64,000 bases of DNA from Stylophora pistillata. Its lineage: Eukaryota. This document shows positions 1 to 64,000 of this stretch, piece after piece. The notes beneath the pieces were generated by a model that was not told the origin of the DNA, did not search any database, and saw only the letters and a list, made by a program, of their open reading frames with translations. Position numbers and translations under genes: made by a program. The DNA is taken from assembly GCF_002571385.2 (NCBI RefSeq), contig NW_019217919.1, positions 168,265 through 232,264 on the forward strand, read 5' to 3'. Numbering within the stretch: the stretch's first letter is position 1; each line of letters opens with the position of its first letter.

Positions 1-630
1 TATAGCAAATTCTATTTTTCGAATGAAATTCCTTTCTTTTATTCAAGCCATGGGGTGCCAAAGAGAACAACTGAGCACTCCAATAAGCCCCTTTTGTGAT
101 TAAAAGCCTATCGATCTCTTCAGAGCCGCTAGGAGCCTGTACCTGGTCAACGCATTGGAACGAAAAATCGTCCAGGGTGTGTGGGGTTTTGTTAAAGTGT
201 ATCACTACTTCACAAGTTGTTTTTTGCATAGCAGATTTGTGATTTCGAAATCTAACTTTAAAGTCAGTAGTAGTAGATCCCACGTATTGCAGGCGACATT
301 TCTTGCAAGAAGCCAAGTAAATCACATTTTTAGAATCACAGAAAAGTCTAGAGTCAATGGTGTAATTTTTGCCTGTCTGAAAGCTGAGAAATGATTTAGA
401 TTCAACAAAGAAATTATGACAGAGATCACATCTTTTCCTATCGCATTTAAAGCAGCCATTGTTATGAGGAATGGTTTGTCTCTCACTGGCAGTTTTAAAA
501 CGAGATGGTGCTAACAATTCTTTGAGATTTTTCAATCGACAAAAAGATGGTATGATAGCACTTCAAGGAAACAGTTCTTTCAATTTGGGGTTAGATTGCA
601 TTTATTTTTATATACATTGCCAAAACACCT
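1..630 (-). mobile_element. Penelope-like retroelement fragment (Zn-knuckle + GIY-YIG endonuclease end), degenerate, inside an FA2H intron
   Basis: Minus-strand translation NLKELLAPSRF...GCFKCDRKRCDLC...KNVIYLASCKKCRLQYVGST...RFRNHKS...W..QL...PHGLN, typical of a PLE C-terminus; interrupted frame. Confidence 0.75.
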
Positions 631-1997
631 AAAAATTGTGTTCCATTAGCTTATGCTGTAAGCAAAACATCAACTTTGCCAAAATCTCTTCTGTTAATCT
701 TAATATTATGGCAAAGCAAACACTTATTACTAAAAACAGTTATAAAAGGTGTATGAAAGTAGGATCAAACAACACAACAACAAAGCCCCAGCTACCGCCT
801 AAAGCTGCCAGCCTTACTCTCTTTCACAACTAGAAATAAACATTGCACCAGTTTGTTTTTAAATCAAGCTGTCCTGGATAAAGATCTCAGAATTGAGTTC
901 AAATGCAGTAGGAACATAAAATTTAACAACTTCAAATAAAAACTAAAGGATGACCAATAACATAGCTGCTTAATTAGGCTTCTGGAATGTTACCTGAGTT
1001 TTATTGAAATGCAAATAAGGATATTTGCACTCAAAAGGGTGAGGTCGAAAGAGGCACCTTGTTTGCACACCATCAATCAGCACAACAAACATTTAATTAG
1101 TCAAAAAACTGTACAAGTGCCCTCAAAAACACATTCAAGTACACAGTCAAGTGTTTACCCAAAATTGATGTTGGCCAAAACATTCGCTTTTTAACTAGAT
1201 CTTATTGTTCTTTTCTTGTATTGACAATTATTACATAATTTTGATCCTGGAATGCTTCCATTACAATTGAATTTTTTCTTGAGTGAAATTAATATCATAC
1301 CATGCAAGTTGGCTATGCTCACTAAACTTCCTGGAGAAAGATCAGAATTGTGTTTAAATGGAGAGGGGAAAATGTAACCGAACCAAACCGAACCTACAGG
1401 GGTAACGAAACGTAGCTGCTTTACACCCTTCTGGAATGTTTCTCGAGTTTATTCAAATGCAAATAGATGGAGGCGCTTTTCTGTACTTTTAAACCCTAAC
1501 GGCAGGAAAAAACATACGTGCGAAGTGAACCACGGGGAGTCGTTTTTAACAGCGTCAAAAAAGAGAAATATCGTAGACAGAATTGAAATTTTAATGCCTT
1601 GAGGTTGAGGTAATTAAACAGGTTTGAATCAAATTAAAAATAACGGACCATTCATATCATGTATGACAAATAGAGGCTGAGCTGTCTAGTGTGAAATTAT
1701 GTAAAACAACCGGGAGGAGGCCACCCAGAATATTTCAAATCCGATGTTGTAATACGGGAATTTAATTGTTGATCCCATAAATCTACCACAACAAAATACA
1801 CAAAACTCTAAACAATATTCTGAAGGTAAAAAACTTGCCATTCGATACCGTGCGGTTCAAAATGTGAAGCTTGTTTTCGAGAATTTAAGAAAACAACCGA
1901 TCGCCTACAGCAATATTAATATAATAGCCGGTTTGCAATAAGAAAAAAAATAGAGGAAAGTAAGAATTCCACAGCTAGGAAGAGCCAGTTCACTAAC

Positions 1998-2273
1998 CTC
2001 TCCTTTTAAGCGTCCTATCTGGTATTTTCCAAGCCAGCCATATGCAAAATTCGTATGTCTGTGTGGATCATCTTGAGTCATCACTTTTGTCACATCCTGA
2101 CCCGCGAACCGCAGCAAAATATCCTTACCCCCTGGATGTCTCTCCAGAAATTCACTAACATCGTACACCTTTCCACGGTGTATGATCCAAAAATCTTTCT
2201 CCGAGTTATGCTGTTGCACTTCCTGAACGGAAAACAAAGGAAGTTTGCGCTTTCCCTCACCACTCTCCGCCAT
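1998..2273 (-). CDS. FA2H: Fatty acid 2-hydroxylase, first coding exon (cytochrome b5 domain); the rest of the gene lies left of the window
   Basis: ATG at 2273; cyt-b5 motifs VYDVSEFLERHPGG, AGQDVT, and FA2H-type HRHTNFAY; donor GAG|GTTAGT at 1998/1997. Confidence 0.75.
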
Positions 2274-2455
2274 TGCACCAAATTTAGAATGATCGTAGGA
2301 CGTGTACTGTTTATGTAACAAAGTCCACTCAAGTCTGCTAGTTTGCAGTCTTACCGGGAATAAATAATCCGTGAAGAACTAGGGTGAGCTGACTCTGAGA
2401 TGTCTTAGAAGTCAGCGGCTACGCCCATGGATTGCACGATTTTCGTGGAAATTTC

Positions 2456-5400
2456 ATGGTATTTCGCCGGTGCAGTCGATTAAATCGGTTCGTCTCATCT
2501 CTAAATTCCATCATTTTACGCAACGTTTCAAAAAGAACGTTAAGCACATCGATTAAGATGGAACCTTCATTAACAGCGAAAGATCTGCGGAAGATGTTTG
2601 TTGATTTCTTTGTAGACAAAAACGAACACACCTTCGTTCCCTCGTCGTCTACAATTCCTCATGATGACCCAACCTTACTGTTTGCGAACGCTGGTATGAA
2701 TCAGGTAATTTTCGTAGATATCTATGCATTGAAAACTGCTTCAAAGGTCTTTTCTCTTTGCTTTTTACTTGCATCACAGCTCAGGTAATTGGTTATAGCT
2801 TTTTTATGTTGAGTGAAGAGTTTTAATTTGAATCACACTTCCAAAAAATATTTCACGTGCTCTTTTGAAATGAACAATTATTTTAAAAGGATTTAAAAAC
2901 AATTCGTTGTTTCACAGATTTTCTCATAGTTTCCTTATTTTACTGTTTCAACTCTTACCCCTTCTGATCAAGGGTTTTGAAAACGGGAACTGGAAAATCT
3001 AGCCATAGACAAAGACAAAAGGACTTCCGTCTAGAAAACCATTCCATTTAATGCGTCTGCCCCTCTTTGGACGGAATTTTCTTTGTGAATGTGAATTTGT
3101 TGTTGATATCTGAGGTGGTGCAAAGTGCATCAACCCCTTTGATTGTTAAGATAAAACATCAACAGAAATGGGAAGATCTTCGTTTAAGCACAGAGCTGCA
3201 CTATCCTGGAACCTCCTTCCCGAAGACATGAAGAACTGTTCAAACTTAACTTCCTTCAAGAGAAACTCAGGGAAAATAAGAGAATTCTGAAATCTATCAG
3301 TTTTGCTAAAGCTTCCTGCAGCATTTCCTACAAATCTGTTGACTTTAAATACTTTTAACAATTACTCCGTATTGTTATTAATATTTCTTTTAGTTGTCAT
3401 TATTTACATACCATTTTCGGTCTATTCACTAATTCGGTACTTATTAATTGATAGTTTAATTGATGCAGGTCCACATCAGGACGTAATGTCTTGCCTATCC
3501 CTCAACCTGCTTTATTAAATAAACTATGATGATGATGATGATGGAAAGGGCATGGGTACTCTGCCACCACTTTGACAATTTTCTCCAGGGAGGGGGTAGA
3601 TTATAAATTGTCTGGCCCAAAATTTTAGATCATTTTCCTGTGTACAACTTAGTAAATCTGTAGGGTCTGTAACAAAGACTAGCTCACAACAGTTTTCAAA
3701 TCCTGTGGCTTCAACTGTTTAGACCAAACTGTACAATTTTAATCAACCCTCTAATGGCTAAAAAATGCTAGAATCCCAGGAAAAATGTTATTATTAGTAG
3801 AGTTGTCATAAAATTGTAAGCTTGAGAATTCACTTAACCATGCTAGAACCAATAAGAAAACTTCTGAATTTTTTCTAAGATTGTTCTATTTTGTTTTCAT
3901 TATATAGTACAAGCCAATATTTTTGGGGACTGTGGATCCAAACAGTGATCTATCCAAACTCAAACGTGCTGTAAACAGTCAGAAGTGCATTCGTGCAGGA
4001 GGCAAACACAATGATTTGGATGATGTGGGGAAGGATGTTTATCATCACACATTTTTTGAAATGCTGGGAAATTGGTCCTTTGGAGATTATTTTAAGGTCA
4101 GTTTTTGTGAAATTTGCTTTCACTGGCTGGTGAAATGAGGTAGCTTTTAATTGCTGATGAATAACTGTCTTTTACTTGTATATAATAACCAGAATATAGT
4201 CATGCATTTTGTTTTATAAGAGATCACAGATGACATCAAAATATGGTAGGAGCATCAGTGAAGCAATCAGATGCACCCTGTGTGTCTCTCTTTTGTTTTG
4301 ACCATAAAATAATGTCATCAGTGATCTAGTACAGAACAAACACACATCAACAGGAATCTATTTATTAGATAAGTGATGGTCATTACAATGACTTGCAGTG
4401 GTTTTTTTTTTCTGGATGATAAACAAAAAGGTATTTAAAATTGTATATTTTGTCACATGTTTAGAAAGGGGCCATTGAGTTTGCTTGGGAGCTGCTGACA
4501 GTCAAATATGGGATGCCAAAAGATCGTCTTTATGTTACTTACTTTGGAGGTGCAGAGGGCCTTGAATCTGATGAGGATACCAAACAATTTTGGCTGGACA
4601 TGGGGTAAGTATGCTCTAAACTGCTCATGCATACTTCCTAGTAAGCTGTTTTCACTTAAATAGCATTTGGACAGATATTGATTTACTGTTAACCACAGCT
4701 GTGGAAGTAATTACAACTAGTGGATCTTCTTCACCCTAAATGTTTTCCTGATATTTACACAAAATGTACTCCAAGCTGTCACCATTTCTGTCTGCTGGCA
4801 AATACAACTCCCTTTCTTATTTCTTTGAAGAGGCTTGGGAAAAGAGATCTATTTTTCCTCCAAAAGGATATATTACAAAGTACACATAATGTCTTTAAAA
4901 TTTTGGCAAACTTTGCTAATTTTGAAATTAATTTTATTTGACAGCCTCCCACCTGACAGAGTGCTCCCGTTTGGAATGAAAGACAACTTTTGGGAGATGG
5001 GTGACACTGGTCCTTGTGGACCATGCACAGAAATTCATTTTGATCGTATTGGTGGACGTGATGCTGCCTATCTTGTTAACATGGATGACCCAACTGTTCT
5101 TGAAGTGTGGAATCTTGTGTTTATTCAGTTTAACAGGTTGGTGTCATAGAAAAAAGACGTTAACTTTTTTATTCTAGTTACCAAAGAGGGACAAAGAGAA
5201 ATCTGAGTTCCCTTGAGGAATCAAACTTCAGATCTCCAGATTCTGGACTCCTACAGATTCTACCACTGTGTCACAGAGAACTCTATTGTATGCTAGGTTA
5301 TCAACAGGTTTATATGTGTTTAAGATGTTGGAAATCACAGATTCCAAACGCTGATTTGCATAGAGATTGCGGGTGTTTTGGTTATCTGATTAGTTATTGG

Positions 5401-8400
5401 ACAAGTACTGTCACTTACCTAGCATTTATGAAGTGTAATAAAGAGTTATGGCCAAAATCAAGATATTTTGCTCTTTTAGAAACATTCCTCTCAGTCAATA
5501 CTATCTGTAATTTACAGCTATATATTATTTATATTATTTAAAGTAATAACCTTTATTGAATCTAACATGAAAGTGTATAAAAAATAAAAAAACCTTGCAA
5601 GTTACAATGCTCCTTTTAAGGAAAAATATTACTTACCTAAACTACATAATTATATGGCTACGTATAATAAAATTATAATGTGCTGTTTAGGTAGTCTATA
5701 TCTCACTTTAAGTCTCTTGACAAAGAAAATGCAAAGTCTTCAAAAGTTCAGATATATAAATGATAATATAAAATGTTAAGATAGGGTAATTTCTAGAAAT
5801 TATCCAATATCGCTTTAATTGTTGAGGATAGAATATCAACTCAAATACATTTAAAAGAAAGGTCTAATCTCATATAATCTAACAAAGACAGCAAGAGCTT
5901 TTCAGAAAAGTGCTTCTTGAGAAACAAAAAAATTGTAGGGGCAGTTGGAATTATTTTTTTCTAATTAGTGTGCCCTGTTGTAAAATGGTATGCATTGGCT
6001 CTAGATCAAAACTGTGGGAAATTTTGATCTTTCTGTTTCTTTTTTTTTATTTTTTTTATCGAGTTCTAGAAAAGGCAGATGGTTCCTAATAGATAATTTG
6101 TTCTTATAAAAGTGTGTTACATTTTATTTACTGTAGAGAAACAGATGGGAGTCTTAAATCTTTGCCCAACAAACACGTGGACACTGGTATGGGATTGGAG
6201 CGTCTAACATCAATCACCCAGGGAAAGATGTCCAACTATGACACTGATTTATTTCAGCCATTCTTTGAAGCGATTCATAAGGTATTTCCCTCATTATCCT
6301 CAAATATCCTCTCTGTTTGAAAAGTTAGGAGCTCAACGTATTTTTAAATTAATATTGTTTGGTTTATATCAGGGCACTGGTGTCAGACCATATACAGGTC
6401 TTGTTGGAGCTGAAGACAAAGATGGTGTTGACATGGCTTACAGAGTTGTGGCTGATCATGTCAGAACATTAACCATGGCTATTACTGATGGTGGAAAACC
6501 TGACAACACTGGTAGAGGGTTAGGCTTTGTTGAATTTGCTTACCAACAGCAAATTTTCAAGAATTTGTTCATGGTCTCCGATCATACCTGTCCTATCAGA
6601 GCAACTACCTCAGCATCATGGCCCACTCTCTCTCTCCGCCCACTCCCTCTCCGCCCACTCTCTCTCCTCCCACTATCTCTCCGCCCCAAGGTGCTGTTGT
6701 AGAGAGAGTTAAGCTATGACACTTTATTTTCTTTTCTTTATCTTTCTAAATTTGTTTTTGTTTTTGTTTTTCATTACAAAGCTAAAAATAGTAGCAACAG
6801 TACATACAAAATTGAGATTACTTAGGATGTAAATATACTCAAAATGTTCAAACTCAGGAAATAGGGAAATGAGAGAATCTGTGTTCTTTTTCCATATTCA
6901 GTTAGTTGTGAAAAATGTCTTTTTTTAGGTATGTGCTAAGACGTATCCTTAGAAGATGTGTTCGTTTTGGAACAGAAAAACTTAACATGCCTCCAGGATT
7001 CATAGCCTCACTGGTGGAAGTGGCTGTGGAAACTCTGGTCAGTGGTTTCAACCATTGCACATTGCATATATTGTAGACTTTTATGCAGACCTTCAATTGA
7101 TAGGGTACTTTTGTTAGACATACAATTAAATGAGTAACTGCTGGAAGTCATTTCCAAAGAGAATTTATCTGATTTTGCTAGAAATTGGAAGAGACAATTG
7201 TTGATAAATGCTTAATTGATTTATAGGGTGACTTCTTTCCTGAAGTGAAGAAAGATCCTCAACAGGTAAGAACGGCATATTTTGTCTTGATTGAAATATA
7301 TTGTTTATTAATGCCCAAGTTGCAGATGGAGGTTAGGTGCCCCAGGGGCTTAGGGACTGCAACCAAAGTCACACCCAAGACGCTAGAACACCTGACTGGC
7401 CTATCCTCAAGGATGGCATTGCCACACTATAGTACAGCCAACACAATGCAAGCACATGGGAGAACAATGCATGTACTGATAAGGATAATAGCTGGACATG
7501 GCCCACCCCAGGCAAAGGACAGCCACAATGTTGATGCAGTGCTACCAAACACACACAAATGCGAACAGAAAGCTAATATGCTAACAGTGTGCCAGCGGAA
7601 TGCTACTGACCAGACTAGCACCTAGTCATTAACTATGTTAAATTCCATTTTAAAATATTTAATTCAATTGATAATTTGATAATTATTTGATCAGTAACCT
7701 ACTTCTGATTTGGAGAAATGAAAGTTGATGACAAGTTTGATTTAGAAGGTTGTGTGAAAAAATATTACCTGTTAGTGTATGAGCAATGGCAATGTCTTGA
7801 TCATGGTTTTCATTGCAATTTGAAACAGGTAAAGGATGTTATCAATGAAGAAGAAACAATGTTTCTCAAAACTCTTGCCAGGGGAAGAAGACTTTTTGAC
7901 AGTACAGTGAGCCAGCTGACAGATAATTTTATCCCTGGGGATGTGGCTTGGAGATTGTATGATACATATGGCTTCCCTGTGGACCTGACGCAACTCATGG
8001 CCGAGGAACGAGGATTGACTGTAGACATGAATGTTTACGAGGAATCTAAGAACAAAGCCCAGGTTAGTGGTTTTCATTTGCTTTTCCCTCTGACTCCTGG
8101 GAATGCAAGGGTTGAAGTGACCAAAGAGGAAATTCTCTTTACCAAGTTAATACATTTCCAAGCAGAAGGATGATGAGAAAAGGGGAAATAATCTAACAAA
8201 GGACATCATCTCATAGAACAACAAATTCTCATGGCTAAGGTGACAAGAAATGTTCAGGAGACAGAGTAGAGGATTTATTTAATATTTGGATTTTTAAGGT
8301 GAAAGTTTGTTTCTAAAGAAGGGACATGCAGGGGACTTCAAAATTTCTGACACATCAAATACTGGCTTCCCTAACATAAGCTTTACAGTACATGGATATC

Positions 8401-11400
8401 CTTATTTCAAAAGTACAGATTTCGTTGTGTCAGATTTTTCTTAATGATTGCTTCCTTGACTCTTCATAGGAAATTGCTCGAGGAAAAGGCTCTGGAAGTG
8501 ATGATGCTATCACTCTTGATGTCCATGCTATAAACAAGTTACAAAAAGATTTAAACCTTGAACCAACCAACGAGAAGTCCAAGTATATCTACACATCAGA
8601 CAAGGAAGGAAATTATGGTAAAATAATCCCTTACCACTGTGCTGTTAATTTGGACACAATGTCCTACCATGTCCATTTACCAGTCATCTTCAAGCTGATC
8701 TATTTTCAGGGACAAATTAAGCCTTAACCACACATTATTTACCTCTGAATGATGACATATGATAGCATCTCTTGTGTTTTGCAGTGTTTGAGCCTGTGAT
8801 AGGAACAGTGAAAGCAATCATATTTGAGAAGGAGTTTGTCAATGAAGTAATCAGTGGAAGCCATTGTGGAGTGGTCTTGGACAGAACATGCTTTTATGCT
8901 GAGCAAGGAGGGCAGATATACGACCAAGGATTTATGGTCAAAGAGGGTGATGATGTGAGTGGTCAGATGGCAAAATGAAATTTTCACTGAAATTAATTTC
9001 AGCGATCACAGATTGGGAATGTCATCAATAATTGTTGATCAGAGCAAAATATTTCAATACTGGTGATATATTCCATCGTTATCTGGTTTTGCATGTTGTC
9101 AGATGAAAATCTCTTAACCTTTTTGTACGAAAATGAATGTTTTGTTTCTTACAGGAAGTGGAATTTTCAGTCACCAATGTGCAGGTTCATGGTGGATATG
9201 TACTTCATGTAGGAGCAGTAGAAGGTACCCTGAGAGTTGGAGACGAGATGAAATGTCAGATAGACGAGGTAATTTGACAAGTGCTGTATTTTAACTCGCC
9301 AAAATCTCTGTTGTAGCCCGCAAAATGCGTCACAATGTCCAACAAAGGGATAATAATAGAATTATTGTGGCAAATAGCTTTAGAAAAGTGATGAGTGTCA
9401 TTATTTTTTTTCACAACAGCAAAGGCGAAGACTGACAATGAACAATCACACCGCCACTCATGTACTGAACTTCGCGCTCAGAAAACATCTAGGAGACGCT
9501 GACCAGAGAGGCTCACTTGTCGCACCTGACAAACTCAGATTTGATTTCACTGCTAAGGTTTGTTCCACTGCCAACCTTTGAAACCCTCATGGAGGCTAAC
9601 TTCTAGTTTCTCCTTCTATTATAACCCTCGAATCAAAAGTTAAGGTTAGAATGAAGGAAATGATCCTGAATTTAAGAAGCTGTTGATTGTAAAACAAATA
9701 TTCCTTGTCACTACCATAGGATTTGAGAAGAGAACTGTGGAAAAAATATGAAAGCTAATTTTAGTTTTAATGGTTTGAATGGAAGATTATGTTGCAGGAG
9801 GTACCTTGAAGCATGAAAATCTGCGGAAATGTGGATTGTCCTTCATCCTTAAAGATACGTTCCCGCAAAATTTCCATGCTGCACGATAATCCATTAGGAT
9901 TTGAAAATTTCGTTTTGGTTTTTTTCTCTTCCACAGGGCGCAATGACAACAGAGCAGATCAAGAATACTGAACTAACAAGCCAGGACATTGTGTCAAGGA
10001 GCTTGGACGTATTTGCCAAAGAATCATCTCTGGCCACTGCTAAAGAGATTCAAGGTCTCAGGGCGATTTTTGAAGAGGTGAGTACTAAATGTCTTGGCTC
10101 ATATCAAGAGAGATTTTCGTCCTCTCAAGTCCTTTCCCTTAATAACACAGTGCGGACACTTGGCTATGAGCAAGTCTTCATTAAAAGCGCTGCAGGACGG
10201 TCGTAACTTGAATGGATACTCCAAAATCAAGTTTCCGAGTAACGACGGAACCTATTACTTCCGTTTTATTTCCGTTTAATTTCCGAACTATTCTCGTTCA
10301 GGTTCGGTCCTCGTGACGTTTAATTTGCGACCGCTGTAGGACAGGTTTTTCCGCCCGCGGGAAGGTTTGAGACGTGTCGGGGAGAGGTTTGCAAGGAGTC
10401 TGGAAACAATTATCAGAGTGTTAGACACTTGCAGACCTCTCAACGGCTCGCGTTACCCTAGATCTCTTACTTCCCTTCCGTCTCGGGGACGGAAACGCTC
10501 GTGCCAAAACACTAATAATCGGAGCTGAAGCAGTCAAGAAGGCAACGCCTTGGAAGACGTCGATAAAAAGTTGTTTTCATATCTCTAGTTGGAACCATCT
10601 CTTACGGTGCCACACCTCAACTTTATGTGAGCAGCTTTGAGTTCAAAATGAAAACTTGGATAATTTTCCATCGCGGTTTCCGTTGGATTGCGTTACCCAC
10701 CCTTTGTATAACTGGGACCTGCCCATCAGATCTTTTAGTTTCCCACGTCCTCATTGCCGTCGCCGCCGAGGTTTGCATATTGTCCCTAACAAGGGTGAAC
10801 TCGCACGCTAAGAGGACACCCACAGGATTCCACGTTAGTGTCCACTAACAATAGTCTTCTTTTGCAGCCGTTCTTGGGGACCCAACGGAACCAAAGGGGG
10901 GGTGGGGTAAGGCGTTGCGTGACATTTCATAGAACGACTGTAAAGGGACTTGCTTTACGTTGGTTCGTTTTACAGAAAATCAAGGAGAAACTAATAAAAA
11001 TGCCATTTATTTGTTTCTCCTTTATTTTCTGTAAAATTTTTCAAGGAAGTTTTTTTTTTTGTGACTAACCATTTCTCACGGTGCCACCGTTACTCTCATG
11101 GAGAAGAAAGAGTCGAAGCAAAAGTTTTCTAAAGAAGAAAGAAACCACAACGACGATGGATAATAGATCAAAAGTGGGAGAGAGACCAACAAACTATTAT
11201 GTTAACGCAAATTACAAATTTAAACGTTAAAGTCGATTTTTTTCAAGGTTAGCAGGCTAATGTTGGGTTAATGTGGAGAACACTGTTTTCACTCACTGAT
11301 CGATTTTATTGCTGATTAGGTTTATCCCGATCCAGTGCGCGTGTTGTCAATTGGTGCATCATTCGAGGAGCTTCAGGACGATCCACAGGCTGGATACAAG

Positions 11401-14400
11401 TATTCTGTGGAGTTTTGTGGAGGAACGTAAGGAATATTTCACTTGATAAGTACACTGTTCTTTTTTAATTAAGTCCTTTTAACAAAGGAGTCAATTATGT
11501 GTATTTATTTATATTCTAGTTATCAGTCGAAGTAATTCCAGAGACATGCATGGAGTTTTACGTATATTGACAAAGCGCCCTTCGATCGAGTGATACGGCC
11601 AATAGCCAATGAGAACTCGGAGTTGATTCATGCAAGCTGTTTTAAGCGCGGGAAAACGCAAATGACCCCGACACGGTTGGATTTAACTTTGCATCTGATT
11701 GGTTGAGAAGGCGGGGCGAGTTTTCTAGCCCAATCACAGAGCTAGGTAGAAAAAAAATCAAAGCAATCCCAGCAGTCCCGAATTGCGTTTGATACTCAAT
11801 CGGGAATAACTCTTGCTGTCGTCCTAAATGTCTCCTACCATTTCTCGTCAGGCATCTGCAGAACACAGGACACATGAAATCATTCGTCCTCGTTTCAGAA
11901 GAAGCCATTTCTAAAGGAATTAGGAGAATTGTGGCTCTAACAGGGCCCGAAGCTCTGAGGGCCGAGAAAAAATGTCACTCGTTGGAAGAGAGAGTTGAAA
12001 ATGTTCAGAATTTGGTGGACGAAAAGATGAAGGACGGTGGGCTTAACATTAAAGAAACTTCACAGGAAATCACAAGAATTAGCGAGGTAAGAAATAATCC
12101 TTTTTTAATGTTTTGCATCAGTACGGAGATCAATTTTCTTCCACCAGCGTTTAGGTTATTGTGTTATGTTTATTGTAATAGAAAGAAAATTCAAGTATAT
12201 CGTGAGCTGAGGTAGTAAGCGAACTTGTTCCTTCAGTTTTTTCTTGAAGGGTGTTCCATTATAACCTTCACCATGGGGAAGTTTCTTCTGATCAATTATT
12301 AGCAAGTCGTGGCTGCTTACGAGACTGACTCACATTACTGTTCCCTCTGTCTGCTTCCTCCCTTCGCCCTTTTACTGTTACCCATATATTCCCTTAAGAA
12401 GAGCGAGGTTCTGTGAGAATAAAGTTTCTTTTCTGATAGTACAGTTCCAATTGAGTGTCGAACAAGCAAAGTCCCGATGACCAATCAGAATAAAGGTAAC
12501 ATTATCATTAGCCAGTGGGAGCTCAAAATGATAACAAGCAAACTGTTTGAAGCGCGGGAAAACACAGATGATCAAGTCACGATTTTTTTTAGTTTTGTAT
12601 CTGATTGGTTGAGAGGATGGCACGATTTTTTTGGACAAATCACAAGGAAGAGTTACGATGAACCAAGGCAGTCCCGGGTTACTTCCAACACTCAAATGAA
12701 AACTGCTCCAACGCAGAGTTCCACAGCGTGCTCACACTTTCGCCCACTGCATCTCAAATTGTGCTTCTTGGAATGTAGCATGAATTGTGTTAAACTGAAA
12801 ACGTATATCACTTTTTTCAGCTGAAGAATAAAGCAGTATTTTGAATATTGACGTTTGTTTGTCCTTTGTAAGGATATATCTGCAGCTGTCATTTCGGCGT
12901 GGCGTAAAGATGAAATGAGATCCAAACTGAAAATTGTCAAGAAACTTGTTGACGACGCCGACAAAGCTAAGAAAACCATCTTGCAGCAACAGGTAAGTCA
13001 TATTGAGCATTTGAAAAGTTGCCTGAAGTGTCTGCTGACGAATAAAAGGACATTGGTTGGGAGAACAAAACATTTGATGCAGAAAAACTGATTCTTGATT
13101 TAAAGCCAAGTTCTCGATAAGCAAACTACAAGAAGTGTGTACTCATCGGTGAGATGTTGTTTTTTAACATTTAATTTCTAAACAGCAGGGATGTCGCCAA
13201 ATACGCTAAAGCTTTCCCACCTAAAGATACAGACACTGGGAAATCCTGCATTAATGTCTTACTTGGGCCACGGGAGCGCGACATTAGAAGTTAAGAATAA
13301 AAGTAGATAGATGTGAAGAAGTGATAAGGATTTTTTAATTCAATGGCATGACTATCCTAGTCTTGTAACTCAGTTGGAGAATGAGTGCGAATAAAGAACT
13401 TGCTGTAAACTTATTTAAATGTCTTTTTTCTTAGGCGATTGATAAGGCTAAAGGTATCGTGGAAGCAGATCGTAACAGATCATTTGTTGTTGATGTGTTT
13501 GATGCTGGTTCAAACTCTAAGGTGAGTGACATTTACTATGCGGTTCGCTTAACACGAGTGCAAATTAAAAAAAAGCACGGGCGCGCTGTCAAAATCTTGT
13601 CTGTCTTGGCTTTCTGTGATGCTTTTTTTAAGTAAAGTATTAGTTATAACATGATTTCTCTAGTAATTTGGTGCAAATAAATTGTAAATTTTCAAATTCC
13701 ACAACTATTGTTGGTTTGAAGAATTTACTCCTTCTGATTAACACCAAATCGCACTCGAAATCTTGTTATTACCCATCCAAATCTTAGTGGGTATATTTTT
13801 CATAATTCCCAAACTTTCCCTGTATATTTTTAATTTAAGATTCTTGACGCTGCCATGAAACAGTTCAAAAGTTTGGCTCCGAAAATGGCCGCTCTTCTTT
13901 TCAGTGTGGATGAAGAAAACTCCAAGATCATCTGCTTGGCTCAAGTGCCCAAGGTTTGTTACAGGGTTAAATTGATCCAGACACCATATATTTTTATTCC
14001 CGCTATTGAAAAGTGTATTTTAAAGTTAACTTTTTCAGCGTTTTGCTATTCCAAAGAGTAACATGATCTTTCGAAATTTGTCACCAAATATGCTAAAACA
14101 TTTCAAAATTTTTGCATGAGGTATAGGGGAATCCTTGTTTACAATATTTGCCTCATTAGCATAAGCAATTCAGTTTCTGGTGGAGCTAAAACTAAATCAG
14201 TTCTGAATATCGAAAGGTCAAAGTACGATCAACTCGGCCAATGAATACGACGGACTACCGTTATTGGATCAATTTCAAGTGTATTGGAGAAAGTTTCGAA
14301 TATTTTCATGTTCATCTTTGAAATCACAGAACTCGGACAGAGTCATGATTTTTTCATATGTACTTTGCGATAGGCTGAGATGAACATTATATGGTTCATC

Positions 14401-14772
14401 TTCGATCTCAGATTTTTTATTTCATCCAATCTCAGTGGTCATAAGCCAATTGTTCACCTTCAACAGAATGCTGCTCTGAAACTGCTCGTTTAGCATGACT
14501 ATTAAGAACTAACTGGTCATTCATGTTACTAAAAAGTGTCACGCGAGGGATTCTGAAATCACTATGAGGTCTCATAGTTTTTTCTTACTGTTGATTTACA
14601 GGAAGCGATTGCGCGCGGTCTGAAGGCAGATGAATGGGTAAAGTCAGTGTCCGAACTGATTGGTGGAAAATGTGGCGGGAAGGACCTGTCTGCGCAGGGA
14701 TCTGGGCCAAACGTTGGCTGTGTAAAGAAAGCTGTAGAGACTGCGACAAATTTTGCGCAACAAAAACTTTAA
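2456..14772 (+). CDS. AARS1: Alanine--tRNA ligase (cytosolic type), about 20 exons; in-frame starts at 2456 and 2558
   Basis: Exon peptides [108 protein letters not shown], editing motifs NNHTATH and EFCGGTH, C-terminal GGKCGGK; GT-AG introns; TAA at 14770-14772. Confidence 0.97.
3140..3545 (+). mobile_element. 3' end of a non-LTR retrotransposon (CR1/L2-group) in AARS1 intron 1
   Basis: Residual ORF2 tail [30 protein letters not shown], followed by AATAAA and an (ATG)n tail. Confidence 0.65.
6625..6686. repeat. Short tandem repeat, ~15-bp unit CTCTCTCCGCCCACT x4
   Basis: Directly visible. Confidence 0.8.
11585..11810. repeat. Interspersed repeat; related copy at ~12445-12705
   Basis: Both copies share GCGCGGGAAAAC...TCTGATTGGTTGAGA...AATCACA blocks. 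Confidence 0.6.
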
Positions 14773-15597
14773 ACTTCATGACAACTAAGCTCGATTTAGG
14801 AAATTTTTATGCAATCGAAATCGAAGACGTATGCTTCAATGCAATAGTATTTAAATGTTTTGCGAGGTAAGACAGATAGTCGTGGAGCAAAGCAAACACA
14901 GGATATGTTTGGTAGTAGCAGTATTAAGTGGGGAAAACTTTAAAACCAGAGGAATCGAAACTCGCCACAAGGCTGCTCTGTCGATTTTCGATCCTGTAAA
15001 TTTCACCGCCCAATTTTACGTGGTACTGAAAACTGGTTAATATTACGACTACGAAGTAAAGAACTAGTTAATAAAATGTTTTCATTATTCATTAACTCAG
15101 TTGCATGTTATTTTATTTTCAAACCACTTCCCGACGCCTAGACGGATATTTTTAAGCGTTTACTGATTCCGTCCAAGTCAAATAGAGGTATTTGAAGACG
15201 GCCAAGACCGCAGATTTTATGAGCGGGTGGTCGAATGGCGGGGTGTCTTGGCACGACCAGACAATTTTTACTTCGGGGCAGGGTTAAGGAACGATAAAAA
15301 GGAATTTTTTTTCTTCATGATTCACGTTTTAGTTTCAGAAATTTTACTCTTTTCTCTTCACCTTGCCATGAAGGAACGATGTGAAACGCTTATTCTTATT
15401 ATTATTACCAATTAAGAGAAGTAGGAAGAAAGGTGTGCAACCGCGGGTTTCGAAACCTGCCCTGTCCAAGCAAAGACACTTGTTTAACTTTCGAACCTGT
15501 TTCATTGGTATTTGTTTTCTCCACACTGATCTCTCTACATTTCTTCCGGTAAAGACAACGAGAATTTGTTTGAAATCAGGGGTTTCTCAGATTGATT

Positions 15598-16085
15598 ATC
15601 ATTTCATTTTATTTATTTATTAGCTTCGCCAAAAAACAAACAAACAGACAACAGAAAAAACCGTTGGCGGGGACACCACAACAGCTGTGGCCAATTACAG
15701 CGGGCCCGGACACTAATAAAACAAGAAATACTAAAAAGCACAGTAATACAAAAGAAACAACAGCTACATACAACAAGTTATTGGACGAGACAAGGGACGA
15801 ACACTATTACATTTTAAGCAGATAGACTTGAACGAACGTGGGTCTTCACAATCATGGGAAACAGCTAACGCAGAGTTATAATAATTAAAAATAACCGATT
15901 TAAAAGAAGCTAAGGTCAAAAAGCTCAAATCTAGTTCATCTGCTAAACAATTCCAAATTCTACTAGTTCTAATGAGGAAGGATTTTTGGTACGTACTTGT
16001 TTTACACTTCTTAATTATGTATTTATTAACATTACTGGTTGAGGATCTAGCATGTCTCCCGTATTTGCGAACTTCAGGTTGGACA
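15598..16085 (-). mobile_element. 3' end of a non-LTR retrotransposon
   Basis: ORF2 tail CKTSTYQKSFLIRTSRIWNCL...LASFK, followed by a 3' UTR and an AATAAATAAA-type tail. Confidence 0.7.
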
Positions 16086-16358
16086 GCGGAGTTCACGTTA
16101 ACAACGGCCGTGTGTCAAAAAAAAGGATTAGATCTAAAATTTCATGCCAGTAACAAATAGGTATTAGGTTTAGGGTGTGTAAGCGAGACTTATAGCTTAT
16201 ATTAGAAGAATAAGGTAATTTTAAGATAAACTTAGTCGCGCGTCTTTGGGTACGCTCAAGCTTGACAATGTGCTCGATGGACTGTGGGACTTCCCTGTCG
16301 TGCCGTTTGTATTTTATTCAATGGTGATACTCTAAGGAGAAACTAGAAGCCAATCGCT

Positions 16359-16718
16359 TAGGCCTTTATAGATTATGCTCGCATAATTTTTGGCATAATT
16401 TGAGCAAACTTGCATAATTTCTGCCATAAGCACTTGGTGACGTTATTCGATATTTTAAGTTTTAGTTCAAGTAGTAGCATTTGTAGTTCACTGTGAATCA
16501 CTGAGCGGCGTCTGAAAAAGTGTGAGCCCGGGTTAACATAAACCACGTGTTTATTTGAATTTCATTGTGGATTTGTTGCATTTCTTTCTTGTAGACCAAC
16601 GGCTTCTTATTAAAAAATGAATTTTTTGGACTTATTTGCAATTTTTTCAAAGAGCATAATTTTAGTATAATTTCGCCACAAAAAAAGCAATGCTACCAGC
16701 ATAATCTATAAAGACCTA
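16359..16718. mobile_element. MITE with ~21-bp terminal inverted repeats ending in TA, ~120 bp upstream of the TMPPE ATG
   Basis: TAGGCCTTTATAGATTATGCT at 16359 and AGCATAATCTATAAAGACCTA ending at 16718 (1 mismatch). Confidence 0.8.
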
Positions 16719-16834
16719 CAGTCGCTCCTGGGGGTTTATAAGGGATTATCAACGTAGTTGATGCGGAAGTTGTAGTAATGAGACCATGAGGAGTTTTGGC
16801 GCGCCTGGGAGCTTGGGACTGAACTTGTTCCAAT

Positions 16835-18722
16835 ATGGCGTCAGGAAAGAGTTCCAAATTTGACAAAGTTCTTGTCGTTGTGGGCGCAGTCGTGAGCATA
16901 AATGTAGTTTCAATCATTGGAACCTACTTCTTGGACATAAAGGAGAAAACTAAGTATAAACTTATCCTGATTCAAAGCTTGCTGGCAACACAATCGCTCT
17001 TGTTTTTCACATCAAGATATTTATGGTTACGTTTATGTTCTCCACTTTTCAATTCTCCTTCCGTTCAAAACAGAATTATTTTCCTTCTTTTGATCGTGGT
17101 TCTCATCTTAGCCCAAGGAAGTATTATGCTGGGGACTATATTTTCTGGAGTTGAGCCGCATTGGATTTCTTTGTTGTCTTACATATGTTTAGGATTATTT
17201 GTACTGTTGACAACGGCGACTTTTCTTTCTGATTTCGTGACGTGGCTGTTTGGAGCTGTAAACACGCGTTCCGGTTCACTTACAACAAAGTCACGCTATG
17301 CAAGATTTCACGTCATCGGAATCATCATTATTTCATGTGTATTGGCGATGGTAGCACTACATAATGGCCTCAAAGAACCGCTCGTGAAGAACATCAAACT
17401 ACCCGTTAAGAATCTTCCTCCAGAATTAAATGGATTCACAATTGTTCACCTTCCTGATCTGCACGTTGGGCCCACTGTAGGGAAGGCCATGCTGGAAAAA
17501 ACAGTTCGAGCAGCAAATCAATTAAACCCAGATGTTATTGCCTTAACTGGAGATCTGGTTGATTCAACTGTGTATCAGATTCGACAGGCAGTAAAACCAC
17601 TGCTTAAGTTAAAAGCAAGATATGGTGTTTATTTTGTGACAGGTATAGAGAAAATACTCTGCAGTTTGCTTTTTTAAGTGGTCCTTTAGTTCCAGTCATC
17701 CAAGTCAATTACTCTGCTACTGCTGGTGCTTATCCCAAAATAAAATGACCAGGAGTACAAAATTACTACCTCTCCAAGATGGGAAACTCAGGTTCATCAT
17801 AGGTACCTTCCTGGCAATTTGTCAAGTTTTCCTGGTAGTTTGTTAGTATTCATTCACACTCTTGAAATGTGAAAGGTACAGCAAGAGTCTAGTGATATTC
17901 CTAATAGCAGACACTTTGACCAAGCGAGGGCGTAAAACAGGACCTTTCAATTCAAAGTCCTTTTTTTGATCTTGATTCCAGGTTGAACATACACAACAGT
18001 CCCCTTGTTACATACTAGAGAAAGGTACATGATAAGTGAGTGTGGAGACTATCAATATGATGTGCTTTTCATTTGTTAGGAAACCACGAGTATTACACTG
18101 GTGATGTTGATGGTTGGCTAAAAGAGCTGGAATATCTTGGTGTGACACCTCTGCACAATTCTCATGTTATGTTAACACATCCGGACAAGCCCCATGCAAA
18201 AATTTTCCTCGCTGGTGTAGATGATGTAGAAGGTGGATTTCTGAGGTGTGTTATCTAATGATGATACATTTTTACTGTTTAATTTTGTAATTGTCATTAT
18301 AATTGCAAATTGCTATGGGTACTTTAGAAATGAAATTTAGCTGAATTCTAATATAAACTTAAGGCATAAAATAATTTTCTCTTCAAATTAGATCTGGAGA
18401 TCACGGTAGTGATTTAACCAAAGCACTGAAAGGAGTTGACAAAAACATTCCTACAATTCTACTTGCTCACAGACCTAAAGTAGCTAAGCTTGCCTTGGAT
18501 GATTACAGTGTAGATGTTGTCCTTGCTGGCCATACACATGGAGGGCAGTTATTTCCAATACATCTGTGGCACTTGGTCAGGGAACCATACTTTGCAGGAT
18601 TGTACCAACATAAGTCAGGATCATATGTTTATGTATCTAGTGGAGTCCATTTCTGGGGCATGCCAATGAGATTATGGTCTGAGGCAGAAATCACTCATGT
18701 CACTTTAACTACTACAAGTTAA
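16835..18722 (+). CDS. TMPPE: Transmembrane protein with metallophosphoesterase domain; exons 16835-17642, 18080-18245, 18392-18722
   Basis: Multiple N-terminal TM helices; calcineurin-like motifs DLH, TGDLVD, GNHEYY, LLAH, AGHTHGGQ; reading frame is continuous across GT-AG introns. Confidence 0.92.
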
Positions 18723-19101
18723 ATTACTTTTGTCTCAGTTTGTTTTTCCTATGACGATTTGTTTAAATACATTGTGCAACAGTTCAAATATATGATATTC
18801 ATATATTCACAGTTGTTCAATCATTACTAACAGGTTTTTAAGAAAAATGACCAGCTCCAAGTTGGCTTGTCAAATCTATAGACTGATACAACAAAGGAAA
18901 TAACTTTATTTACAAAACAAATTACATAGATTTATGCAATACAAAGAAATTAATATAAAATGTACAACATGCATTGACTTTTTTTTATTGGAACACAAAA
19001 TAGAAAAAATCTTGTATTAGGACAGGCTTACATGTATTTTTTTATCATAGGTTGTAAAAAATGTGAGACACCTTAAAAGAACATAATTTGAAATAAAAGG
19101 T

Positions 19102-22100
19102 TCATTCCATTCCAGAGGAGAAGTCTATTCTACAAATTATTGGTTTGGGAGTTGTGGAATCTGCTACTACCACTTCCTGTCCATCAGTCAGGCCAATATC
19201 TAAAAAGAAAAGTAAATTTGTAGTTTGTTGTGTTACTGAGCCTCAAGCAGTGTGGAAAGAACCAAATGTGTGTGCATTTCCTTCAGGAGAGGGGGTATTG
19301 AGACCTATTAGAAACTGCAAAACCGAAGAAAAAAATCATCCAAAATCGAAAAACTGAAACAAAAATTGATCAAAACCAAAATCCGCAAACCACAATGAAC
19401 ATCAAAACCAAAATCCGCAAACCACAATGAACATCAAAACCGAAAAACTTAAGTTTCTTAGCACAAAAACCAAAATACCACCCTAAAAAAATAATAGCCA
19501 AAACCACAAAAACTGAAAATCCCAATGCCTCCTTCCTTCAGGTAGTCACGTTCATGAAAGGGACAAAATGTATCATTTTATTTCAATTTGCTTACATACA
19601 AGACATTTTCAAAATTGCTGATCTTAACAGAATGCAGGACACTTGTTACTCATCAACAAGCTCTCTGTATCTATAAAGATTGAGAACAAGACCCTAAATC
19701 AAAACTTCACAAAATCGGAGGACAACCAGACTTAAAAGGTAGTATTACTTTTAATGTATGGTACTAATTCACACAATTTCCATACCTTTTAACTTCTTGG
19801 GTAGATTTTGTTTTGTCCTCTCCTCAATAGACTTCACTGTCTACAACAATAAAAATATCACAAGAAAGCATTGTAAGACTCAATTTATGATAGCCATAAT
19901 GATTCATTACAAATCTATGAATGAGCACAACATTTACCGTATTATGATTGATGTGAATAATGTTCTTAAGGAGTAATAGCTGTATTTCTGATGGATACAC
20001 TTCTCTCAGGGGTATCTGATTCTCTGTTGGGATTAGCTTAAATTCCAATTCCTATAAAACATTACCTGCATGTACAAGGTTTTGTTTTTTCCATCAATTA
20101 CAGTTGTGAGACCAGGTGCCTTCATCTGACTGTTGGAGAAAAACAATTGAATTAAAATAAGATCAACTTTCACTTTAATCCCCACAATCTATTCAAACTT
20201 ACTATGTCTGGCTCTCTGTCAGAATATCAATCAGGGATTTTAGGGTGGCATCCTCAGGCAAGGTTAATACTTGAGGTCGTTGACTACAAGCTGGGCAGTC
20301 ATCCTTGAAGAACAAACCACAATCATCAGTCCTACAACCTTCTATCACTAGTCCTGATATTTGTGGATAAATGATAAAGCTGAATATTCTGCCAAGCAAA
20401 GTTTCTGTTGTGTTTTCTATAATTTCTGCACCAAACTTAAGGGGGGAGGACAGTGACCCCTCTGCCCCCTTTTCACCCTCCTACATTTATGCCAAAGTCC
20501 CCTATCTCCCTTTTCCACCATCTAAAGGTCAATTCTAACAACAGTCATTCTTGGGAATTATAGTTTCTAGGGGCCAAGAATAGAATAGAGAAATCAACCT
20601 GAGTGTGTGATTCATTTACAATTGAAGACATCCAGTAGCCAATGTTACCTTTTTCTCAGCCTCAAAAGTGTATGTGTACAGTCCATCAGTATCATTAAAC
20701 ACCATGTAGTTGTTCAGTGGGTTACAGCAACTGGTTAATGGAAAAAATAAACATGGAATTGAAAAGGGATTACCTGTGAGCTAACTGAGCTGAGACACTG
20801 AGTTCCTGAAGCAATAAGGAGTGTGGTTTTGCACCAGGAAACATTCTCTACTGCTCTGCTGAAGTGACAGGTAATATTGACCTATTGCAAAGCTGAGACT
20901 ATAGGAGCTAAGGAAAAGATGTGCTTTGTCTTGGTGTACTAACCTTTAATAGGCAGTGATTGGCAGAGGCAGAGAAAGGAGGGCATATACAGGACTTCAG
21001 CTAGCATCACAAGCAAATAAAAATCATAATACTCCGCAGTTAGGGTATGGGAATTTCATATATTAAGCAATTTTGTAATTTACAAAGTACACCCTTCTCC
21101 TGTGCCACCTCTGTTTATTGGCTTAAAATTATTAGCTATCATTGATAATTAATTATAGCAAAGTTTTTCCGGTCACCAAGTAAACTATCATGATACAAAA
21201 ATAAACAAATAAACCATACCTGGATACCAGCTTGAACACCTCAAGAGCACAAGCAGCTGGAACAAATCAAAATGAAATAGAGGAAAGAACCCAGTGAACT
21301 ATTTAGTAGGACCTTAGAAGCCAAGATAGCCTAAACTAAACCATTTTAAAGTTCATTTTGCAACACCATTCTACACTGGTCACAAATGCCCTACATAGGT
21401 TTAGTTGAATAACAGATTCTCCTTTAATAGAACTATCATAACTCAAGACAAGCCTGCATGCAAGAGATATCAAATTGGAAATCATGTTGACAGTGATCAG
21501 CAGTTATGCAAATGCAAGTTTGAAAACCAATATCCGCAAACTTATCAATTTACACATGCAATTTAATGCAGAATTCTCTCAGCTGGTAATGAATTTTTCC
21601 ATAGAATTAGTTAAAAAACTTTATATTAATATATGTCCCAGTCTTCAATCTCTATCCCATATCCCATGGCAGGTCCTTGAAAAGAAGTCATATAACCTTT
21701 CATGGTAGTACAGATTTTTGAGAGTGGTTCCACCCTATGGAATCTGTAATTCAAGCTCACTTAGAAGTGAACCACTTTGAGTCAATTTACCTGCAATGAC
21801 AGCATTGGTGGATGCTACAGCAGGAATAATATGCTTTACTACACCTAGAGGAAGTGAAAAGCCAGATGTCAAAGCCTTTGTCTTGAATATCAGGCAGAGA
21901 AAAATGGAATTGCAAAAGATTTAATAAGAATAATCAGTGTTGTGCAGCAACTTAACTTCTTGTTATTAAATTTTTGTTTGTGCCCAATTGACTTTGTACA
22001 GAAACCTGAGAAACAATATTTTAAAACTGACTTACTAAAGGAAGCAACAGACCATGCCTAAATACCAAGGAGTGGTTTCTTTGACCATATGTTACAGGTA

Positions 22101-25100
22101 ATCAACAGGTAGTTCCTCTAAGTGCTCACCTTGTGTTAGTCTGTATGTCACTCCCTGGATGTTAAAACTATCTGCCCTTTCTTTAGCTTTGTCATAAATC
22201 CACTGAACATGGGTGGGGTCATCTCCATCAACGGGCACACCCTCTAACAAAAGCAAATGCCATTTACTTAATCAGTGACATACGACTCTTGCAAAAATAG
22301 CCTCTGCAAAGCCCTCTACCAGAATCAATAGTCAAAGAAAATGTTCATAACTCAAAATGAAAGAGTGATACCTCCAAAGGGATGTTCTTGTGGCCAAACT
22401 AATACCTTGGCATATTCCACACAGTGTTCTGGCATACGAGGAGTGTGCGCAATAGTGCACAAAGGAAAGTTAACCTATGAGACAAACAATAATAAACTAC
22501 TCAATCAACAGCACTAGTCATTGAGGCCAAGAAGAATAACCTACATTGATGAGAAGAAATAACAATTAGGCCCATCAATTATGAAAGATGTATATAAATC
22601 AATTAATAAAACTATAACTTACTTGTGGTGGATAGAGATCAAGTGTGCACTCCACACATGCCGTTAAACCTGGTATAATAACTCGTGCATTACCTTTAAA
22701 ACCTGTACAATTTATCACCATTATAAGAAAAGGAAAAAACATATTAAAAATATATAAACTGGTGTGTAATCAGTTTCCCATTTCATGCTCAACATCTCTT
22801 AAAATCCTGGTGTGGACCTTTAGCAACGCAGTATCATCTGAGGCTTTTCCCTTCAGAGAATTCCTACTTTGGCCCAATTACATACAACATGCCAGGGAGA
22901 TATTACATGTATCTGGGACATCATGACAAAAGCAATTGTCATCCCAAGGAAATAACATAACAATGACCTTTTCCAGATTTCCTTGTCAATGATGGAATCC
23001 CAGCAGTTCACACCACATTCTACCAGTCTATCTCAAGATGATCAGTGGTAAACTAAATATGGGCACATTAAGAGGACAACTGTGCACAATTATTATAAAT
23101 TTAACTTAATTTAAGCATTAAGAGGAAATTCACAGAGAGTTCAAATTTTCTTGAGTCTTGCCTTCTGTTCCACCATCTACCATGGGAATAATACTAGTCT
23201 GATCCAGTGTGCCATCATCTTCATACTCTAACAGACTAAGCTGCAACCAAACCAGAGTTTGGATTCCTTTCAAAAACTTTACTGTGATTCTTAAGGCTAG
23301 AACTGTAAAATTTATAATCATCTTATGAGTGCTGGGGAAGTAAAATAGAGTTTCAAACTTGGGGTAAATTGATTCTAATATCAAATACAATTATTGAAAA
23401 TAACAGTGGAAATGAAGTTCCGGCTCCCGGTTAGCTCAAGGGATAGAGCGCTGGACTGTAGTGCGGGAGGTCGAGGGTTCANNNNNNNNNNNNNNNNNNN
23501 NNNNNNNNNNNNNNNNNNNNNNNNNNNNNNNNNNNNNNNNNNNNNNNNNNNNNNNNNNNNNNNNNNNNNNNNNNNCTACCTTTCTATAACATCAAGAAAT
23601 GGTTAGATATTCTAGTCTTCTCGGATAGGGACGAATAAATGGAGGTCCCGTCTCCTGCAGGGTTGGGGCAGGAGACGTTAATTTCTCACACACGAGATTA
23701 CTGTGTGATGGATGTCCTCGCCTGGGGTGGGATGGGTGGGTTAGGACAGCAGGTCCACATCAGCTATTACAGCTGCCAATTAATCAACCTGCTTAAACAA
23801 ATAAATGAACTTCAACTTCAACTTCAAGCTAACTCTTACCACCATTCCATTTATCCATCTCCTTGCCACAATGGAATCTAATCCACAGACTATGAGGTGA
23901 AATCCTGCCATTAAGAATGGATGAATAAATGATCTACAGTAGTGCAAACAAGACACAAGTACACAAATCCTTCAGATATGAATGACTGTTACAATAAATT
24001 ACTTAATATGAATAAATCAAATAATATTTAACATTCTTTACATCTGACCAGCACTTAACACTCAATGTTTCATTTTGCAATTTTCAGTTTTCTATAAATC
24101 CTGTTGATTCAACTAACCTCTATAAAAATCTGCATCATGGTCTTGAATCTTTTTAAAATGTCTGTAAAAAAACTTGTCAAAGAAATTAAAGACAGAGCTT
24201 ATTTTTACCTACAGTGCATTATGCCTGTCGAGAAATCTGAGTCAAAGGTAAAAGATTTTCAGAAATTTCCTAGACTGAGAAGTTTATCTGAAGGCCACCA
24301 AAAACTTTCTTAACATGCTCAAAATAGTTAGAGTTGTCCTCTACACCATGGTTTCAGCTAATATTTAATGATTCCCATATACTTTTTTCACTTTGTAAAA
24401 CATTTCTCTTGATTATAAGAGTTAGCACTGCCAGTAACTGCCTCAATCCAATATTTCCTTGAGTAAGCCCAAAGGAACCTATTTCAAATTTGGACAGAAA
24501 GAAGGGGCGCAAAGCAGAAGGAATGCACTTAATTGAGAAGTACGTCTGTTCTATTTAAGAATTATTGACCTGTACTGATTCCCTTGTAGTTGAAGTGTAA
24601 AAGTTCAAATAAAGTGACAACAGAAACAAGTTACGGCAAGAAACAAGTAGCAAGTTATGAATTCAAAGGATACGGAGTAACATTGCAGCCTGCCACTCTA
24701 CTGTTGATAAACTCTGCAGCTACAATAGCTTTGGGTTTTCCTATATCTTTTGGTCTTAAATAAAGAAAAGACAGAACATCACGTGTCAGAAACATTGTGC
24801 CCTTACAAGAAACAACATGCACTAAAAATGTTTATCTGATGAGGGCATATTTGATCCACATTGACCAATCAGAGTTCTTTGTTTCCTCAGCTTAGCCACC
24901 AGGTAAAGTTTACTCAAATGGAGTAAACTTCACCATCAGTGGTTTGCAAAAGAGAGCAATTGTATGTACAGCTGCATGAGTAAAACATGATAATATTCAT
25001 TCAATCACCCCTTCTTTGAATTGAACTATAGCATTTTGAGGTAAAATGAGGCATGAAAATGATCAGTGTACAATTAGGATTTATGCAAAACATAAATTTC

Positions 25101-28060
25101 AGAACATAAGTCACCTAGGTAAGGATTTGAAAAAAGAATTCAAAACAGCTGCATTTAATTTTTGTAGAAAGTTTAGAAACTCCCAAAGAAAACTAATAAT
25201 ACTCCATTAAAAAAGGTTACCTGAACAAAAACTGTCTATTTAGGTTTGAAACATCTATTGTGTCCATATCAATAACATCTATGTTCCTAAATCCACACAA
25301 CGCCTGCCAAGAAAAGACGTCAACCATTACTTCAAACTTGTTTTAACCTTGAAGTCCCCAGATCCAATAATTACTTCTCCCCACTGGCTGCTATGCTGTT
25401 GCTTGATAATTAAACAGAGGAATTAAGTTTTAGATCAACAAAACATCCTCTAGCTGATAAGCTTGTTGTCTCATAATCTGTTTGCAAGATAACATATTGG
25501 AATGGGATGGAGACATTACAAGTTAATCACTCACAGAGAGGAGGGGAGGTTTAAAAGGTTATGCAATAATTAAATAATAAGCATTTTTAGTATAATTTCG
25601 GAGCTGAGCAAAGAGTTTCCAGCAATCTGATTGGTAGAGCGGTTTCTTATATGACTCTACATAAACCGCTCCACGTGGTTTCTATAACATGTTAAAATAA
25701 AAAGTTAATAAATGTTACTAAAATGTTATGATTTTAGAAATTTCTCTGTTGTTCAGCTCTGAAATTATACTAAAACAATTATTCGCCTCACATTCAGTAA
25801 ATATTGTCGAATAATCCCCTCAACTTGGTCTCGGGGATTATTCGACAATATTCACCTCGCCTTTGGCGAACAATTGTTAAATATAAGAAACTAAATAAGC
25901 ACTCACCCAAATAACAAAATAGCATAGTATGAAAATTATCACTCCAGGGTGCAGTTGTATAAAAAGAGGATAATGCTATCCAATGGATAAATGGCTATCC
26001 AGCTGATGAGTGATAGCAAAATGTACTACGCTATCCACTGGAGAGAGATTTATCTAAAGGATAGCATTGTCCAATCCTTGAACAACCAGGGCCAGTCCTC
26101 TACAAAAAATTATTTGAGGCCTTTGACTCAAAAAAGTTGGTAATCCAAGAAATATAAAAAAGCAACAAGACATGCCCTTCTTTGTAAAGTCAATACTCAC
26201 TAGATCTTTCAGTAATTCACAGCCTAATCCTCCTGCTCCAATAACCAGAATTTTAGCAGTATCAAGCATAAATTCAAGAACCTAGGAAAGAAAAGGTGAG
26301 ACAGACTTAATTTTTTAATATCTTTCATTTATTCTCACTCTATTCGCAGTACAAAAACATGGTCTATTCAATGCACGATGGAAATGATGCACATCATATA
26401 CAACCTTTAAAGTATAAAATATCCTTCTAATTGTGGCAAGTGCGTCCATCTAACTGCTGCCCATGTTTCTGTTTTTAAATGAATAGAATCTTGCCCAAAT
26501 ATCCTTTCAAAAAATAGTGCAAGAAATGCTGCTAACTGTTGCACTGAGTTTGACAATTTTTCTTTCCTTTCATGAAGACACAAAAACACTTCTAATACCA
26601 ATGTATCATGAAGGGTTTAAAAGCATCTGCAGAGTACCTTATAAATTCAATTTAACTCAGATTGCCATGATTCTGAAGAAGAAACTTCAATCACGTGCTT
26701 GTGGGGAAATAAGGGGAAAAGAACCTCCACCTTTTTTCTGTCCTTCTTCCTTCTCTCTTTAATTTGTTAGTTTCATCCCCTTCTTCCCTTTCCCTCCCCT
26801 CAAACTGAATTTGATCTCATTAATCATTATATAAAAAAAAATAATAGGTATTATTAAAAACTAGATCATTGGATAACGCAAGACTTTTCACTGGCTTAGC
26901 TATTATGGTATATGAGCCAATAAACCATAATCTACAAATATGGTAAGCGTATGCATCAGCTGAAAATTAAAAGGGAGCAAAAAAATTGAATAAAATTGAA
27001 TAATTCAATTTAGTGTTTTTAATAAAACAATTATTCCACTCACGCTTGTTGGATATGAGATGATTATAGCAAACTCCGCGCTATACGCCTCATTGGCTAT
27101 CCATCATCTCATATCCAATGCGTGCTTGTGGAACAAAAAGTAGGGGGTACAGTATTACATTGTCAAAGTGGTCCACTGAGCTGGTATACCTGTGGTCCAG
27201 GTTCAAAGTCTTGATGAGCCAAAGGCCCACTCCTTAACAAGAGTCGCTGAACATGACTCCATCTGCCTGACCAGTCACCTTTATTTTCTACCACCATTCT
27301 GAAGATATACATTCACATTACTTCTCAGAGCAAGAGAAAAGTCTTGCAGAGAATTTGTTTTAACTGTCTTTAACCCTTTAACTGCCAGGATCTGATTGGT
27401 AGTTCGTGCCTCTAGCTGCTACACATTTTCTTGTAAATTAGTTACAAGAATTTGGTGTTAGATCAAGAAAATAACTTTGTGTATTCTCAATACCTTATTG
27501 CATTTTTAAATATCTATCTCTAAAACTTTTTTAGTTATTCCCCAAAGTTACTTGTACGTCTCACTGAACACGGTTCAAAGCCAAGAGATGAAAAAAAAAA
27601 TTGATGCATAATAATTGCAGTGTCTTAATTATTTGGAGTTACCAAATAATGGTTAATAGTTTGTCACACTTTGCCCATAAAATCCCTCACTCCCTTGCTG
27701 TTTACATGGGTAATTATCCAGCCAAGATAACAATGGATGTTTTTTTAATGATTGCCATCATATCCTCCATCTGTGATATTGTTGGAAAACCTATACATTT
27801 TTAAAATAACTCAGGCTTGTGACGGATTTCTACGTTGCACATTTTGAAAATAAAAGATATTCTTTCTGTTTCATACCACACAATCTTTGGGCTGCGCGAT
27901 TCCAGTGACACAACTAGGGTTCCATGTAAGCATAAATCGAAACGATGGCACATCTTAATGGCTAGCAACAGTTACACAAAACACAAACCTAGTATTCGTA
28001 AAAATAAGTTTACAATAAGGCTACATACGGAGTTTCCGAAGAATTCTCCTCTACCTCCAT
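19102..28060 (-). CDS. UBA3: NEDD8-activating enzyme E1 catalytic subunit, multi-exon
   Basis: ATG at 28060; exon peptides [82 protein letters not shown], catalytic [30 protein letters not shown]; TGA at 19104-19102. Confidence 0.95.
23423..23760 (+). mobile_element. tRNA-derived SINE, probably of Nin/Deu-core type, interrupted by an N-gap
   Basis: tRNA-like head TAGCTCAAGGGATAGAGCG...GAGGGTTC; core AATGGTTAGATATTCTAGTCTTCTCGGATAGGGACGA resembles the Nin/Deu conserved domain (recalled, not searched). Confidence 0.65.
24162..24673 (-). other. U12-type (minor spliceosome) GT-AG intron in UBA3
   Basis: Donor CC|GTATCCTTT; branch-like TTCTTTGAC shortly before the acceptor AG; flanking exons join in frame (VTP|HFKKIQD). 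Confidence 0.85.
25585..25882. repeat. Hairpin-ended interspersed repeat; copies at ~46668-46966 and partially at ~52203-52283
   Basis: High identity between copies; long inverted repeat AATATTGTCGAATAATCCC...GGGATTATTCGACAATATT. Confidence 0.8.
25944..26095. mobile_element. Short MITE-like element; related termini at 30845-31081
   Basis: Imperfect inverted termini CAGGG..CAGTTGT / ACAACCAGGGCCAG and internal GGATA/TATCC palindromes. Confidence 0.55.
26850..27133. repeat. Second hairpin-ended interspersed repeat
   Basis: Inverted repeat TTGGATATGAGATGA...TCATCTCATATCCAA with outer CCAC/GTGG arms. Confidence 0.6.
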
Positions 28061-28362
28061 TATGCCCAGCTGCAACCAGCGGCCAACAAGGCAGCCGCGC
28101 CTCGTTAACAAGAAATTGAGTGACCGAGCCTTCGAGACACAACCATGGATGACGTCTGGAGCTAAAAAGTTACTTATTTCATTTCCCCTTCCCATGGAGG
28201 AAAAGATTATCCAATAGAAGACAAGGCCGTCAGCTACGAAAATAACTCTGCAGAATTAGCACTCTATTTGATTTATATTGGAGAACTCTGCTGTGTTTAT
28301 AACTCTGACACATTCATCGAGCTTTAAAGAAGACGGCAGAAGCGAAAATAAGGTAGCAGAGC

Positions 28363-29757
28363 ATGGCTTTTTCTAATCTGCAATCGATGTTCAAGTTAGC
28401 TCAGAGGCCTACACATATAATCAGTGACAGACGAGGCCAAGAATTTGAGCTCAAGTCAGACGCAAAAGATGCCTTGTTGATCGTAAAGAACTGCACAGAT
28501 TGCCATGCAAGTTTACAAGAAAAAGCTGCCAAGTTACTCATCGAGAAATGTGACAACTTGGTGCTAGACGTTAAATGCACGCTGATATCTGGTGTACTGG
28601 AACTTCTGAACTGCAAGAAAATAGTGCTAAATTTACTTGAAGGTGGTCAGGTTAGGAATACTTTTAAATCCGGTGAACAAGTCTTGTTTTTTTAGAACCA
28701 CTTCACTTCCAGGGGTGACCAAATAGGAACTTCTCCAAAACATAACGATACATTTTTGGGCAGAGTGGTGATGGGAGGAAAGAAAAATATCAGTCTGGCA
28801 GGACTGCTCAGGAACCACTTAATTCTCAATGTTAAAATTGTAAGAAATGTGTGGTAGACAGTGAGAAGTCTTATGAGCTCGAGCAGAAAGGTTAACTTCC
28901 AATCAGTAAAGTTTCAAATTCGAGAGAAATTTTGGAGGTATGTGGTAATGTATGGTAAGCAAGGTGAAGGTGTCATAAACGTTGCACCTCTCTCCCTGGG
29001 ATGTTTACAGGTTTCTGTATGATAAATCTTGAACTGCAAAAGTTGGAGTCAGCCCAAAAATAATTATACTATAAAATTAAATGTTAGAGTCAAATGACAA
29101 GCTCAGCATCTGAATCAAGAGTCACTTCTGTCAAGGTATCCATCCATAACAAGTTATCAAACATTTATTTTCACTTAGAAAATTTGAATGCAAGACTAGA
29201 AAAGTTACCTCTAATTGTCTTGAGCTGCAAACATTTTCTCAGTAAAGCATAAAGGATCCCCAACTCCAAAGTTAAACAAAACTCACCCAAAATTTTCAAG
29301 CTACTCAAGTTAGTAATTTAAAATCTAAATCTTTTGTTTCCAACAGATTCCAACCATCATGGCTGACAGTACATCAGATCTGTTGATCACTCTGCTGAGG
29401 CATTCCCAGTTTGAATCTATGTATCTTCATGGACATTCAAGTAATATTGAGGTCTGCGTAGGTGAAGAAACCTCAACAAAATATCCAGTGTCTTTTCCAT
29501 CTGATGTCCCATCACACTTTCAGTTTGTTGTATCTTGGGAGAAAGAAGAGGAAGGTTGGAAGCTTGTTTGTGAAAAGGTTGTTAGGGATGGTGTGTTCCC
29601 AACTACAGAGCGTAAAGTGAAGGAAGCTGAAGAAAGAAAAGCTAGAGACTTAGAGAAAATGGTAACAGCTCTTTTTGATAGTATCAAGATTACCCCAAAA
29701 GAACAACAGAAAGACAAACCAAGTCCAGGTTCTGCAGCTGAGACTGAAAGTAAATAA
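28363..29757 (+). CDS. CAP C-terminal (CARP beta-helix)-like domain; exons 28363-28650 and 29347-29757, or spliced onward to the sirtuin exon
   Basis: LIVKNCTDC..KLLIEKCDNL..VLELLNCKKI..GQ|IPTI..SSNIEV..QFVVSW..KLVCE parallels CAP_C (IYKC..ITVDNCKKL..VEIINS..VPTI..SSEMNV..QFKTLW..KLVT); phase-0 GT-AG intron. Confidence 0.75.
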
Positions 29758-30844
29758 ATTTTTATCAGGATCTAAGTAAGCCCCTATTATCAGCCATGGC
29801 AGGTTTGCCTTGTTGGTCAGTCTTTTTTTATGCACACAAATGCTCATCAATTGGTTTGTTTTTTTCATTCGTGATAAACATTATGAGATATCCCGAAATA
29901 AATGCTACTCAAGAAGAATCTCCTGTCTAAATCTTGTAAACTTTAAACCAAAATAGAGCATTTCAAGGAATCATTGTATGCAAGGGTATGTACATGTAAA
30001 ATGAGGACTATTTTAAAAATTTTTTGAGTGAATGTTAAAATTCTTACATTTCTCTCACTACTCTTTGCAAAGTTGTTTCTGTGTGATTTTCAAGACCTCC
30101 TTGGTAAGGTTCATAAGTAAGACTCCAAGGGCAGAGGTGCTTACTTAAGATACTATTTCAGTCCAAGAGTGACTAATTAGAGGAATTTTTCCTCACAATA
30201 TCAAATAAATTTTCAATTAAAAAGGTGATAAGGATAAAGGAAAACATATAAAAGAGGGGATATTGTTTGGTTTGAAACCAAATTCTCCAAGCTACAATTG
30301 TGTAAAATGGGTGGTAGCTGGTTTAGAGAAGTGATATTTAGGTGTGGGAGTGAACAGAAGCCAACCTGTTACCTCAATTCCTGGAACTACCATCACAACA
30401 AGAGAAAAATATAGTTACACTTGGGAGTTACCTTGATTCATTATGCGTAGATTACTAACTTCCTCAGAAGCAGTTTAGATGTAGGGCAGAGAAGGTCAAT
30501 GGGTAGTGCTTATGGGGAGCGTACTGAAATTCTCTTAACATAAAAGTGATATTGATTATAGCCCTGTTAATTAGTGACCTTCCTTTCTGTGTTGAATATA
30601 CTTATGTTCCACCCATGACACTGTGAGTGGCATTCTTGCTTGGATATCATTCCTGCATCCATTTCAAATTTTTCTTTCAGCTGGCAACTGAATAAGAACT
30701 TGTTAATCATGCAACATTTCCCTATGAAATCAATACATAATTTGGACACAACTAATTGAGAAGAGACTAAATCATTGGATTGAAGTTGTGCTTTTGAATT
30801 TAATCAACACATTCTCCTGGCTATTTTACCTGAAAAGTACACAC

Positions 30845-31081
30845 CAGGGCCAGGTTTTTCAAAGGTGAGTTAAGATAACCCAGGGTTACCGTAATTGCAG
30901 ATCTGAAAGCTTTAAAATCAAATCACTTTAATTTCATTTGTTTACAATTTGGTGATTGAATGCTCTAAGAAGAATTGGGAAAATTATCTTAAAATGGCTT
31001 TTGAACAGAGAAATATAAAAACTTGGATTAAAATTTAACCCTGGGTTAGTGCTGATCGGTCTTCGAACAACTGGGCCCAGG
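30845..31081. mobile_element. MITE
   Basis: Termini CAGGGCCAGGTTTTTCAAAG / CTTCGAACAACTGGGCCCAG with inner AACCCAGGGTT/AACCCTGGGTT. Confidence 0.65.
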
Positions 31082-31207
31082 TCTATAATCAAAGTAACAG
31101 TGACACCGATTTCCTTATCCCATGTGTTCTTGAAAAATTGCATCTTTTTTTTCAGTGAATTGGTCAACTGGTAAATGCCTTAACTATAGATATCTTTAAA
31201 CCCACAG

Positions 31208-32424
31208 AAAAACCAAGCCCAAGTGGTAGTGGCCATCATAACATTAAGAATGAGGATGACAAGAAAGAGTTCTTTGACTCCTCAGAAGAGCTGGAGCAAA
31301 AGATTGATCTTCTTGCAAAATGGGTCAAGGAGAGTAAACACTGTGTTATGTTCACTGGTGCAGGAATCAGCACAAGCACAGGTATCCCAGATTTTCGAAG
31401 TGGCATGAACACTGTGCTGAAGACAGGCCCTGGTTTATGGGAGTTACAAGCTAAAGGCGTCACTCGCCAGCCAGGTAAAGTTACTCCCATGTTAAAGGCA
31501 ATACCCTCGCCTTCCCACATGGCCATCGTGAAACTCCACAAGGAAGGGTTGGTAAAGTTCACTGTCAGCCAAAATGTTGATGGTCTCCACTTGCGCAGTG
31601 GTATTCCCAGTGAGGAGCTTGCTGAACTTCATGGAAATACCAACTTAGAAAAGTGCACTACCTGTGGTGCTAAATATTTGAGAGATTTTGACACAAGAAC
31701 TGCAACAAGAGTTCATGACCACTTGACTGGAAGGTCCTGTGATAACATCAAGTGCTGTGGACCTTTAGTGGACTCCATTATAAACTTTGGCGAGAGTCTG
31801 CCCGATGATGACCTGATGAAGTCATACCAAGAAGCTGAAAAGTCAGACTTGATGATTGCACTTGGATCCAGTCTTCAGGTTTATCCAGCTGCAGACATTC
31901 CAGCCACTGTCATCCGCAGCAAACAGAAACTGGTGATCTGCAATTTGCAGAAGACCCCACTCAGTTCACTGAGTTCGCTTCACATACACAGTCAGATAGA
32001 TACAGTAATGAGAGGGCTTATGGAGAGGCTTGGCTTGGAGATTCCACCCTTCAGAGTTCAGCGTCGCTTTGCAGTTGAGACAAGTCAGGATAAAATGTTG
32101 ATTGAAGGCCTTGACCTTCAAAGCAACACTCCATATTCTTTCTTAAAACAGGTATCTGTGCATATGTCACAGGAGGTTGAAGGTACAAAGAAAGTTATTG
32201 ATGAAAAAATTCTCTCTAAGGAGCCTCTGGAAATGTGTTTCAGGGGAAGCTTAATAAGTATCTCACAAGCTACTCCATTGATTGCAGAGATAGAGTTGGG
32301 TTTCCAGGGTCACTATGGTGAACCAAGCTTGTCCTTTACCAATTCTATTAGTAGCTTTGGAAAGGCCTTCTTTCATGCAGAGTATGATTTAAATAAAGGG
32401 GAGTGGTCGCTGAAAAAAGAATGA
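31208..32424 (+). CDS. Class IV (SIRT6/7-like) NAD-dependent deacylase, copy 1; large terminal exon lacking its own suitable start codon
   Basis: FTGAGISTSTGIPDFR, SQNVDGLH, ELHGN, CxxC/CxxxxC zinc ligands, DSIINFGE, LGSSL, NLQKT, C-terminal FQGHYGEP; frame is open upstream of the listed ATG (KKEFFDSSEELEQKIDLLAKWVKESK). Confidence 0.92.
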
Positions 32425-34015
32425 AAACGCATGAAAACACTGATAGACTTGATTCATTGTACTTCTACTTATGTTTTAAGATTTTTGTTCTGCTAACCTG
32501 TAGAATTTCATGACTATTTAAGAGAACATTTATTAATGGATGTGATATGTTATTGAATAACATGCAAGGGTGTTGGAAAGTCTGCAGATTCTTTTATGAA
32601 TAATTATTCTGTGTAAAAAAGCTTTATTACCATGTTAGGTAAGAGCATTCATCTTTTTTTTTCCTCTTGAAGAAGAGGCTTGCTCAGTGATAACAGCTAC
32701 AATCATTGTTGGTCCCAAGGACAATACTATGTCTACAGAACTAAACTATATTGTTGTAAGTGTATCAGGTTACAAGTCCTAAAGCTCCCTGACAGCTTTT
32801 AAAGCTCTGATAACTTTTTTATTGTAATAAAAACAATAGATGTTAGTGAGCATATTGCCATATTTGTATTAAAAATCTTGGTATTTTAGACATTTGCCTT
32901 TGGCCGTGATTATCAGCAATGGGAATTGGGGCAAAAGCGTATTTTATATTTTATAATAGCCAAGTGTAACACATCCCCCATTAATACTTTACCCTCCCTC
33001 CACCACAGACAGACCGATTGTCCCTCCAGTGACTTTAACACAATCTCAGGTTTGCAAATTATTCTTATCTTCAGTGAAAGGTTGTCTTTTACTACTCAAT
33101 TCAAACTCTCGGAAAGCAACCCTCATAAAATCAGCTAACGTGGGTGCACGTGGCCCATAGGAACATACATGACTGTCAGTCAAAACCTAGCAATGTATGA
33201 ACTTATTTAGCGCTTCGTATGTAGCACAACTTACTGTGCAAAGTAATGCAAAACTGGAAGAGAGAGGCACAGCTATCCTCGCCCATCTATCTTGCCATGG
33301 GTTCCAAAGGATGAGATTTTCCAGAAATCAAAAAACCAAAAGATTGTTTGAAAGCTTAAGAAGTCATTAAAAACTCAATTTTAGCAATTGTTTTCATCAA
33401 TTGTTTTTGACCTACATTTGTTTTCTTCTGTTTTGTTTCCTTTTTTCCAATTTGGTAGAGAAAACGTTAACCCAAAAATCTTGTTTGATTACTATAATGT
33501 GATGTAGATTAACACTTATTGACCTTTTCCCCTAATTGTTTTCTCTTACTGTTTTTCACTGTTGAAAGAGGCTAGTACCCAGTCTTCTCCTTCCGGCTTA
33601 GATTGGATAAGCTGTGAAACTCCTTGCTAATTTATTTATATCAGCACTATTTAAAGTCGTAGCATAGAAACACAACTTGAACCTGCGGAACCCTTTTCAA
33701 AGAAGGACGAGATCATCATTAAGTAGGTTATGATTTTATTTACATCATTTATATCTTAAAAATCGAACAAATTTCGAGATCAGTAACTCCTAATTCCAAT
33801 GTGTGTGGGATAGCCCACGAAACTTCAGATTTATTTTTGTTGGTTTCTGGTCTCCATCGTTACAACTTTTATAATGCAGGACTAACTTACTTTCATGTAG
33901 ATCCCAAGCACACATGAAGGCTTTCTCAAGAAATTACAGCTGAAACATTTTTCCGGTGATATTTGCCAGGATCGAAGGGTTTAATTTTGCCGCGGAAAAA
34001 TCTGGTGGCTTCGAA

Positions 34016-34552
34016 TAGTAGTAGTAGTAGTAGTAGAAGTAGTAGAAACTTTATTAGAGTGTCGAAAAAAAACCGTCTAGCCAGGGAACAAATCCCCTAC
34101 TAATTTGGGGACACCAATTAGGGGAGAATATACAAACTAAATACAGTAGTAGATAAAATATCTATAGTTAACTTATTAAGAGATTTATAGTAAAAATACA
34201 CAGAAGTCAAAATGAACAAAGGCTACAGCCTGCGCAGCCATCATCTAAAAGTTCACTTATATTGAGTTGGCGTATCTTGCTTTTAAACGACGTTAGGGTT
34301 GTGACGTCCCTGATACTCTTGGGTAGTTTTGTCCATAGCTTAGGCCCTAAATATCTAATAGAGTGCTTGCCATAGGTGACTGTCTCATACCTAGGTATAG
34401 AGAAATCTGCTTGCCGCAGATTGTAATTACTATTTGGTTCTTTAAAGATGTTACTTATATATGCAGGGCACAGTTTATGCCTTGCTTTATACATAAGTAT
34501 GCACAGATCCTGTAAGCGACTATTTAGTAGTGTTGGCAGATCTGCCTTCATA
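34016..34552 (-). mobile_element. 3' end of a non-LTR retrotransposon between the two sirtuins
   Basis: ORF2 tail YNLRQADFSIPRYETVTYGKHSIRYLGPKLWTKLP...SFK; AATAAA followed by a (TAC)n tail. Confidence 0.8.
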
Positions 34553-35502
34553 CCCGGTCTCGAATGTTAGATCGTGGTAAATCAACGTTTATATTAGAGA
34601 ATATAAACAATACTGTGACACAAATATCTAAGTTTAATCGAAACCGTAATTAAATATTCGCTGTGTAGTGTAATTTGTAAAAACTAGCTACTGGGCGTTG
34701 AATTTTGTCATGCTTTTCGCTTTCTTCCTTTTTCTCAATTTCGGTTAAGTCCGGTTCTATACGGAAATATATATATTTCAATATTTCAAGTATTTTTTTT
34801 TCCAATTTTTCATTCGTATATTTTTTTCTAAATGAGAAACAGATGAAATTCCACCGCTGGCCGGGAGCTTCGCAGATAACACGAAATTGGCGCGAAGACT
34901 TGTCCGGTGTCTTAGGGCAAAGGGGACAGAGGTGGGGAGGTATTGGCGAGAGGCAATCAATATATTACTCAATTATATTTATTTAATGTGAGTAGTTAGA
35001 TATTGTGCACAGAGACTGAGTTCAATGTTAAAATTTATCAATTAACTTTAAACCTGTTTTGTCAGACAGAGTATGAAATTGTACTTTTCCATAGAAGTTG
35101 CCTAAACTGTTACAAAGAAAGTAGTAGCTAGCAATCACTTGAACCCTATGCACTGTGATTATTAGTTGGGTGAGATGGACGAAAAGTTTGTTGAAATTGT
35201 TTTGGTGGTTAAATAGGGGTGTGATCACCGGCAATCTTCCCCATTACCCAAATCTCGAGATCCCTGGTTCACCAATGGTGAAACTTCAAAGACCATGCAC
35301 CAAAAGAAGTCAAATGGTACATTACCGCTGGAAACAGAACCAGTTGTGTGAGACAACAACAAAATTTTAACTTTAAAACTTAGTTGTTAAACTTCTGGCA
35401 GCACACACAACTGAAAATCATGGTAAAAGTCAGCTCTTTATTTTTTTTTTTCTGTTGGTGATTTTTTATTCAGTTAAACTTTTTATCATCAGCTCTGTCA
35501 AC

Positions 35503-36909
35503 ATGGCAGTAAATTTCACACCCAAAAAATCAAATTTGAAGGCGTCTGGATCGTCCATGGAAGCAATGTTTGCCAAAGCTCAGAAAACCCAAGCTGCTCT
35601 TCAAAAAGACTACAAGAATGCCCCAACAACCTCGCCTAGCAAAGCTGGTTCAAAAGCTCCCAAACCAAGACAAGGGAAGGCTTCAGGCTCAAAACCATCT
35701 CATGGTCCTGCTGCTTCCAAACCAAAACCAAGATCAAATGCAATTTCAAGTGAGTTTGAGAAGAAGGAGTATTTTGATGAAGAAGATTTGCTGTCAGAAA
35801 AGATCCAGGTTCTGGCTCAGTGGATCCGTGAAAGTAGATACTGTATTGTTTTTACAGGCGCTGGTATTAGCACAAGTACTGGTATTCCTGATTTTAGGAG
35901 TGGTGTGAACACAGTCCTCACCACTGGCCCAGGGGTGTGGGAGCGCAAGGCTCATGGCATCAAGTTACCCTCACAGCAAAAAAAAGTACAAAGTGTATTG
36001 AAGGCTGTGCCATCACCATCACATATGGCAATAGTTAAGCTTGTGAGGGAAGGCCTAGTGAAGTTTGTGGTGAGCCAAAATACTGATGGCCTGCACAGGC
36101 GATCAGGCCTCAATCCCAGGTGCCTTGCTGAGCTGCATGGTAATACAAATATGGAACACTGTCTAAAGTGTGGGTCAAAGTTCATGCGTGACTTTAGAAC
36201 CCGTACAGCCAAAACTGTACATGACCACTTGACAGGCCGTACCTGTGATGACCCCAATTGCCACGGGCCTCTTGCTGACTCCATAATAAACTTTAATGAA
36301 GACCTACCAGAGGATGAACTAGACAGTGCATTTGAAAATGCAAAACTTTCAGATCTATGCATAGTTTTGGGGTCAAGCCTTAGGGTTTACCCAGCTGCTG
36401 ACATACCAGGGGACATGATCAAAAGAGGAGCTAAAGTGGTCATTGTGAACCTTCAGAAGACACCTTTCAACAAAAGATGTGCTTTGGAAGTTCACTCTAC
36501 AATTGATGTTGTTTTACTCAAACTTTTGAAAGAATTAGGCCTTGAAGTGCCACAGTTTCAGCTTAAACGATGCTTCCAAGTGGATGTCAGGAATGACTCA
36601 CTGGTGATTCAAGGACTGGATCCAGCCACAAAAAAACCCTACTCATTTTTGAAACAAGTGAAATTTGAGATTCCTTCTCTTAGGATAGATAAAAAAGTGA
36701 TGAGGGAGCCCTTTGAAGTCAAGTTCCCCAGGAGAGTAGTTCTGTCCAAGGAGAATCCAATGCCCATAAGTCTTACTCTGAGCTTTCAGGGGCATTATGG
36801 GGAACCTCACTTGAAAATTGGAAAGAACATGGAAGAAGTTGGACTGATTGTCTTCTTGCTTACTTTTGATGTCACCACAGTTGAGTGGGAAACTGAGGTC
36901 TTGGAGTAA
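35503..36909 (+). CDS. Class IV (SIRT6/7-like) NAD-dependent deacylase, copy 2; intronless CDS with a K/S/P/A-rich basic N-terminal tail
   Basis: ATG at 35503 (AACATGG); same complete sirtuin motifs and FQGHYGEP tail as copy 1. Confidence 0.93.
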   Translation: MAVNFTPKKSNLKASGSSMEAMFAKAQKTQAALQKDYKNAPTTSPSKAGSKAPKPRQGKASGSKPSHGPAASKPKPRSNAISSEFEKKEYFDEEDLLSEKIQVLAQWIRESRYCIVFTGAGISTSTGIPDFRSGVNTVLTTGPGVWERKAHGIKLPSQQKKVQSVLKAVPSPSHMAIVKLVREGLVKFVVSQNTDGLHRRSGLNPRCLAELHGNTNMEHCLKCGSKFMRDFRTRTAKTVHDHLTGRTCDDPNCHGPLADSIINFNEDLPEDELDSAFENAKLSDLCIVLGSSLRVYPAADIPGDMIKRGAKVVIVNLQKTPFNKRCALEVHSTIDVVLLKLLKELGLEVPQFQLKRCFQVDVRNDSLVIQGLDPATKKPYSFLKQVKFEIPSLRIDKKVMREPFEVKFPRRVVLSKENPMPISLTLSFQGHYGEPHLKIGKNMEEVGLIVFLLTFDVTTVEWETEVLE

Positions 36910-38040
36910 TAATGAAACTTGTTCAATTATGGCAACTGAAGGCTGAACATAAATGTTATTAATATGTTGAGTATTGATAAAGCCATGAATTGTGTCTTTC
37001 TATCAATTTACATTGCATTTTAAAGTGTATTACATTTTAAGTAAATGTAATGCTAAAAATATGTTTCATCTTTCTAATTTTCCACAATAGACAGGGTTTT
37101 AAAATGTTTTAAAGAGGGCATCAGACTCTGCTAAAGTAGGTGACTGTGAAAAGCTCACCAAGGGTCAAAAGGTAATTTTGACCAATGTAACCAGCAACAT
37201 GTTCTCAAGTAGCTGGTGGAACTCTGGCAGTCACCTGCTGGTTTGAGTCTCAAGCCTGCAAAGTTTCTGTTGTGCCACAAGGGCTAATGAGAACCTGCTT
37301 GTTTCTAGAGAGGCATCTACTCATGATGATTTCTGTGAAGGGTGAATTTAAATAAAACTTGATCATCTTTAACTCGCTTCTANNNNNNNNNNNNNNNNNN
37401 NNNNNNNNNNNNNNNNNNNNNNNNNNNNNNNNNNNNNNNNNNNNNNNNNNNNNNNNNNNNNNNNNNNNNNNNNNNNNNNNNNNNNNNNNNNNNNNNNNNN
37501 NNNNNNNNNNNNNNNNNNNNNNNNNNNNNNNNNNNNNNNNNNNNNNNNNNNNNNNNNNNNNNNNNNNNNNNNNNNNNNNNNNNNNNNNNNNNNNNNNNNN
37601 NNNNNNNNNNNNNNNNNNNNNNNNNNNNNNNNNNNNNNNNNNNNNNNNNNNNNNNNNNNNNNNNNNNNNNNNNNNNNNNNNNNNNNNNNNNNNNNNNNNN
37701 NNNNNNNNNNNNNNNNNNNNNNNNNNNNNNNNNNNNNNNNNNNNNNNNNNNNNNNNNNNNNNNNNNNNNNNNNNNNNGTAACAAGTCAATCCAGTGTGGA
37801 GGTATTTCTAGGGTCTTTGGACAGTTTCTTCCGACTTCAGTGCAATGAAAATTTTTTTGTTTCAAAAAAGTCATCAATTCTCCCAAGAGTCTCCCTGAAT
37901 TCATTCAATAGAAATTTGATGAAACTATTTGATTATAAACCTTTCTTTTTCATTTGGCTGCTACAAATTTAGTTAAAACGTTTTTTCGTAATGCCCCCCT
38001 TTAATAATGAAAAGAATGTTGTGGAACACCTCATGGACCT

Positions 38041-38220
38041 CTAAGCCTCTGATTGCTGCAGTCAATGGACCTGCTGTGGAGATATCAGTAACAGTCATGG
38101 GTCTGTTTGACCTCATCTGTGCATCAGACAGAGCCACATTTCACACACCTTAATTTGGAGCTGGGACAAAGCCCTGATGGATGCACAATTATGTTCCCCA
38201 GGATGCTGGAACCTATGAAG
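38041..38220 (+). pseudogene. ECI2: Enoyl-CoA delta isomerase 2 gene fragment, disrupted
   Basis: [36 protein letters not shown], then after a frameshift LGQSPDGCTIMFPRML; matches the ECI2 crotonase core. Confidence 0.85.
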
Positions 38221-38339
38221 ATATTGCTTCAGTTGTACTACTTTAGTTGAGCTCTTAAAAAGCTCTTTACGGTGGCCAATTTACATTATCAGCTTACCGG
38301 TAGTTGTTAAAACCAAATTACTTTGTAACCCCCACCAAT

Positions 38340-38371
<32 letters not shown>

Positions 38372-39904
38372 ATTTAATGAATAGATAAGCATGTTTCGGT
38401 GTTCTAACCATTTCATCTTGTTCCTTTAGCTGATAGTTTATTTAATATTTCAAAATTTTCGAAACCCTCATCTTGAATAATGAAAAAAAAAACAAATGAA
38501 AAAAAACAGAACAGCTAACTGGCTACCGGCGGAACCTTCGAAAAACGGGTCTCAGATGTAAAAACTTAATCCTTTAACCCCTAGGAGTGACTAGGATCTA
38601 ATTTCTCCTTACAATATCACCACTGAATCACACATTAAGGTCACGAGAATAAAGAAAATGATCACAAACTATAGAAGCTATTGATTGTTCAACAAATTCT
38701 CTTTGTCAGCAGACTCAGTAGAAAGTGTTAAACGCTAGCTGTGAAAAACTTAGCTGACACATTTTCCAAAGATGTCCAAAAGAAATTGAAATTGAGCACA
38801 AACTAACACGGACAACTCTGAGAAAAGAAACTGATGTAAGCCTCCACATTTGTCGAGTAAATTTGTCTTCGTTCATCGCGTCACGAACACGCACGGAAAG
38901 TAACGGGCGCAGTCGAGTAGAATTGACTCATATTTTTTAGGTTGCGCTCAAGCTTTTGTACAGTTTATATATTTCAACACGCTCATCACATTACTGAGTC
39001 GCAAAACATAAAAATAGAAATGTCGTGTCGTCAGACGAAAACGAAAAAAAAAATTGCCAGACACATCATCTCTCAAATCAAACTAGAAAATGGTTGCATG
39101 ATGCGCTTTTGCGCAACTCGAAATTGTTTGATTTTTCACCCCGTTCAACCAGCTCGATCTGCATAAATTTCCGTTTTGCACTTTCTCCAGTTACCCGACG
39201 ACGCTAATTAGATTAAAATAATTTTCAACCTGCGGAGTATATTAACCCAAGTATTAAAACGAGTTATGAATTTTTTAGGTCGTAAAATAAAAAAATGTGA
39301 AAGTGCCATGAATACATAGTGACTTCTATATTTAATCAGGAAATTCAAAGACGGGTATCTTGGCCAAAGTATTTTAAAAACTAAAGATCGATTCGTCAAA
39401 TGTCCCCAAAAAGACTAAAAGAGGTTTTAGAACTCAAGAAAGAATCTATTATCGACAAATATTGTTCCTTGCATTTATACTGAAACGAGATACATCTGAT
39501 ATGAAATAATGGCAGTTTTTCATACAACTTACGATCAAGCTGAATTTGAATATTCAAAATATCTATCTTAAGAGGCTATTTAGCGGCTAAAGGTTTAATT
39601 TTTTTAGAATAACATAACTTCATTAAACGAAATAATTTAATTCGAATATTTCAATGGATCATTTTTTTTTTGCATAAATTTGTTTTCCGCAAAATCGCCG
39701 TAAAACGTGTGTGTTATAGGGACGAAACTTTTCAAAGTATTCTAAATCAGAAGTATAAGTTTAAAGTCATGCTCTCTGAGTTCATTTTTTTACTCCAAAG
39801 TTAAAACCAATGTTTTTCCACCGAGATTTACGCAGGTGGGGGCCAGGTGTTTAGGCTTAGGTTGCAAAAGCGAGTGACGACCCTTTTGTGTAGGTAGTAG
39901 CGGT

Positions 39905-40600
39905 TGTTTATTTATAGTAATAATAAGACTTTATTTATTGAGGATAGCACGTGATAGTGCACAAACACTAATAAACTTGTGGTCCTCTTAATTACAATAA
40001 ATATATAAATGCAAATACAATAGAATCACTAATATATTAAGATTACAAATATAAATAGAAATTTAGCTAATTACAAATAATATTTAATTGATAAAATATA
40101 TAATACAAGATAATATAAACAAGTAAGAATATATAAAACTACTATCAATAAAATTTACCGATTAAAATGAGCTAAGCATGATTTGTCATCATAATAATAT
40201 TTAAATACGTTGTCTTTAAAGGCCTTAAGTGTATTAGACTTTTTTAATTCAGGCTTTAACTGATTCCATAATTTTATGGCAGAAACTAGAAAAGTTTTCC
40301 CTCCTTCTCTAGCCCTTTTAAACTTAGGTAATAAAAAGTTGTATTTACAAAATCTAGTGTTGCGTGAATGTACTGAACTTAATAATCTTAAGCTATCATT
40401 AAGATAATTAGGTACACAATAATTAATCCTTTTAAATAGTATTGAACATTTAGCTATCTTAGTAGAGTTATAAAATGGTATCCACTTTAAACGATTGAAT
40501 AGCATAACTGATGAACTACGTGGTTCAGCATCTAATAAAACCCTAGCAGCTCTCTTTTGTAGCCTAAGTATTCTTAAAAGAGATTCATTAGAATAGCATA
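39905..40600 (-). mobile_element. 3' end of a non-LTR retrotransposon upstream of the NLR
   Basis: LRLQKRAARVLLDA...LFNRLKWIPF...HSRNTR...GGKTFLVSAIKLWNQL; AATAAA-rich tail. Confidence 0.85.
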
Positions 40601-41126
40601 CCTCGACTCAATTTCAGTTTATAGAAAGGAGTATCTTTACGATTTGAATGGCGAAAATTGATTCGCTTTATTGACGATTGTTGGAAAGCCTTCAAACTGA
40701 GCAAGAAGCTCTGGCCTTAGGAAAAGGCGTGGGTGAAGGGAGAATTTTCAGTGACAGCTCACATTTCTTTTAGTGGTGACGCGCTATTTGCATAAGAAGA
40801 GTCTCAGAAAGCGAAATTTCTCGCCATACTTGTAAATGTTCCTTTGGCGCATCCTTGAACGACATTTCATAGAATCTGAACAATAGAAACAATTTTAAAC
40901 AAGCAACACACTTCTGTCCATTTTATTTTCCAGTTTTAGTTTCCAATATCAGCTTACCGCTAAGTCGAGAAAATGATGGCTTGCGAAAACAAAACAATGA
41001 CAGCCATAAGTTTGCCAAGAGGTTAAATTGTAGTTTCGTCCATAAACTTTAAACCGAAACATTGTGTAACTGGAAGTCCACACCAAAGCTAAAGAGCGAT
41101 TTTCATCTACAAACAATATTGACACG

Positions 41127-44100
41127 ATGGATACTCTCAAGGAATCACTTGCACCAAAAACCTTCAACAAAATTAGCCATCTCGCAGTTTTAGTTTGGTT
41201 TGTGATCGGTGCAATCTTCCTTGGCATTTTTACTGAAGTGGAAAACACCGAATCCAGGTTTGATTTCCGTTGTGGCGGAGCGGAGACCGAAAACACTGAC
41301 CTCGTCCGTGGAGACTGCTTCCAGCAATACGAGGAGCAGTACAACAAATATGGTGTACCTATCTATGGCTTCGTGACCATCAATTTCTTCCTCATTGCAC
41401 TTGTTTGTGCTATTTTCTCCCAAATAGTGAGAAAGACCGTTGATGAACTATCGCCAAGCACTCGTAACGGCGACCGTGAGAGCCAGTCGCGCCACAGAGA
41501 GAAGCAAAAATCAACGGGAAAACAGCTTTTCATCGCTTACTGCTGTCAACTGTCCACAAGACTTGTTTTGGGAGTTCTTTTCATGATCCTTCAAACTCAG
41601 TTGCTTTATCCTTTAAGGTTTCCCTATAAGTTTGACTGTTATTTAACCTCTGGAACCAATCAGCCAAGGAACTTATCTGACGCCGCCCAAAACTCCACTC
41701 AGTTTCACAAATGTAACAATCAACGAGCGGAAAAGAAAACCTTCTGGATGTACGCTGTCCTAGCAGTTAATGGAATTTATGTCGCTGGAATTCTAATTGA
41801 AACCATCTACATTTTGTCACGGGCACGCGTAGAAACGAAGTTCATGAAAAACTCAGAGTTCCTTAAAATTCATCTAAATCCCAACCATGACAAGTCGTAT
41901 CAGGAACCTCAAAAGCAAGAAGGTAGAATACAGGTTGTTGTAATGCAGCCAAGAGTTCATGACAACCTTCCGACGCAACCCGGGTTGCACCCAGAACCTC
42001 AGAGGCAAGATGATGTTGCCCAATCGCAGCCACGAGAGCGAGAACACCGTCCAATCCAAGTCGAAATACACGTACACCCTCAAAAGCAAGATGATGTTAT
42101 TCCACCACACCCAAGAGAGCAAGAACACCGTCCGACCAAAATGGAGTCTTACCAAGAACCTCAAAGACAAAATGATGTTGTCCCACTACCGCCACGAGAC
42201 CAAATCGGGTCGCATCAAGAACCTCAACAGCCAGAGGGAAGGAGTGAACATGATATTATTTCTCCAGTGCAAAGGGAACCCGAACAGCTCCAAAACTCGA
42301 ATCTACAACTATTCATCGCCGAAACAAAGAAAATAATTAAAGAAAATACCCAACACCTTTTTGAACTCCAACCACCGTTTTTAGGAAACCCAGGCGAGCA
42401 AACGGCAGTTAAATATTTCACTCTGGATCAGATCTACACAAATCTTGTGGTCGTTCCAAATAGAGCTACATATGACTTTACTGCAAACAGAGAGGAGCAA
42501 CTCAAAGTTTATCCAAGGCCGCGCACGGAATCACAACTTAAAAGCCTGGAAGACCTCCTAAATGATAAAAGTAAAAAGGTTCTGATTGTCGGTCGCCCCG
42601 GAATCGGTAAGACATTTTGTTGTACTAAACTTCTCAGAAATTGGGCGTGTAAAGAAGTTTCTGAAATCCATTTTGATCCTGCTTTCTTAATAAAATTTAG
42701 AAGATTCAACTCAGACAACCACCTTAGCCTCAGGGAACTGTTGGTTCAGTCAGAGCATTTTCCTTCAGATCACCTGGATGATGAAGTCTGGAAATACATC
42801 CTGCAGCACCCTGAAAGTGTACTTATTCTTTTCGACGGATTTGATGAATTCAATCACAACGCAAACATCATCCAGTGGCCGGCCTCTAGTCCCAAAAGCA
42901 TTGAACAGAAGGTGCCTCTCCAAAGCCTCTATTACTGGCTTGTGACCGGGAAACTACTAAAAAATGCTTTAATTTTGACAACCACGAGACCAACGGCTTT
43001 GTCGAGCATCAAACGCCTTCCGTTCGACAAAACCTGCGAAATTCTGGGCTTCACAACCGAGCAAATTAAAGAATATGTCTCCAGATTTTGCGGAGATGAC
43101 AAGCAAGCAGGCGAAAGACTATGGCGACACATCAGCAGCAACATGAACTTACTTTCGCTCTGTTATATCCCCGTGAATAGCTTCATCATGTGCTCAAGTC
43201 TGTTCGAAATATTGCAGTTCGAAAGTTCCGCTAGTGCTACCCTCCCTTCCGAATTAACAACCCTTTACATGATTGCAGTGACCGTGTTTTACCTTAAACA
43301 CACAAAAGAATTCCGCGATAATGAGTCCACTCGCGAACACTTAGATTACAATAACTTGCCACCAGAAGTGGAGGAGAAATTCGAGAAACTTGGAAAAGTG
43401 GCGTTTGAAGGAATTAAAAAAGGAAAGCTGATCCTTGGAGGAAACGAAGTACGCGGGATGGAAGACAGCGCTCTCTTTCACCGCCTACCCGACTGTCGAA
43501 GTGATGCGTTAAAACGCGAACCACAATTCTGTTTCATTCATCTCACAATGCAGGAGTTTTTCGCTGCAAGGCACCTAGCGAACAACGTGAGTGAAACAGA
43601 ATTGAGGAACTTTGTTACAAAGAACAGCGAGAACGGCAAATGGCAACTAGTGATTCAGTTTCTAGCAGGACTAATGAACGATAAAGATGAACTACCGAGC
43701 GAAATTATCACCGACCTTCTTCCTGTGGAAACTGAAGAGGAAGAACGCTATGACGACGACGAACAGACAGGGAATGAAGAGGAATGGAAAGTAACCTGTT
43801 GGCCGACTAAGGACAAAAGAGATTTGGCAGTGACACTGTGTAAATGTGTAAACGAAAGTAAAAAGATGGAAATCATAGTCCAAAGAAAGCTACAACAAAT
43901 TAACTTTAATTGTGTAAATTTTATTGCAAGTCACCTCACAGCTGTGGAATGCTCTTCGTTAATAAATGTAATTAAGAATATTGAACAAATTTCACATTTA
44001 GATTTGATGGACAATAACATGGACTCATTAGGCTGTCTCGAGATTGCTAAATTGTTAATATATTGGAAATGTCGACTAAGCTGGTTAAACCTCGCAGAGA

Positions 44101-44873
44101 ATCAACTGACAGACGAAGCAGTAAAGCATTTAGCTAACGCCATCACAAACAACAACTGTCAGCTACGCTCGTTAAACCTCTCAGAAAATAACATCACAGA
44201 CACAGGAGCACAGCACTTGGCTGAAGCCATCACAAACAACAACTGTCAGCTACGCTCGTTAAACCTCTCAGAAAATAACATCACAGACACAGGAGCACAG
44301 CACTTGGCTGAAGCCATCACGAACAACAAGTGTCAGCTACACACGTTAAGCCTCTCGTTCAATTACATCACAGTCACAGGAGCACAGCACTTGGCTGAAG
44401 CCATCACAGACAGCTGTCAGCTACGCTCGTTAAACCTCTCAAAAAATAACATCACAGACACAGGAGCACAGTACTTGGCTGACGCCATCACAAAAAACAA
44501 CTTTCAGCTACGCACGTTAAACCTCTCACAAAATAACATCACAGACACAGGAGTACAGCACTTGGCTCACGCCATTACAAGCAACAACTGTCAGCTACAC
44601 ACGTTAAACCTCTCATACAATAACATCACAGACACAGGAGCACAGCACTTGGCTGACGCCATAACAAACAACGACTGTCAGCTACACACGTTAGACCTCT
44701 TAGGCAATAACATCACAGACACAGGAGCACAGCACTTGGCTGACGCCATTACTAACAACAACTGTCAGCTACGCTCGTTAAACCTCTCATACAATAACAT
44801 GACAAAAGTAGGTAAGCAACATGCACGTAATTTAGTGAGCAAGAGTCAGTCTAAGTGTAAGCTAGATATTTAA
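41127..44873 (+). CDS. Single-exon NLR: connexin-like 4TM domain (aa ~1-232), P/Q/E-rich repeat linker, NACHT, RI-like LRRs
   Basis: 1248-aa ORF; four hydrophobic helices; Walker A GRPGIGKT, Walker B LILFDGFDE, sensor TTTRP, LCYIPV, winged-helix FIHLTMQEFFAA; ~10 LRRs of 28 aa. Confidence 0.95.
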   Translation: MDTLKESLAPKTFNKISHLAVLVWFVIGAIFLGIFTEVENTESRFDFRCGGAETENTDLVRGDCFQQYEEQYNKYGVPIYGFVTINFFLIALVCAIFSQIVRKTVDELSPSTRNGDRESQSRHREKQKSTGKQLFIAYCCQLSTRLVLGVLFMILQTQLLYPLRFPYKFDCYLTSGTNQPRNLSDAAQNSTQFHKCNNQRAEKKTFWMYAVLAVNGIYVAGILIETIYILSRARVETKFMKNSEFLKIHLNPNHDKSYQEPQKQEGRIQVVVMQPRVHDNLPTQPGLHPEPQRQDDVAQSQPREREHRPIQVEIHVHPQKQDDVIPPHPREQEHRPTKMESYQEPQRQNDVVPLPPRDQIGSHQEPQQPEGRSEHDIISPVQREPEQLQNSNLQLFIAETKKIIKENTQHLFELQPPFLGNPGEQTAVKYFTLDQIYTNLVVVPNRATYDFTANREEQLKVYPRPRTESQLKSLEDLLNDKSKKVLIVGRPGIGKTFCCTKLLRNWACKEVSEIHFDPAFLIKFRRFNSDNHLSLRELLVQSEHFPSDHLDDEVWKYILQHPESVLILFDGFDEFNHNANIIQWPASSPKSIEQKVPLQSLYYWLVTGKLLKNALILTTTRPTALSSIKRLPFDKTCEILGFTTEQIKEYVSRFCGDDKQAGERLWRHISSNMNLLSLCYIPVNSFIMCSSLFEILQFESSASATLPSELTTLYMIAVTVFYLKHTKEFRDNESTREHLDYNNLPPEVEEKFEKLGKVAFEGIKKGKLILGGNEVRGMEDSALFHRLPDCRSDALKREPQFCFIHLTMQEFFAARHLANNVSETELRNFVTKNSENGKWQLVIQFLAGLMNDKDELPSEIITDLLPVETEEEERYDDDEQTGNEEEWKVTCWPTKDKRDLAVTLCKCVNESKKMEIIVQRKLQQINFNCVNFIASHLTAVECSSLINVIKNIEQISHLDLMDNNMDSLGCLEIAKLLIYWKCRLSWLNLAENQLTDEAVKHLANAITNNNCQLRSLNLSENNITDTGAQHLAEAITNNNCQLRSLNLSENNITDTGAQHLAEAITNNKCQLHTLSLSFNYITVTGAQHLAEAITDSCQLRSLNLSKNNITDTGAQYLADAITKNNFQLRTLNLSQNNITDTGVQHLAHAITSNNCQLHTLNLSYNNITDTGAQHLADAITNNDCQLHTLDLLGNNITDTGAQHLADAITNNNCQLRSLNLSYNNMTKVGKQHARNLVSKSQSKCKLDI
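44085..44800 (+). repeat. 84-bp coding tandem repeat (LRR array)
   Basis: Unit CAGCTACGCTCGTTAAACCTCTCA...AACATCACAGACACAGGAGCACAGCACTTGGCTGAAGCCATCACA repeated about 8 times. Confidence 0.95.
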
Positions 44874-45093
44874 GCCTCGCCAACTCCAATTATAAACTGT
44901 TTATAAAAAAATTATGTGAACCACTTACAATTCAAAATAACTTTGAGTCACACTTTGAGTCAACCAGCTCAGAGACATTATCACGACGTAACAACTCATG
45001 AATGATAACCAACTAAATTGGTGAACTGTGAAGCGCTCACAGCAGCGAGAGTATTTGAACCGGATCGAAATGAAGAAAATTAAACCAATGAAC

Positions 45094-46749
45094 ATGTTTA
45101 TTGAGAGCTAAGGATGTCAATCTTTTTTAAACGAACCAATAACATTGAAGTAAAAACGCAGAGCTTTATGCAGAGAACAGACAAACTTCGGACCTCTCAG
45201 GAAACGTTGTCATTTTATAACAAATGATTGGTTAGTTTCGATCCTAAATTTACTGCATGCTTTTGCATGTTTTGATCGCTTTTGAAGTTCTTTTGCCGAT
45301 TAATTCATGGCAGAATACGTTTGTTTTAATTTTTAATTTTTTTAATTTTAAGGGAAGCGATCCGGTTCACTTAGTTTCATACTTACTGCCAATGAAATCG
45401 TAAAATATTAACTTGTCGCGCTTCAAAAACAAAAGCCTTTTTTTGTAGATTCACGGAGTGAGATTTATATTATGTCAATTTAAGCAATTTTTTGAGGTCT
45501 CCGCTGTTGTTGTTATTATTAGTGTAGTTTTAACGTATGGAGGGCCTGCTACTTGTCTGATATAATCAAATATCCCTGCAAAACCTGAGAACGAAGCTGC
45601 AGACTTCCACAGTTAGGATTTTAACTTGCCACTACTTGTATCTAGAACCATGCAGAACTCCAAAATTTATCAGTGTAGAATAAATGTTTTAAACTGATGA
45701 AAACCCTGTGTTGTGATCTATTTATCCCCTATGATTTGACCTAACTTGGAAGATGTGGGGAAGGGTAGGGAGGCAGGGGGGAGAAAGATGTAGCCTTTTA
45801 AATATCAAGTAAAAACAAAATGAATTTACCAAAGAAACATGCCTTAAGTCCCCTATGGAAGCACAGATCACCTACTGTTAATCTCTTAAGTCCCAAGATC
45901 TGATCGCCTAACTCCCCTCTACCAGTTACAAATTTCCATGTAAATTAATTGTGAGAATTTGGTAGTATATCAAGATAAACAGCTCTACCTGATAAGTTTG
46001 ATTATTCTCACAACCTGTTTACTGCATATTGTATGATTATTGTAGAGAGAAGTTACATGGTAATCACTTCTGCAAGTTAAAGGGTTTATTAGGAGGTTAA
46101 GGACTCAAAAAAGAAAAAAAAAAAAAAAGCTGGCAGCATCCTCTTAAAACCCTTACCATACCCAAGATTAAATGATTTTCCCCTTCTTCTTTCAAACCTG
46201 GACAAACGTTTTTCTGCATACCTCATATTGACAGTAAATATTGTATTTCCATAAATAAGCAGCCACATTCCAATAAGCACCTTCCCCTTAGGCCATAATG
46301 TCAAATAAGCACCCCTCCTCAAATAAGTGCCCCACCCCCCCCACTCTCTTTTAGAGGTGCAAAGGGAACTGTTTCTATTGCCACTTTATTGATAACTTAC
46401 TAAGCTTCAATTACAGCAGTATCAGCACAGAAAATTCTTATCATGTTTGTTCTGGGAATTTGATACTGTATCTACTATTTATCCCCTACTCCATACTTTT
46501 TCTTTATTCTCATGACTTGTCTGCTTGATATTGTATTGATGAAGTAAAGAGAAACTCTATCTTGGTCACTCACAGGAGTTAAAGGGTTAAAGAATAGCTT
46601 TGAGGCATCCCAGCCATTTTTTGAACAATTTGAAAGGAAATATAAGCTGCACAAGTTCTAACTATAGGAAATTAGTATAATTGCAGAGCTGAGCAAAGAG
46701 TTTCCAGCAATCTGATTGGTTAAGCAGTTCCTTATATGACGCTATATAA
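45094..46749. repeat. ~1.65-kb segment duplicated almost identically at 50628-52283
   Basis: Constant offset of 5534 bp; identical spurious ORFs at 46089 and 51623. Confidence 0.95.
45878..46087. mobile_element. TTAA-bounded MITE family; partial relatives at ~27370, ~38575, ~46500, ~48640, ~57600
   Basis: Termini TTAA(C)CCTTTAAC..CC / GTTAAAGGGTTAA and a shared internal GAATTTGGTGTTAGATCAAG; piggyBac-like by inference. Confidence 0.55.
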
Positions 46750-48106
46750 TCCGCTCTACGTGGTTTATATAAAATGTTAAAAAAAATTGTAATAAATGTT
46801 ACTAAAATGTTATGATTTCAGAAATTTCTCTGTTGTTCAGCTCTGGAATTATACTAAAACAATTATTCGCCTCAGGTTTGGTGAATATTGTCGAATAATC
46901 CCCTCGACTTCATCTTGGGGATTATTCAACAATATTCACCTCACCTTTGGCGAATAATTGTTAAATATAGCATTTTCTCACAAAATATAGGCACTTTATA
47001 GGAGCTAAAAAAGCTTTTAAGAGTAAATGCCTATAAAATTCAGCTACCAATGGCCAGACTGGAAATTTCTTTTGGCACATATTTTGTCCATCGATAGGTT
47101 TGGTAAGTAACTAAATGGGATTTAGTTTGTTTTCAGAAAGGCCACTTCAATTTGGAGAAAATTTTAAAAAATCTGTTTCTGCTGTCAGTGACTTCAAAAC
47201 AGCCAAAATTTAAGATGAAATGGACTGTTCTCAAAATTTCACTTGCATGCAATAGGGAAGAAAGGGAAGAAAGAGAGAGAAAATATTTTCTGATGCATCA
47301 GTTCATTGAGGGTTTTACTTCTAGTTTGGCAGTAAATATTCAACTTAGCAGTAATCTGAACAGCGAACAATAATATTTTATAACTACCTTAATCTTAACT
47401 GAAAAAAATTAATATTTTAGCTGAAAGTCACGACTAAAATTTTAGGCACATGCTACACCTTGGTTTACCCTGATGAGACTCAAGCTATAAGGTCTTTAAA
47501 CAGTTGTACTCAAACATATGTAAAAACTGGCTTGGGTAATGCAGTTTGCGCTTAACACAAACTCTCCGAACTTGAACAAGATTTGGTTAAGATATGAGAC
47601 CTAAGTAGCAATTTGTTGGTGTTTACTACCACAGGAGGCCTGTTATAATTAAATTGTTAACATCAATTTTAATATCCATTTTTAATGGTTTTGCCAAATA
47701 ATAAGAAATAGTGAGTGAATATTTATAGTAAATAATTTTATTAGTTTTTGTCAGCAAAAATGCTAAAAAGTGCATTAAAAATATAAATTAATCATTCTGC
47801 AGTCATCCCATTTTAATAAATTTTATGGGAAATATAGAAGGATTTCATGAAACATAGGCTCTTTATAGGATCTTATATAAATTACAGGATATATAGGAGG
47901 TCTGGGATGACTGAGGTTTGTGTGCATTCATTGTAAAAAGAACATCAGACTGCTTTGTAGCTGCCAGATTGCAACTTAATAAATTACAACTGATTGTCAA
48001 ATGCAAAGTTTTGCTTATCTTCAAGTATTTTCCTGTATTCAGTGAACACTTTTCAAAGCCACACAAAGTTCTCTCAAGACAACCAAGGTTGCACATTGTA
48101 CAAGGT

Positions 48107-55513
<7,407 letters not shown>

Positions 55514-55711
55514 TCTTTTTTCCTTCCGGAACCGATTACCTTTCCAAAAATCGGATGTGTTCGGAAATAGTCGGATAATAATCGCAAATGAGATTCCAGG
55601 GCATGCGCGTTATTCCCGGTAACCGCGTGCGCTGGCTGCCATCTTGAAGCGTTCAGTCAATGTTTGGTAGTTGTCTAGTGATCCTTTGCATTTCACATCA
55701 ACAGTCGACCG
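55514..55711. promoter_or_regulatory. Bidirectional promoter of XYLB and the RBM4-like gene
   Basis: 198 bp between divergent ATGs; CpG-rich; YY1-like GCCATCTTG (~55638), NRF1-like GCATGCGC (~55601), ETS-like CCGGAA/CGGAAA. Confidence 0.7.
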
Positions 55712-56275
55712 ATGCCTACCAAACTATTTGTAGGGAACATCTCGGAATCATGCAGTGAGGACGATCTGAAGGAAGCCTTCGAAAAATACGGTACTATTGT
55801 GGAGCATGCGATAGTTAGAAATTATGCATTTGTGCATTTCGAGAAAAAAGAGGACGCCGAAAATGCGATAAAAGAGCTTCATGAAACTGAACTGAAAGGC
55901 AACGTTATTAGAGTATTACTGTCGACCACTCCACATAAGAAAGGTAGAGGAGGCGGTGAAGGAAGAAGTCCATACCCGAGAGACAGAGCACCAGGGAATT
56001 CTCGAGGTCCTCCGCGAGGTGGAGGCGGCGGTGGTTATTATCCTCCCGAAAGAAGTCGCTATCATCCTTACTACGATCGCGAATACTACAGACCAGCACC
56101 TTATCCTTCGTCATACAACCGGAGTTCGTATGGATATTACAGTACATACGACAGTGACTACAGGGACTATCAGCGGTCTTATCCGCCTTCATCTCCCTAT
56201 TATTATGGAGACACTAGATATGGCGGACCTGTCACTTACCCGGACACATCGAAGAGGCAATCCTGGGATCGTTAG
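55712..56275 (+). CDS. RBM4/Lark-like RNA-binding protein (one RRM plus an RGG and Tyr/Arg/Ser-rich tail), intronless CDS
   Basis: RNP2 KLFVGNI, RNP1 RNYAFVHF, typical of RBM4-family RRMs; low-complexity C-terminus. Confidence 0.85.
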   Translation: MPTKLFVGNISESCSEDDLKEAFEKYGTIVEHAIVRNYAFVHFEKKEDAENAIKELHETELKGNVIRVLLSTTPHKKGRGGGEGRSPYPRDRAPGNSRGPPRGGGGGGYYPPERSRYHPYYDREYYRPAPYPSSYNRSSYGYYSTYDSDYRDYQRSYPPSSPYYYGDTRYGGPVTYPDTSKRQSWDR

Positions 56276-58566
56276 CAACCTAGCGTGTTTACAGTGCCCT
56301 TTTTGAAAAAAAAAATAGCTGAGGGAGGCCAGACTTGTCCTTGAGCATAAATAGTGCTATTTTTTGGATTATAAAGTGTTTTTACTTTTGTTTACATACA
56401 AGAGTGCATGCTGCATACCATAGGAATCATTCCAATAGGATAAGTGGAACATCATGACTTTTAATGAATTATATCAACAGATATGATAAACATGGATCCT
56501 GGAGACTCTGAAAGTCATACCTCTTTTGTGCAGTTATATTTTCTGTGGTTACTTATTTGAATGCCCGCTAACTATTTTCTATGATTTCATTTAGTTTTGG
56601 AAGTGAAAACCAACCATTTTAGAATTGATAATTCTACCTATTTGCCATCACCAGATTCATAGAGTTCTGTAGAATTGTTTTTAGTTAACACTGAAAATTA
56701 TCTGACTAAATAATGAAAGAATAAAAACTGCAGGATTGGGAAAGTCCTTGATCCCAAAGAATGAAGGGACTGTTTTTTTCTCTTGCATGCAAACTTGAAA
56801 CAAAATACCAGGGTTGAATCTTTTTCACTAAGCTCAGTAGATTCTGTGTTTTGGCAACTGTTTGTTCATTGTGAAAATTGTGTTGTGTTTTATCAAAACA
56901 ACGATAAAGTCCTATTTTGTGAGACCAACCCTATAAAATATTTTCATCTTCCTTTGCCTGACTGACCCATTTTTTTTTTTTTGGGTGGGGGGGAGGAGGA
57001 AGTATCCAAAAAGGAAAAAAAATCCAAGTGTACTATCTTACTTGCTAATTTTCCAACGCAGATTCCCACTCTAAATAGGAGACAAGGCTCATGTCATTTC
57101 TACATAATAATCAAGCCTTTCATCATATCTCAAATTTTCAAGTAAGGAAAACAATTTGCAGGGGGCAGCACTCAAATTTTTGTATTGTTTTTGTTTGCTT
57201 GACCAATTGGCCCAATTTCTATGTGAGGATGGTCTTATTATCCTTGGGCTTTGTTTATTTTCCATACAGCATTGATTGTGGTTGGCTGTCAGAGATTTAG
57301 CTGTAAGGAAAAATTTTTGGTTACAAGTTTTCCATTTCTGTTGTCTTCAAGATTCACCCTATGCAGTTGACAATTTCAGATTATTTCTGTTCTAAAAGTA
57401 TGCGCAATTGTATAGATCTTTGTCAAAATGTAAGTAACCTGCAAAGGGACTTTATTCAGGTAGATGTTGGGGATTATTAACATTTTTTAACTTATACTAC
57501 AAACACTTTTTTAGTTAATCTCTCAATAAAGTGCACGGAACTGTGGTGAAACCTTTGCTTCCTTGATCATTTAATACTTTTATTCTCCATACTAGGAAAC
57601 CTTTAACTTCCAGGAGCAACCAAGTAAGAACTTCTCCTAACATCATAAATACAATATCAAGCAGACAAGTCATGAGAAATACAGAAATATCAATTAAGGT
57701 ATTAATCCAATACCTAGCTTCAGTATCAGGCTTTCCTAGGGGGTGAAGGTGGTAGAGGGGCCTTCTTACTGCTCTTGCTTGTCCCCACTCCCCCTGCCAT
57801 TGGAGGGTATGTTACTCTAGCTATCAAAAACCAGATTCCCAGGACTAACATCATGAGCATTTCATGACAGAGAGTAAGGAGAATGAGATCTTGGGAGTGT
57901 TAAGAACTTCTCAGAAAAATTGGGAGTCCCTTCAGTAGTACAGAATAGTGACTCTTAGTTGGAATACCATGAAGTTGTATGAGGATTGTAAAGCCATATA
58001 TTCTATTTAAATTAATTGTACCAAGCATTTGTGGTTTGAATACAACTGGTGTGATTCATTACTCCTAAGCAATGTCTGTGCCATGAGACCAATGTTACTT
58101 CTCTGTGGGAAAGCATTTGTTGAAGAGGGTGTTGAAACTAATTTCATGTCCCTATTTTATCATTGAATTTCCCTCTGACAAGATTCCTTATTCTGTAAAC
58201 TTAAAAAATTATCATGATAAAGAATTGTTTTTTATTTCTAGCCCTCTTTTATCCTTGCAATTTTAAGGCGGTAATGTTTTGCCTGTTCTGTGTTCTTGTA
58301 TGAATCTTGTAACTGGTTCAATGATAAATTAGTTTGAGAATTGGAATTGTAACCAACCTTGATTTTTTGCAGAGAGTAAGTTTAACTTATTAGACTTCCC
58401 AATAAATATATGTAATCTGCTGGGGGTATTAGTTAATTACCAGAAGAAAGTTTGTTTAAATGTTGTGAAGAAAATCCTGGACAAAATTTTGAAACCGCTG
58501 ACTTTCTCCTTTATTTATCCCACAATGCAACGAGGGCTTACAGAGAGGATAAGAATTATAATAAAA

Positions 58567-60710
58567 ATGGCGGATGATAAGGTTCCAGAAAGGTTTGAGT
58601 TGTTAGAGCAAACAATTGAACAGTTTGTAGAAACAACACGTCAGATAGGAATCATTGTCAGCGATTTTCAACCTGGAAGTCAAGGTGTTCTCAATCATAA
58701 AATGTAAGTGTTCTATCCACGAGTGTTCAATGTTTTAATTTGGGATCAATAGAGCCGGGTTCGATAGAGCCGTAATCGACCGAAATCAAAGCGAAAACTT
58801 GGCTTAAATATTTGCTGAAGTATAAATGCTCCCCTCGTTCTATGGCTGTTAGCGTTGGGATTTCGTCAATCATCTTGCAAAGTTCTGATTTATCGCGAGT
58901 CATCTCCCCTAACATTGGAATTAATTATATCACACAAGTTCTTCCCTCTAATGGCTTGCCCGCGTGTTAAGTTTAGACTGGTTTTTGTTTTGTTTCAGAA
59001 ACTCGATGATAGACAACATGAGGGAAATTGAGAAATGTAAAGCACATGTTCAAGATGTAGAGGTCCCGTTAGAAGTATTTGAGTGAGTGTATCTATTGGT
59101 CTTGATTACCATGTAAACTTATTACCAAAGCTGATCATTACACCAAGAAATTATTCAAAGATCAATTATGCCACAAATGTCATATTATTTTCATCCCCAG
59201 CATTAAAAGGAATACGTAGAAGCATTTATTTTTACTTGCATTCTAAGTTTCCAAAGTGTAACAGCAGTTCAAAGAAAGTGTTATATACTGTATTACCTGG
59301 GAAAAGTGCCCAGGTGCATATTGAAAATTTTGGCTAAAAGGAGGGGCATTTATTGGAAGGAGAACGTTTAATCGAGGGGGGCACTAATTAAATTTTCCTC
59401 TCAACAAACTGCAACTTCATTTTGGCTCACAAAAACTACACCAATATCCACACAGATGTAAAGTCCTTAAGGTTAAGTTTTAATTGAGCTATTATTCATT
59501 ATCAACTGTTTTCTTCAAAACTATCCCAATAACTTTATTACCAAGAAAATTACTGGTTCTCCAAGACTATAGAATGGTCTAGTATTCCTGTGAAGTTTAT
59601 AAGTGCATTATTTATAAGTGCAATTGTTAGAAAATAAAAAGGGGTAACACACACAAAGCAACCCTACAAGCGCATGGAGATAGAAACAACTGGAAAAGAA
59701 ATGATTCTTTTTGACTGATTGTAGTTGAAACCAAAAAAAGTTAATGATATGTGGCAACAGAAACAGGTTTTTCCTTTATCCCCACTGTTTAAGAGTGTGA
59801 CGGAGGAGGGCATACTTATTCTAGAGGGGCAAGTTTGACCATATAGTGAATGGGGTTGGGCACTTACTTTAGGAAGTACAGTATTTGTGGAGCCCATTTC
59901 TCCTCTCAAAGGCTGATAAACCAGCAATTTTTTTTTTCTGGTAACAGGTACATAGATCAAGGAAGAAATCCTCAGCTGTACACTAAAGACTGTCTTGAGA
60001 AAGCACTAGAAAAAAATCAGCAAGTGAATGGCAAAATAGATGCATACAAGGCGAGTTAACCTTGCATTAAAAATTTTTGTAGTTTATGAATTACAAGTTA
60101 ATAAGGGTAGGGAAACTGTTGTGGCAAAAATAAGTCAGCACCATGTGAACTCTGTAAACAAGCCTTGTGGGAAGAGGGTATACAGTAAACATTACCTCTG
60201 CCAGCTGAACAACAAACAGTGACAAATTTTTAAATCCTCTCTGTCAATGCATCATAGGGGAAATCTCTCCAAAAGTTACATAACCTAATTCCTCTTTCAG
60301 CAACTAAATTGAGGTGAAATTCTCTGAAATTGAAATTCTGAAAGATATTTGTCAGTGAGTAAAATGCAGTTCATTTGACTCAAGATGTGAAACTGGGAAC
60401 CTATTCATAGTCTAACAATTCCCTTGGTAAGGACATCATGACAAGATTACCTCAGTGATTTAGTCAGTATCAATACCCCCTTTTGACATATCTACCATGA
60501 CATTGTCCAATTTTATTTATACTTTGCTATTAGCCTGTGCTAAAATCACATGCTTCTTTCGGTCAATACTATTATTGGAGCAAATGACGGTGACAACTTT
60601 GTCCTTTTACACAGAACTTCAAGTCACTCCTTGTTGATGAACTTTCAAAGCATTTTCCCAAGGAGATTGATGAATACCAGAACATCAAAGGGCCGCAGAT
60701 GAAGTCATGA
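58567..60710 (+). CDS. MED10: Mediator subunit 10; exons 58567-58703, 58999-59082, 59948-60050, 60615-60710
   Basis: RQIGIIVSDFQP, VPLEVFEYIDQGRNPQLYTKDCLEKAL, KIDAYK|NFKSLL. Confidence 0.96.
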
Positions 60711-61842
60711 TTTTGGATCAAGATTAGAATGACTTAATTTTGAAAATAATTATGTAAATATGAATATTGTTAGCAGCTTAGCATCCTGTCTCTATGGTCT
60801 ATCTGCTTGTAAACTAAAATTCTGTCGATGATAGCATAGCTCTACAGTGAAAGGGTTAAGTTGAAAGGGTTAAGCTCACAGGTCAATCTTGCCACATTCT
60901 ACAAGGCACTTATTGTCGTGCCTTTTTAAATGAAAATTTCATTCCCAACTAGCGATATTTATGTAAATTTTATCATGATGATGGATATTTCTAATAACTT
61001 CATTGTATGTGGTTATAGAAAAGCCCTGCTGTAGATATCCTGCAACAACAAAACATATTTCTTTCATTCCCTGACAAAGTTCTTTATTGGGGGGTGGTGT
61101 AATGCTTCATGATGTTTAGTAGACATTTTGAAACAAAATACATCCATCAATTGAAAAAACTTAGACACTTAAAATTGGTAACTTCACAATGTATTAATTT
61201 CATCTCTGCAAATATTAAGTTGGACTAACATTAAAGAGAAGGTTTTAATGACAAGATGTTTGTGCATAATGTCAGCCAGCTGGGGGAACAACCCTTGCCG
61301 TTAAGTAACATTTTCTTCAAAATGAAAAGGAAGCCCTCTTTATCCAGATAATACAACTAGTAAAGCCCTTAACATTCCATTCTTGCCTTAAAATTAGTAC
61401 TGGAATCCACGAAAAGGAAGAAGTTCCAGGCCAGATTCATTACATTATCAATTCACTAGATAAAACCAAATTATCAGGTTCATTAAATACCTGGGTTCAA
61501 TAAATATAAGTAGTGTTGCTTTTGATATCACAGAACACAGATGCACTTTGAATCATGGTCAACAACAAAGTCTTTTACAATATTTATGACTTAATGTATG
61601 TTTTCAACATACAGCAGAAGAAGATTCTGTTGTCAGGGTCTCCTTCAAGGAGGCCTTCGACGTACATGTCACAGATAGCTATTTTCAAGCATATGACATC
61701 CTCTAAACAGCATACTATACTCCTTCCACTTTGAATCCATTTACTCCTTTGAATACTCTTGGCCTGATACTTCATTCCACACTTCTTCCCATGAATGGAG
61801 CTGACCACCCTCCTTGACTCAAATTTTAGCAATGCACTTTAA

Positions 61843-63009
61843 TCAGCTAGAAGTAGTTGATGATGAAGAACACTCACAAAAAGCCTGTGGAAATATGGTA
61901 GCTTGTTCAAGTCCTTGTTTTGCTTGTTCAAGTTCTGAGTTTAACCTGGTTGTTGCTTGCTCAAACTCCGCATTGAGCCTACTTGTAGCATGTTCAATGT
62001 TAGCAGCTAAGTCTTGAACCTCTTTGTTAATTTTTGTTATAACCGTCTCCATAGCTTCTCTTCCCTGCAGAAAAAAATAGAAGTCTTGATTTACATTAAC
62101 ACATACCACAATTACGTATGATGCACAATTCTTGCAGTAGAGACCACTATTTATGCAATAGCGAAAATGAGACCTGAAAAAAATCAGGCCAGTACAGGAT
62201 TCGAACCACTGACCTCTGCGATACTAGTGCAGCGTTCTACCAATAGCGCTCTCTACTGCGAGAATCGTGCATCAAACGTATCTATAACCGCAGTTCAAAA
62301 TATACGAACTTCATATATTCATCCTACATACCACAATTATTGTTAACATCATTAAAATTTTATTTAAAGCATATTTTACTTATAATTCATCATCCATACC
62401 TTTGACGCATTACTGGCCATTGTATTCTTGATAAGACTTTCACAATAGTCTTTGAAGCTAACTCCAAAAACCGTGATTACTGCATCTTGTGTTAGTCTAG
62501 TTCTAGAAAATAAAAATTACACTTACAAAATTAGGCAATACTACTATAGTTCCTTGTTGAAGACAAACTTTTCTACTGAGATTACCCTCAACTTGCTTTG
62601 GGGAAGCTGGAAATTCTTTAAAGAAACTCAAGAGGATATGTTAGAGATCATTTTAAGGTAAAAAACACATTCTGCTTTGACTTACTTGTTAATTTCCTGG
62701 TCTTGAGTATAAGTTACTGTCTCATCTACATCTGCCCAGCCCGACAGTGTTACATTCCTACTCGCCATTGTCATTGTCTTTGCAACTGGATCAACCACAG
62801 AGTGTTCATAAGCATAACAGAGGTTATCAACTCCAATCATGTTACAAACCCATGAAGGTAAAAATCCTTCAGTGCCTACAAGTCTAGTTGTGTGTAATCG
62901 TCCTTGTTCATCCACATGTCTGTCTAGAACATCCATGGTTTTTACATTAGGATTGAGATCGTTAGGATACTTTCGCCATACTGCTTGAGTGACACGATCC
63001 CAGCAGTGA
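61843..63009 (-). CDS. PRELID3: PRELI/Slowmo-family lipid transfer protein, 5'-partial; exons 62686-63009, 62400-62502, 61843-62064
   Basis: HCWDRVTQAVWRKYPNDLNPNV..DVLDRHVD..GRLHTTRL..EHSVVDP..NASKGREAMETVI; first exon not located. Confidence 0.88.
62114..62322 (-). mobile_element. tRNA-containing repeat, copy C, with an internal inversion
   Basis: Reverse copy 62114-62245 (GGATTCGAACC B box) fused to a forward segment 62245-62322 of the same element. Confidence 0.75.
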
Positions 63010-64000
63010 CTTAAAGGAAAAAATGCCACCATTAGTTACTACCATGAGAAAGCTGAAGACCCAAATAATGTGATTTTTCACCTCAAGCCTCTCAGAGAGA
63101 CTGACATGTAAGTCCTGAGGTTAACTCATATGTCAAAACACTCGTAGTTGCAAATCACTGACTATGGTTATGTGAACTATTCACCACTAGAACTTTAAGT
63201 ACATGTTATTTCAAACATTAAGGACTTGGTTTATTTTGCTTTAACATGCAATGCAATTACACATTTTAAATCAGTCAGAAGTAAAGATTCTACTCTGAAC
63301 TAAGTTTGAAGCTGGTGTGGAATCTTCGGAATCTCACATCACAGCCACAAGTTAATTTTTAAACCCATCTTATACAATAAACCATACATGATTTCTAGAG
63401 AGTTCTTCACCTTTGCGTATATAGCTTAGATGAAACATCAAAATCTTAGCAACCGGAGTAATAGAACAGATTTCCAAAAGAAATGAAAAAAGTCAATTCC
63501 CTGGAAGTCTTTACAAGAATTGTAACGCAATTATAGAATTGAGTATCTTTCTGTGACTAAATAATGCTTTTGAGACACCAGTGTTGGTCTGATTAAAAAT
63601 TTTAGATTAATTTTCTCAGCCAAGATATAACCAGAGTCATCCTTGGGGAAGCTTGTTAGTTACATAACATAGCTAGTAATGATGGAATAACAAAATAGCT
63701 AAAAAGGGTACTCCTAATCAGTCTGACTAGTTGGAAATAAAGCAACACAACCTTTAAGCACACTTCTATTGCAATTTTGGCATATGTATCACAGCCCTGC
63801 CAAGCTGTCAAACTTTCTAGTACAACATCATATTGGAAGAGAAAGTTTTACCACTAACATTTAGCTGCCTCTTAACCTCCACCCCAGCATCCTAAATTCT
63901 ACTTTCCTATCCAGTACAAAATATTGTTGACTTCAGGGCCTCCCTATGCAACTTCACTGATGGATGATTACGTAAGGGGGTGTGAGTGAAATGTTGGTTG

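What the first reader, a model, noticed from the sequence alone, without database searches (positions are those of the whole stretch)
28363..32424. Probable CAP_C beta-helix-sirtuin fusion gene
Seen: sirtuin copy 1 stays homologous to copy 2 upstream of its first in-frame ATG, which falls inside the first Rossmann strand. The frame is closed by TGA at 31156 with no earlier Met, so an upstream exon is required. Candidate acceptors (AG ending at 31189 or 31207) are both phase 1. The CAP_C-like exon has phase-1 donors just before its stop (G|GTTCTG at 29728, A|GTAAAT at 29749). Splicing would give a ~630-aa CAP_C-sirtuin; read-through gives a stand-alone CAP_C protein. Established: CAP_C binds G-actin and dimerises. 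Inference: an actin- or cytoskeleton-targeted deacylase, an architecture I do not recognise.
Basis: partly seen in the sequence, partly recalled or inferred. Interest (0 to 1): 0.7.

Follow-up and report, generated by a model that had tools for sequence, protein, structure and literature searches.

The report
Coral SIR8 CAP-domain sirtuin fusion
This coral gene really splices a domain shaped like an actin-binding protein's onto a sirtuin enzyme domain and is the already published SIR8, but it also ends in an apparently unreported domain predicted to fold like a YEATS acyl-lysine reader, likely makes a short enzyme-free form, and may act on the actin cytoskeleton, which is untested.

Summary
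The fusion is real and already known. RNA contigs join 28650 to 29347 (7 of 7 RNA-like runs) and 29749 to 31208 (4 of 7, four studies). The spliced 635-aa protein is identical to RefSeq XP_022790004.1 (Stylophora pistillata). Gold and Sinclair 2022 list that accession as SIR8 with an upstream CAP_C domain.

The predicted N-terminal fold is closest to the CAP CARP domain (Z 16-17). Catalytic sirtuin motifs are intact. Actin targeting is unproven: CAP's actin-contact residues are only partly kept and there is no free C-terminal tail.

Additions not found in my searches:
(2) Intron-2 read-through, encoding a 232-aa CAP-like-only protein, is seen here and in other corals.
(3) Sponge-type and protist-type relatives carry a thymosin/WH2-like motif before the sirtuin; corals lack it.
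(4) CAP-like/sirtuin fusions in both orders occur outside the animal SIR8 clade.
(5) Bdelloid rotifers carry SIR8-clade proteins.

Verdict: known gene, modestly extended.

The parts
28363..28650 (+). Exon 1 coding part (aa 1-96), first half of the CAP_C/CARP-like beta-helix; RNA contigs begin at about 28126-28163 (one at 28247)
28651..29346 (+). Intron 1 (GT..AG, phase 0)
   Evidence: joint in 7 of 7 RNA-like runs
29347..29749 (+). Exon 2 (aa 97-230): rest of the beta-helix, beta-hairpin with conserved R176/G178/T182-T183, long helix 184-209, low-confidence linker
29750..29757 (+). Read-through tail and TAA stop of the 232-aa CAP-like-only form; AATAAA at 29753, 29897 and 30204
   Evidence: matching spliced 232-aa ORFs in public contigs
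29750..31207 (+). Intron 2 (GT..AG, phase 1), often covered unspliced; holds a repeat at about 30845-31089 with a second donor at 30864 (weak joint to 31208 in X2 only, side 28 nt)
31208..32424 (+). Exon 3 coding part (aa 231-635), intronless; 3' UTR contigs reach about 32660-32890, AATAAA 32826, ATTAAA 32868
31357..31887 (+). SIR2 domain with GAGIS, PDFR, QNVDG, HG (His372), zinc cysteines 380/383/408/413-414 and GSSL; NLQ (aa 476) follows just after
31405..31428 (+). 8-residue insertion after the PDFR loop, absent from SIRT6; probably the published ~9-aa SIR8 motif
   Evidence: the figure's letters were not readable
32053..32421 (+). C-terminal beta-sandwich (aa 513-635), predicted YEATS-like fold
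35503..36909 (+). Sirtuin copy 2, an old paralogue with its own N-terminus and a non-coding first exon (joint 33722->35493 in X14 only); a separate gene here
27188..28091 (-). 5' exons of the head-to-head neighbour (UBA3-like); a candidate start ATG at 28058-28060 lies about 300 bp from the SIR8 ATG
   Evidence: joints; a downstream exon matches UBA3; linking the two is inference

Best explanation
This is the three-exon coral SIR8 gene, spliced into a 635-residue protein with a CAP-like beta-helix domain, a class IV sirtuin domain and a predicted YEATS-like tail, which likely works as an NAD+-dependent lysine deacylase that the beta-helix likely tethers to actin or actin-bound proteins. Shown: gene structure, identity with SIR8, intact catalytic motifs (about 0.97). 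Predicted: the two folds. Inferred: enzyme activity (about 0.9), actin-side targeting (about 0.45), and that intron-2 read-through yields a 232-residue enzyme-free protein that would compete for, or pair with, the full-length form (about 0.5).
For: Junctions. Identity 635/635 with XP_022790004.1, listed as SIR8 with CAP_C upstream in Table S1 of PMC9486876. 9 of the 120 listed homologues carry both Pfam domains, from corals, an anemone, sponges and unnamed sources. N-domain model pLDDT 85; best folds are CAP CARP domains, Z 16.4-16.7, rmsd 2.4-3.4, 129-138 aligned, ahead of TBCC/RP2 at Z 10.1-11.6 (same order). Positions matching CAP K365 (K54) and D372 (E61) are kept in anthozoans (11 of 11 K; 10 E and 1 D of 11); K365A/N367A/D372A abolishes ADP-actin binding in CAP (PMC5951797 Table 1). 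A thymosin/WH2-like motif precedes the sirtuin in 10 of 13 scorable sponge-type and protist-type fusions against 1 of 110 unfused hits, recalling CAP's WH2+CARP pair. An HMM from this coral's own thymosin repeats scores >=5 bits in 3 of 20 fused, 0 of 55 unfused and 10 of 3750 shuffled segments. Precedent: CAP binds lysine-acetylated actin, and HDAC6 releases that complex's inhibition of INF2 (10.1101/509133, abstract only).
Against: Only 13-20% identity to CAP. N367 is replaced (A56), Y353 is lost (K42) and Y351 is I40 here. Mouse numbering was transferred by spacing through the coral's own CAP, not from the mouse sequence. CAP ends near model residue 172-178, so the free tail needed for rapid nucleotide exchange is absent. 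The thymosin-like motif is missing in 8 of 8 anthozoan fusions, this one included. It was defined after seeing the sequences, and Pfam Thymosin hits only 1 of 6 segments (E 0.088, under cut-off). The same beta-helix family also fuses to SEC-C (15 of 57 scanned), TPR (5) and FKBP (1) domains, so its partner may not be actin. The YEATS-like tail and closest kinship to SIRT6 point towards chromatin. Gold and Sinclair found no ligand-binding evidence around CAP-C in their model. The fusion joint was not listed in 3 of 7 RNA-like runs.
Confidence: 0.45

Rival explanations
1. The fusion is real, but the beta-helix binds something other than actin (a family-specific partner, tubulin machinery or a small GTPase), and SIR8 is a SIRT6-like chromatin or general deacylase whose YEATS-like tail handles substrate.
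For: A family-specific surface is nearly invariant in fused and unfused members (K57 in 53 of 53, R176 in 52 of 53, T183 in 51 of 53), and K57 aligns with S in the coral's CAP. The YEATS-like tail. Best solved relatives are SIRT6 (E 2e-56) then SIRT7. Other fusion partners.
Against: The fold is closer to CAP than to TBCC/RP2 by about 5 Z units. The thymosin-like motif co-occurs with the domain in relatives. The YEATS aromatic cage appears absent.
Confidence: 0.4
2. The main product of the locus is the 232-aa stand-alone CAP-like protein; the sirtuin is a conditionally spliced add-on, and the fusion can be lost or rewired.
For: Intron 2 is covered by contigs in 7 of 7 RNA-like runs while intron 1 is mostly bare; X11 and X3 each have one contig spliced at intron 1 that runs more than 1 kb past the donor. 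10 of 14 members of this protein's cluster are short forms (nine of 232 aa, one of 185 aa) that end at the read-through stop, and 13 of 15 in the Acropora cluster are 226 aa, including RefSeq XP_015774806.1. The Acropora fusion uses the copy-2 sirtuin lineage. Proteins of 181-284 aa with this fold occur in giant viruses (best TM 0.60).
Against: Contigs give neither levels nor ends, and retained intron 2 may be nuclear pre-mRNA. Cluster counts depend on how contigs break. Read-through tails of a few residues are what chance gives (mean 14 codons to a stop). The fusion is conserved from sponges to corals.
Confidence: 0.13
3. Two separate genes: a CAP-like gene and a sirtuin gene with its own promoter in 29760-31200.
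For: No fusion joint listed in X11, X3, X18; contigs cross the acceptor unspliced in X11 (from 31033) and X18 (from 31133); the strong-looking AG at 31155 is followed by an in-frame TGA.
Against: The joint is present in four studies; no in-frame ATG precedes the first Rossmann strand; 635-aa fused ORFs exist in public contigs and RefSeq.
Confidence: 0.02

Closest known systems
SIR8 class IV sirtuins (Gold and Sinclair 2022, PMC9486876)
   Same: This protein is XP_022790004.1 of their Table S1; CAP_C upstream of SIR2; groups with XP_011406188.1 and XP_031565139.1.
   Different: They describe two domains. In what I read they do not mention a C-terminal YEATS-like domain, a thymosin-like motif, isoforms, rotifers or ciliates (0 occurrences of 'isoform', 'rotifer', 'ciliate').
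CARP domain of cyclase-associated protein (CAP/Srv2; PF08603; PDB 1k8f, 1k4z, 6fm2, 2b0r)
   Same: Same predicted beta-helix fold (Z 16.4-16.7); positions matching K365 and D372 kept.
   Different: 13-20% identity; N-terminal rather than C-terminal; N367 and Y353 positions changed; no free C-terminal tail; extra hairpin and long helix. The coral has its own true CAP elsewhere.
SIRT6/SIRT7
   Same: Best solved sequence relatives; NAD+- and zinc-binding motifs and catalytic His kept.
   Different: 8-aa insertion, two extra domains; the coral's own SIRT6-like and SIRT7-like genes are separate multi-exon loci.
YEATS domain (YEATS2, GAS41/Yaf9, ENL/AF9, Sas5, Taf14)
   Same: All 8 chains with Z>=8 among 48,161 are YEATS (Z 8.4-10.1, rmsd 2.5-3.6, 93-101 aligned); next fold 7.4.
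   Different: No Pfam YEATS hit; sequence score against the coral's own YEATS domain is within shuffle range, and the H-x-S-aromatic and G-W cage motifs do not align; Foldseek gave no E<=0.001.
CAP-like proteins of giant viruses and unnamed eukaryotes
   Same: Same fold and size as the 232-aa read-through form (Klosneuvirus 230 aa, TM 0.60; Atlas clusters of 230-247 aa, scores 0.92-0.94).
   Different: 12-14% identity; function not established in anything I read.

Membership tests
SIR8 | Listed member of the published clade | tested here: met
   0 mismatches to XP_022790004.1, named SIR8 in Table S1 and Fig. S3 labels
SIR8 | CAP_C domain upstream of SIR2 in one transcript | tested here: met
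   joint 29749->31208 in 4 of 7 RNA-like runs; fold
SIR8 | ~9-aa SIR8-specific motif | tested here: inconclusive
   an 8-aa insertion absent from SIRT6 is present (117 of 120 hits), but the letters of Fig. S3 were not readable
SIR8 | Groups with sponge and anemone SIR8 in a tree | tested here: met
   38-row clade, SH-aLRT 99, quick tree only; the careful search did not finish and was not rerun
Class IV sirtuin (active enzyme) | GAGxS, PDFR, QNxD, catalytic HG, four zinc Cys, GSSL, NLQ | tested here: met
Class IV sirtuin (active enzyme) | NAD+-dependent deacylation or ADP-ribosylation | not testable with these tools
   needs an assay
CAP CARP domain (PF08603) | Beta-helix fold closest to CAP | tested here: met
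   Z 16.4-16.7 against 10.1-11.6 for TBCC/RP2
CAP CARP domain (PF08603) | Primary actin-interface residues K347/Y351/Y353 and K365/N367/D372 | tested here: inconclusive
   K54 and E61 kept; D36, I40, K42, A56 differ; mapped by spacing
CAP CARP domain (PF08603) | Free C-terminal tail that promotes nucleotide exchange | tested here: not met
   the chain continues about 55 (short form) or 460 (long form) residues past CAP's end
Cyclase-associated protein (whole protein) | N-terminal half and WH2 domain before a C-terminal CARP domain | tested here: not met
   the domain starts at residue ~17 with nothing before it
YEATS domain | Beta-sandwich fold of YEATS type | tested here: met
   predicted model pLDDT 95; top 8 matches all YEATS
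YEATS domain | Acyl-lysine cage (H/S/aromatic loop and G-W/Y motif; PMC7797077 passages) | tested here: inconclusive
   motifs do not align in a weak 3.2-bit alignment; no residue-level structural alignment was available
WH2/beta-thymosin motif | Helix plus LKxT-type motif in this protein's linker | tested here: not met
   absent in the window protein and in all 8 anthozoan fusions; present in 10 of 13 relatives

The most novel reading that the evidence does not exclude
SIR8 is the animal branch of an ancient eukaryotic actin-deacylase module: CAP-like beta-helix plus thymosin/WH2-like motif plus class IV sirtuin, assembled in both domain orders and present in amoebozoans. It gained a YEATS-like tail and, in corals, is tuned by intron-2 read-through that makes an enzyme-free competitor. 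It would be an NAD+-dependent eraser of actin acylation, linking energy state to the cytoskeleton.
Probability: 0.25. Interest if true: 0.75.

Novelty: already known. Interest (0 to 1): 0.33.

Why it matters
SIR8's function is an open question by its describers' own account. The added anatomy makes it testable: an actin-binding assay on aa 1-212, an acyl-peptide screen with and without the YEATS-like tail, and isoform counting by long reads. The wider spread (bdelloid rotifers, ciliates, protist-type fusions) would also revise the stated origin near the animal/choanoflagellate split and the stated loss in bilaterians, if it survives a careful tree and contamination checks.

Tried and rejected
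- Alternative catalytic exons in this species (CAP-like exon 2 spliced to copy 2): no such joint in the 4 runs laid over 27100-37350, of which 3 are RNA-like. Contigs drop rare forms, so this is not proof of absence.
- Use of the AG at 31155 or the donor at 29775: no joint listed, and the product has stops. Selenocysteine or read-through of TGA 31156 is not needed.
- Homodimer prediction of aa 1-212: no answer, score 0.00, alignment not used; no evidence either way.
- Complex with actin: not run, because no full-length actin was obtained.
- Genomic loci of other corals: the metagenome scan found no relative among 371 pattern matches, so codon-level conservation of the read-through tail was not tested on DNA.
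- Region search with P0069 aa 10-215 returned only itself.
- PDB sequence searches with the N- and C-terminal domains gave nothing significant.
- C2 domains top the Foldseek list for the tail by E-value but with TM <=0.28, so I rejected them.
- The last CAP exon was misplaced by MAFFT; the tail comparison rests and inspection by eye.
- The tree of the beta-helix domain was poorly resolved and does not show whether the fusions arose once or several times.
- Earlier findings of this scan: none.
Full report
1. Observation. The sirtuin frame opens after TGA 31156, its first in-frame ATG (31348) lies in the first Rossmann strand, and similarity to copy 2 starts about 45 residues earlier. Both candidate donors and both candidate acceptors are phase 1.

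2. Transcripts. I laid 8 of the 24 listed runs, all as contigs. Seven behave as RNA; only X11 is on record as RNA. One (X15) is continuous and without joints, like DNA. Intron 1 is removed in 7 of 7. The joint 29749->31208 appears in X1, X2, X4 and X14, four studies, and is not listed in X11, X3 or X18. Splicing 28363-28650, 29347-29749 and 31208-32424 gives 635 aa without a stop, with 0 mismatches to P0220 = XP_022790004.1 of Stylophora pistillata. Two assembled-read proteins of 635 aa differ from it at 4 and 8 positions.

3. A second form. Intron 2 is covered by contigs from about 29720 to 30500-31000 in 7 of 7 RNA-like runs, while intron 1 is mostly bare. In the three RNA-like runs laid further out, 32914-33597 is empty. 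X11 and X3 each hold one contig spliced at intron 1 that runs more than 1 kb past the donor, and X11 and X18 cross the acceptor unspliced. Read-through stops at 29757 and gives 232 aa. Spliced ORFs of 226-236 aa that end this way occur in this cluster (nine of 232 aa among 14 members), in the Pocillopora cluster (P0127), in Acropora (13 of 15, including XP_015774806.1) and in two unnamed clusters. With the whole intron retained, no exon junction would follow the stop, so junction-dependent decay would not apply (established knowledge, recalled). Contigs show neither ends nor levels, so retention, intronic polyadenylation and unprocessed RNA cannot be told apart. A weak joint 30864->31208 (X2 only, 28-nt side) would be unproductive.

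4. Known identity. 9 of the 120 best-listed homologues (of 2987) carry SIR2 and CAP_C. Gold and Sinclair 2022 (PMC9486876) named SIR8. I read parts 1-2 of 5 of the text, keyword passages, and part 1 of 5 of the supplement; the letters of Fig. S3 are a picture and were not visible. They noted CAP-C upstream in about half of their sequences, called its role unclear, and listed XP_022790004.1, XP_011406188.1 and XP_031565139.1. A follow-up search found no other SIR8 paper among the 20 of 23 listed (listing only).

5. Anatomy. (a) aa ~17-209: AlphaFold model of the 232-aa near-identical P0221, pLDDT 85, a beta-helix, hairpin and long helix. Closest solved folds are CAP CARP domains, then TBCC/RP2; the closest viral models are giant-virus CAP-like proteins. 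Of the six primary-interface residues in Table 1 of PMC5951797 (passages), two are matched (K54, E61) and four differ. I transferred the numbering by spacing through the coral's own CAP. The free tail is absent. (b) SIR2 domain: all catalytic and zinc motifs present; nearest solved relative SIRT6; an 8-aa insertion is shared by 117 of 120 hits and absent from human and coral SIRT6. (c) aa 513-635: model pLDDT 95; all 8 chains with Z>=8 among 48,161 are YEATS domains. Foldseek was not significant but gave its best TM (0.58) to Sas5 YEATS. Pfam does not see it, and the cage motifs described in PMC7797077 (passages) do not align (weak alignment). The tail is found in 115 of 120 hits, by a profile built partly from these hits, and in 0 of 13 protist-type fusions. 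Three searches of open-licence PMC and bioRxiv for a sirtuin-YEATS link gave 1 listing on another topic, 0 and 0. Subscription journals, InterPro and AlphaFold DB were not searchable, so it may be recorded there.

6. Wider family. A profile of the beta-helix found 378 representatives. I scanned 57 of the 150 listed, mostly the longer ones: 13 also carry SIR2 (4 with the beta-helix first, 9 with the sirtuin first), 15 carry SEC-C and 5 TPR. The Atlas cluster nearest one of them is eukaryotic, commonest Discosea, SIR2 100% and CAP_C 24%, which is a lead only. The 7 whose loop is readable lack the SIR8 insertion, and all 12 placed in the tree fall outside the 38-row clade, unresolved. A thymosin/WH2-like motif precedes the sirtuin in 10 of 13 scorable sponge-type and protist-type fusions (2 of 15 dropped for lack of the anchor motif), 0 of 8 anthozoan fusions and 1 of 110 other hits. 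The motif was chosen after the fact. The independent HMM test is weaker (3 of 20, 0 of 55, 10 of 3750 shuffles), and Pfam gives one sub-threshold hit in six. A search for such amoebal architectures in print listed nothing on point (listing only).

7. Copy 2 and evolution. Copy 2 (35503-36909) has its own non-coding first exon in one run and no joint from the CAP-like exon. In the quick tree (63 rows; careful search unfinished; long-branch warnings) copies 1 and 2 are old paralogous lineages. The Acropora fusion XP_029214425.2 uses the copy-2 lineage; this rests on NCBI models only, and loss of copy 1 in Acropora was not tested. Six bdelloid rotifer proteins nest inside the SIR8 clade, and ciliate proteins carry the insertion but lie outside it. 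The paper, on its own sampling, has SIR8 lost in bilaterians.

8. Mechanism. Shown: splicing, identity, motifs. Predicted: folds. Inferred: an NAD+-dependent deacylase delivered by the beta-helix to actin or actin-bound proteins (0.45), with the short form as a possible competitor. The precedent is the CAP/acetyl-actin complex whose inhibition of INF2 is released by HDAC6 (10.1101/509133, abstract and outline only). The main rival, a non-actin partner with SIRT6-like chromatin or general substrates, is nearly as likely (0.4). Coral SIR8 lacks the thymosin-like motif, so the actin case is weaker here than in sponges.

9. Verdict. Real, already known and annotated; interest 0.33, carried by the YEATS-like tail, the short form and the wider distribution rather than by the fusion itself.

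Noticed in passing
window 27188-28091 (-) and 23133-23390 (-): A UBA3-like gene (NEDD8 E1 catalytic subunit) lies head-to-head with SIR8; RNA contigs of the two start within about 35-100 bp of each other, suggesting a shared promoter; two alternative first-exon joints.
   Followed up: partly
P0248, P0051, P0256: In Acropora NCBI models, the CAP-like exons join the copy-2-type sirtuin, while assembled-read proteins are mostly the 226-aa short form: possible loss of copy 1 and recapture of the paralogue, or an annotation artefact.
   Followed up: partly
P0058, P0063, P0070, P0075, P0082, P0097: Bdelloid rotifer sirtuins nest in the SIR8 clade; some carry EF-hands.
   Followed up: partly
P0115: Unnamed SIR8-like protein with two zf-UBP domains in place of the CAP-like domain.
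   Followed up: no
P0396-P0494: The same beta-helix family occurs with SEC-C, zf-MYND, TPR, MORN and FKBP domains.
   Followed up: no
window 41070-44873 (+): Intronless 1267-aa ORF with a weak connexin-like N-terminal region, NACHT and LRRs.
   Followed up: no
window 46089-46385 and 51623-51919 (-): Two identical 98-aa open frames 5.5 kb apart: a repeat or an assembly duplication.
   Followed up: no
window 30845-31089 and 34070-34550: High-copy repeats inside intron 2 and upstream of copy 2's coding exon; the first supplies a strong GTGAGT donor.
   Followed up: partly
G000:C113:554944-564139: A gene with at least 13 tandem thymosin-beta repeats.
   Followed up: no

Follow-up and report, generated by a model that had tools for sequence, protein, structure and literature searches.

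Does a stony coral encode an intact NACHT-LRR receptor with a connexin-like channel in its N-terminal effector slot and, if so, does pattern recognition build or open the pore? The question is raised by a gene of Stylophora pistillata in a window of 64,000 nucleotides (contig NW_019217919.1, positions 168,265 to 232,264, forward strand; positions below are those of the window), for which an earlier note had proposed both. The gene is a single uninterrupted open reading frame of 1248 codons and a stop, in one coding exon, which starts with ATG and is preceded by an in-frame stop 27 codons 5' of this ATG (Table 1). Its product is PFX26007.1/A0A2B4SBP4 ("Protein NLRC3" of S. pistillata) apart from the last 17–18 aa, in which the deposited model differs from the ORF. 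From N to C terminus, the protein consists of a domain with four transmembrane (TM) helices, a low-complexity tether, a NACHT domain whose Walker A and B motifs are intact, and nine leucine-rich repeats (LRRs) of 29 aa. The NACHT domain (PF05729, E = 3.8e-29) scores over its Pfam cut-off, LRR_6 is matched in seven stretches (E = 2.5e-34), and NLRC4_HD2 was also matched, which confirms the fusion to an intact NACHT-LRR in one reading frame. In the DNA encoding the LRRs, an 87-nt unit is repeated 8.4 times in tandem with 87% identity. The nearest relatives of A0A2B4SBP4 are Pocillopora proteins, and the architecture is common to many Stylophora and Pocillopora proteins (60–77% identity). A chordate origin or contamination of the scaffold is ruled out: the product is identical to a protein that S. 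pistillata encodes on a 641-kb contig, and the nearest relatives belong to Pocillopora.

Table 1. Features of the connexin-like (CxL) NLR gene and its product.
Feature	Position	Strand	Basis or remark
Whole ORF, connexin-like NLR, 1248 aa	41127..44873	+	ORF, database match
CxL four-TM domain, aa 1-235	41127..41831	+	Pfam Connexin, four-TM profile vs PDB, AF2, Foldseek, VIA-align
CxL parts (aa): N-terminal helix 2-7, TM1 15-41, loop 1 42-78, TM2 79-108			
CxL parts (aa), continued: cytoplasmic loop 109-132, TM3 133-160, loop 2 161-200, TM4 201-235			
Loop-1 C49 and C64 (codons at the two ends of the span)	41271..41318	+	invariant in family; align with Cx32 C53, C64
QLFIAY, aa 133-138, start of TM3	41523..41540	+	position of KLFIAY/KLFLAY carbamylation motif in CO2-gated relatives
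Loop-2 C171 and C196, flanking sequons N182, N189	41637..41714	+	align with Cx32 C168, C179
Low-complexity tether, P/Q/E/R/H/D-rich, aa 251-402	41877..42332	+	
Conserved pre-NACHT segment, aa 403-484	42333..42578	+	profile alignment: lines up just N-terminal of NLRP3 NACHT
NACHT NTPase, aa 485-656; Walker A GRPGIGKT 489-496, Walker B-like LILFDGFDE 566-574	42579..43094	+	
NLRC4_HD2-like helical domain, aa 805-871	43539..43739	+	under Pfam cut-off
Nine ribonuclease-inhibitor-type LRR units, 29 aa each, aa 984-1243	44076..44855	+	

Judged by profiles and models, the N-terminal domain is a four-helix membrane domain and a true remote homologue of chordate connexins. The four TM helices that had been claimed are borne out by four hydrophobic segments (aa 17–40, 78–103, 134–156, and 205–230) and by a confident AF2 model of the domain (pLDDT 88.7, pTM 0.82), in which the TM helices and a short N-terminal helix have the limits given in Table 1 and loop 2 forms a beta-hairpin. 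An earlier AF2 model, built from 13 sequences, was of low quality (pLDDT 56), but its Foldseek matches were nevertheless all connexins. The protein matches the Pfam Connexin family (PF00029) with 28.2 bits (E = 1.9e-6), a score that does not reach the gathering score of 31.3, and this single-sequence match spans TM3–TM4 only (profile positions 123–223 of 225). PF00029 was also matched by 20 of 25 diverse relatives (best E = 1.5e-8), among which no other Pfam family was common to more than one member. A single-sequence phmmer search of the PDB with aa 1–248 yielded nothing meaningful; a family profile was required. A profile of the full-length alignment was dominated by NACHT-LRR matches and uninformative on the TM domain, while the profile of the four-TM part alone found 31 PDB sequences at E < 1e-3, every one of them a connexin (best non-connexin E = 0.26), with GJC3 as the best match (E = 3.3e-8) and GJB1 matched across TM1–TM4 (E = 3.5e-6). 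With the confident AF2 model, the top 50 Foldseek matches were likewise all connexins (E down to 1.2e-5, TM-score up to 0.74), as were the top five in VIA-align (Z 14.4–15.6, 16–21% identity). The correspondences to Cx26 motifs pointed out in the earlier note were reproduced in HMMER alignments: LFIAY..QL..R in TM3 aligns with connexin LWWTY..S..FR, the loop-2/TM4 motif C..QRA.KKTF...NG...E..Y.L with CFVSRPTEKT.F...SG...E..YL, and in loop 1 F.C with F.C and C..QY with CYDQF.

That the domain is a four-TM bundle that arose by convergence, or that it belongs to the innexin/pannexin/LRRC8 lineage, is very improbable. On structure alone, LRRC8A cannot be told apart statistically from the connexins (Z 14.2 over 219 aligned residues), Z values for LRRC8A, pannexins, and INX-6 range from 10.6 to 14.2, and two cysteines per loop, as found here, are the usual innexin/pannexin pattern. 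However, identities to pannexin, LRRC8, and innexin are only 8–11% (LRRC8A, 9%), markedly below those to connexins, and the PDB profile matches under E 1e-3 comprise connexins alone. Moreover, none of the innexin, pannexin-like, CALHM, and LRRC8 Pfam families was found at E <= 10 in this protein or at E <= 0.01 in the 25 relatives. In a recent preprint, clustering links the CxL proteins with connexins and not with innexins, and connexins of the epsilon clade also have two-cysteine loops (Butler et al., bioRxiv 10.64898/2026.06.13.731801). The loop cysteines align with those of connexins, namely with the outer and inner ones of each triplet, but there are two per loop and not three, the middle cysteine being absent. 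These four residues and the N-terminal helix motif M..K..L.PK.F are kept across the CxL family. From the homology to connexins, the disulfide pairs C49-C196 and C64-C171 would be expected.

Among chordate connexins, GJC3/Cx31.3 and GJE1/Cx23 share with the coral domain the four-TM topology, the N-terminal helix, the loop-2 beta-hairpin, and the TM3 and loop-2/TM4 motifs, besides the significant profile and fold matches. In contrast to them, the coral protein has a longer loop 2 with glycosylation sequons, and its C-terminus is a NACHT-LRR instead of a regulatory tail. Since these N-glycosylation sequons lie in loop 2, the two loops are on the non-cytosolic side, and both termini, and hence the NACHT-LRR, are cytosolic. 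Connexins have long been regarded as a chordate invention. A connexin homologue in an intact, expressed NACHT-LRR protein of a non-chordate stony coral upholds the proposal that the connexin fold predates the chordates; with connexins as a membrane effector module of coral NLRs, their origin shifts to the cnidarian-bilaterian ancestor.

The connexin identity is not new, as the earlier note had thought possible. A0A2B4SBP4 already carries the InterPro label IPR038359, and Butler et al. (bioRxiv 10.64898/2026.06.13.731801, 15 June 2026) describe an anthozoan class of connexin-like NLRs (CxL-NLRs) and list this accession in their Supplementary Table. The preprint in turn refers to the annotation of connexin domains on cnidarian NLRs and to their expression in coral immune cells (its refs 32 and 33); a literature search for the papers behind these two references identified none. 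The protein class is therefore already known, and the window adds one verified, expressed, full-length example and not a new kind of protein. Anthozoan CxL-NLRs such as pmCxL30, pmCxL62, and edCxL50 have the same order of CxL, NACHT, and LRR, are encoded in one coding exon, and possess two cysteines in each loop. GJC3/Cx31.3 is their best PDB relative in the preprint as it is here, and the preprint gives a probability of 99.95% for the HHpred match to 6L3U; pmCxL62 also has LFIAY in TM3 in common with A0A2B4SBP4. Compared with the CxLs tested so far, A0A2B4SBP4 differs in having Gln at the first motif position (QLFIAY), a tether near the family maximum, and the full-length NACHT-LRR form. In total, 306 representatives of the CxL family were found at E <= 1e-3; the S. 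pistillata genome itself contains 57 matches with about 21 intact copies, and the family includes pseudogenised ones.

Transcript data agree with the gene model. Contigs from polyA-RNA over 41006–41754 and 41724–43147, with one to three mismatches and no intron joint, cover the TM region, whose omission from transcripts the earlier note had named as a refutation, and bridge TM4 to the NACHT domain. Such contigs alone cannot rule out DNA carry-over; the flank 5' of the gene (40662–40842) is empty in two of the RNA runs. In a raw-read RNA run, depth over the N-terminal half was essentially zero, so expression is low or restricted to certain cell types. An artefact of annotation or assembly, or a dead gene, with two unrelated genes read as one ORF, might be suspected from the deviating C-terminus of the deposited model and from an odd joint, 40899>43633, in one RNA contig. 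This joint has non-canonical CA..GA ends, a shorter side of 20 nt, and occurs in that single contig, whereas the frame is open over all 1248 aa, an RNA contig joins TM4 with NACHT, and the same architecture recurs in many Stylophora and Pocillopora proteins. Such an artefact can thus practically be dismissed.

How might the receptor work? The gene product would be a membrane-embedded NOD-like receptor, and the best explanation, which we consider highly probable, is that of a CxL-NLR, i.e., a connexin-homologous channel domain joined to a cytosolic NACHT-LRR, whose channel behaviour is predicted from its relatives. In HeLa cells, these relatives formed plasma-membrane hemichannels and, it appears, no gap junctions; as the CxL domain alone or with the NACHT they were opened by depolarisation or CO2 without an NLR ligand, all those tested conducted ATP or glutamate, and a stoichiometry of 6–7 is predicted for them (Butler et al., bioRxiv 10.64898/2026.06.13.731801). 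By analogy, the CxL domain of A0A2B4SBP4 would form a hexameric or heptameric hemichannel that opens upon depolarisation and releases ATP and glutamate. Cx31.3 is a connexin that forms hemichannels only, as the anthozoan CxLs appear to do. Six or seven NACHT-LRR modules might then be held beneath the membrane by the channel ring, and their nucleotide or ligand state may modulate opening or downstream signalling, not the building of the pore. A prediction of a four-copy complex of aa 1–245 reached a score of 0.17, with 0.32 as the mark for an answer.

The earlier note had gone further and proposed a pattern-gated pore. In this scheme, the LRRs would recognise a ligand, the NACHT would oligomerise with ATP as the driving force, and the connexin-like channel would thereby be assembled or opened as a direct NLR effector, comparable to the resistosomes of plant CC-NLRs. 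In favour of this idea, the channel stands where NLRs carry their N-terminal effector, the Walker A and B motifs and the LRRs are intact, and the fusion has been retained: the S. pistillata genome has about 21 intact copies, and 92% of anthozoan CxL proteins show it (Butler et al., bioRxiv 10.64898/2026.06.13.731801). The stoichiometry predicted for the relatives also falls inside the range known for STAND rings. On the other hand, pmCxL30 without NACHT and NACHT-bearing relatives without LRRs act as voltage- or CO2-gated channels in the absence of a ligand. Since relatives lacking the NACHT or the LRRs already form hemichannels, NACHT assembly is unnecessary for pore building. Furthermore, the tether between TM4 and NACHT is not conserved in length (89–275 aa in the family); with 264 aa, largely of low complexity, that of A0A2B4SBP4 is among the longest, which argues against a rigid mechanical link between TM4 and NACHT, and not against regulatory coupling. 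We therefore regard the pattern-gated pore as unlikely. The proposition that hemichannel opening in the full-length receptor is under the control of the NACHT-LRR ring, through its nucleotide and ligand state, appears similarly doubtful; the largest constructs recorded contained the NACHT but not the LRRs (Butler et al., bioRxiv 10.64898/2026.06.13.731801). If it held true, recognition of microbial or danger patterns would translate directly into a flux of ATP, glutamate or ions across the coral cell membrane, and animals would possess, in this receptor, a connexin-based equivalent of the resistosome channels of plants. Less likely still is a role as mere anchor or scaffold: the four-TM domain would mainly tether and pre-oligomerise the NLR at a membrane, whether the plasma membrane or that of the phagosome or symbiosome, and in this paralogue conduction would play no part or would have been lost. 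The long flexible tether, the missing carbamylation Lys and the large, fast-evolving family with its pseudogenised copies would suit such a role, but the pore-lining element of connexins, the N-terminal helix, is conserved family-wide together with the loop cysteines, and every anthozoan relative tested conducted ATP or glutamate. Overall, the interpretation in the earlier note is partly supported.

The CxL-NLR reading can be set against other systems that combine its modules. LRRC8/VRAC (SWELL1) also unites a large-pore four-TM domain and cytosolic C-terminal LRRs in one polypeptide, but its pore domain is of the pannexin/innexin lineage, it has no NACHT, and it shows no sequence-level match to the coral domain. 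The NACHT, helical domains, and ribonuclease-inhibitor-type LRRs align with vertebrate NLRP3, NLRP5, and others over about 600 residues (E 1e-87 to 1e-97); where these NLRP-type proteins have a PYD or CARD as N-terminal effector, the coral receptor has a membrane channel domain, which makes it an integral membrane protein. The likeness to plant CC-NLR resistosomes (ZAR1, Sr35, NRC) is conceptual, in that the N-terminal part of an NLR forms a membrane channel: the plant receptors are soluble, possess an NB-ARC in place of the NACHT, and insert alpha-1 helices, arranged as a funnel, only once they have been activated, whereas the coral protein has a constitutive four-TM channel fold, and the channel parts are not homologous. 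CxL-NLRs tie large-pore channels to innate immunity, an advance already made in the preprint.

One property of the channel may be particular to this paralogue. The CO2-gated CxL subgroup is defined by K-L-F-[IL]-A-Y at the start of TM3 together with an Arg in TM4; for pmCxL30, which was absent among the sequence matches, the motif position was taken from Supplementary Table 8 of the preprint (bioRxiv 10.64898/2026.06.13.731801). In A0A2B4SBP4 the Arg of the carbamylation scheme is present (R232), but Gln (Q133) is found where the tested CO2-gated relatives have the Lys that undergoes carbamylation. Because of this substitution, the channel is predicted to be CO2-insensitive and should still be voltage-sensitive. 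Of the 91 sequences in the family alignment, 26 have K and 24 have R in the first motif column. With its natural Lys-to-Gln exchange at the CO2-sensing position, the paralogue would be a handy negative control and a gain-of-function candidate for the carbamylation model.

The CxL-NLR gene of the window consists of one open frame (see table) with an in-frame stop 27 codons 5' of its ATG. As the earlier note had read it, four TM segments precede an intact NACHT-LRR part without any interruption of the frame; both Walker motifs are intact. Residues 1–1230 of the product are identical to S. pistillata PFX26007.1 (UniProt A0A2B4SBP4, "Protein NLRC3", 1247 aa), which is encoded on a 641-kb contig; the window therefore derives from a stony coral and, in line with the earlier note, not from a chordate. 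Mismatches are restricted to the last 17–18 residues (44817–44873); evidently, the deposited model uses an alternative C-terminal end, and either version may have the true C-terminus or last splice. With a profile of full-length relatives, the NACHT-LRR part aligned with NLRP3, NLRP5 and similar proteins (E 1e-87 to 1e-97). The tandem structure of the LRR DNA suggests recent duplication or homogenisation of the repeats.

Features of the CxL-NLR gene, its product and neighbouring ORFs (nt, window positions; aa, residues of the product)
Feature	Position	Strand	Details
280-aa ORF	nt 16835-17677	+	C-terminal part matches start of calcineurin-like phosphoesterase family (Metallophos), 22.6 bits
358-aa ORF	nt 31348-32424	+	intron-free; complete Sir2-family domain, E 9e-30
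484-aa ORF	nt 35455-36909	+	intron-free; complete Sir2-family domain, E 9e-27
116-aa ORF	nt 40155-40505	-	beneath high-depth RNA stretch
CxL-NLR ORF	nt 41127..44873	+	1248 codons, single open frame, ATG start
Hydrophobic segments	aa 17-40, 78-103, 134-156, 205-230		four
Low-complexity stretch	aa 251-402		rich in P/Q/E/R/H/D
NACHT	aa 485-656		Pfam, E 3.8e-29
Walker A	aa 489		GRPGIGKT, intact
Walker B	aa 566		LILFDGFDE, intact
NLRC4_HD2			Pfam, sub-threshold
LRR_6 and LRR_1			Pfam, E 2.5e-34
LRR units	from aa 984		nine, 29 aa each
LRR DNA	nt 44076-44804		tandem array, 8.4 copies of 87-nt unit, 87% identity

The protein alone matched the Pfam Connexin family over TM3 to TM4 only (E 1.9e-6), with 28.2 bits falling under the gathering score of 31.3 bits, and none of the innexin, pannexin-like and CALHM families was listed for it even at E ≤ 10. 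Relatives were gathered by two word-indexed searches (246 and 29 hits) and one exhaustive HMMER search, which yielded 306 representatives at E ≤ 1e-3. A profile was built from A3, an alignment in which 25 short and diverse sequences, with identities down to 24%, each comprise just the connexin-like (CxL) domain. All 31 distinct PDB sequences that it retrieved below E 1e-3 are connexins, and the best non-connexin match had an E-value of 0.26. The profile matched GJC3/Cx31.3 with E 3.3e-8 and GJB1/Cx32, aligned from TM1 through TM4, with E 3.5e-6. Individual matches to PF00029 occur in 20 of the 25 A3 sequences (best E 1.5e-8), and any other Pfam family was matched by one A3 sequence at most.

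An AlphaFold2 model of the domain, built from a 91-sequence alignment, was confident (pLDDT 88.7, pTM 0.82). Its four long helices are preceded by an N-terminal helix; loop 1 contains a short strand and loop 2 a beta-hairpin. The top 50 Foldseek matches in the PDB were connexins throughout (best E 1.2e-5, highest TM-score 0.74), which together with the PDB profile matches upholds the connexin identity proposed in the earlier note. In the independent structure comparison by VIA-align, the first five matches were connexins (Z 14.4–15.6, 16–21% identity), followed by LRRC8A (Z 14.2), pannexins (11.3–12.8) and INX-6 (10.6), all with 8–11% identity. These scores imply that the fold is common to all large-pore channels, and it is the sequence that singles out connexins.

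Only four cysteines are conserved in the CxL family, one pair per loop (loop 1, C49 and C64; loop 2, C171 and C196). They line up with C53, C64, C168 and C179 of Cx32, so the middle cysteine of each connexin triplet is absent. The disulfides in the Cx26 crystal structure are C53–C180, C60–C174 and C64–C169; the two absent cysteines would thus be mutual partners, and by analogy two inter-loop bridges would be kept. Compared with connexins, loop 2 is longer and carries N-glycosylation sequons (N182 and N189, between the invariant cysteines). Loop 2 is therefore probably non-cytosolic, which would place both termini, and hence the NACHT-LRR part, in the cytosol.

The finding has been made before, even for this particular protein. 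CxL domains have been described in anthozoans, one annelid and one brachiopod, mostly as the N-terminal domain of typically single-exon NLR genes with up to 100 copies per genome, with two cysteines per loop and an HHpred probability of 99.95% to 6L3U (Butler et al., bioRxiv 10.64898/2026.06.13.731801). The supplement counts 22 CxL genes and one innexin in S. pistillata and lists the product of the window's ORF as A0A2B4SBP4_STYPI (1247 aa, IPR038359 plus NACHT and LRR entries), so that the novelty suggested for the connexin identity does not hold; according to the same authors, connexin annotations on such proteins were noted earlier still. When expressed in HeLa cells, relatives assemble as hemichannels in the plasma membrane, through which ATP and glutamate are released upon depolarisation. 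Some are opened by CO2, when a carbamylated TM3 lysine bridges to a TM4 arginine; the motif is KLFLAY in pmCxL30 (K140) and KLFIAY in pmCxL62 (K130; Supplementary Table 8), and K140R abolished CO2 gating while voltage gating was kept (Butler et al., bioRxiv 10.64898/2026.06.13.731801).

A0A2B4SBP4 reads QLFIAY at residues 133–138, with glutamine at the position of the motif lysine, a column that in 91 relatives holds K 26 times and R 24 times; the TM4 arginine (R232) is retained. From this substitution we predict that CO2 does not gate the protein by the carbamylation route, although K132, immediately before the glutamine, makes this somewhat uncertain. Five charged residues among the N-terminal 16 (D2, K5, E6, K11, K15) appear to resemble the charged helix that Butler et al. 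link to voltage sensitivity.

The data best support an NLR that resides in the membrane, where its N-terminal domain would form a connexin-type hemichannel, with the NACHT-LRR part hanging in the cytosol by a flexible tether. The earlier note went further and had ligand-driven NACHT assembly build or open the CxL pore, which the available data do not support: gated channels are already formed by relatives without NACHT or without LRR, and the unstructured tether varies in length across the family. From the invariant TM4 glutamate to Walker A, it measures 89 to 275 aa (median about 154) and 264 aa in A0A2B4SBP4, owing to the low-complexity stretch. Regulatory coupling of NLR and channel in the full-length protein seems unlikely. 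The observation made in the earlier note is confirmed and its interpretation partly supported; the interest of the gene rests on this coupling question and on the natural Lys-to-Gln variant.

Transcripts include the TM region, as polyA-RNA contigs from independent studies cover 41006–41754 (one mismatch) and 41724–43147 (three mismatches), the latter joining TM4 to NACHT, and a third run covers 41705–42333. The flank 40662–40842 lacks coverage in two of the runs, which speaks against plain DNA carry-over. A raw-read run had almost zero depth across the N-terminal half of the ORF, indicating low expression of this half. Supported intron joints within the ORF were not seen in the RNA data; a joint 40899>43633 was discounted (single contig, shorter side 20 nt, CA..GA ends). 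Contigs of two independent runs begin at 41005/41006, approximately 120 nt 5' of the ATG and directly after AG, which marks either a transcription start or the acceptor site of an intron in the 5' UTR. In one run a further contig spans 40630–40922, reads skip 93–95 nt in the presumed 3' UTR (45128/45130>45224), and the huge, variant-rich depth over the LRR array reflects reads from paralogues.

In the S. pistillata assembly, the A3 profile had 57 matches, of which about 21 are intact over the full CxL domain, in agreement with the published count; one lies in the window. On contigs other than that of the window, intact copies often lie in small clusters; several matches contain stops. The local clusters on contigs C802, C76, C186 and C440, outside the window, include several copies that are fragmentary or have internal stops, which points to ongoing birth and death in the family.

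At 40155–40592, RNA depth is very high in all four runs, and at 40592 reads or contigs of all four diverge from the window into the same foreign sequence. The stretch could be a transcribed element, either repeated or of transposon origin, or else mark where an exon of a different gene ends or begins. The 280-aa ORF is probably a single exon of a larger gene. The two Sir2-family ORFs, with 54% mutual identity, are tandem sirtuin paralogues 4–10 kb 5' of the NLR.

What the first reader, a model, noticed from the sequence alone, without database searches (positions are those of the whole stretch)
41250..41745. Extracellular loops point to a non-docking hemichannel: one disulfide pair missing and two N-glycan sequons
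Seen: loop 1 has C49 and C64; loop 2 has C171 and C196, plus sequons N182-L-S and N189-S-T. Established: Cx26 has three inter-loop disulfides (C53-C180, C60-C174, C64-C169) and is not glycosylated, whereas pannexins have two Cys per loop and glycans that block docking. Inference: the four Cys match the two outer pairs, and both partners of the middle pair are absent together. That supports the homology and suggests a single-membrane channel rather than a gap junction.
Basis: partly seen in the sequence, partly recalled or inferred. Interest (0 to 1): 0.75.

Follow-up and report, generated by a model that had tools for sequence, protein, structure and literature searches.

The report
Coral connexin-like NLR: glycosylated outer loops
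This stretch encodes the two outward-facing loops of a connexin-type membrane channel fused to an immune-sensor (NLR) protein in a coral-like genome, a gene family already described in a 2026 preprint as single-membrane channels, so the finding mostly confirms known work.

Summary
Window 41127-44873 (+) is one intact 1248-aa ORF: a 4-TM connexin-like (CxL) domain, a Q/P-rich linker, NACHT and LRRs. C49, C64, C171, C196 and the sequons N182-L-S and N189-S-T are there.

A family profile matches solved connexins almost exclusively (34 of 35 PDB hits; best Cx31.3, E 1.4e-12). It aligns the four Cys with the first and third Cys of each connexin loop, so the middle pair is missing. The AF2 model (pLDDT 86.9) has a connexin fold.

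The four Cys are near-invariant in 108 relatives. Sequons between the loop-2 Cys are enriched: 166 observed against 71 ± 7 from shuffles. They sit in an insertion at the place of the Cx26 docking residues.

Butler et al. (bioRxiv, June 2026) already describe anthozoan CxL-NLRs, their two Cys per loop, and hemichannel-only behaviour in three tested homologues.

The missing-pair argument is weak: four-Cys Cx23 forms gap junctions. Glycosylation is not mentioned in that preprint's main text and is the only modest addition. Cys-Cys distances could not be measured.

The scan met this family before on another piece of this genome (s1-781811).

The parts
41127..44873 (+). Single-exon ORF of 1248 aa plus stop: connexin-like NLR (CxL-NACHT-LRR)
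   Evidence: ORF list. Pfam: NACHT E 3.8e-29, LRR_6 E 2.5e-34, Connexin E 7e-5. Contigs from RNA libraries lie colinear on it, with no splice joint inside the CxL part.
41127..41168 (+). N-terminal segment, residues 1-14 (MDTLKESLAPKTFN), with four charged residues; short helix at 2-7
   Evidence: AF2 secondary structure; sequence. The preprint links charged N-terminal helices to voltage gating.
41169..41249 (+). TM1 helix, residues 15-41
   Evidence: Hydropathy; AF2 helix 15-41
41250..41360 (+). Outer loop 1, residues 42-78. C49 (41271-41273) lies in strand 47-50 and C64 (41316-41318) in helix 54-72. C-C spacing is 15, against 11 in Cx31.3.
   Evidence: C49 kept in 104 of 108, C64 in 108 of 108.
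41361..41450 (+). TM2 helix, residues 79-108
41451..41522 (+). Cytoplasmic loop, residues 109-132; basic (K+R 7 of 24); low model confidence
41523..41606 (+). TM3 helix, residues 133-160
   Evidence: Best-conserved match to connexin TM3 ('aYccqL..Rlvl' against 'AYVAQLGARLVL').
41607..41720 (+). Outer loop 2, residues 161-198. C171 (41637-41639) lies in strand 168-174 and C196 (41712-41714) in strand 191-198. C-C spacing is 25, against 11 in Cx31.3.
   Evidence: Both Cys kept in 108 of 108.
41670..41699 (+). The two N-glycan sequons, N182-L-S (41670-41678) and N189-S-T (41691-41699). They lie inside a 14-residue insertion relative to Cx31.3, in the low-confidence tip of loop 2.
   Evidence: Column occupancy 22 of 31 and 19 of 31. 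Insertion seen in the alignment. pLDDT 74 and 61 for residue blocks 171-190.
41721..41831 (+). TM4 helix, residues 199-235, starting with the connexin-like motif after the last Cys (C-N-N-Q-R-A-E-K-K-T-F, against C-N-L-S-R-P-S-E-K-T-I in Cx31.3)
41832..42536 (+). Cytosolic linker rich in Q, P and E, residues 236-470
   Evidence: Composition: Q 31, P 28, E 24 of 235
42579..43094 (+). NACHT NTPase domain, residues 485-656
   Evidence: Pfam PF05729, 102.1 bits against cut-off 26.7
44076..44846 (+). C-terminal leucine-rich repeats, 29-aa units
   Evidence: Pfam LRR_6, 7 stretches. 87-bp tandem unit x 8.4 copies, 87% matches, at 44076-44804.

Best explanation
The stretch encodes the two extracellular (or lumenal) loops of the connexin-like channel domain at the N-terminus of a single-exon coral NLR.

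Shown here:
- The domain is a connexin homologue with a connexin fold.
- Its four loop Cys are the equivalents of the first and third Cys of each connexin loop.
- Loop 2 carries a 14-residue insertion (against Cx31.3) between the positions of the connexin middle and last Cys. That is where the Cx26 docking residues N176 and T177 lie.
- The insertion holds N-glycan sequons that are kept across the family even where their exact positions shift.

Inferred:
- C49-C196 and C64-C171 form two inter-loop disulfides that staple the three-stranded loop sheet.
- One or both Asn are glycosylated in the ER.
- The protein assembles like its tested relatives into a roughly hexameric plasma-membrane hemichannel that releases small molecules such as ATP or glutamate, and does not dock into gap junctions. 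The enlarged, glycan-bearing loop 2 is the likely steric reason.
- The cytosolic NACHT-LRR part may couple immune sensing to the pore. This last step is speculative.
For: Sequence homology:
- Pfam Connexin is the only 4-TM family hit of note (28.2 bits, E 1.9e-6).
- The profile of 55 family members hits connexins in 34 of 35 PDB matches. The best is 6l3t_A (Cx31.3), E 1.4e-12, covering loop 1 to TM4, with Cys-to-Cys correspondences.

Structure:
- AF2 model pLDDT 86.9, pTM 0.79, with strands at 47-50, 168-174 and 191-198 and a loop-1 helix at 54-72.
- All 50 entries listed by Foldseek are connexins.
- VIA-align places connexins at Z 13.8-15.1, with nearly whole chains aligned.

Conservation:
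- Cys conservation and loop-2-specific sequon enrichment.
- Features extend to an octocoral relative (P0176, Dendronephthya gigantea; 2 Cys per loop and 2 loop-2 sequons).

Literature:
- Cx26 C169-C64 disulfide and docking role of N176/T177: PMC10604905 passage.
- Anthozoan CxLs reach the plasma membrane, release ATP and glutamate, and show no plaques or dye transfer (3 constructs): preprint sections 6-8.
- Glycans hinder pannexin docking: PMC8769644 abstract and introduction.

Expression:
- Contigs from RNA libraries of three studies cover the CxL part with 0-4 differences.
Against: - Nothing was measured on this protein.
- The single-sequence Pfam score is below the gathering cut-off (28.2 against 31.3).
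- The sequon-bearing tip is the least confident part of loop 2 in the model (pLDDT 61-74).
- No coordinates were available, so the disulfide geometry is untested.
- Four-Cys Cx23 forms gap junctions, and some glycosylated innexins do too. Neither feature excludes docking.
- By fold alone LRRC8A (Z 14.5) ties with connexins.
- Raw RNA reads of X24 gave zero depth on the CxL part, with about 2% of the run read. Contigs from RNA libraries cannot prove transcription, and in X7 the upstream flank is covered as well.
- The HeLa tests in the preprint used other paralogues and a heterologous cell.
Confidence: 0.7

Rival explanations
1. The domain still docks head-to-head and forms intercellular (gap-junction) channels in coral tissue, despite four Cys and the sequons.
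For: Cx23, with the same four-Cys pattern, forms gap-junction channels (PMC4729916 passage). Some innexins with extracellular sequons form gap junctions (PMC8769644 legend). Protostome CxLs form gap junctions (preprint section 7). HeLa cells may lack coral partners.
Against: Three of three anthozoan CxLs tested gave no plaques and no dye transfer. Loop 2 is more than doubled in C-C spacing (25 against 11) exactly at the docking segment. Only 3 of 108 relatives have a connexin-like short loop 2.
Confidence: 0.08
2. The 4-TM domain serves mainly as a membrane anchor and oligomerisation scaffold that places the NLR on an internal membrane (ER, phagosome or symbiosome). The loops face the lumen and no physiologically relevant pore exists.
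For: Disulfides and sequons only show lumenal or extracellular exposure, not plasma-membrane residence. NLRs signal by oligomerisation. 92% of anthozoan CxLs carry a NACHT domain (preprint section 5).
Against: Tested homologues with a NACHT domain (edCxL50, pmCxL62) release ATP or glutamate on depolarisation (preprint section 8), and pmCxL30 localised at the plasma membrane. The connexin-type N-terminal segment and the TM helices are conserved.
Confidence: 0.15
3. It is not a connexin relative but a pannexin/innexin/LRRC8-type large-pore channel. This would be suggested by two Cys per loop, glycan sequons and the LRR fusion.
For: Two Cys per loop is the innexin signature. LRRC8A scores Z 14.5, pannexins 11.7-13.3 and INX-6 10.7 in fold comparison. 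LRRC8 proteins also join a 4-TM pore domain to LRRs (recalled).
Against: No Innexin/Pannexin Pfam hit at E up to 1. The family profile finds 34 connexin sequences and no pannexin, innexin or LRRC8 in the PDB. Identity in the structural alignments is 15-21% to connexins against 8-12% to the others, and connexin chains are covered almost fully. The preprint's network analysis agrees.
Confidence: 0.03
4. This copy is a silent or decaying paralogue of a large family, and the features are inherited rather than used.
For: 55 matches in the genome, several with in-frame stops. Zero raw RNA reads of X24 on the CxL part.
Against: Intact 1248-aa frame with all domains. Near-identical contigs in RNA libraries of three studies, with an empty upstream flank in two of them (X2, X6).
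Confidence: 0.04

Closest known systems
Anthozoan connexin-like NLRs (CxL-NLRs; Butler et al., bioRxiv 10.64898/2026.06.13.731801; for example pmCxL62, edCxL50)
   Same: N-terminal CxL domain, then NACHT, then LRR. Single coding exon. Two Cys per outer loop. Large species-specific gene family (55 matches here; 4-100 copies reported). Nearest named relatives are from Pocillopora, Stylophora and Desmophyllum.
   Different: This paralogue was not tested. The conserved loop-2 sequons and the assignment of the lost pair to the middle Cys are not stated in the preprint's main text ('glycosyl' 0 and 'disulfide' 0 occurrences). Its supplements could not be opened.
Vertebrate Cx23 / GJE1 (epsilon-clade connexin)
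   Same: Four extracellular Cys, because the second Cys of each loop is absent (PMC4729916 passage). This is the same pattern as found here by alignment.
   Different: Cx23 is reported to form gap-junction channels as well as hemichannels. It has no NLR fusion. I did not examine its loop lengths or sequons.
Human Cx31.3 / GJC3 (PDB 6l3t)
   Same: Best sequence-profile match (E 1.4e-12) and best Foldseek match (E 3.6e-6). Cited in the preprint's discussion as a non-junctional connexin.
   Different: It keeps all three Cys per loop, with 11-residue spacing in both loops. It has no loop-2 insertion, no sequons in the aligned loop segment and no NLR part.
Pannexins (Panx1-3)
   Same: Two Cys per loop, extracellular N-glycans held to hinder docking, single-membrane ATP-release channels (PMC8769644). 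Similar overall fold (Z 11.7-13.3).
   Different: No detectable sequence relationship. This is analogy, not membership.
LRRC8 / VRAC subunits
   Same: A 4-TM large-pore domain followed by cytosolic LRRs (recalled). Fold match Z 14.5.
   Different: The LRRC8 pore domain is of pannexin type (recalled) and has no NACHT. Only 9% identity in the structural alignment and no profile hit.

Membership tests
Connexin superfamily (Pfam PF00029) | Significant sequence match to connexin profiles or sequences | tested here: met
   The single sequence is below Pfam's cut-off (28.2 against 31.3 bits, E 1.9e-6). The 55-member family profile hits Cx31.3 at E 1.4e-12, and 34 of 35 PDB matches are connexins. Many relatives carry a precomputed PF00029 hit.
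Connexin superfamily (Pfam PF00029) | Four TM helices, N- and C-termini cytosolic, two outer loops forming a small beta sheet | tested here: met
   Hydropathy. AF2 helices 15-41, 79-108, 133-160, 199-235 and strands 47-50, 168-174, 191-198. Basic cytoplasmic loop. All 50 entries listed by Foldseek are connexins.
Connexin superfamily (Pfam PF00029) | Three conserved Cys in each outer loop (three inter-loop disulfides) | tested here: not met
   Two Cys per loop. The connexin middle Cys positions face V60 and about G176. The same exception is known in Cx23, so this does not exclude membership.
Connexin superfamily (Pfam PF00029) | Hexameric pore; docking into gap junctions | not testable with these tools
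   Monomer model only, no coordinates. Homologues were tested by others as hemichannels without junctions.
Anthozoan CxL-NLR family (Butler et al. 2026) | N-terminal CxL domain followed by NACHT and LRRs in one, typically single-exon, gene | tested here: met
   One ORF with Connexin, NACHT and LRR_6 hits in that order. No splice joint in the CxL part.
Anthozoan CxL-NLR family (Butler et al. 2026) | Two Cys in each extracellular loop; enlarged loops | tested here: met
   C-C spacing 15 and 25 here, against 11 and 11 in Cx31.3. Family medians are 15 and 26.
Anthozoan CxL-NLR family (Butler et al. 2026) | Hemichannel activity (depolarisation- or CO2-evoked ATP/glutamate release), no gap junctions | not testable with these tools
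   Bench assays only. Shown for other members in the preprint.
Pannexin/innexin family (Pfam PF00876) | Sequence match to innexin/pannexin profiles | tested here: not met
   No such family at E up to 1. No pannexin, innexin or LRRC8 chain among the 35 PDB profile matches.
Pannexin/innexin family (Pfam PF00876) | Two Cys per loop and extracellular N-glycosylation | tested here: inconclusive
   The Cys count and conserved sequons are present, but occupancy is untested. This is a functional resemblance only.

The most novel reading that the evidence does not exclude
Conserved N-glycans on a loop-2 insertion, placed exactly where connexins carry their docking residues, are what makes anthozoan connexin-like channels single-membrane channels. 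This would be an independent, pannexin-like solution arising inside the connexin lineage itself. On this reading, gap-junction-forming protostome CxLs should lack the insertion or the sequons, and removing N182/N189 or trimming the insertion might permit docking. It would give a testable structural switch between hemichannel and junction at the base of connexin evolution, in a protein whose pore is tethered to an NLR sensor.
Probability: 0.3. Interest if true: 0.55.

Novelty: new member of a known kind. Interest (0 to 1): 0.3.

Why it matters
Connexins were long thought to be confined to chordates. The 2026 preprint changed that and tied them to innate immunity in corals. This window adds one more intact member.

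It also adds a family-wide detail that I did not find in print. The preprint's main text has no 'glycosyl'. No paper in the library holds 'connexin', 'N-glycosylation' and 'anthozoan' together. The preprint's supplements were not visible.

The detail is that loop 2 carries positively maintained N-glycan sequons at the docking position, alongside the Cx23-like loss of the middle disulfide. If the glycans explain hemichannel-only behaviour, this would parallel pannexins and help decide whether ancestral connexins were hemichannels.

As a discovery the core claim is already published, so the value here is confirmation plus a cheap, testable refinement.

Tried and rejected
- A single-sequence phmmer search of the 248-aa domain against PDB sequences gave only a chance hit (E 0.89, lipid-transfer protein). 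Family profiles were needed.
- The first, shallow profile (A1, 22 sequences) aligned only TM2-TM4 with connexins, so loop 1 could not be assigned until the broader A2 profile was used.
- I tried to test whether gap-junction-forming protostome CxLs lack the sequons:
  - The profile search with source names returned only coral names (Pocillopora, Stylophora, Desmophyllum) among 76 hits.
  - A cluster look-up of 10 divergent representatives named only one, an octocoral.
  - No protostome sequence was obtained, and the test remains open.
- I searched the own genome for the quoted N-terminal motif of pmCxL30, to find a tested orthologue. The single hit, with one mismatch, lies in a ribosomal-protein-like ORF and is a chance match. 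None of the 220 held proteins has the motif.
- A loose-end consensus at 40592 was checked as a possible upstream exon of this gene. It is not elsewhere in the window, so it belongs to another transcript.
- The pannexin/innexin/LRRC8 reading was rejected on sequence grounds, although fold scores tie.
- The supplements of the preprint (loop figure, motif tables) are closed and may already show the loops or the sequons.
Full report
**What is there.**
- Window 41127-44873 (+) is one uninterrupted ORF of 1248 aa.
- Pfam finds a NACHT domain (residues 485-656, E 3.8e-29), seven LRR_6 stretches (E 2.5e-34) and a sub-threshold Connexin match. The Connexin match is 28.2 bits for the first 248 residues, against a gathering score of 31.3, E 1.9e-6. 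It covers residues 114-229 and profile positions 123-223 of 225.
- Hydropathy gives four hydrophobic segments.
- The finding's coordinates 41250-41745 correspond to residues 42-206, that is loop 1 to loop 2.

**The observation.**
- One search confirms Cys at 49, 64, 171 and 196.
- It also confirms that N182-L-S and N189-S-T are the only sequons in the first 260 residues.
- The remaining Cys of the domain (94, 139, 140) lie inside hydrophobic segments.

**Is it a connexin?**
- A single-sequence search of PDB sequences found nothing meaningful.
- The genome itself (G000, 398 Mb) holds 55 matches to the domain at E up to 0.01, about twenty of them full length. Public protein sets hold many more: 29 at 90% clustering and 322 representatives at E up to 0.001.
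- A profile of 22 copies hit 12 PDB sequences, all connexins, but aligned only TM2-TM4.
- A broader profile (A2, 55 sequences down to 23% identity) hit 35 PDB sequences. Of these, 34 are connexins and the 35th is rhodopsin at E 0.9. The best is Cx31.3/GJC3 (6l3t_A) at E 1.4e-12, over profile positions 47-276 and chain residues 49-262.
- The AF2 model built on A2 has mean pLDDT 86.9 and pTM 0.79.
- Foldseek against the PDB lists 50 entries (ranks to 50, further chains of listed entries omitted), all connexins. The best is 6l3t_A, E 3.6e-6, TM-score 0.66 on the target.
- VIA-align against 48,161 representatives ranks connexins at Z 13.8-15.1 with nearly whole chains aligned. LRRC8A (Z 14.5), pannexins (11.7-13.3) and INX-6 (10.7) are close.
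- So fold alone does not separate the large-pore families. The sequence profile does, and no Innexin family appears in Pfam at E up to 1.

**Which Cys are which?** All correspondences below come from the alignment.
- Profile 'dfrC' lies on Cx31.3 'EFVC', the first loop-1 Cys. Profile 'gkCfeqY' lies on 'AACFDAF', the third loop-1 Cys. The connexin's middle Cys faces the position of V60.
- In loop 2, 'FsC' lies on 'FAC' (first Cys) and 'yeChnqrAtkkt' on 'ITCNLSRPSEKT' (third Cys). The middle Cys faces about G176.
- A 14-residue insertion follows, before the last Cys. C-C spacing is 15 and 25 here, against 11 and 11 in Cx31.3.
- The Cx26 pairing C64-C169 is stated in a passage of PMC10604905.
- The secondary structure fits a connexin-type loop sheet. 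C49 lies in strand 47-50, C171 in strand 168-174, C196 in strand 191-198 and C64 in helix 54-72.
- The tool returns no coordinates, so the Cys-Cys distances remain untested.

**Conservation.**
- In 31 full-length domains (18 of the 30 fetched own-genome loci, window copy included, and 13 of 29 database proteins; the rest were partial), C49 is kept in 30 of 31 and the other three Cys in 31 of 31.
- In 108 full-length domains out of 176 held proteins, C49 is kept in 104 of 108 and the other three in 108 of 108. Exactly two Cys occur in loop 1 in 102 of 108 and in loop 2 in 99 of 108.
- Sequons concentrate in loop 2: 4.43 per 100 aa against 0.4 or less in every other segment. At least one is present in 30 of 31; the exception, L022, has a short loop. 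The N182 column is occupied in 22 of 31 and the N189 column in 19 of 31.
- In the wider set, 103 of 108 have at least one loop-2 sequon, against 20 of 108 for loop 1.
- Between the two loop-2 Cys there are 166 sequons, against 71.3 ± 7.0 (maximum 96) in 2000 within-loop shuffles. Loop 1 (3 against 7.3) and the cytoplasmic loop (24 against 29.2) are not enriched.
- Divergent paralogues (L026, L028, L029, 35-38% identical) keep sequons at shifted positions. That pattern is expected if the glycan, rather than the exact site, is selected.
- The sequences are related, so these figures are descriptive, not probabilities.

**Where the sequons sit.**
- They lie in the insertion between the positions of the connexin middle and last loop-2 Cys.
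- In Cx26 that segment holds N176 and T177, described as crucial for head-to-head docking (PMC10604905 passage).
- It is also the least confident part of loop 2 in the model (pLDDT 74 and 61 for residue blocks 171-190). That is compatible with a flexible, protruding tip.
- Only 3 of 108 relatives have a loop-2 C-C spacing of 13 or less.

**Topology.**
- The cytoplasmic loop is basic (K+R 7 of 24), against 4 of 37 and 4 of 38 for the outer loops.
- An even number of TM helices places the NACHT-LRR part on the same side as the N-terminus.
- Conserved Cys pairs and sequon enrichment confined to loop 2 fit a lumenal or extracellular location.

**Expression.**
- Runs holding the stretch come from nine studies.
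- Laid on 40300-45300, RNA-library contigs cover the CxL part:
  - X7: 41079-41761 with 1 difference.
  - X2: 41005-41288 and 41724-43147, with 3 differences each.
  - X6: 41022-41180, 41225-41416 and 41705-42333.
- The upstream flank 40634-40967 is empty or nearly so in X2 and X6, but is covered in X7.
- Raw reads of X24 (about 2% of the run read) give no depth on the CxL part.
- No splice joint falls in the CxL part.
- Contigs cannot prove transcription or strand, so expression is likely but low and not proven.

**What is already known.**
- I read the abstract and sections 5, 6, 7 and 9 of Butler et al. (bioRxiv 10.64898/2026.06.13.731801, June 2026), plus passages of sections 8 and 10. The preprint describes anthozoan connexin-like domains present in 4-100 copies per coral genome. 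92% of them carry a NACHT domain, and they are typically single-exon.
- It reports plasma-membrane localisation for pmCxL30. It reports depolarisation- and CO2-evoked ATP/glutamate release.
- For three cnidarian constructs it reports no plaques and no dye transfer. [quoted passage not shown]
- The words 'glycosyl' and 'disulfide' do not occur in its main text.
- No paper in the library holds 'connexin', 'N-glycosylation' and 'anthozoan' together.

**Verdict on the interpretation.**
- The conclusion of a single-membrane channel matches the published tests on relatives. It is also made plausible by the enlarged, sequon-bearing loop 2.
- The disulfide argument does not carry weight. Cx23 lacks the same second Cys of each loop and is reported to form gap-junction channels (PMC4729916 passage citing Iovine 2008). 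Cx31.3, named among the non-gap-junction-forming exceptions in the preprint's discussion, shows all three Cys per loop in the alignment.
- Sequons are suggestive only. N-glycosylation is held to hinder pannexin docking, but some innexins with extracellular sequons form gap junctions (PMC8769644 abstract, introduction and figure legend).
- I therefore rate the interpretation partly supported.

**Novelty and score.**
- The gene is a new member of a family already described.
- The modest addition is the family-wide, loop-2-specific maintenance of N-glycan sequons at the docking position, plus the explicit Cx23-like assignment of the lost pair.
- An earlier follow-up in this scan reached the same 'already described' verdict for another CxL gene on another piece of this genome (s1-781811). 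I had found and read the preprint before seeing that note.
- Interest 0.3.

Noticed in passing
L011 (G000:C527), L019 (G000:C2040), L007 (G000:C119): Own-genome copies of the connexin-like domain sit in very long open frames: 5009, 2514 and 2024 aa without stops. These are far longer than the 1248-aa gene of the window. Their extra domains were not examined.
   Followed up: no
window 40300-40592: This stretch is deeply covered in all four RNA runs. 42 raw reads of X24 leave the window at 40592 (loose end). The 30-letter continuation is not elsewhere in the window. This looks like the exon end of another transcript, about 500 bases upstream of the CxL-NLR start.
   Followed up: partly
window 44076-44804: The LRR part is a tandem array of an 87-bp (29-aa) unit, 8.4 copies, 87% matches. 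Summed contig depth there reaches about 2e5 in X2, with many records fitting two places. Reads of many paralogues therefore pile up, and depth there says nothing about this gene.
   Followed up: partly
model of window 41127-41870: By fold alone LRRC8A (Z 14.5) ties with connexins (13.8-15.1), and pannexins and INX-6 follow closely. Structure searches cannot by themselves assign such domains to one large-pore family.
   Followed up: yes
G000:C802 (L012, L014, L015, L020, L022, L025 and further matches): At least nine matches to the CxL domain lie on one contig within about 90 kb, several of them with in-frame stops. This is a local cluster of intact and decayed copies.
   Followed up: no
L031 1240-1641: The motif search for the pmCxL30 N-terminus hit a ribosomal-protein-like ORF by chance. 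That ORF contains an X, that is an N in the DNA.
   Followed up: yes
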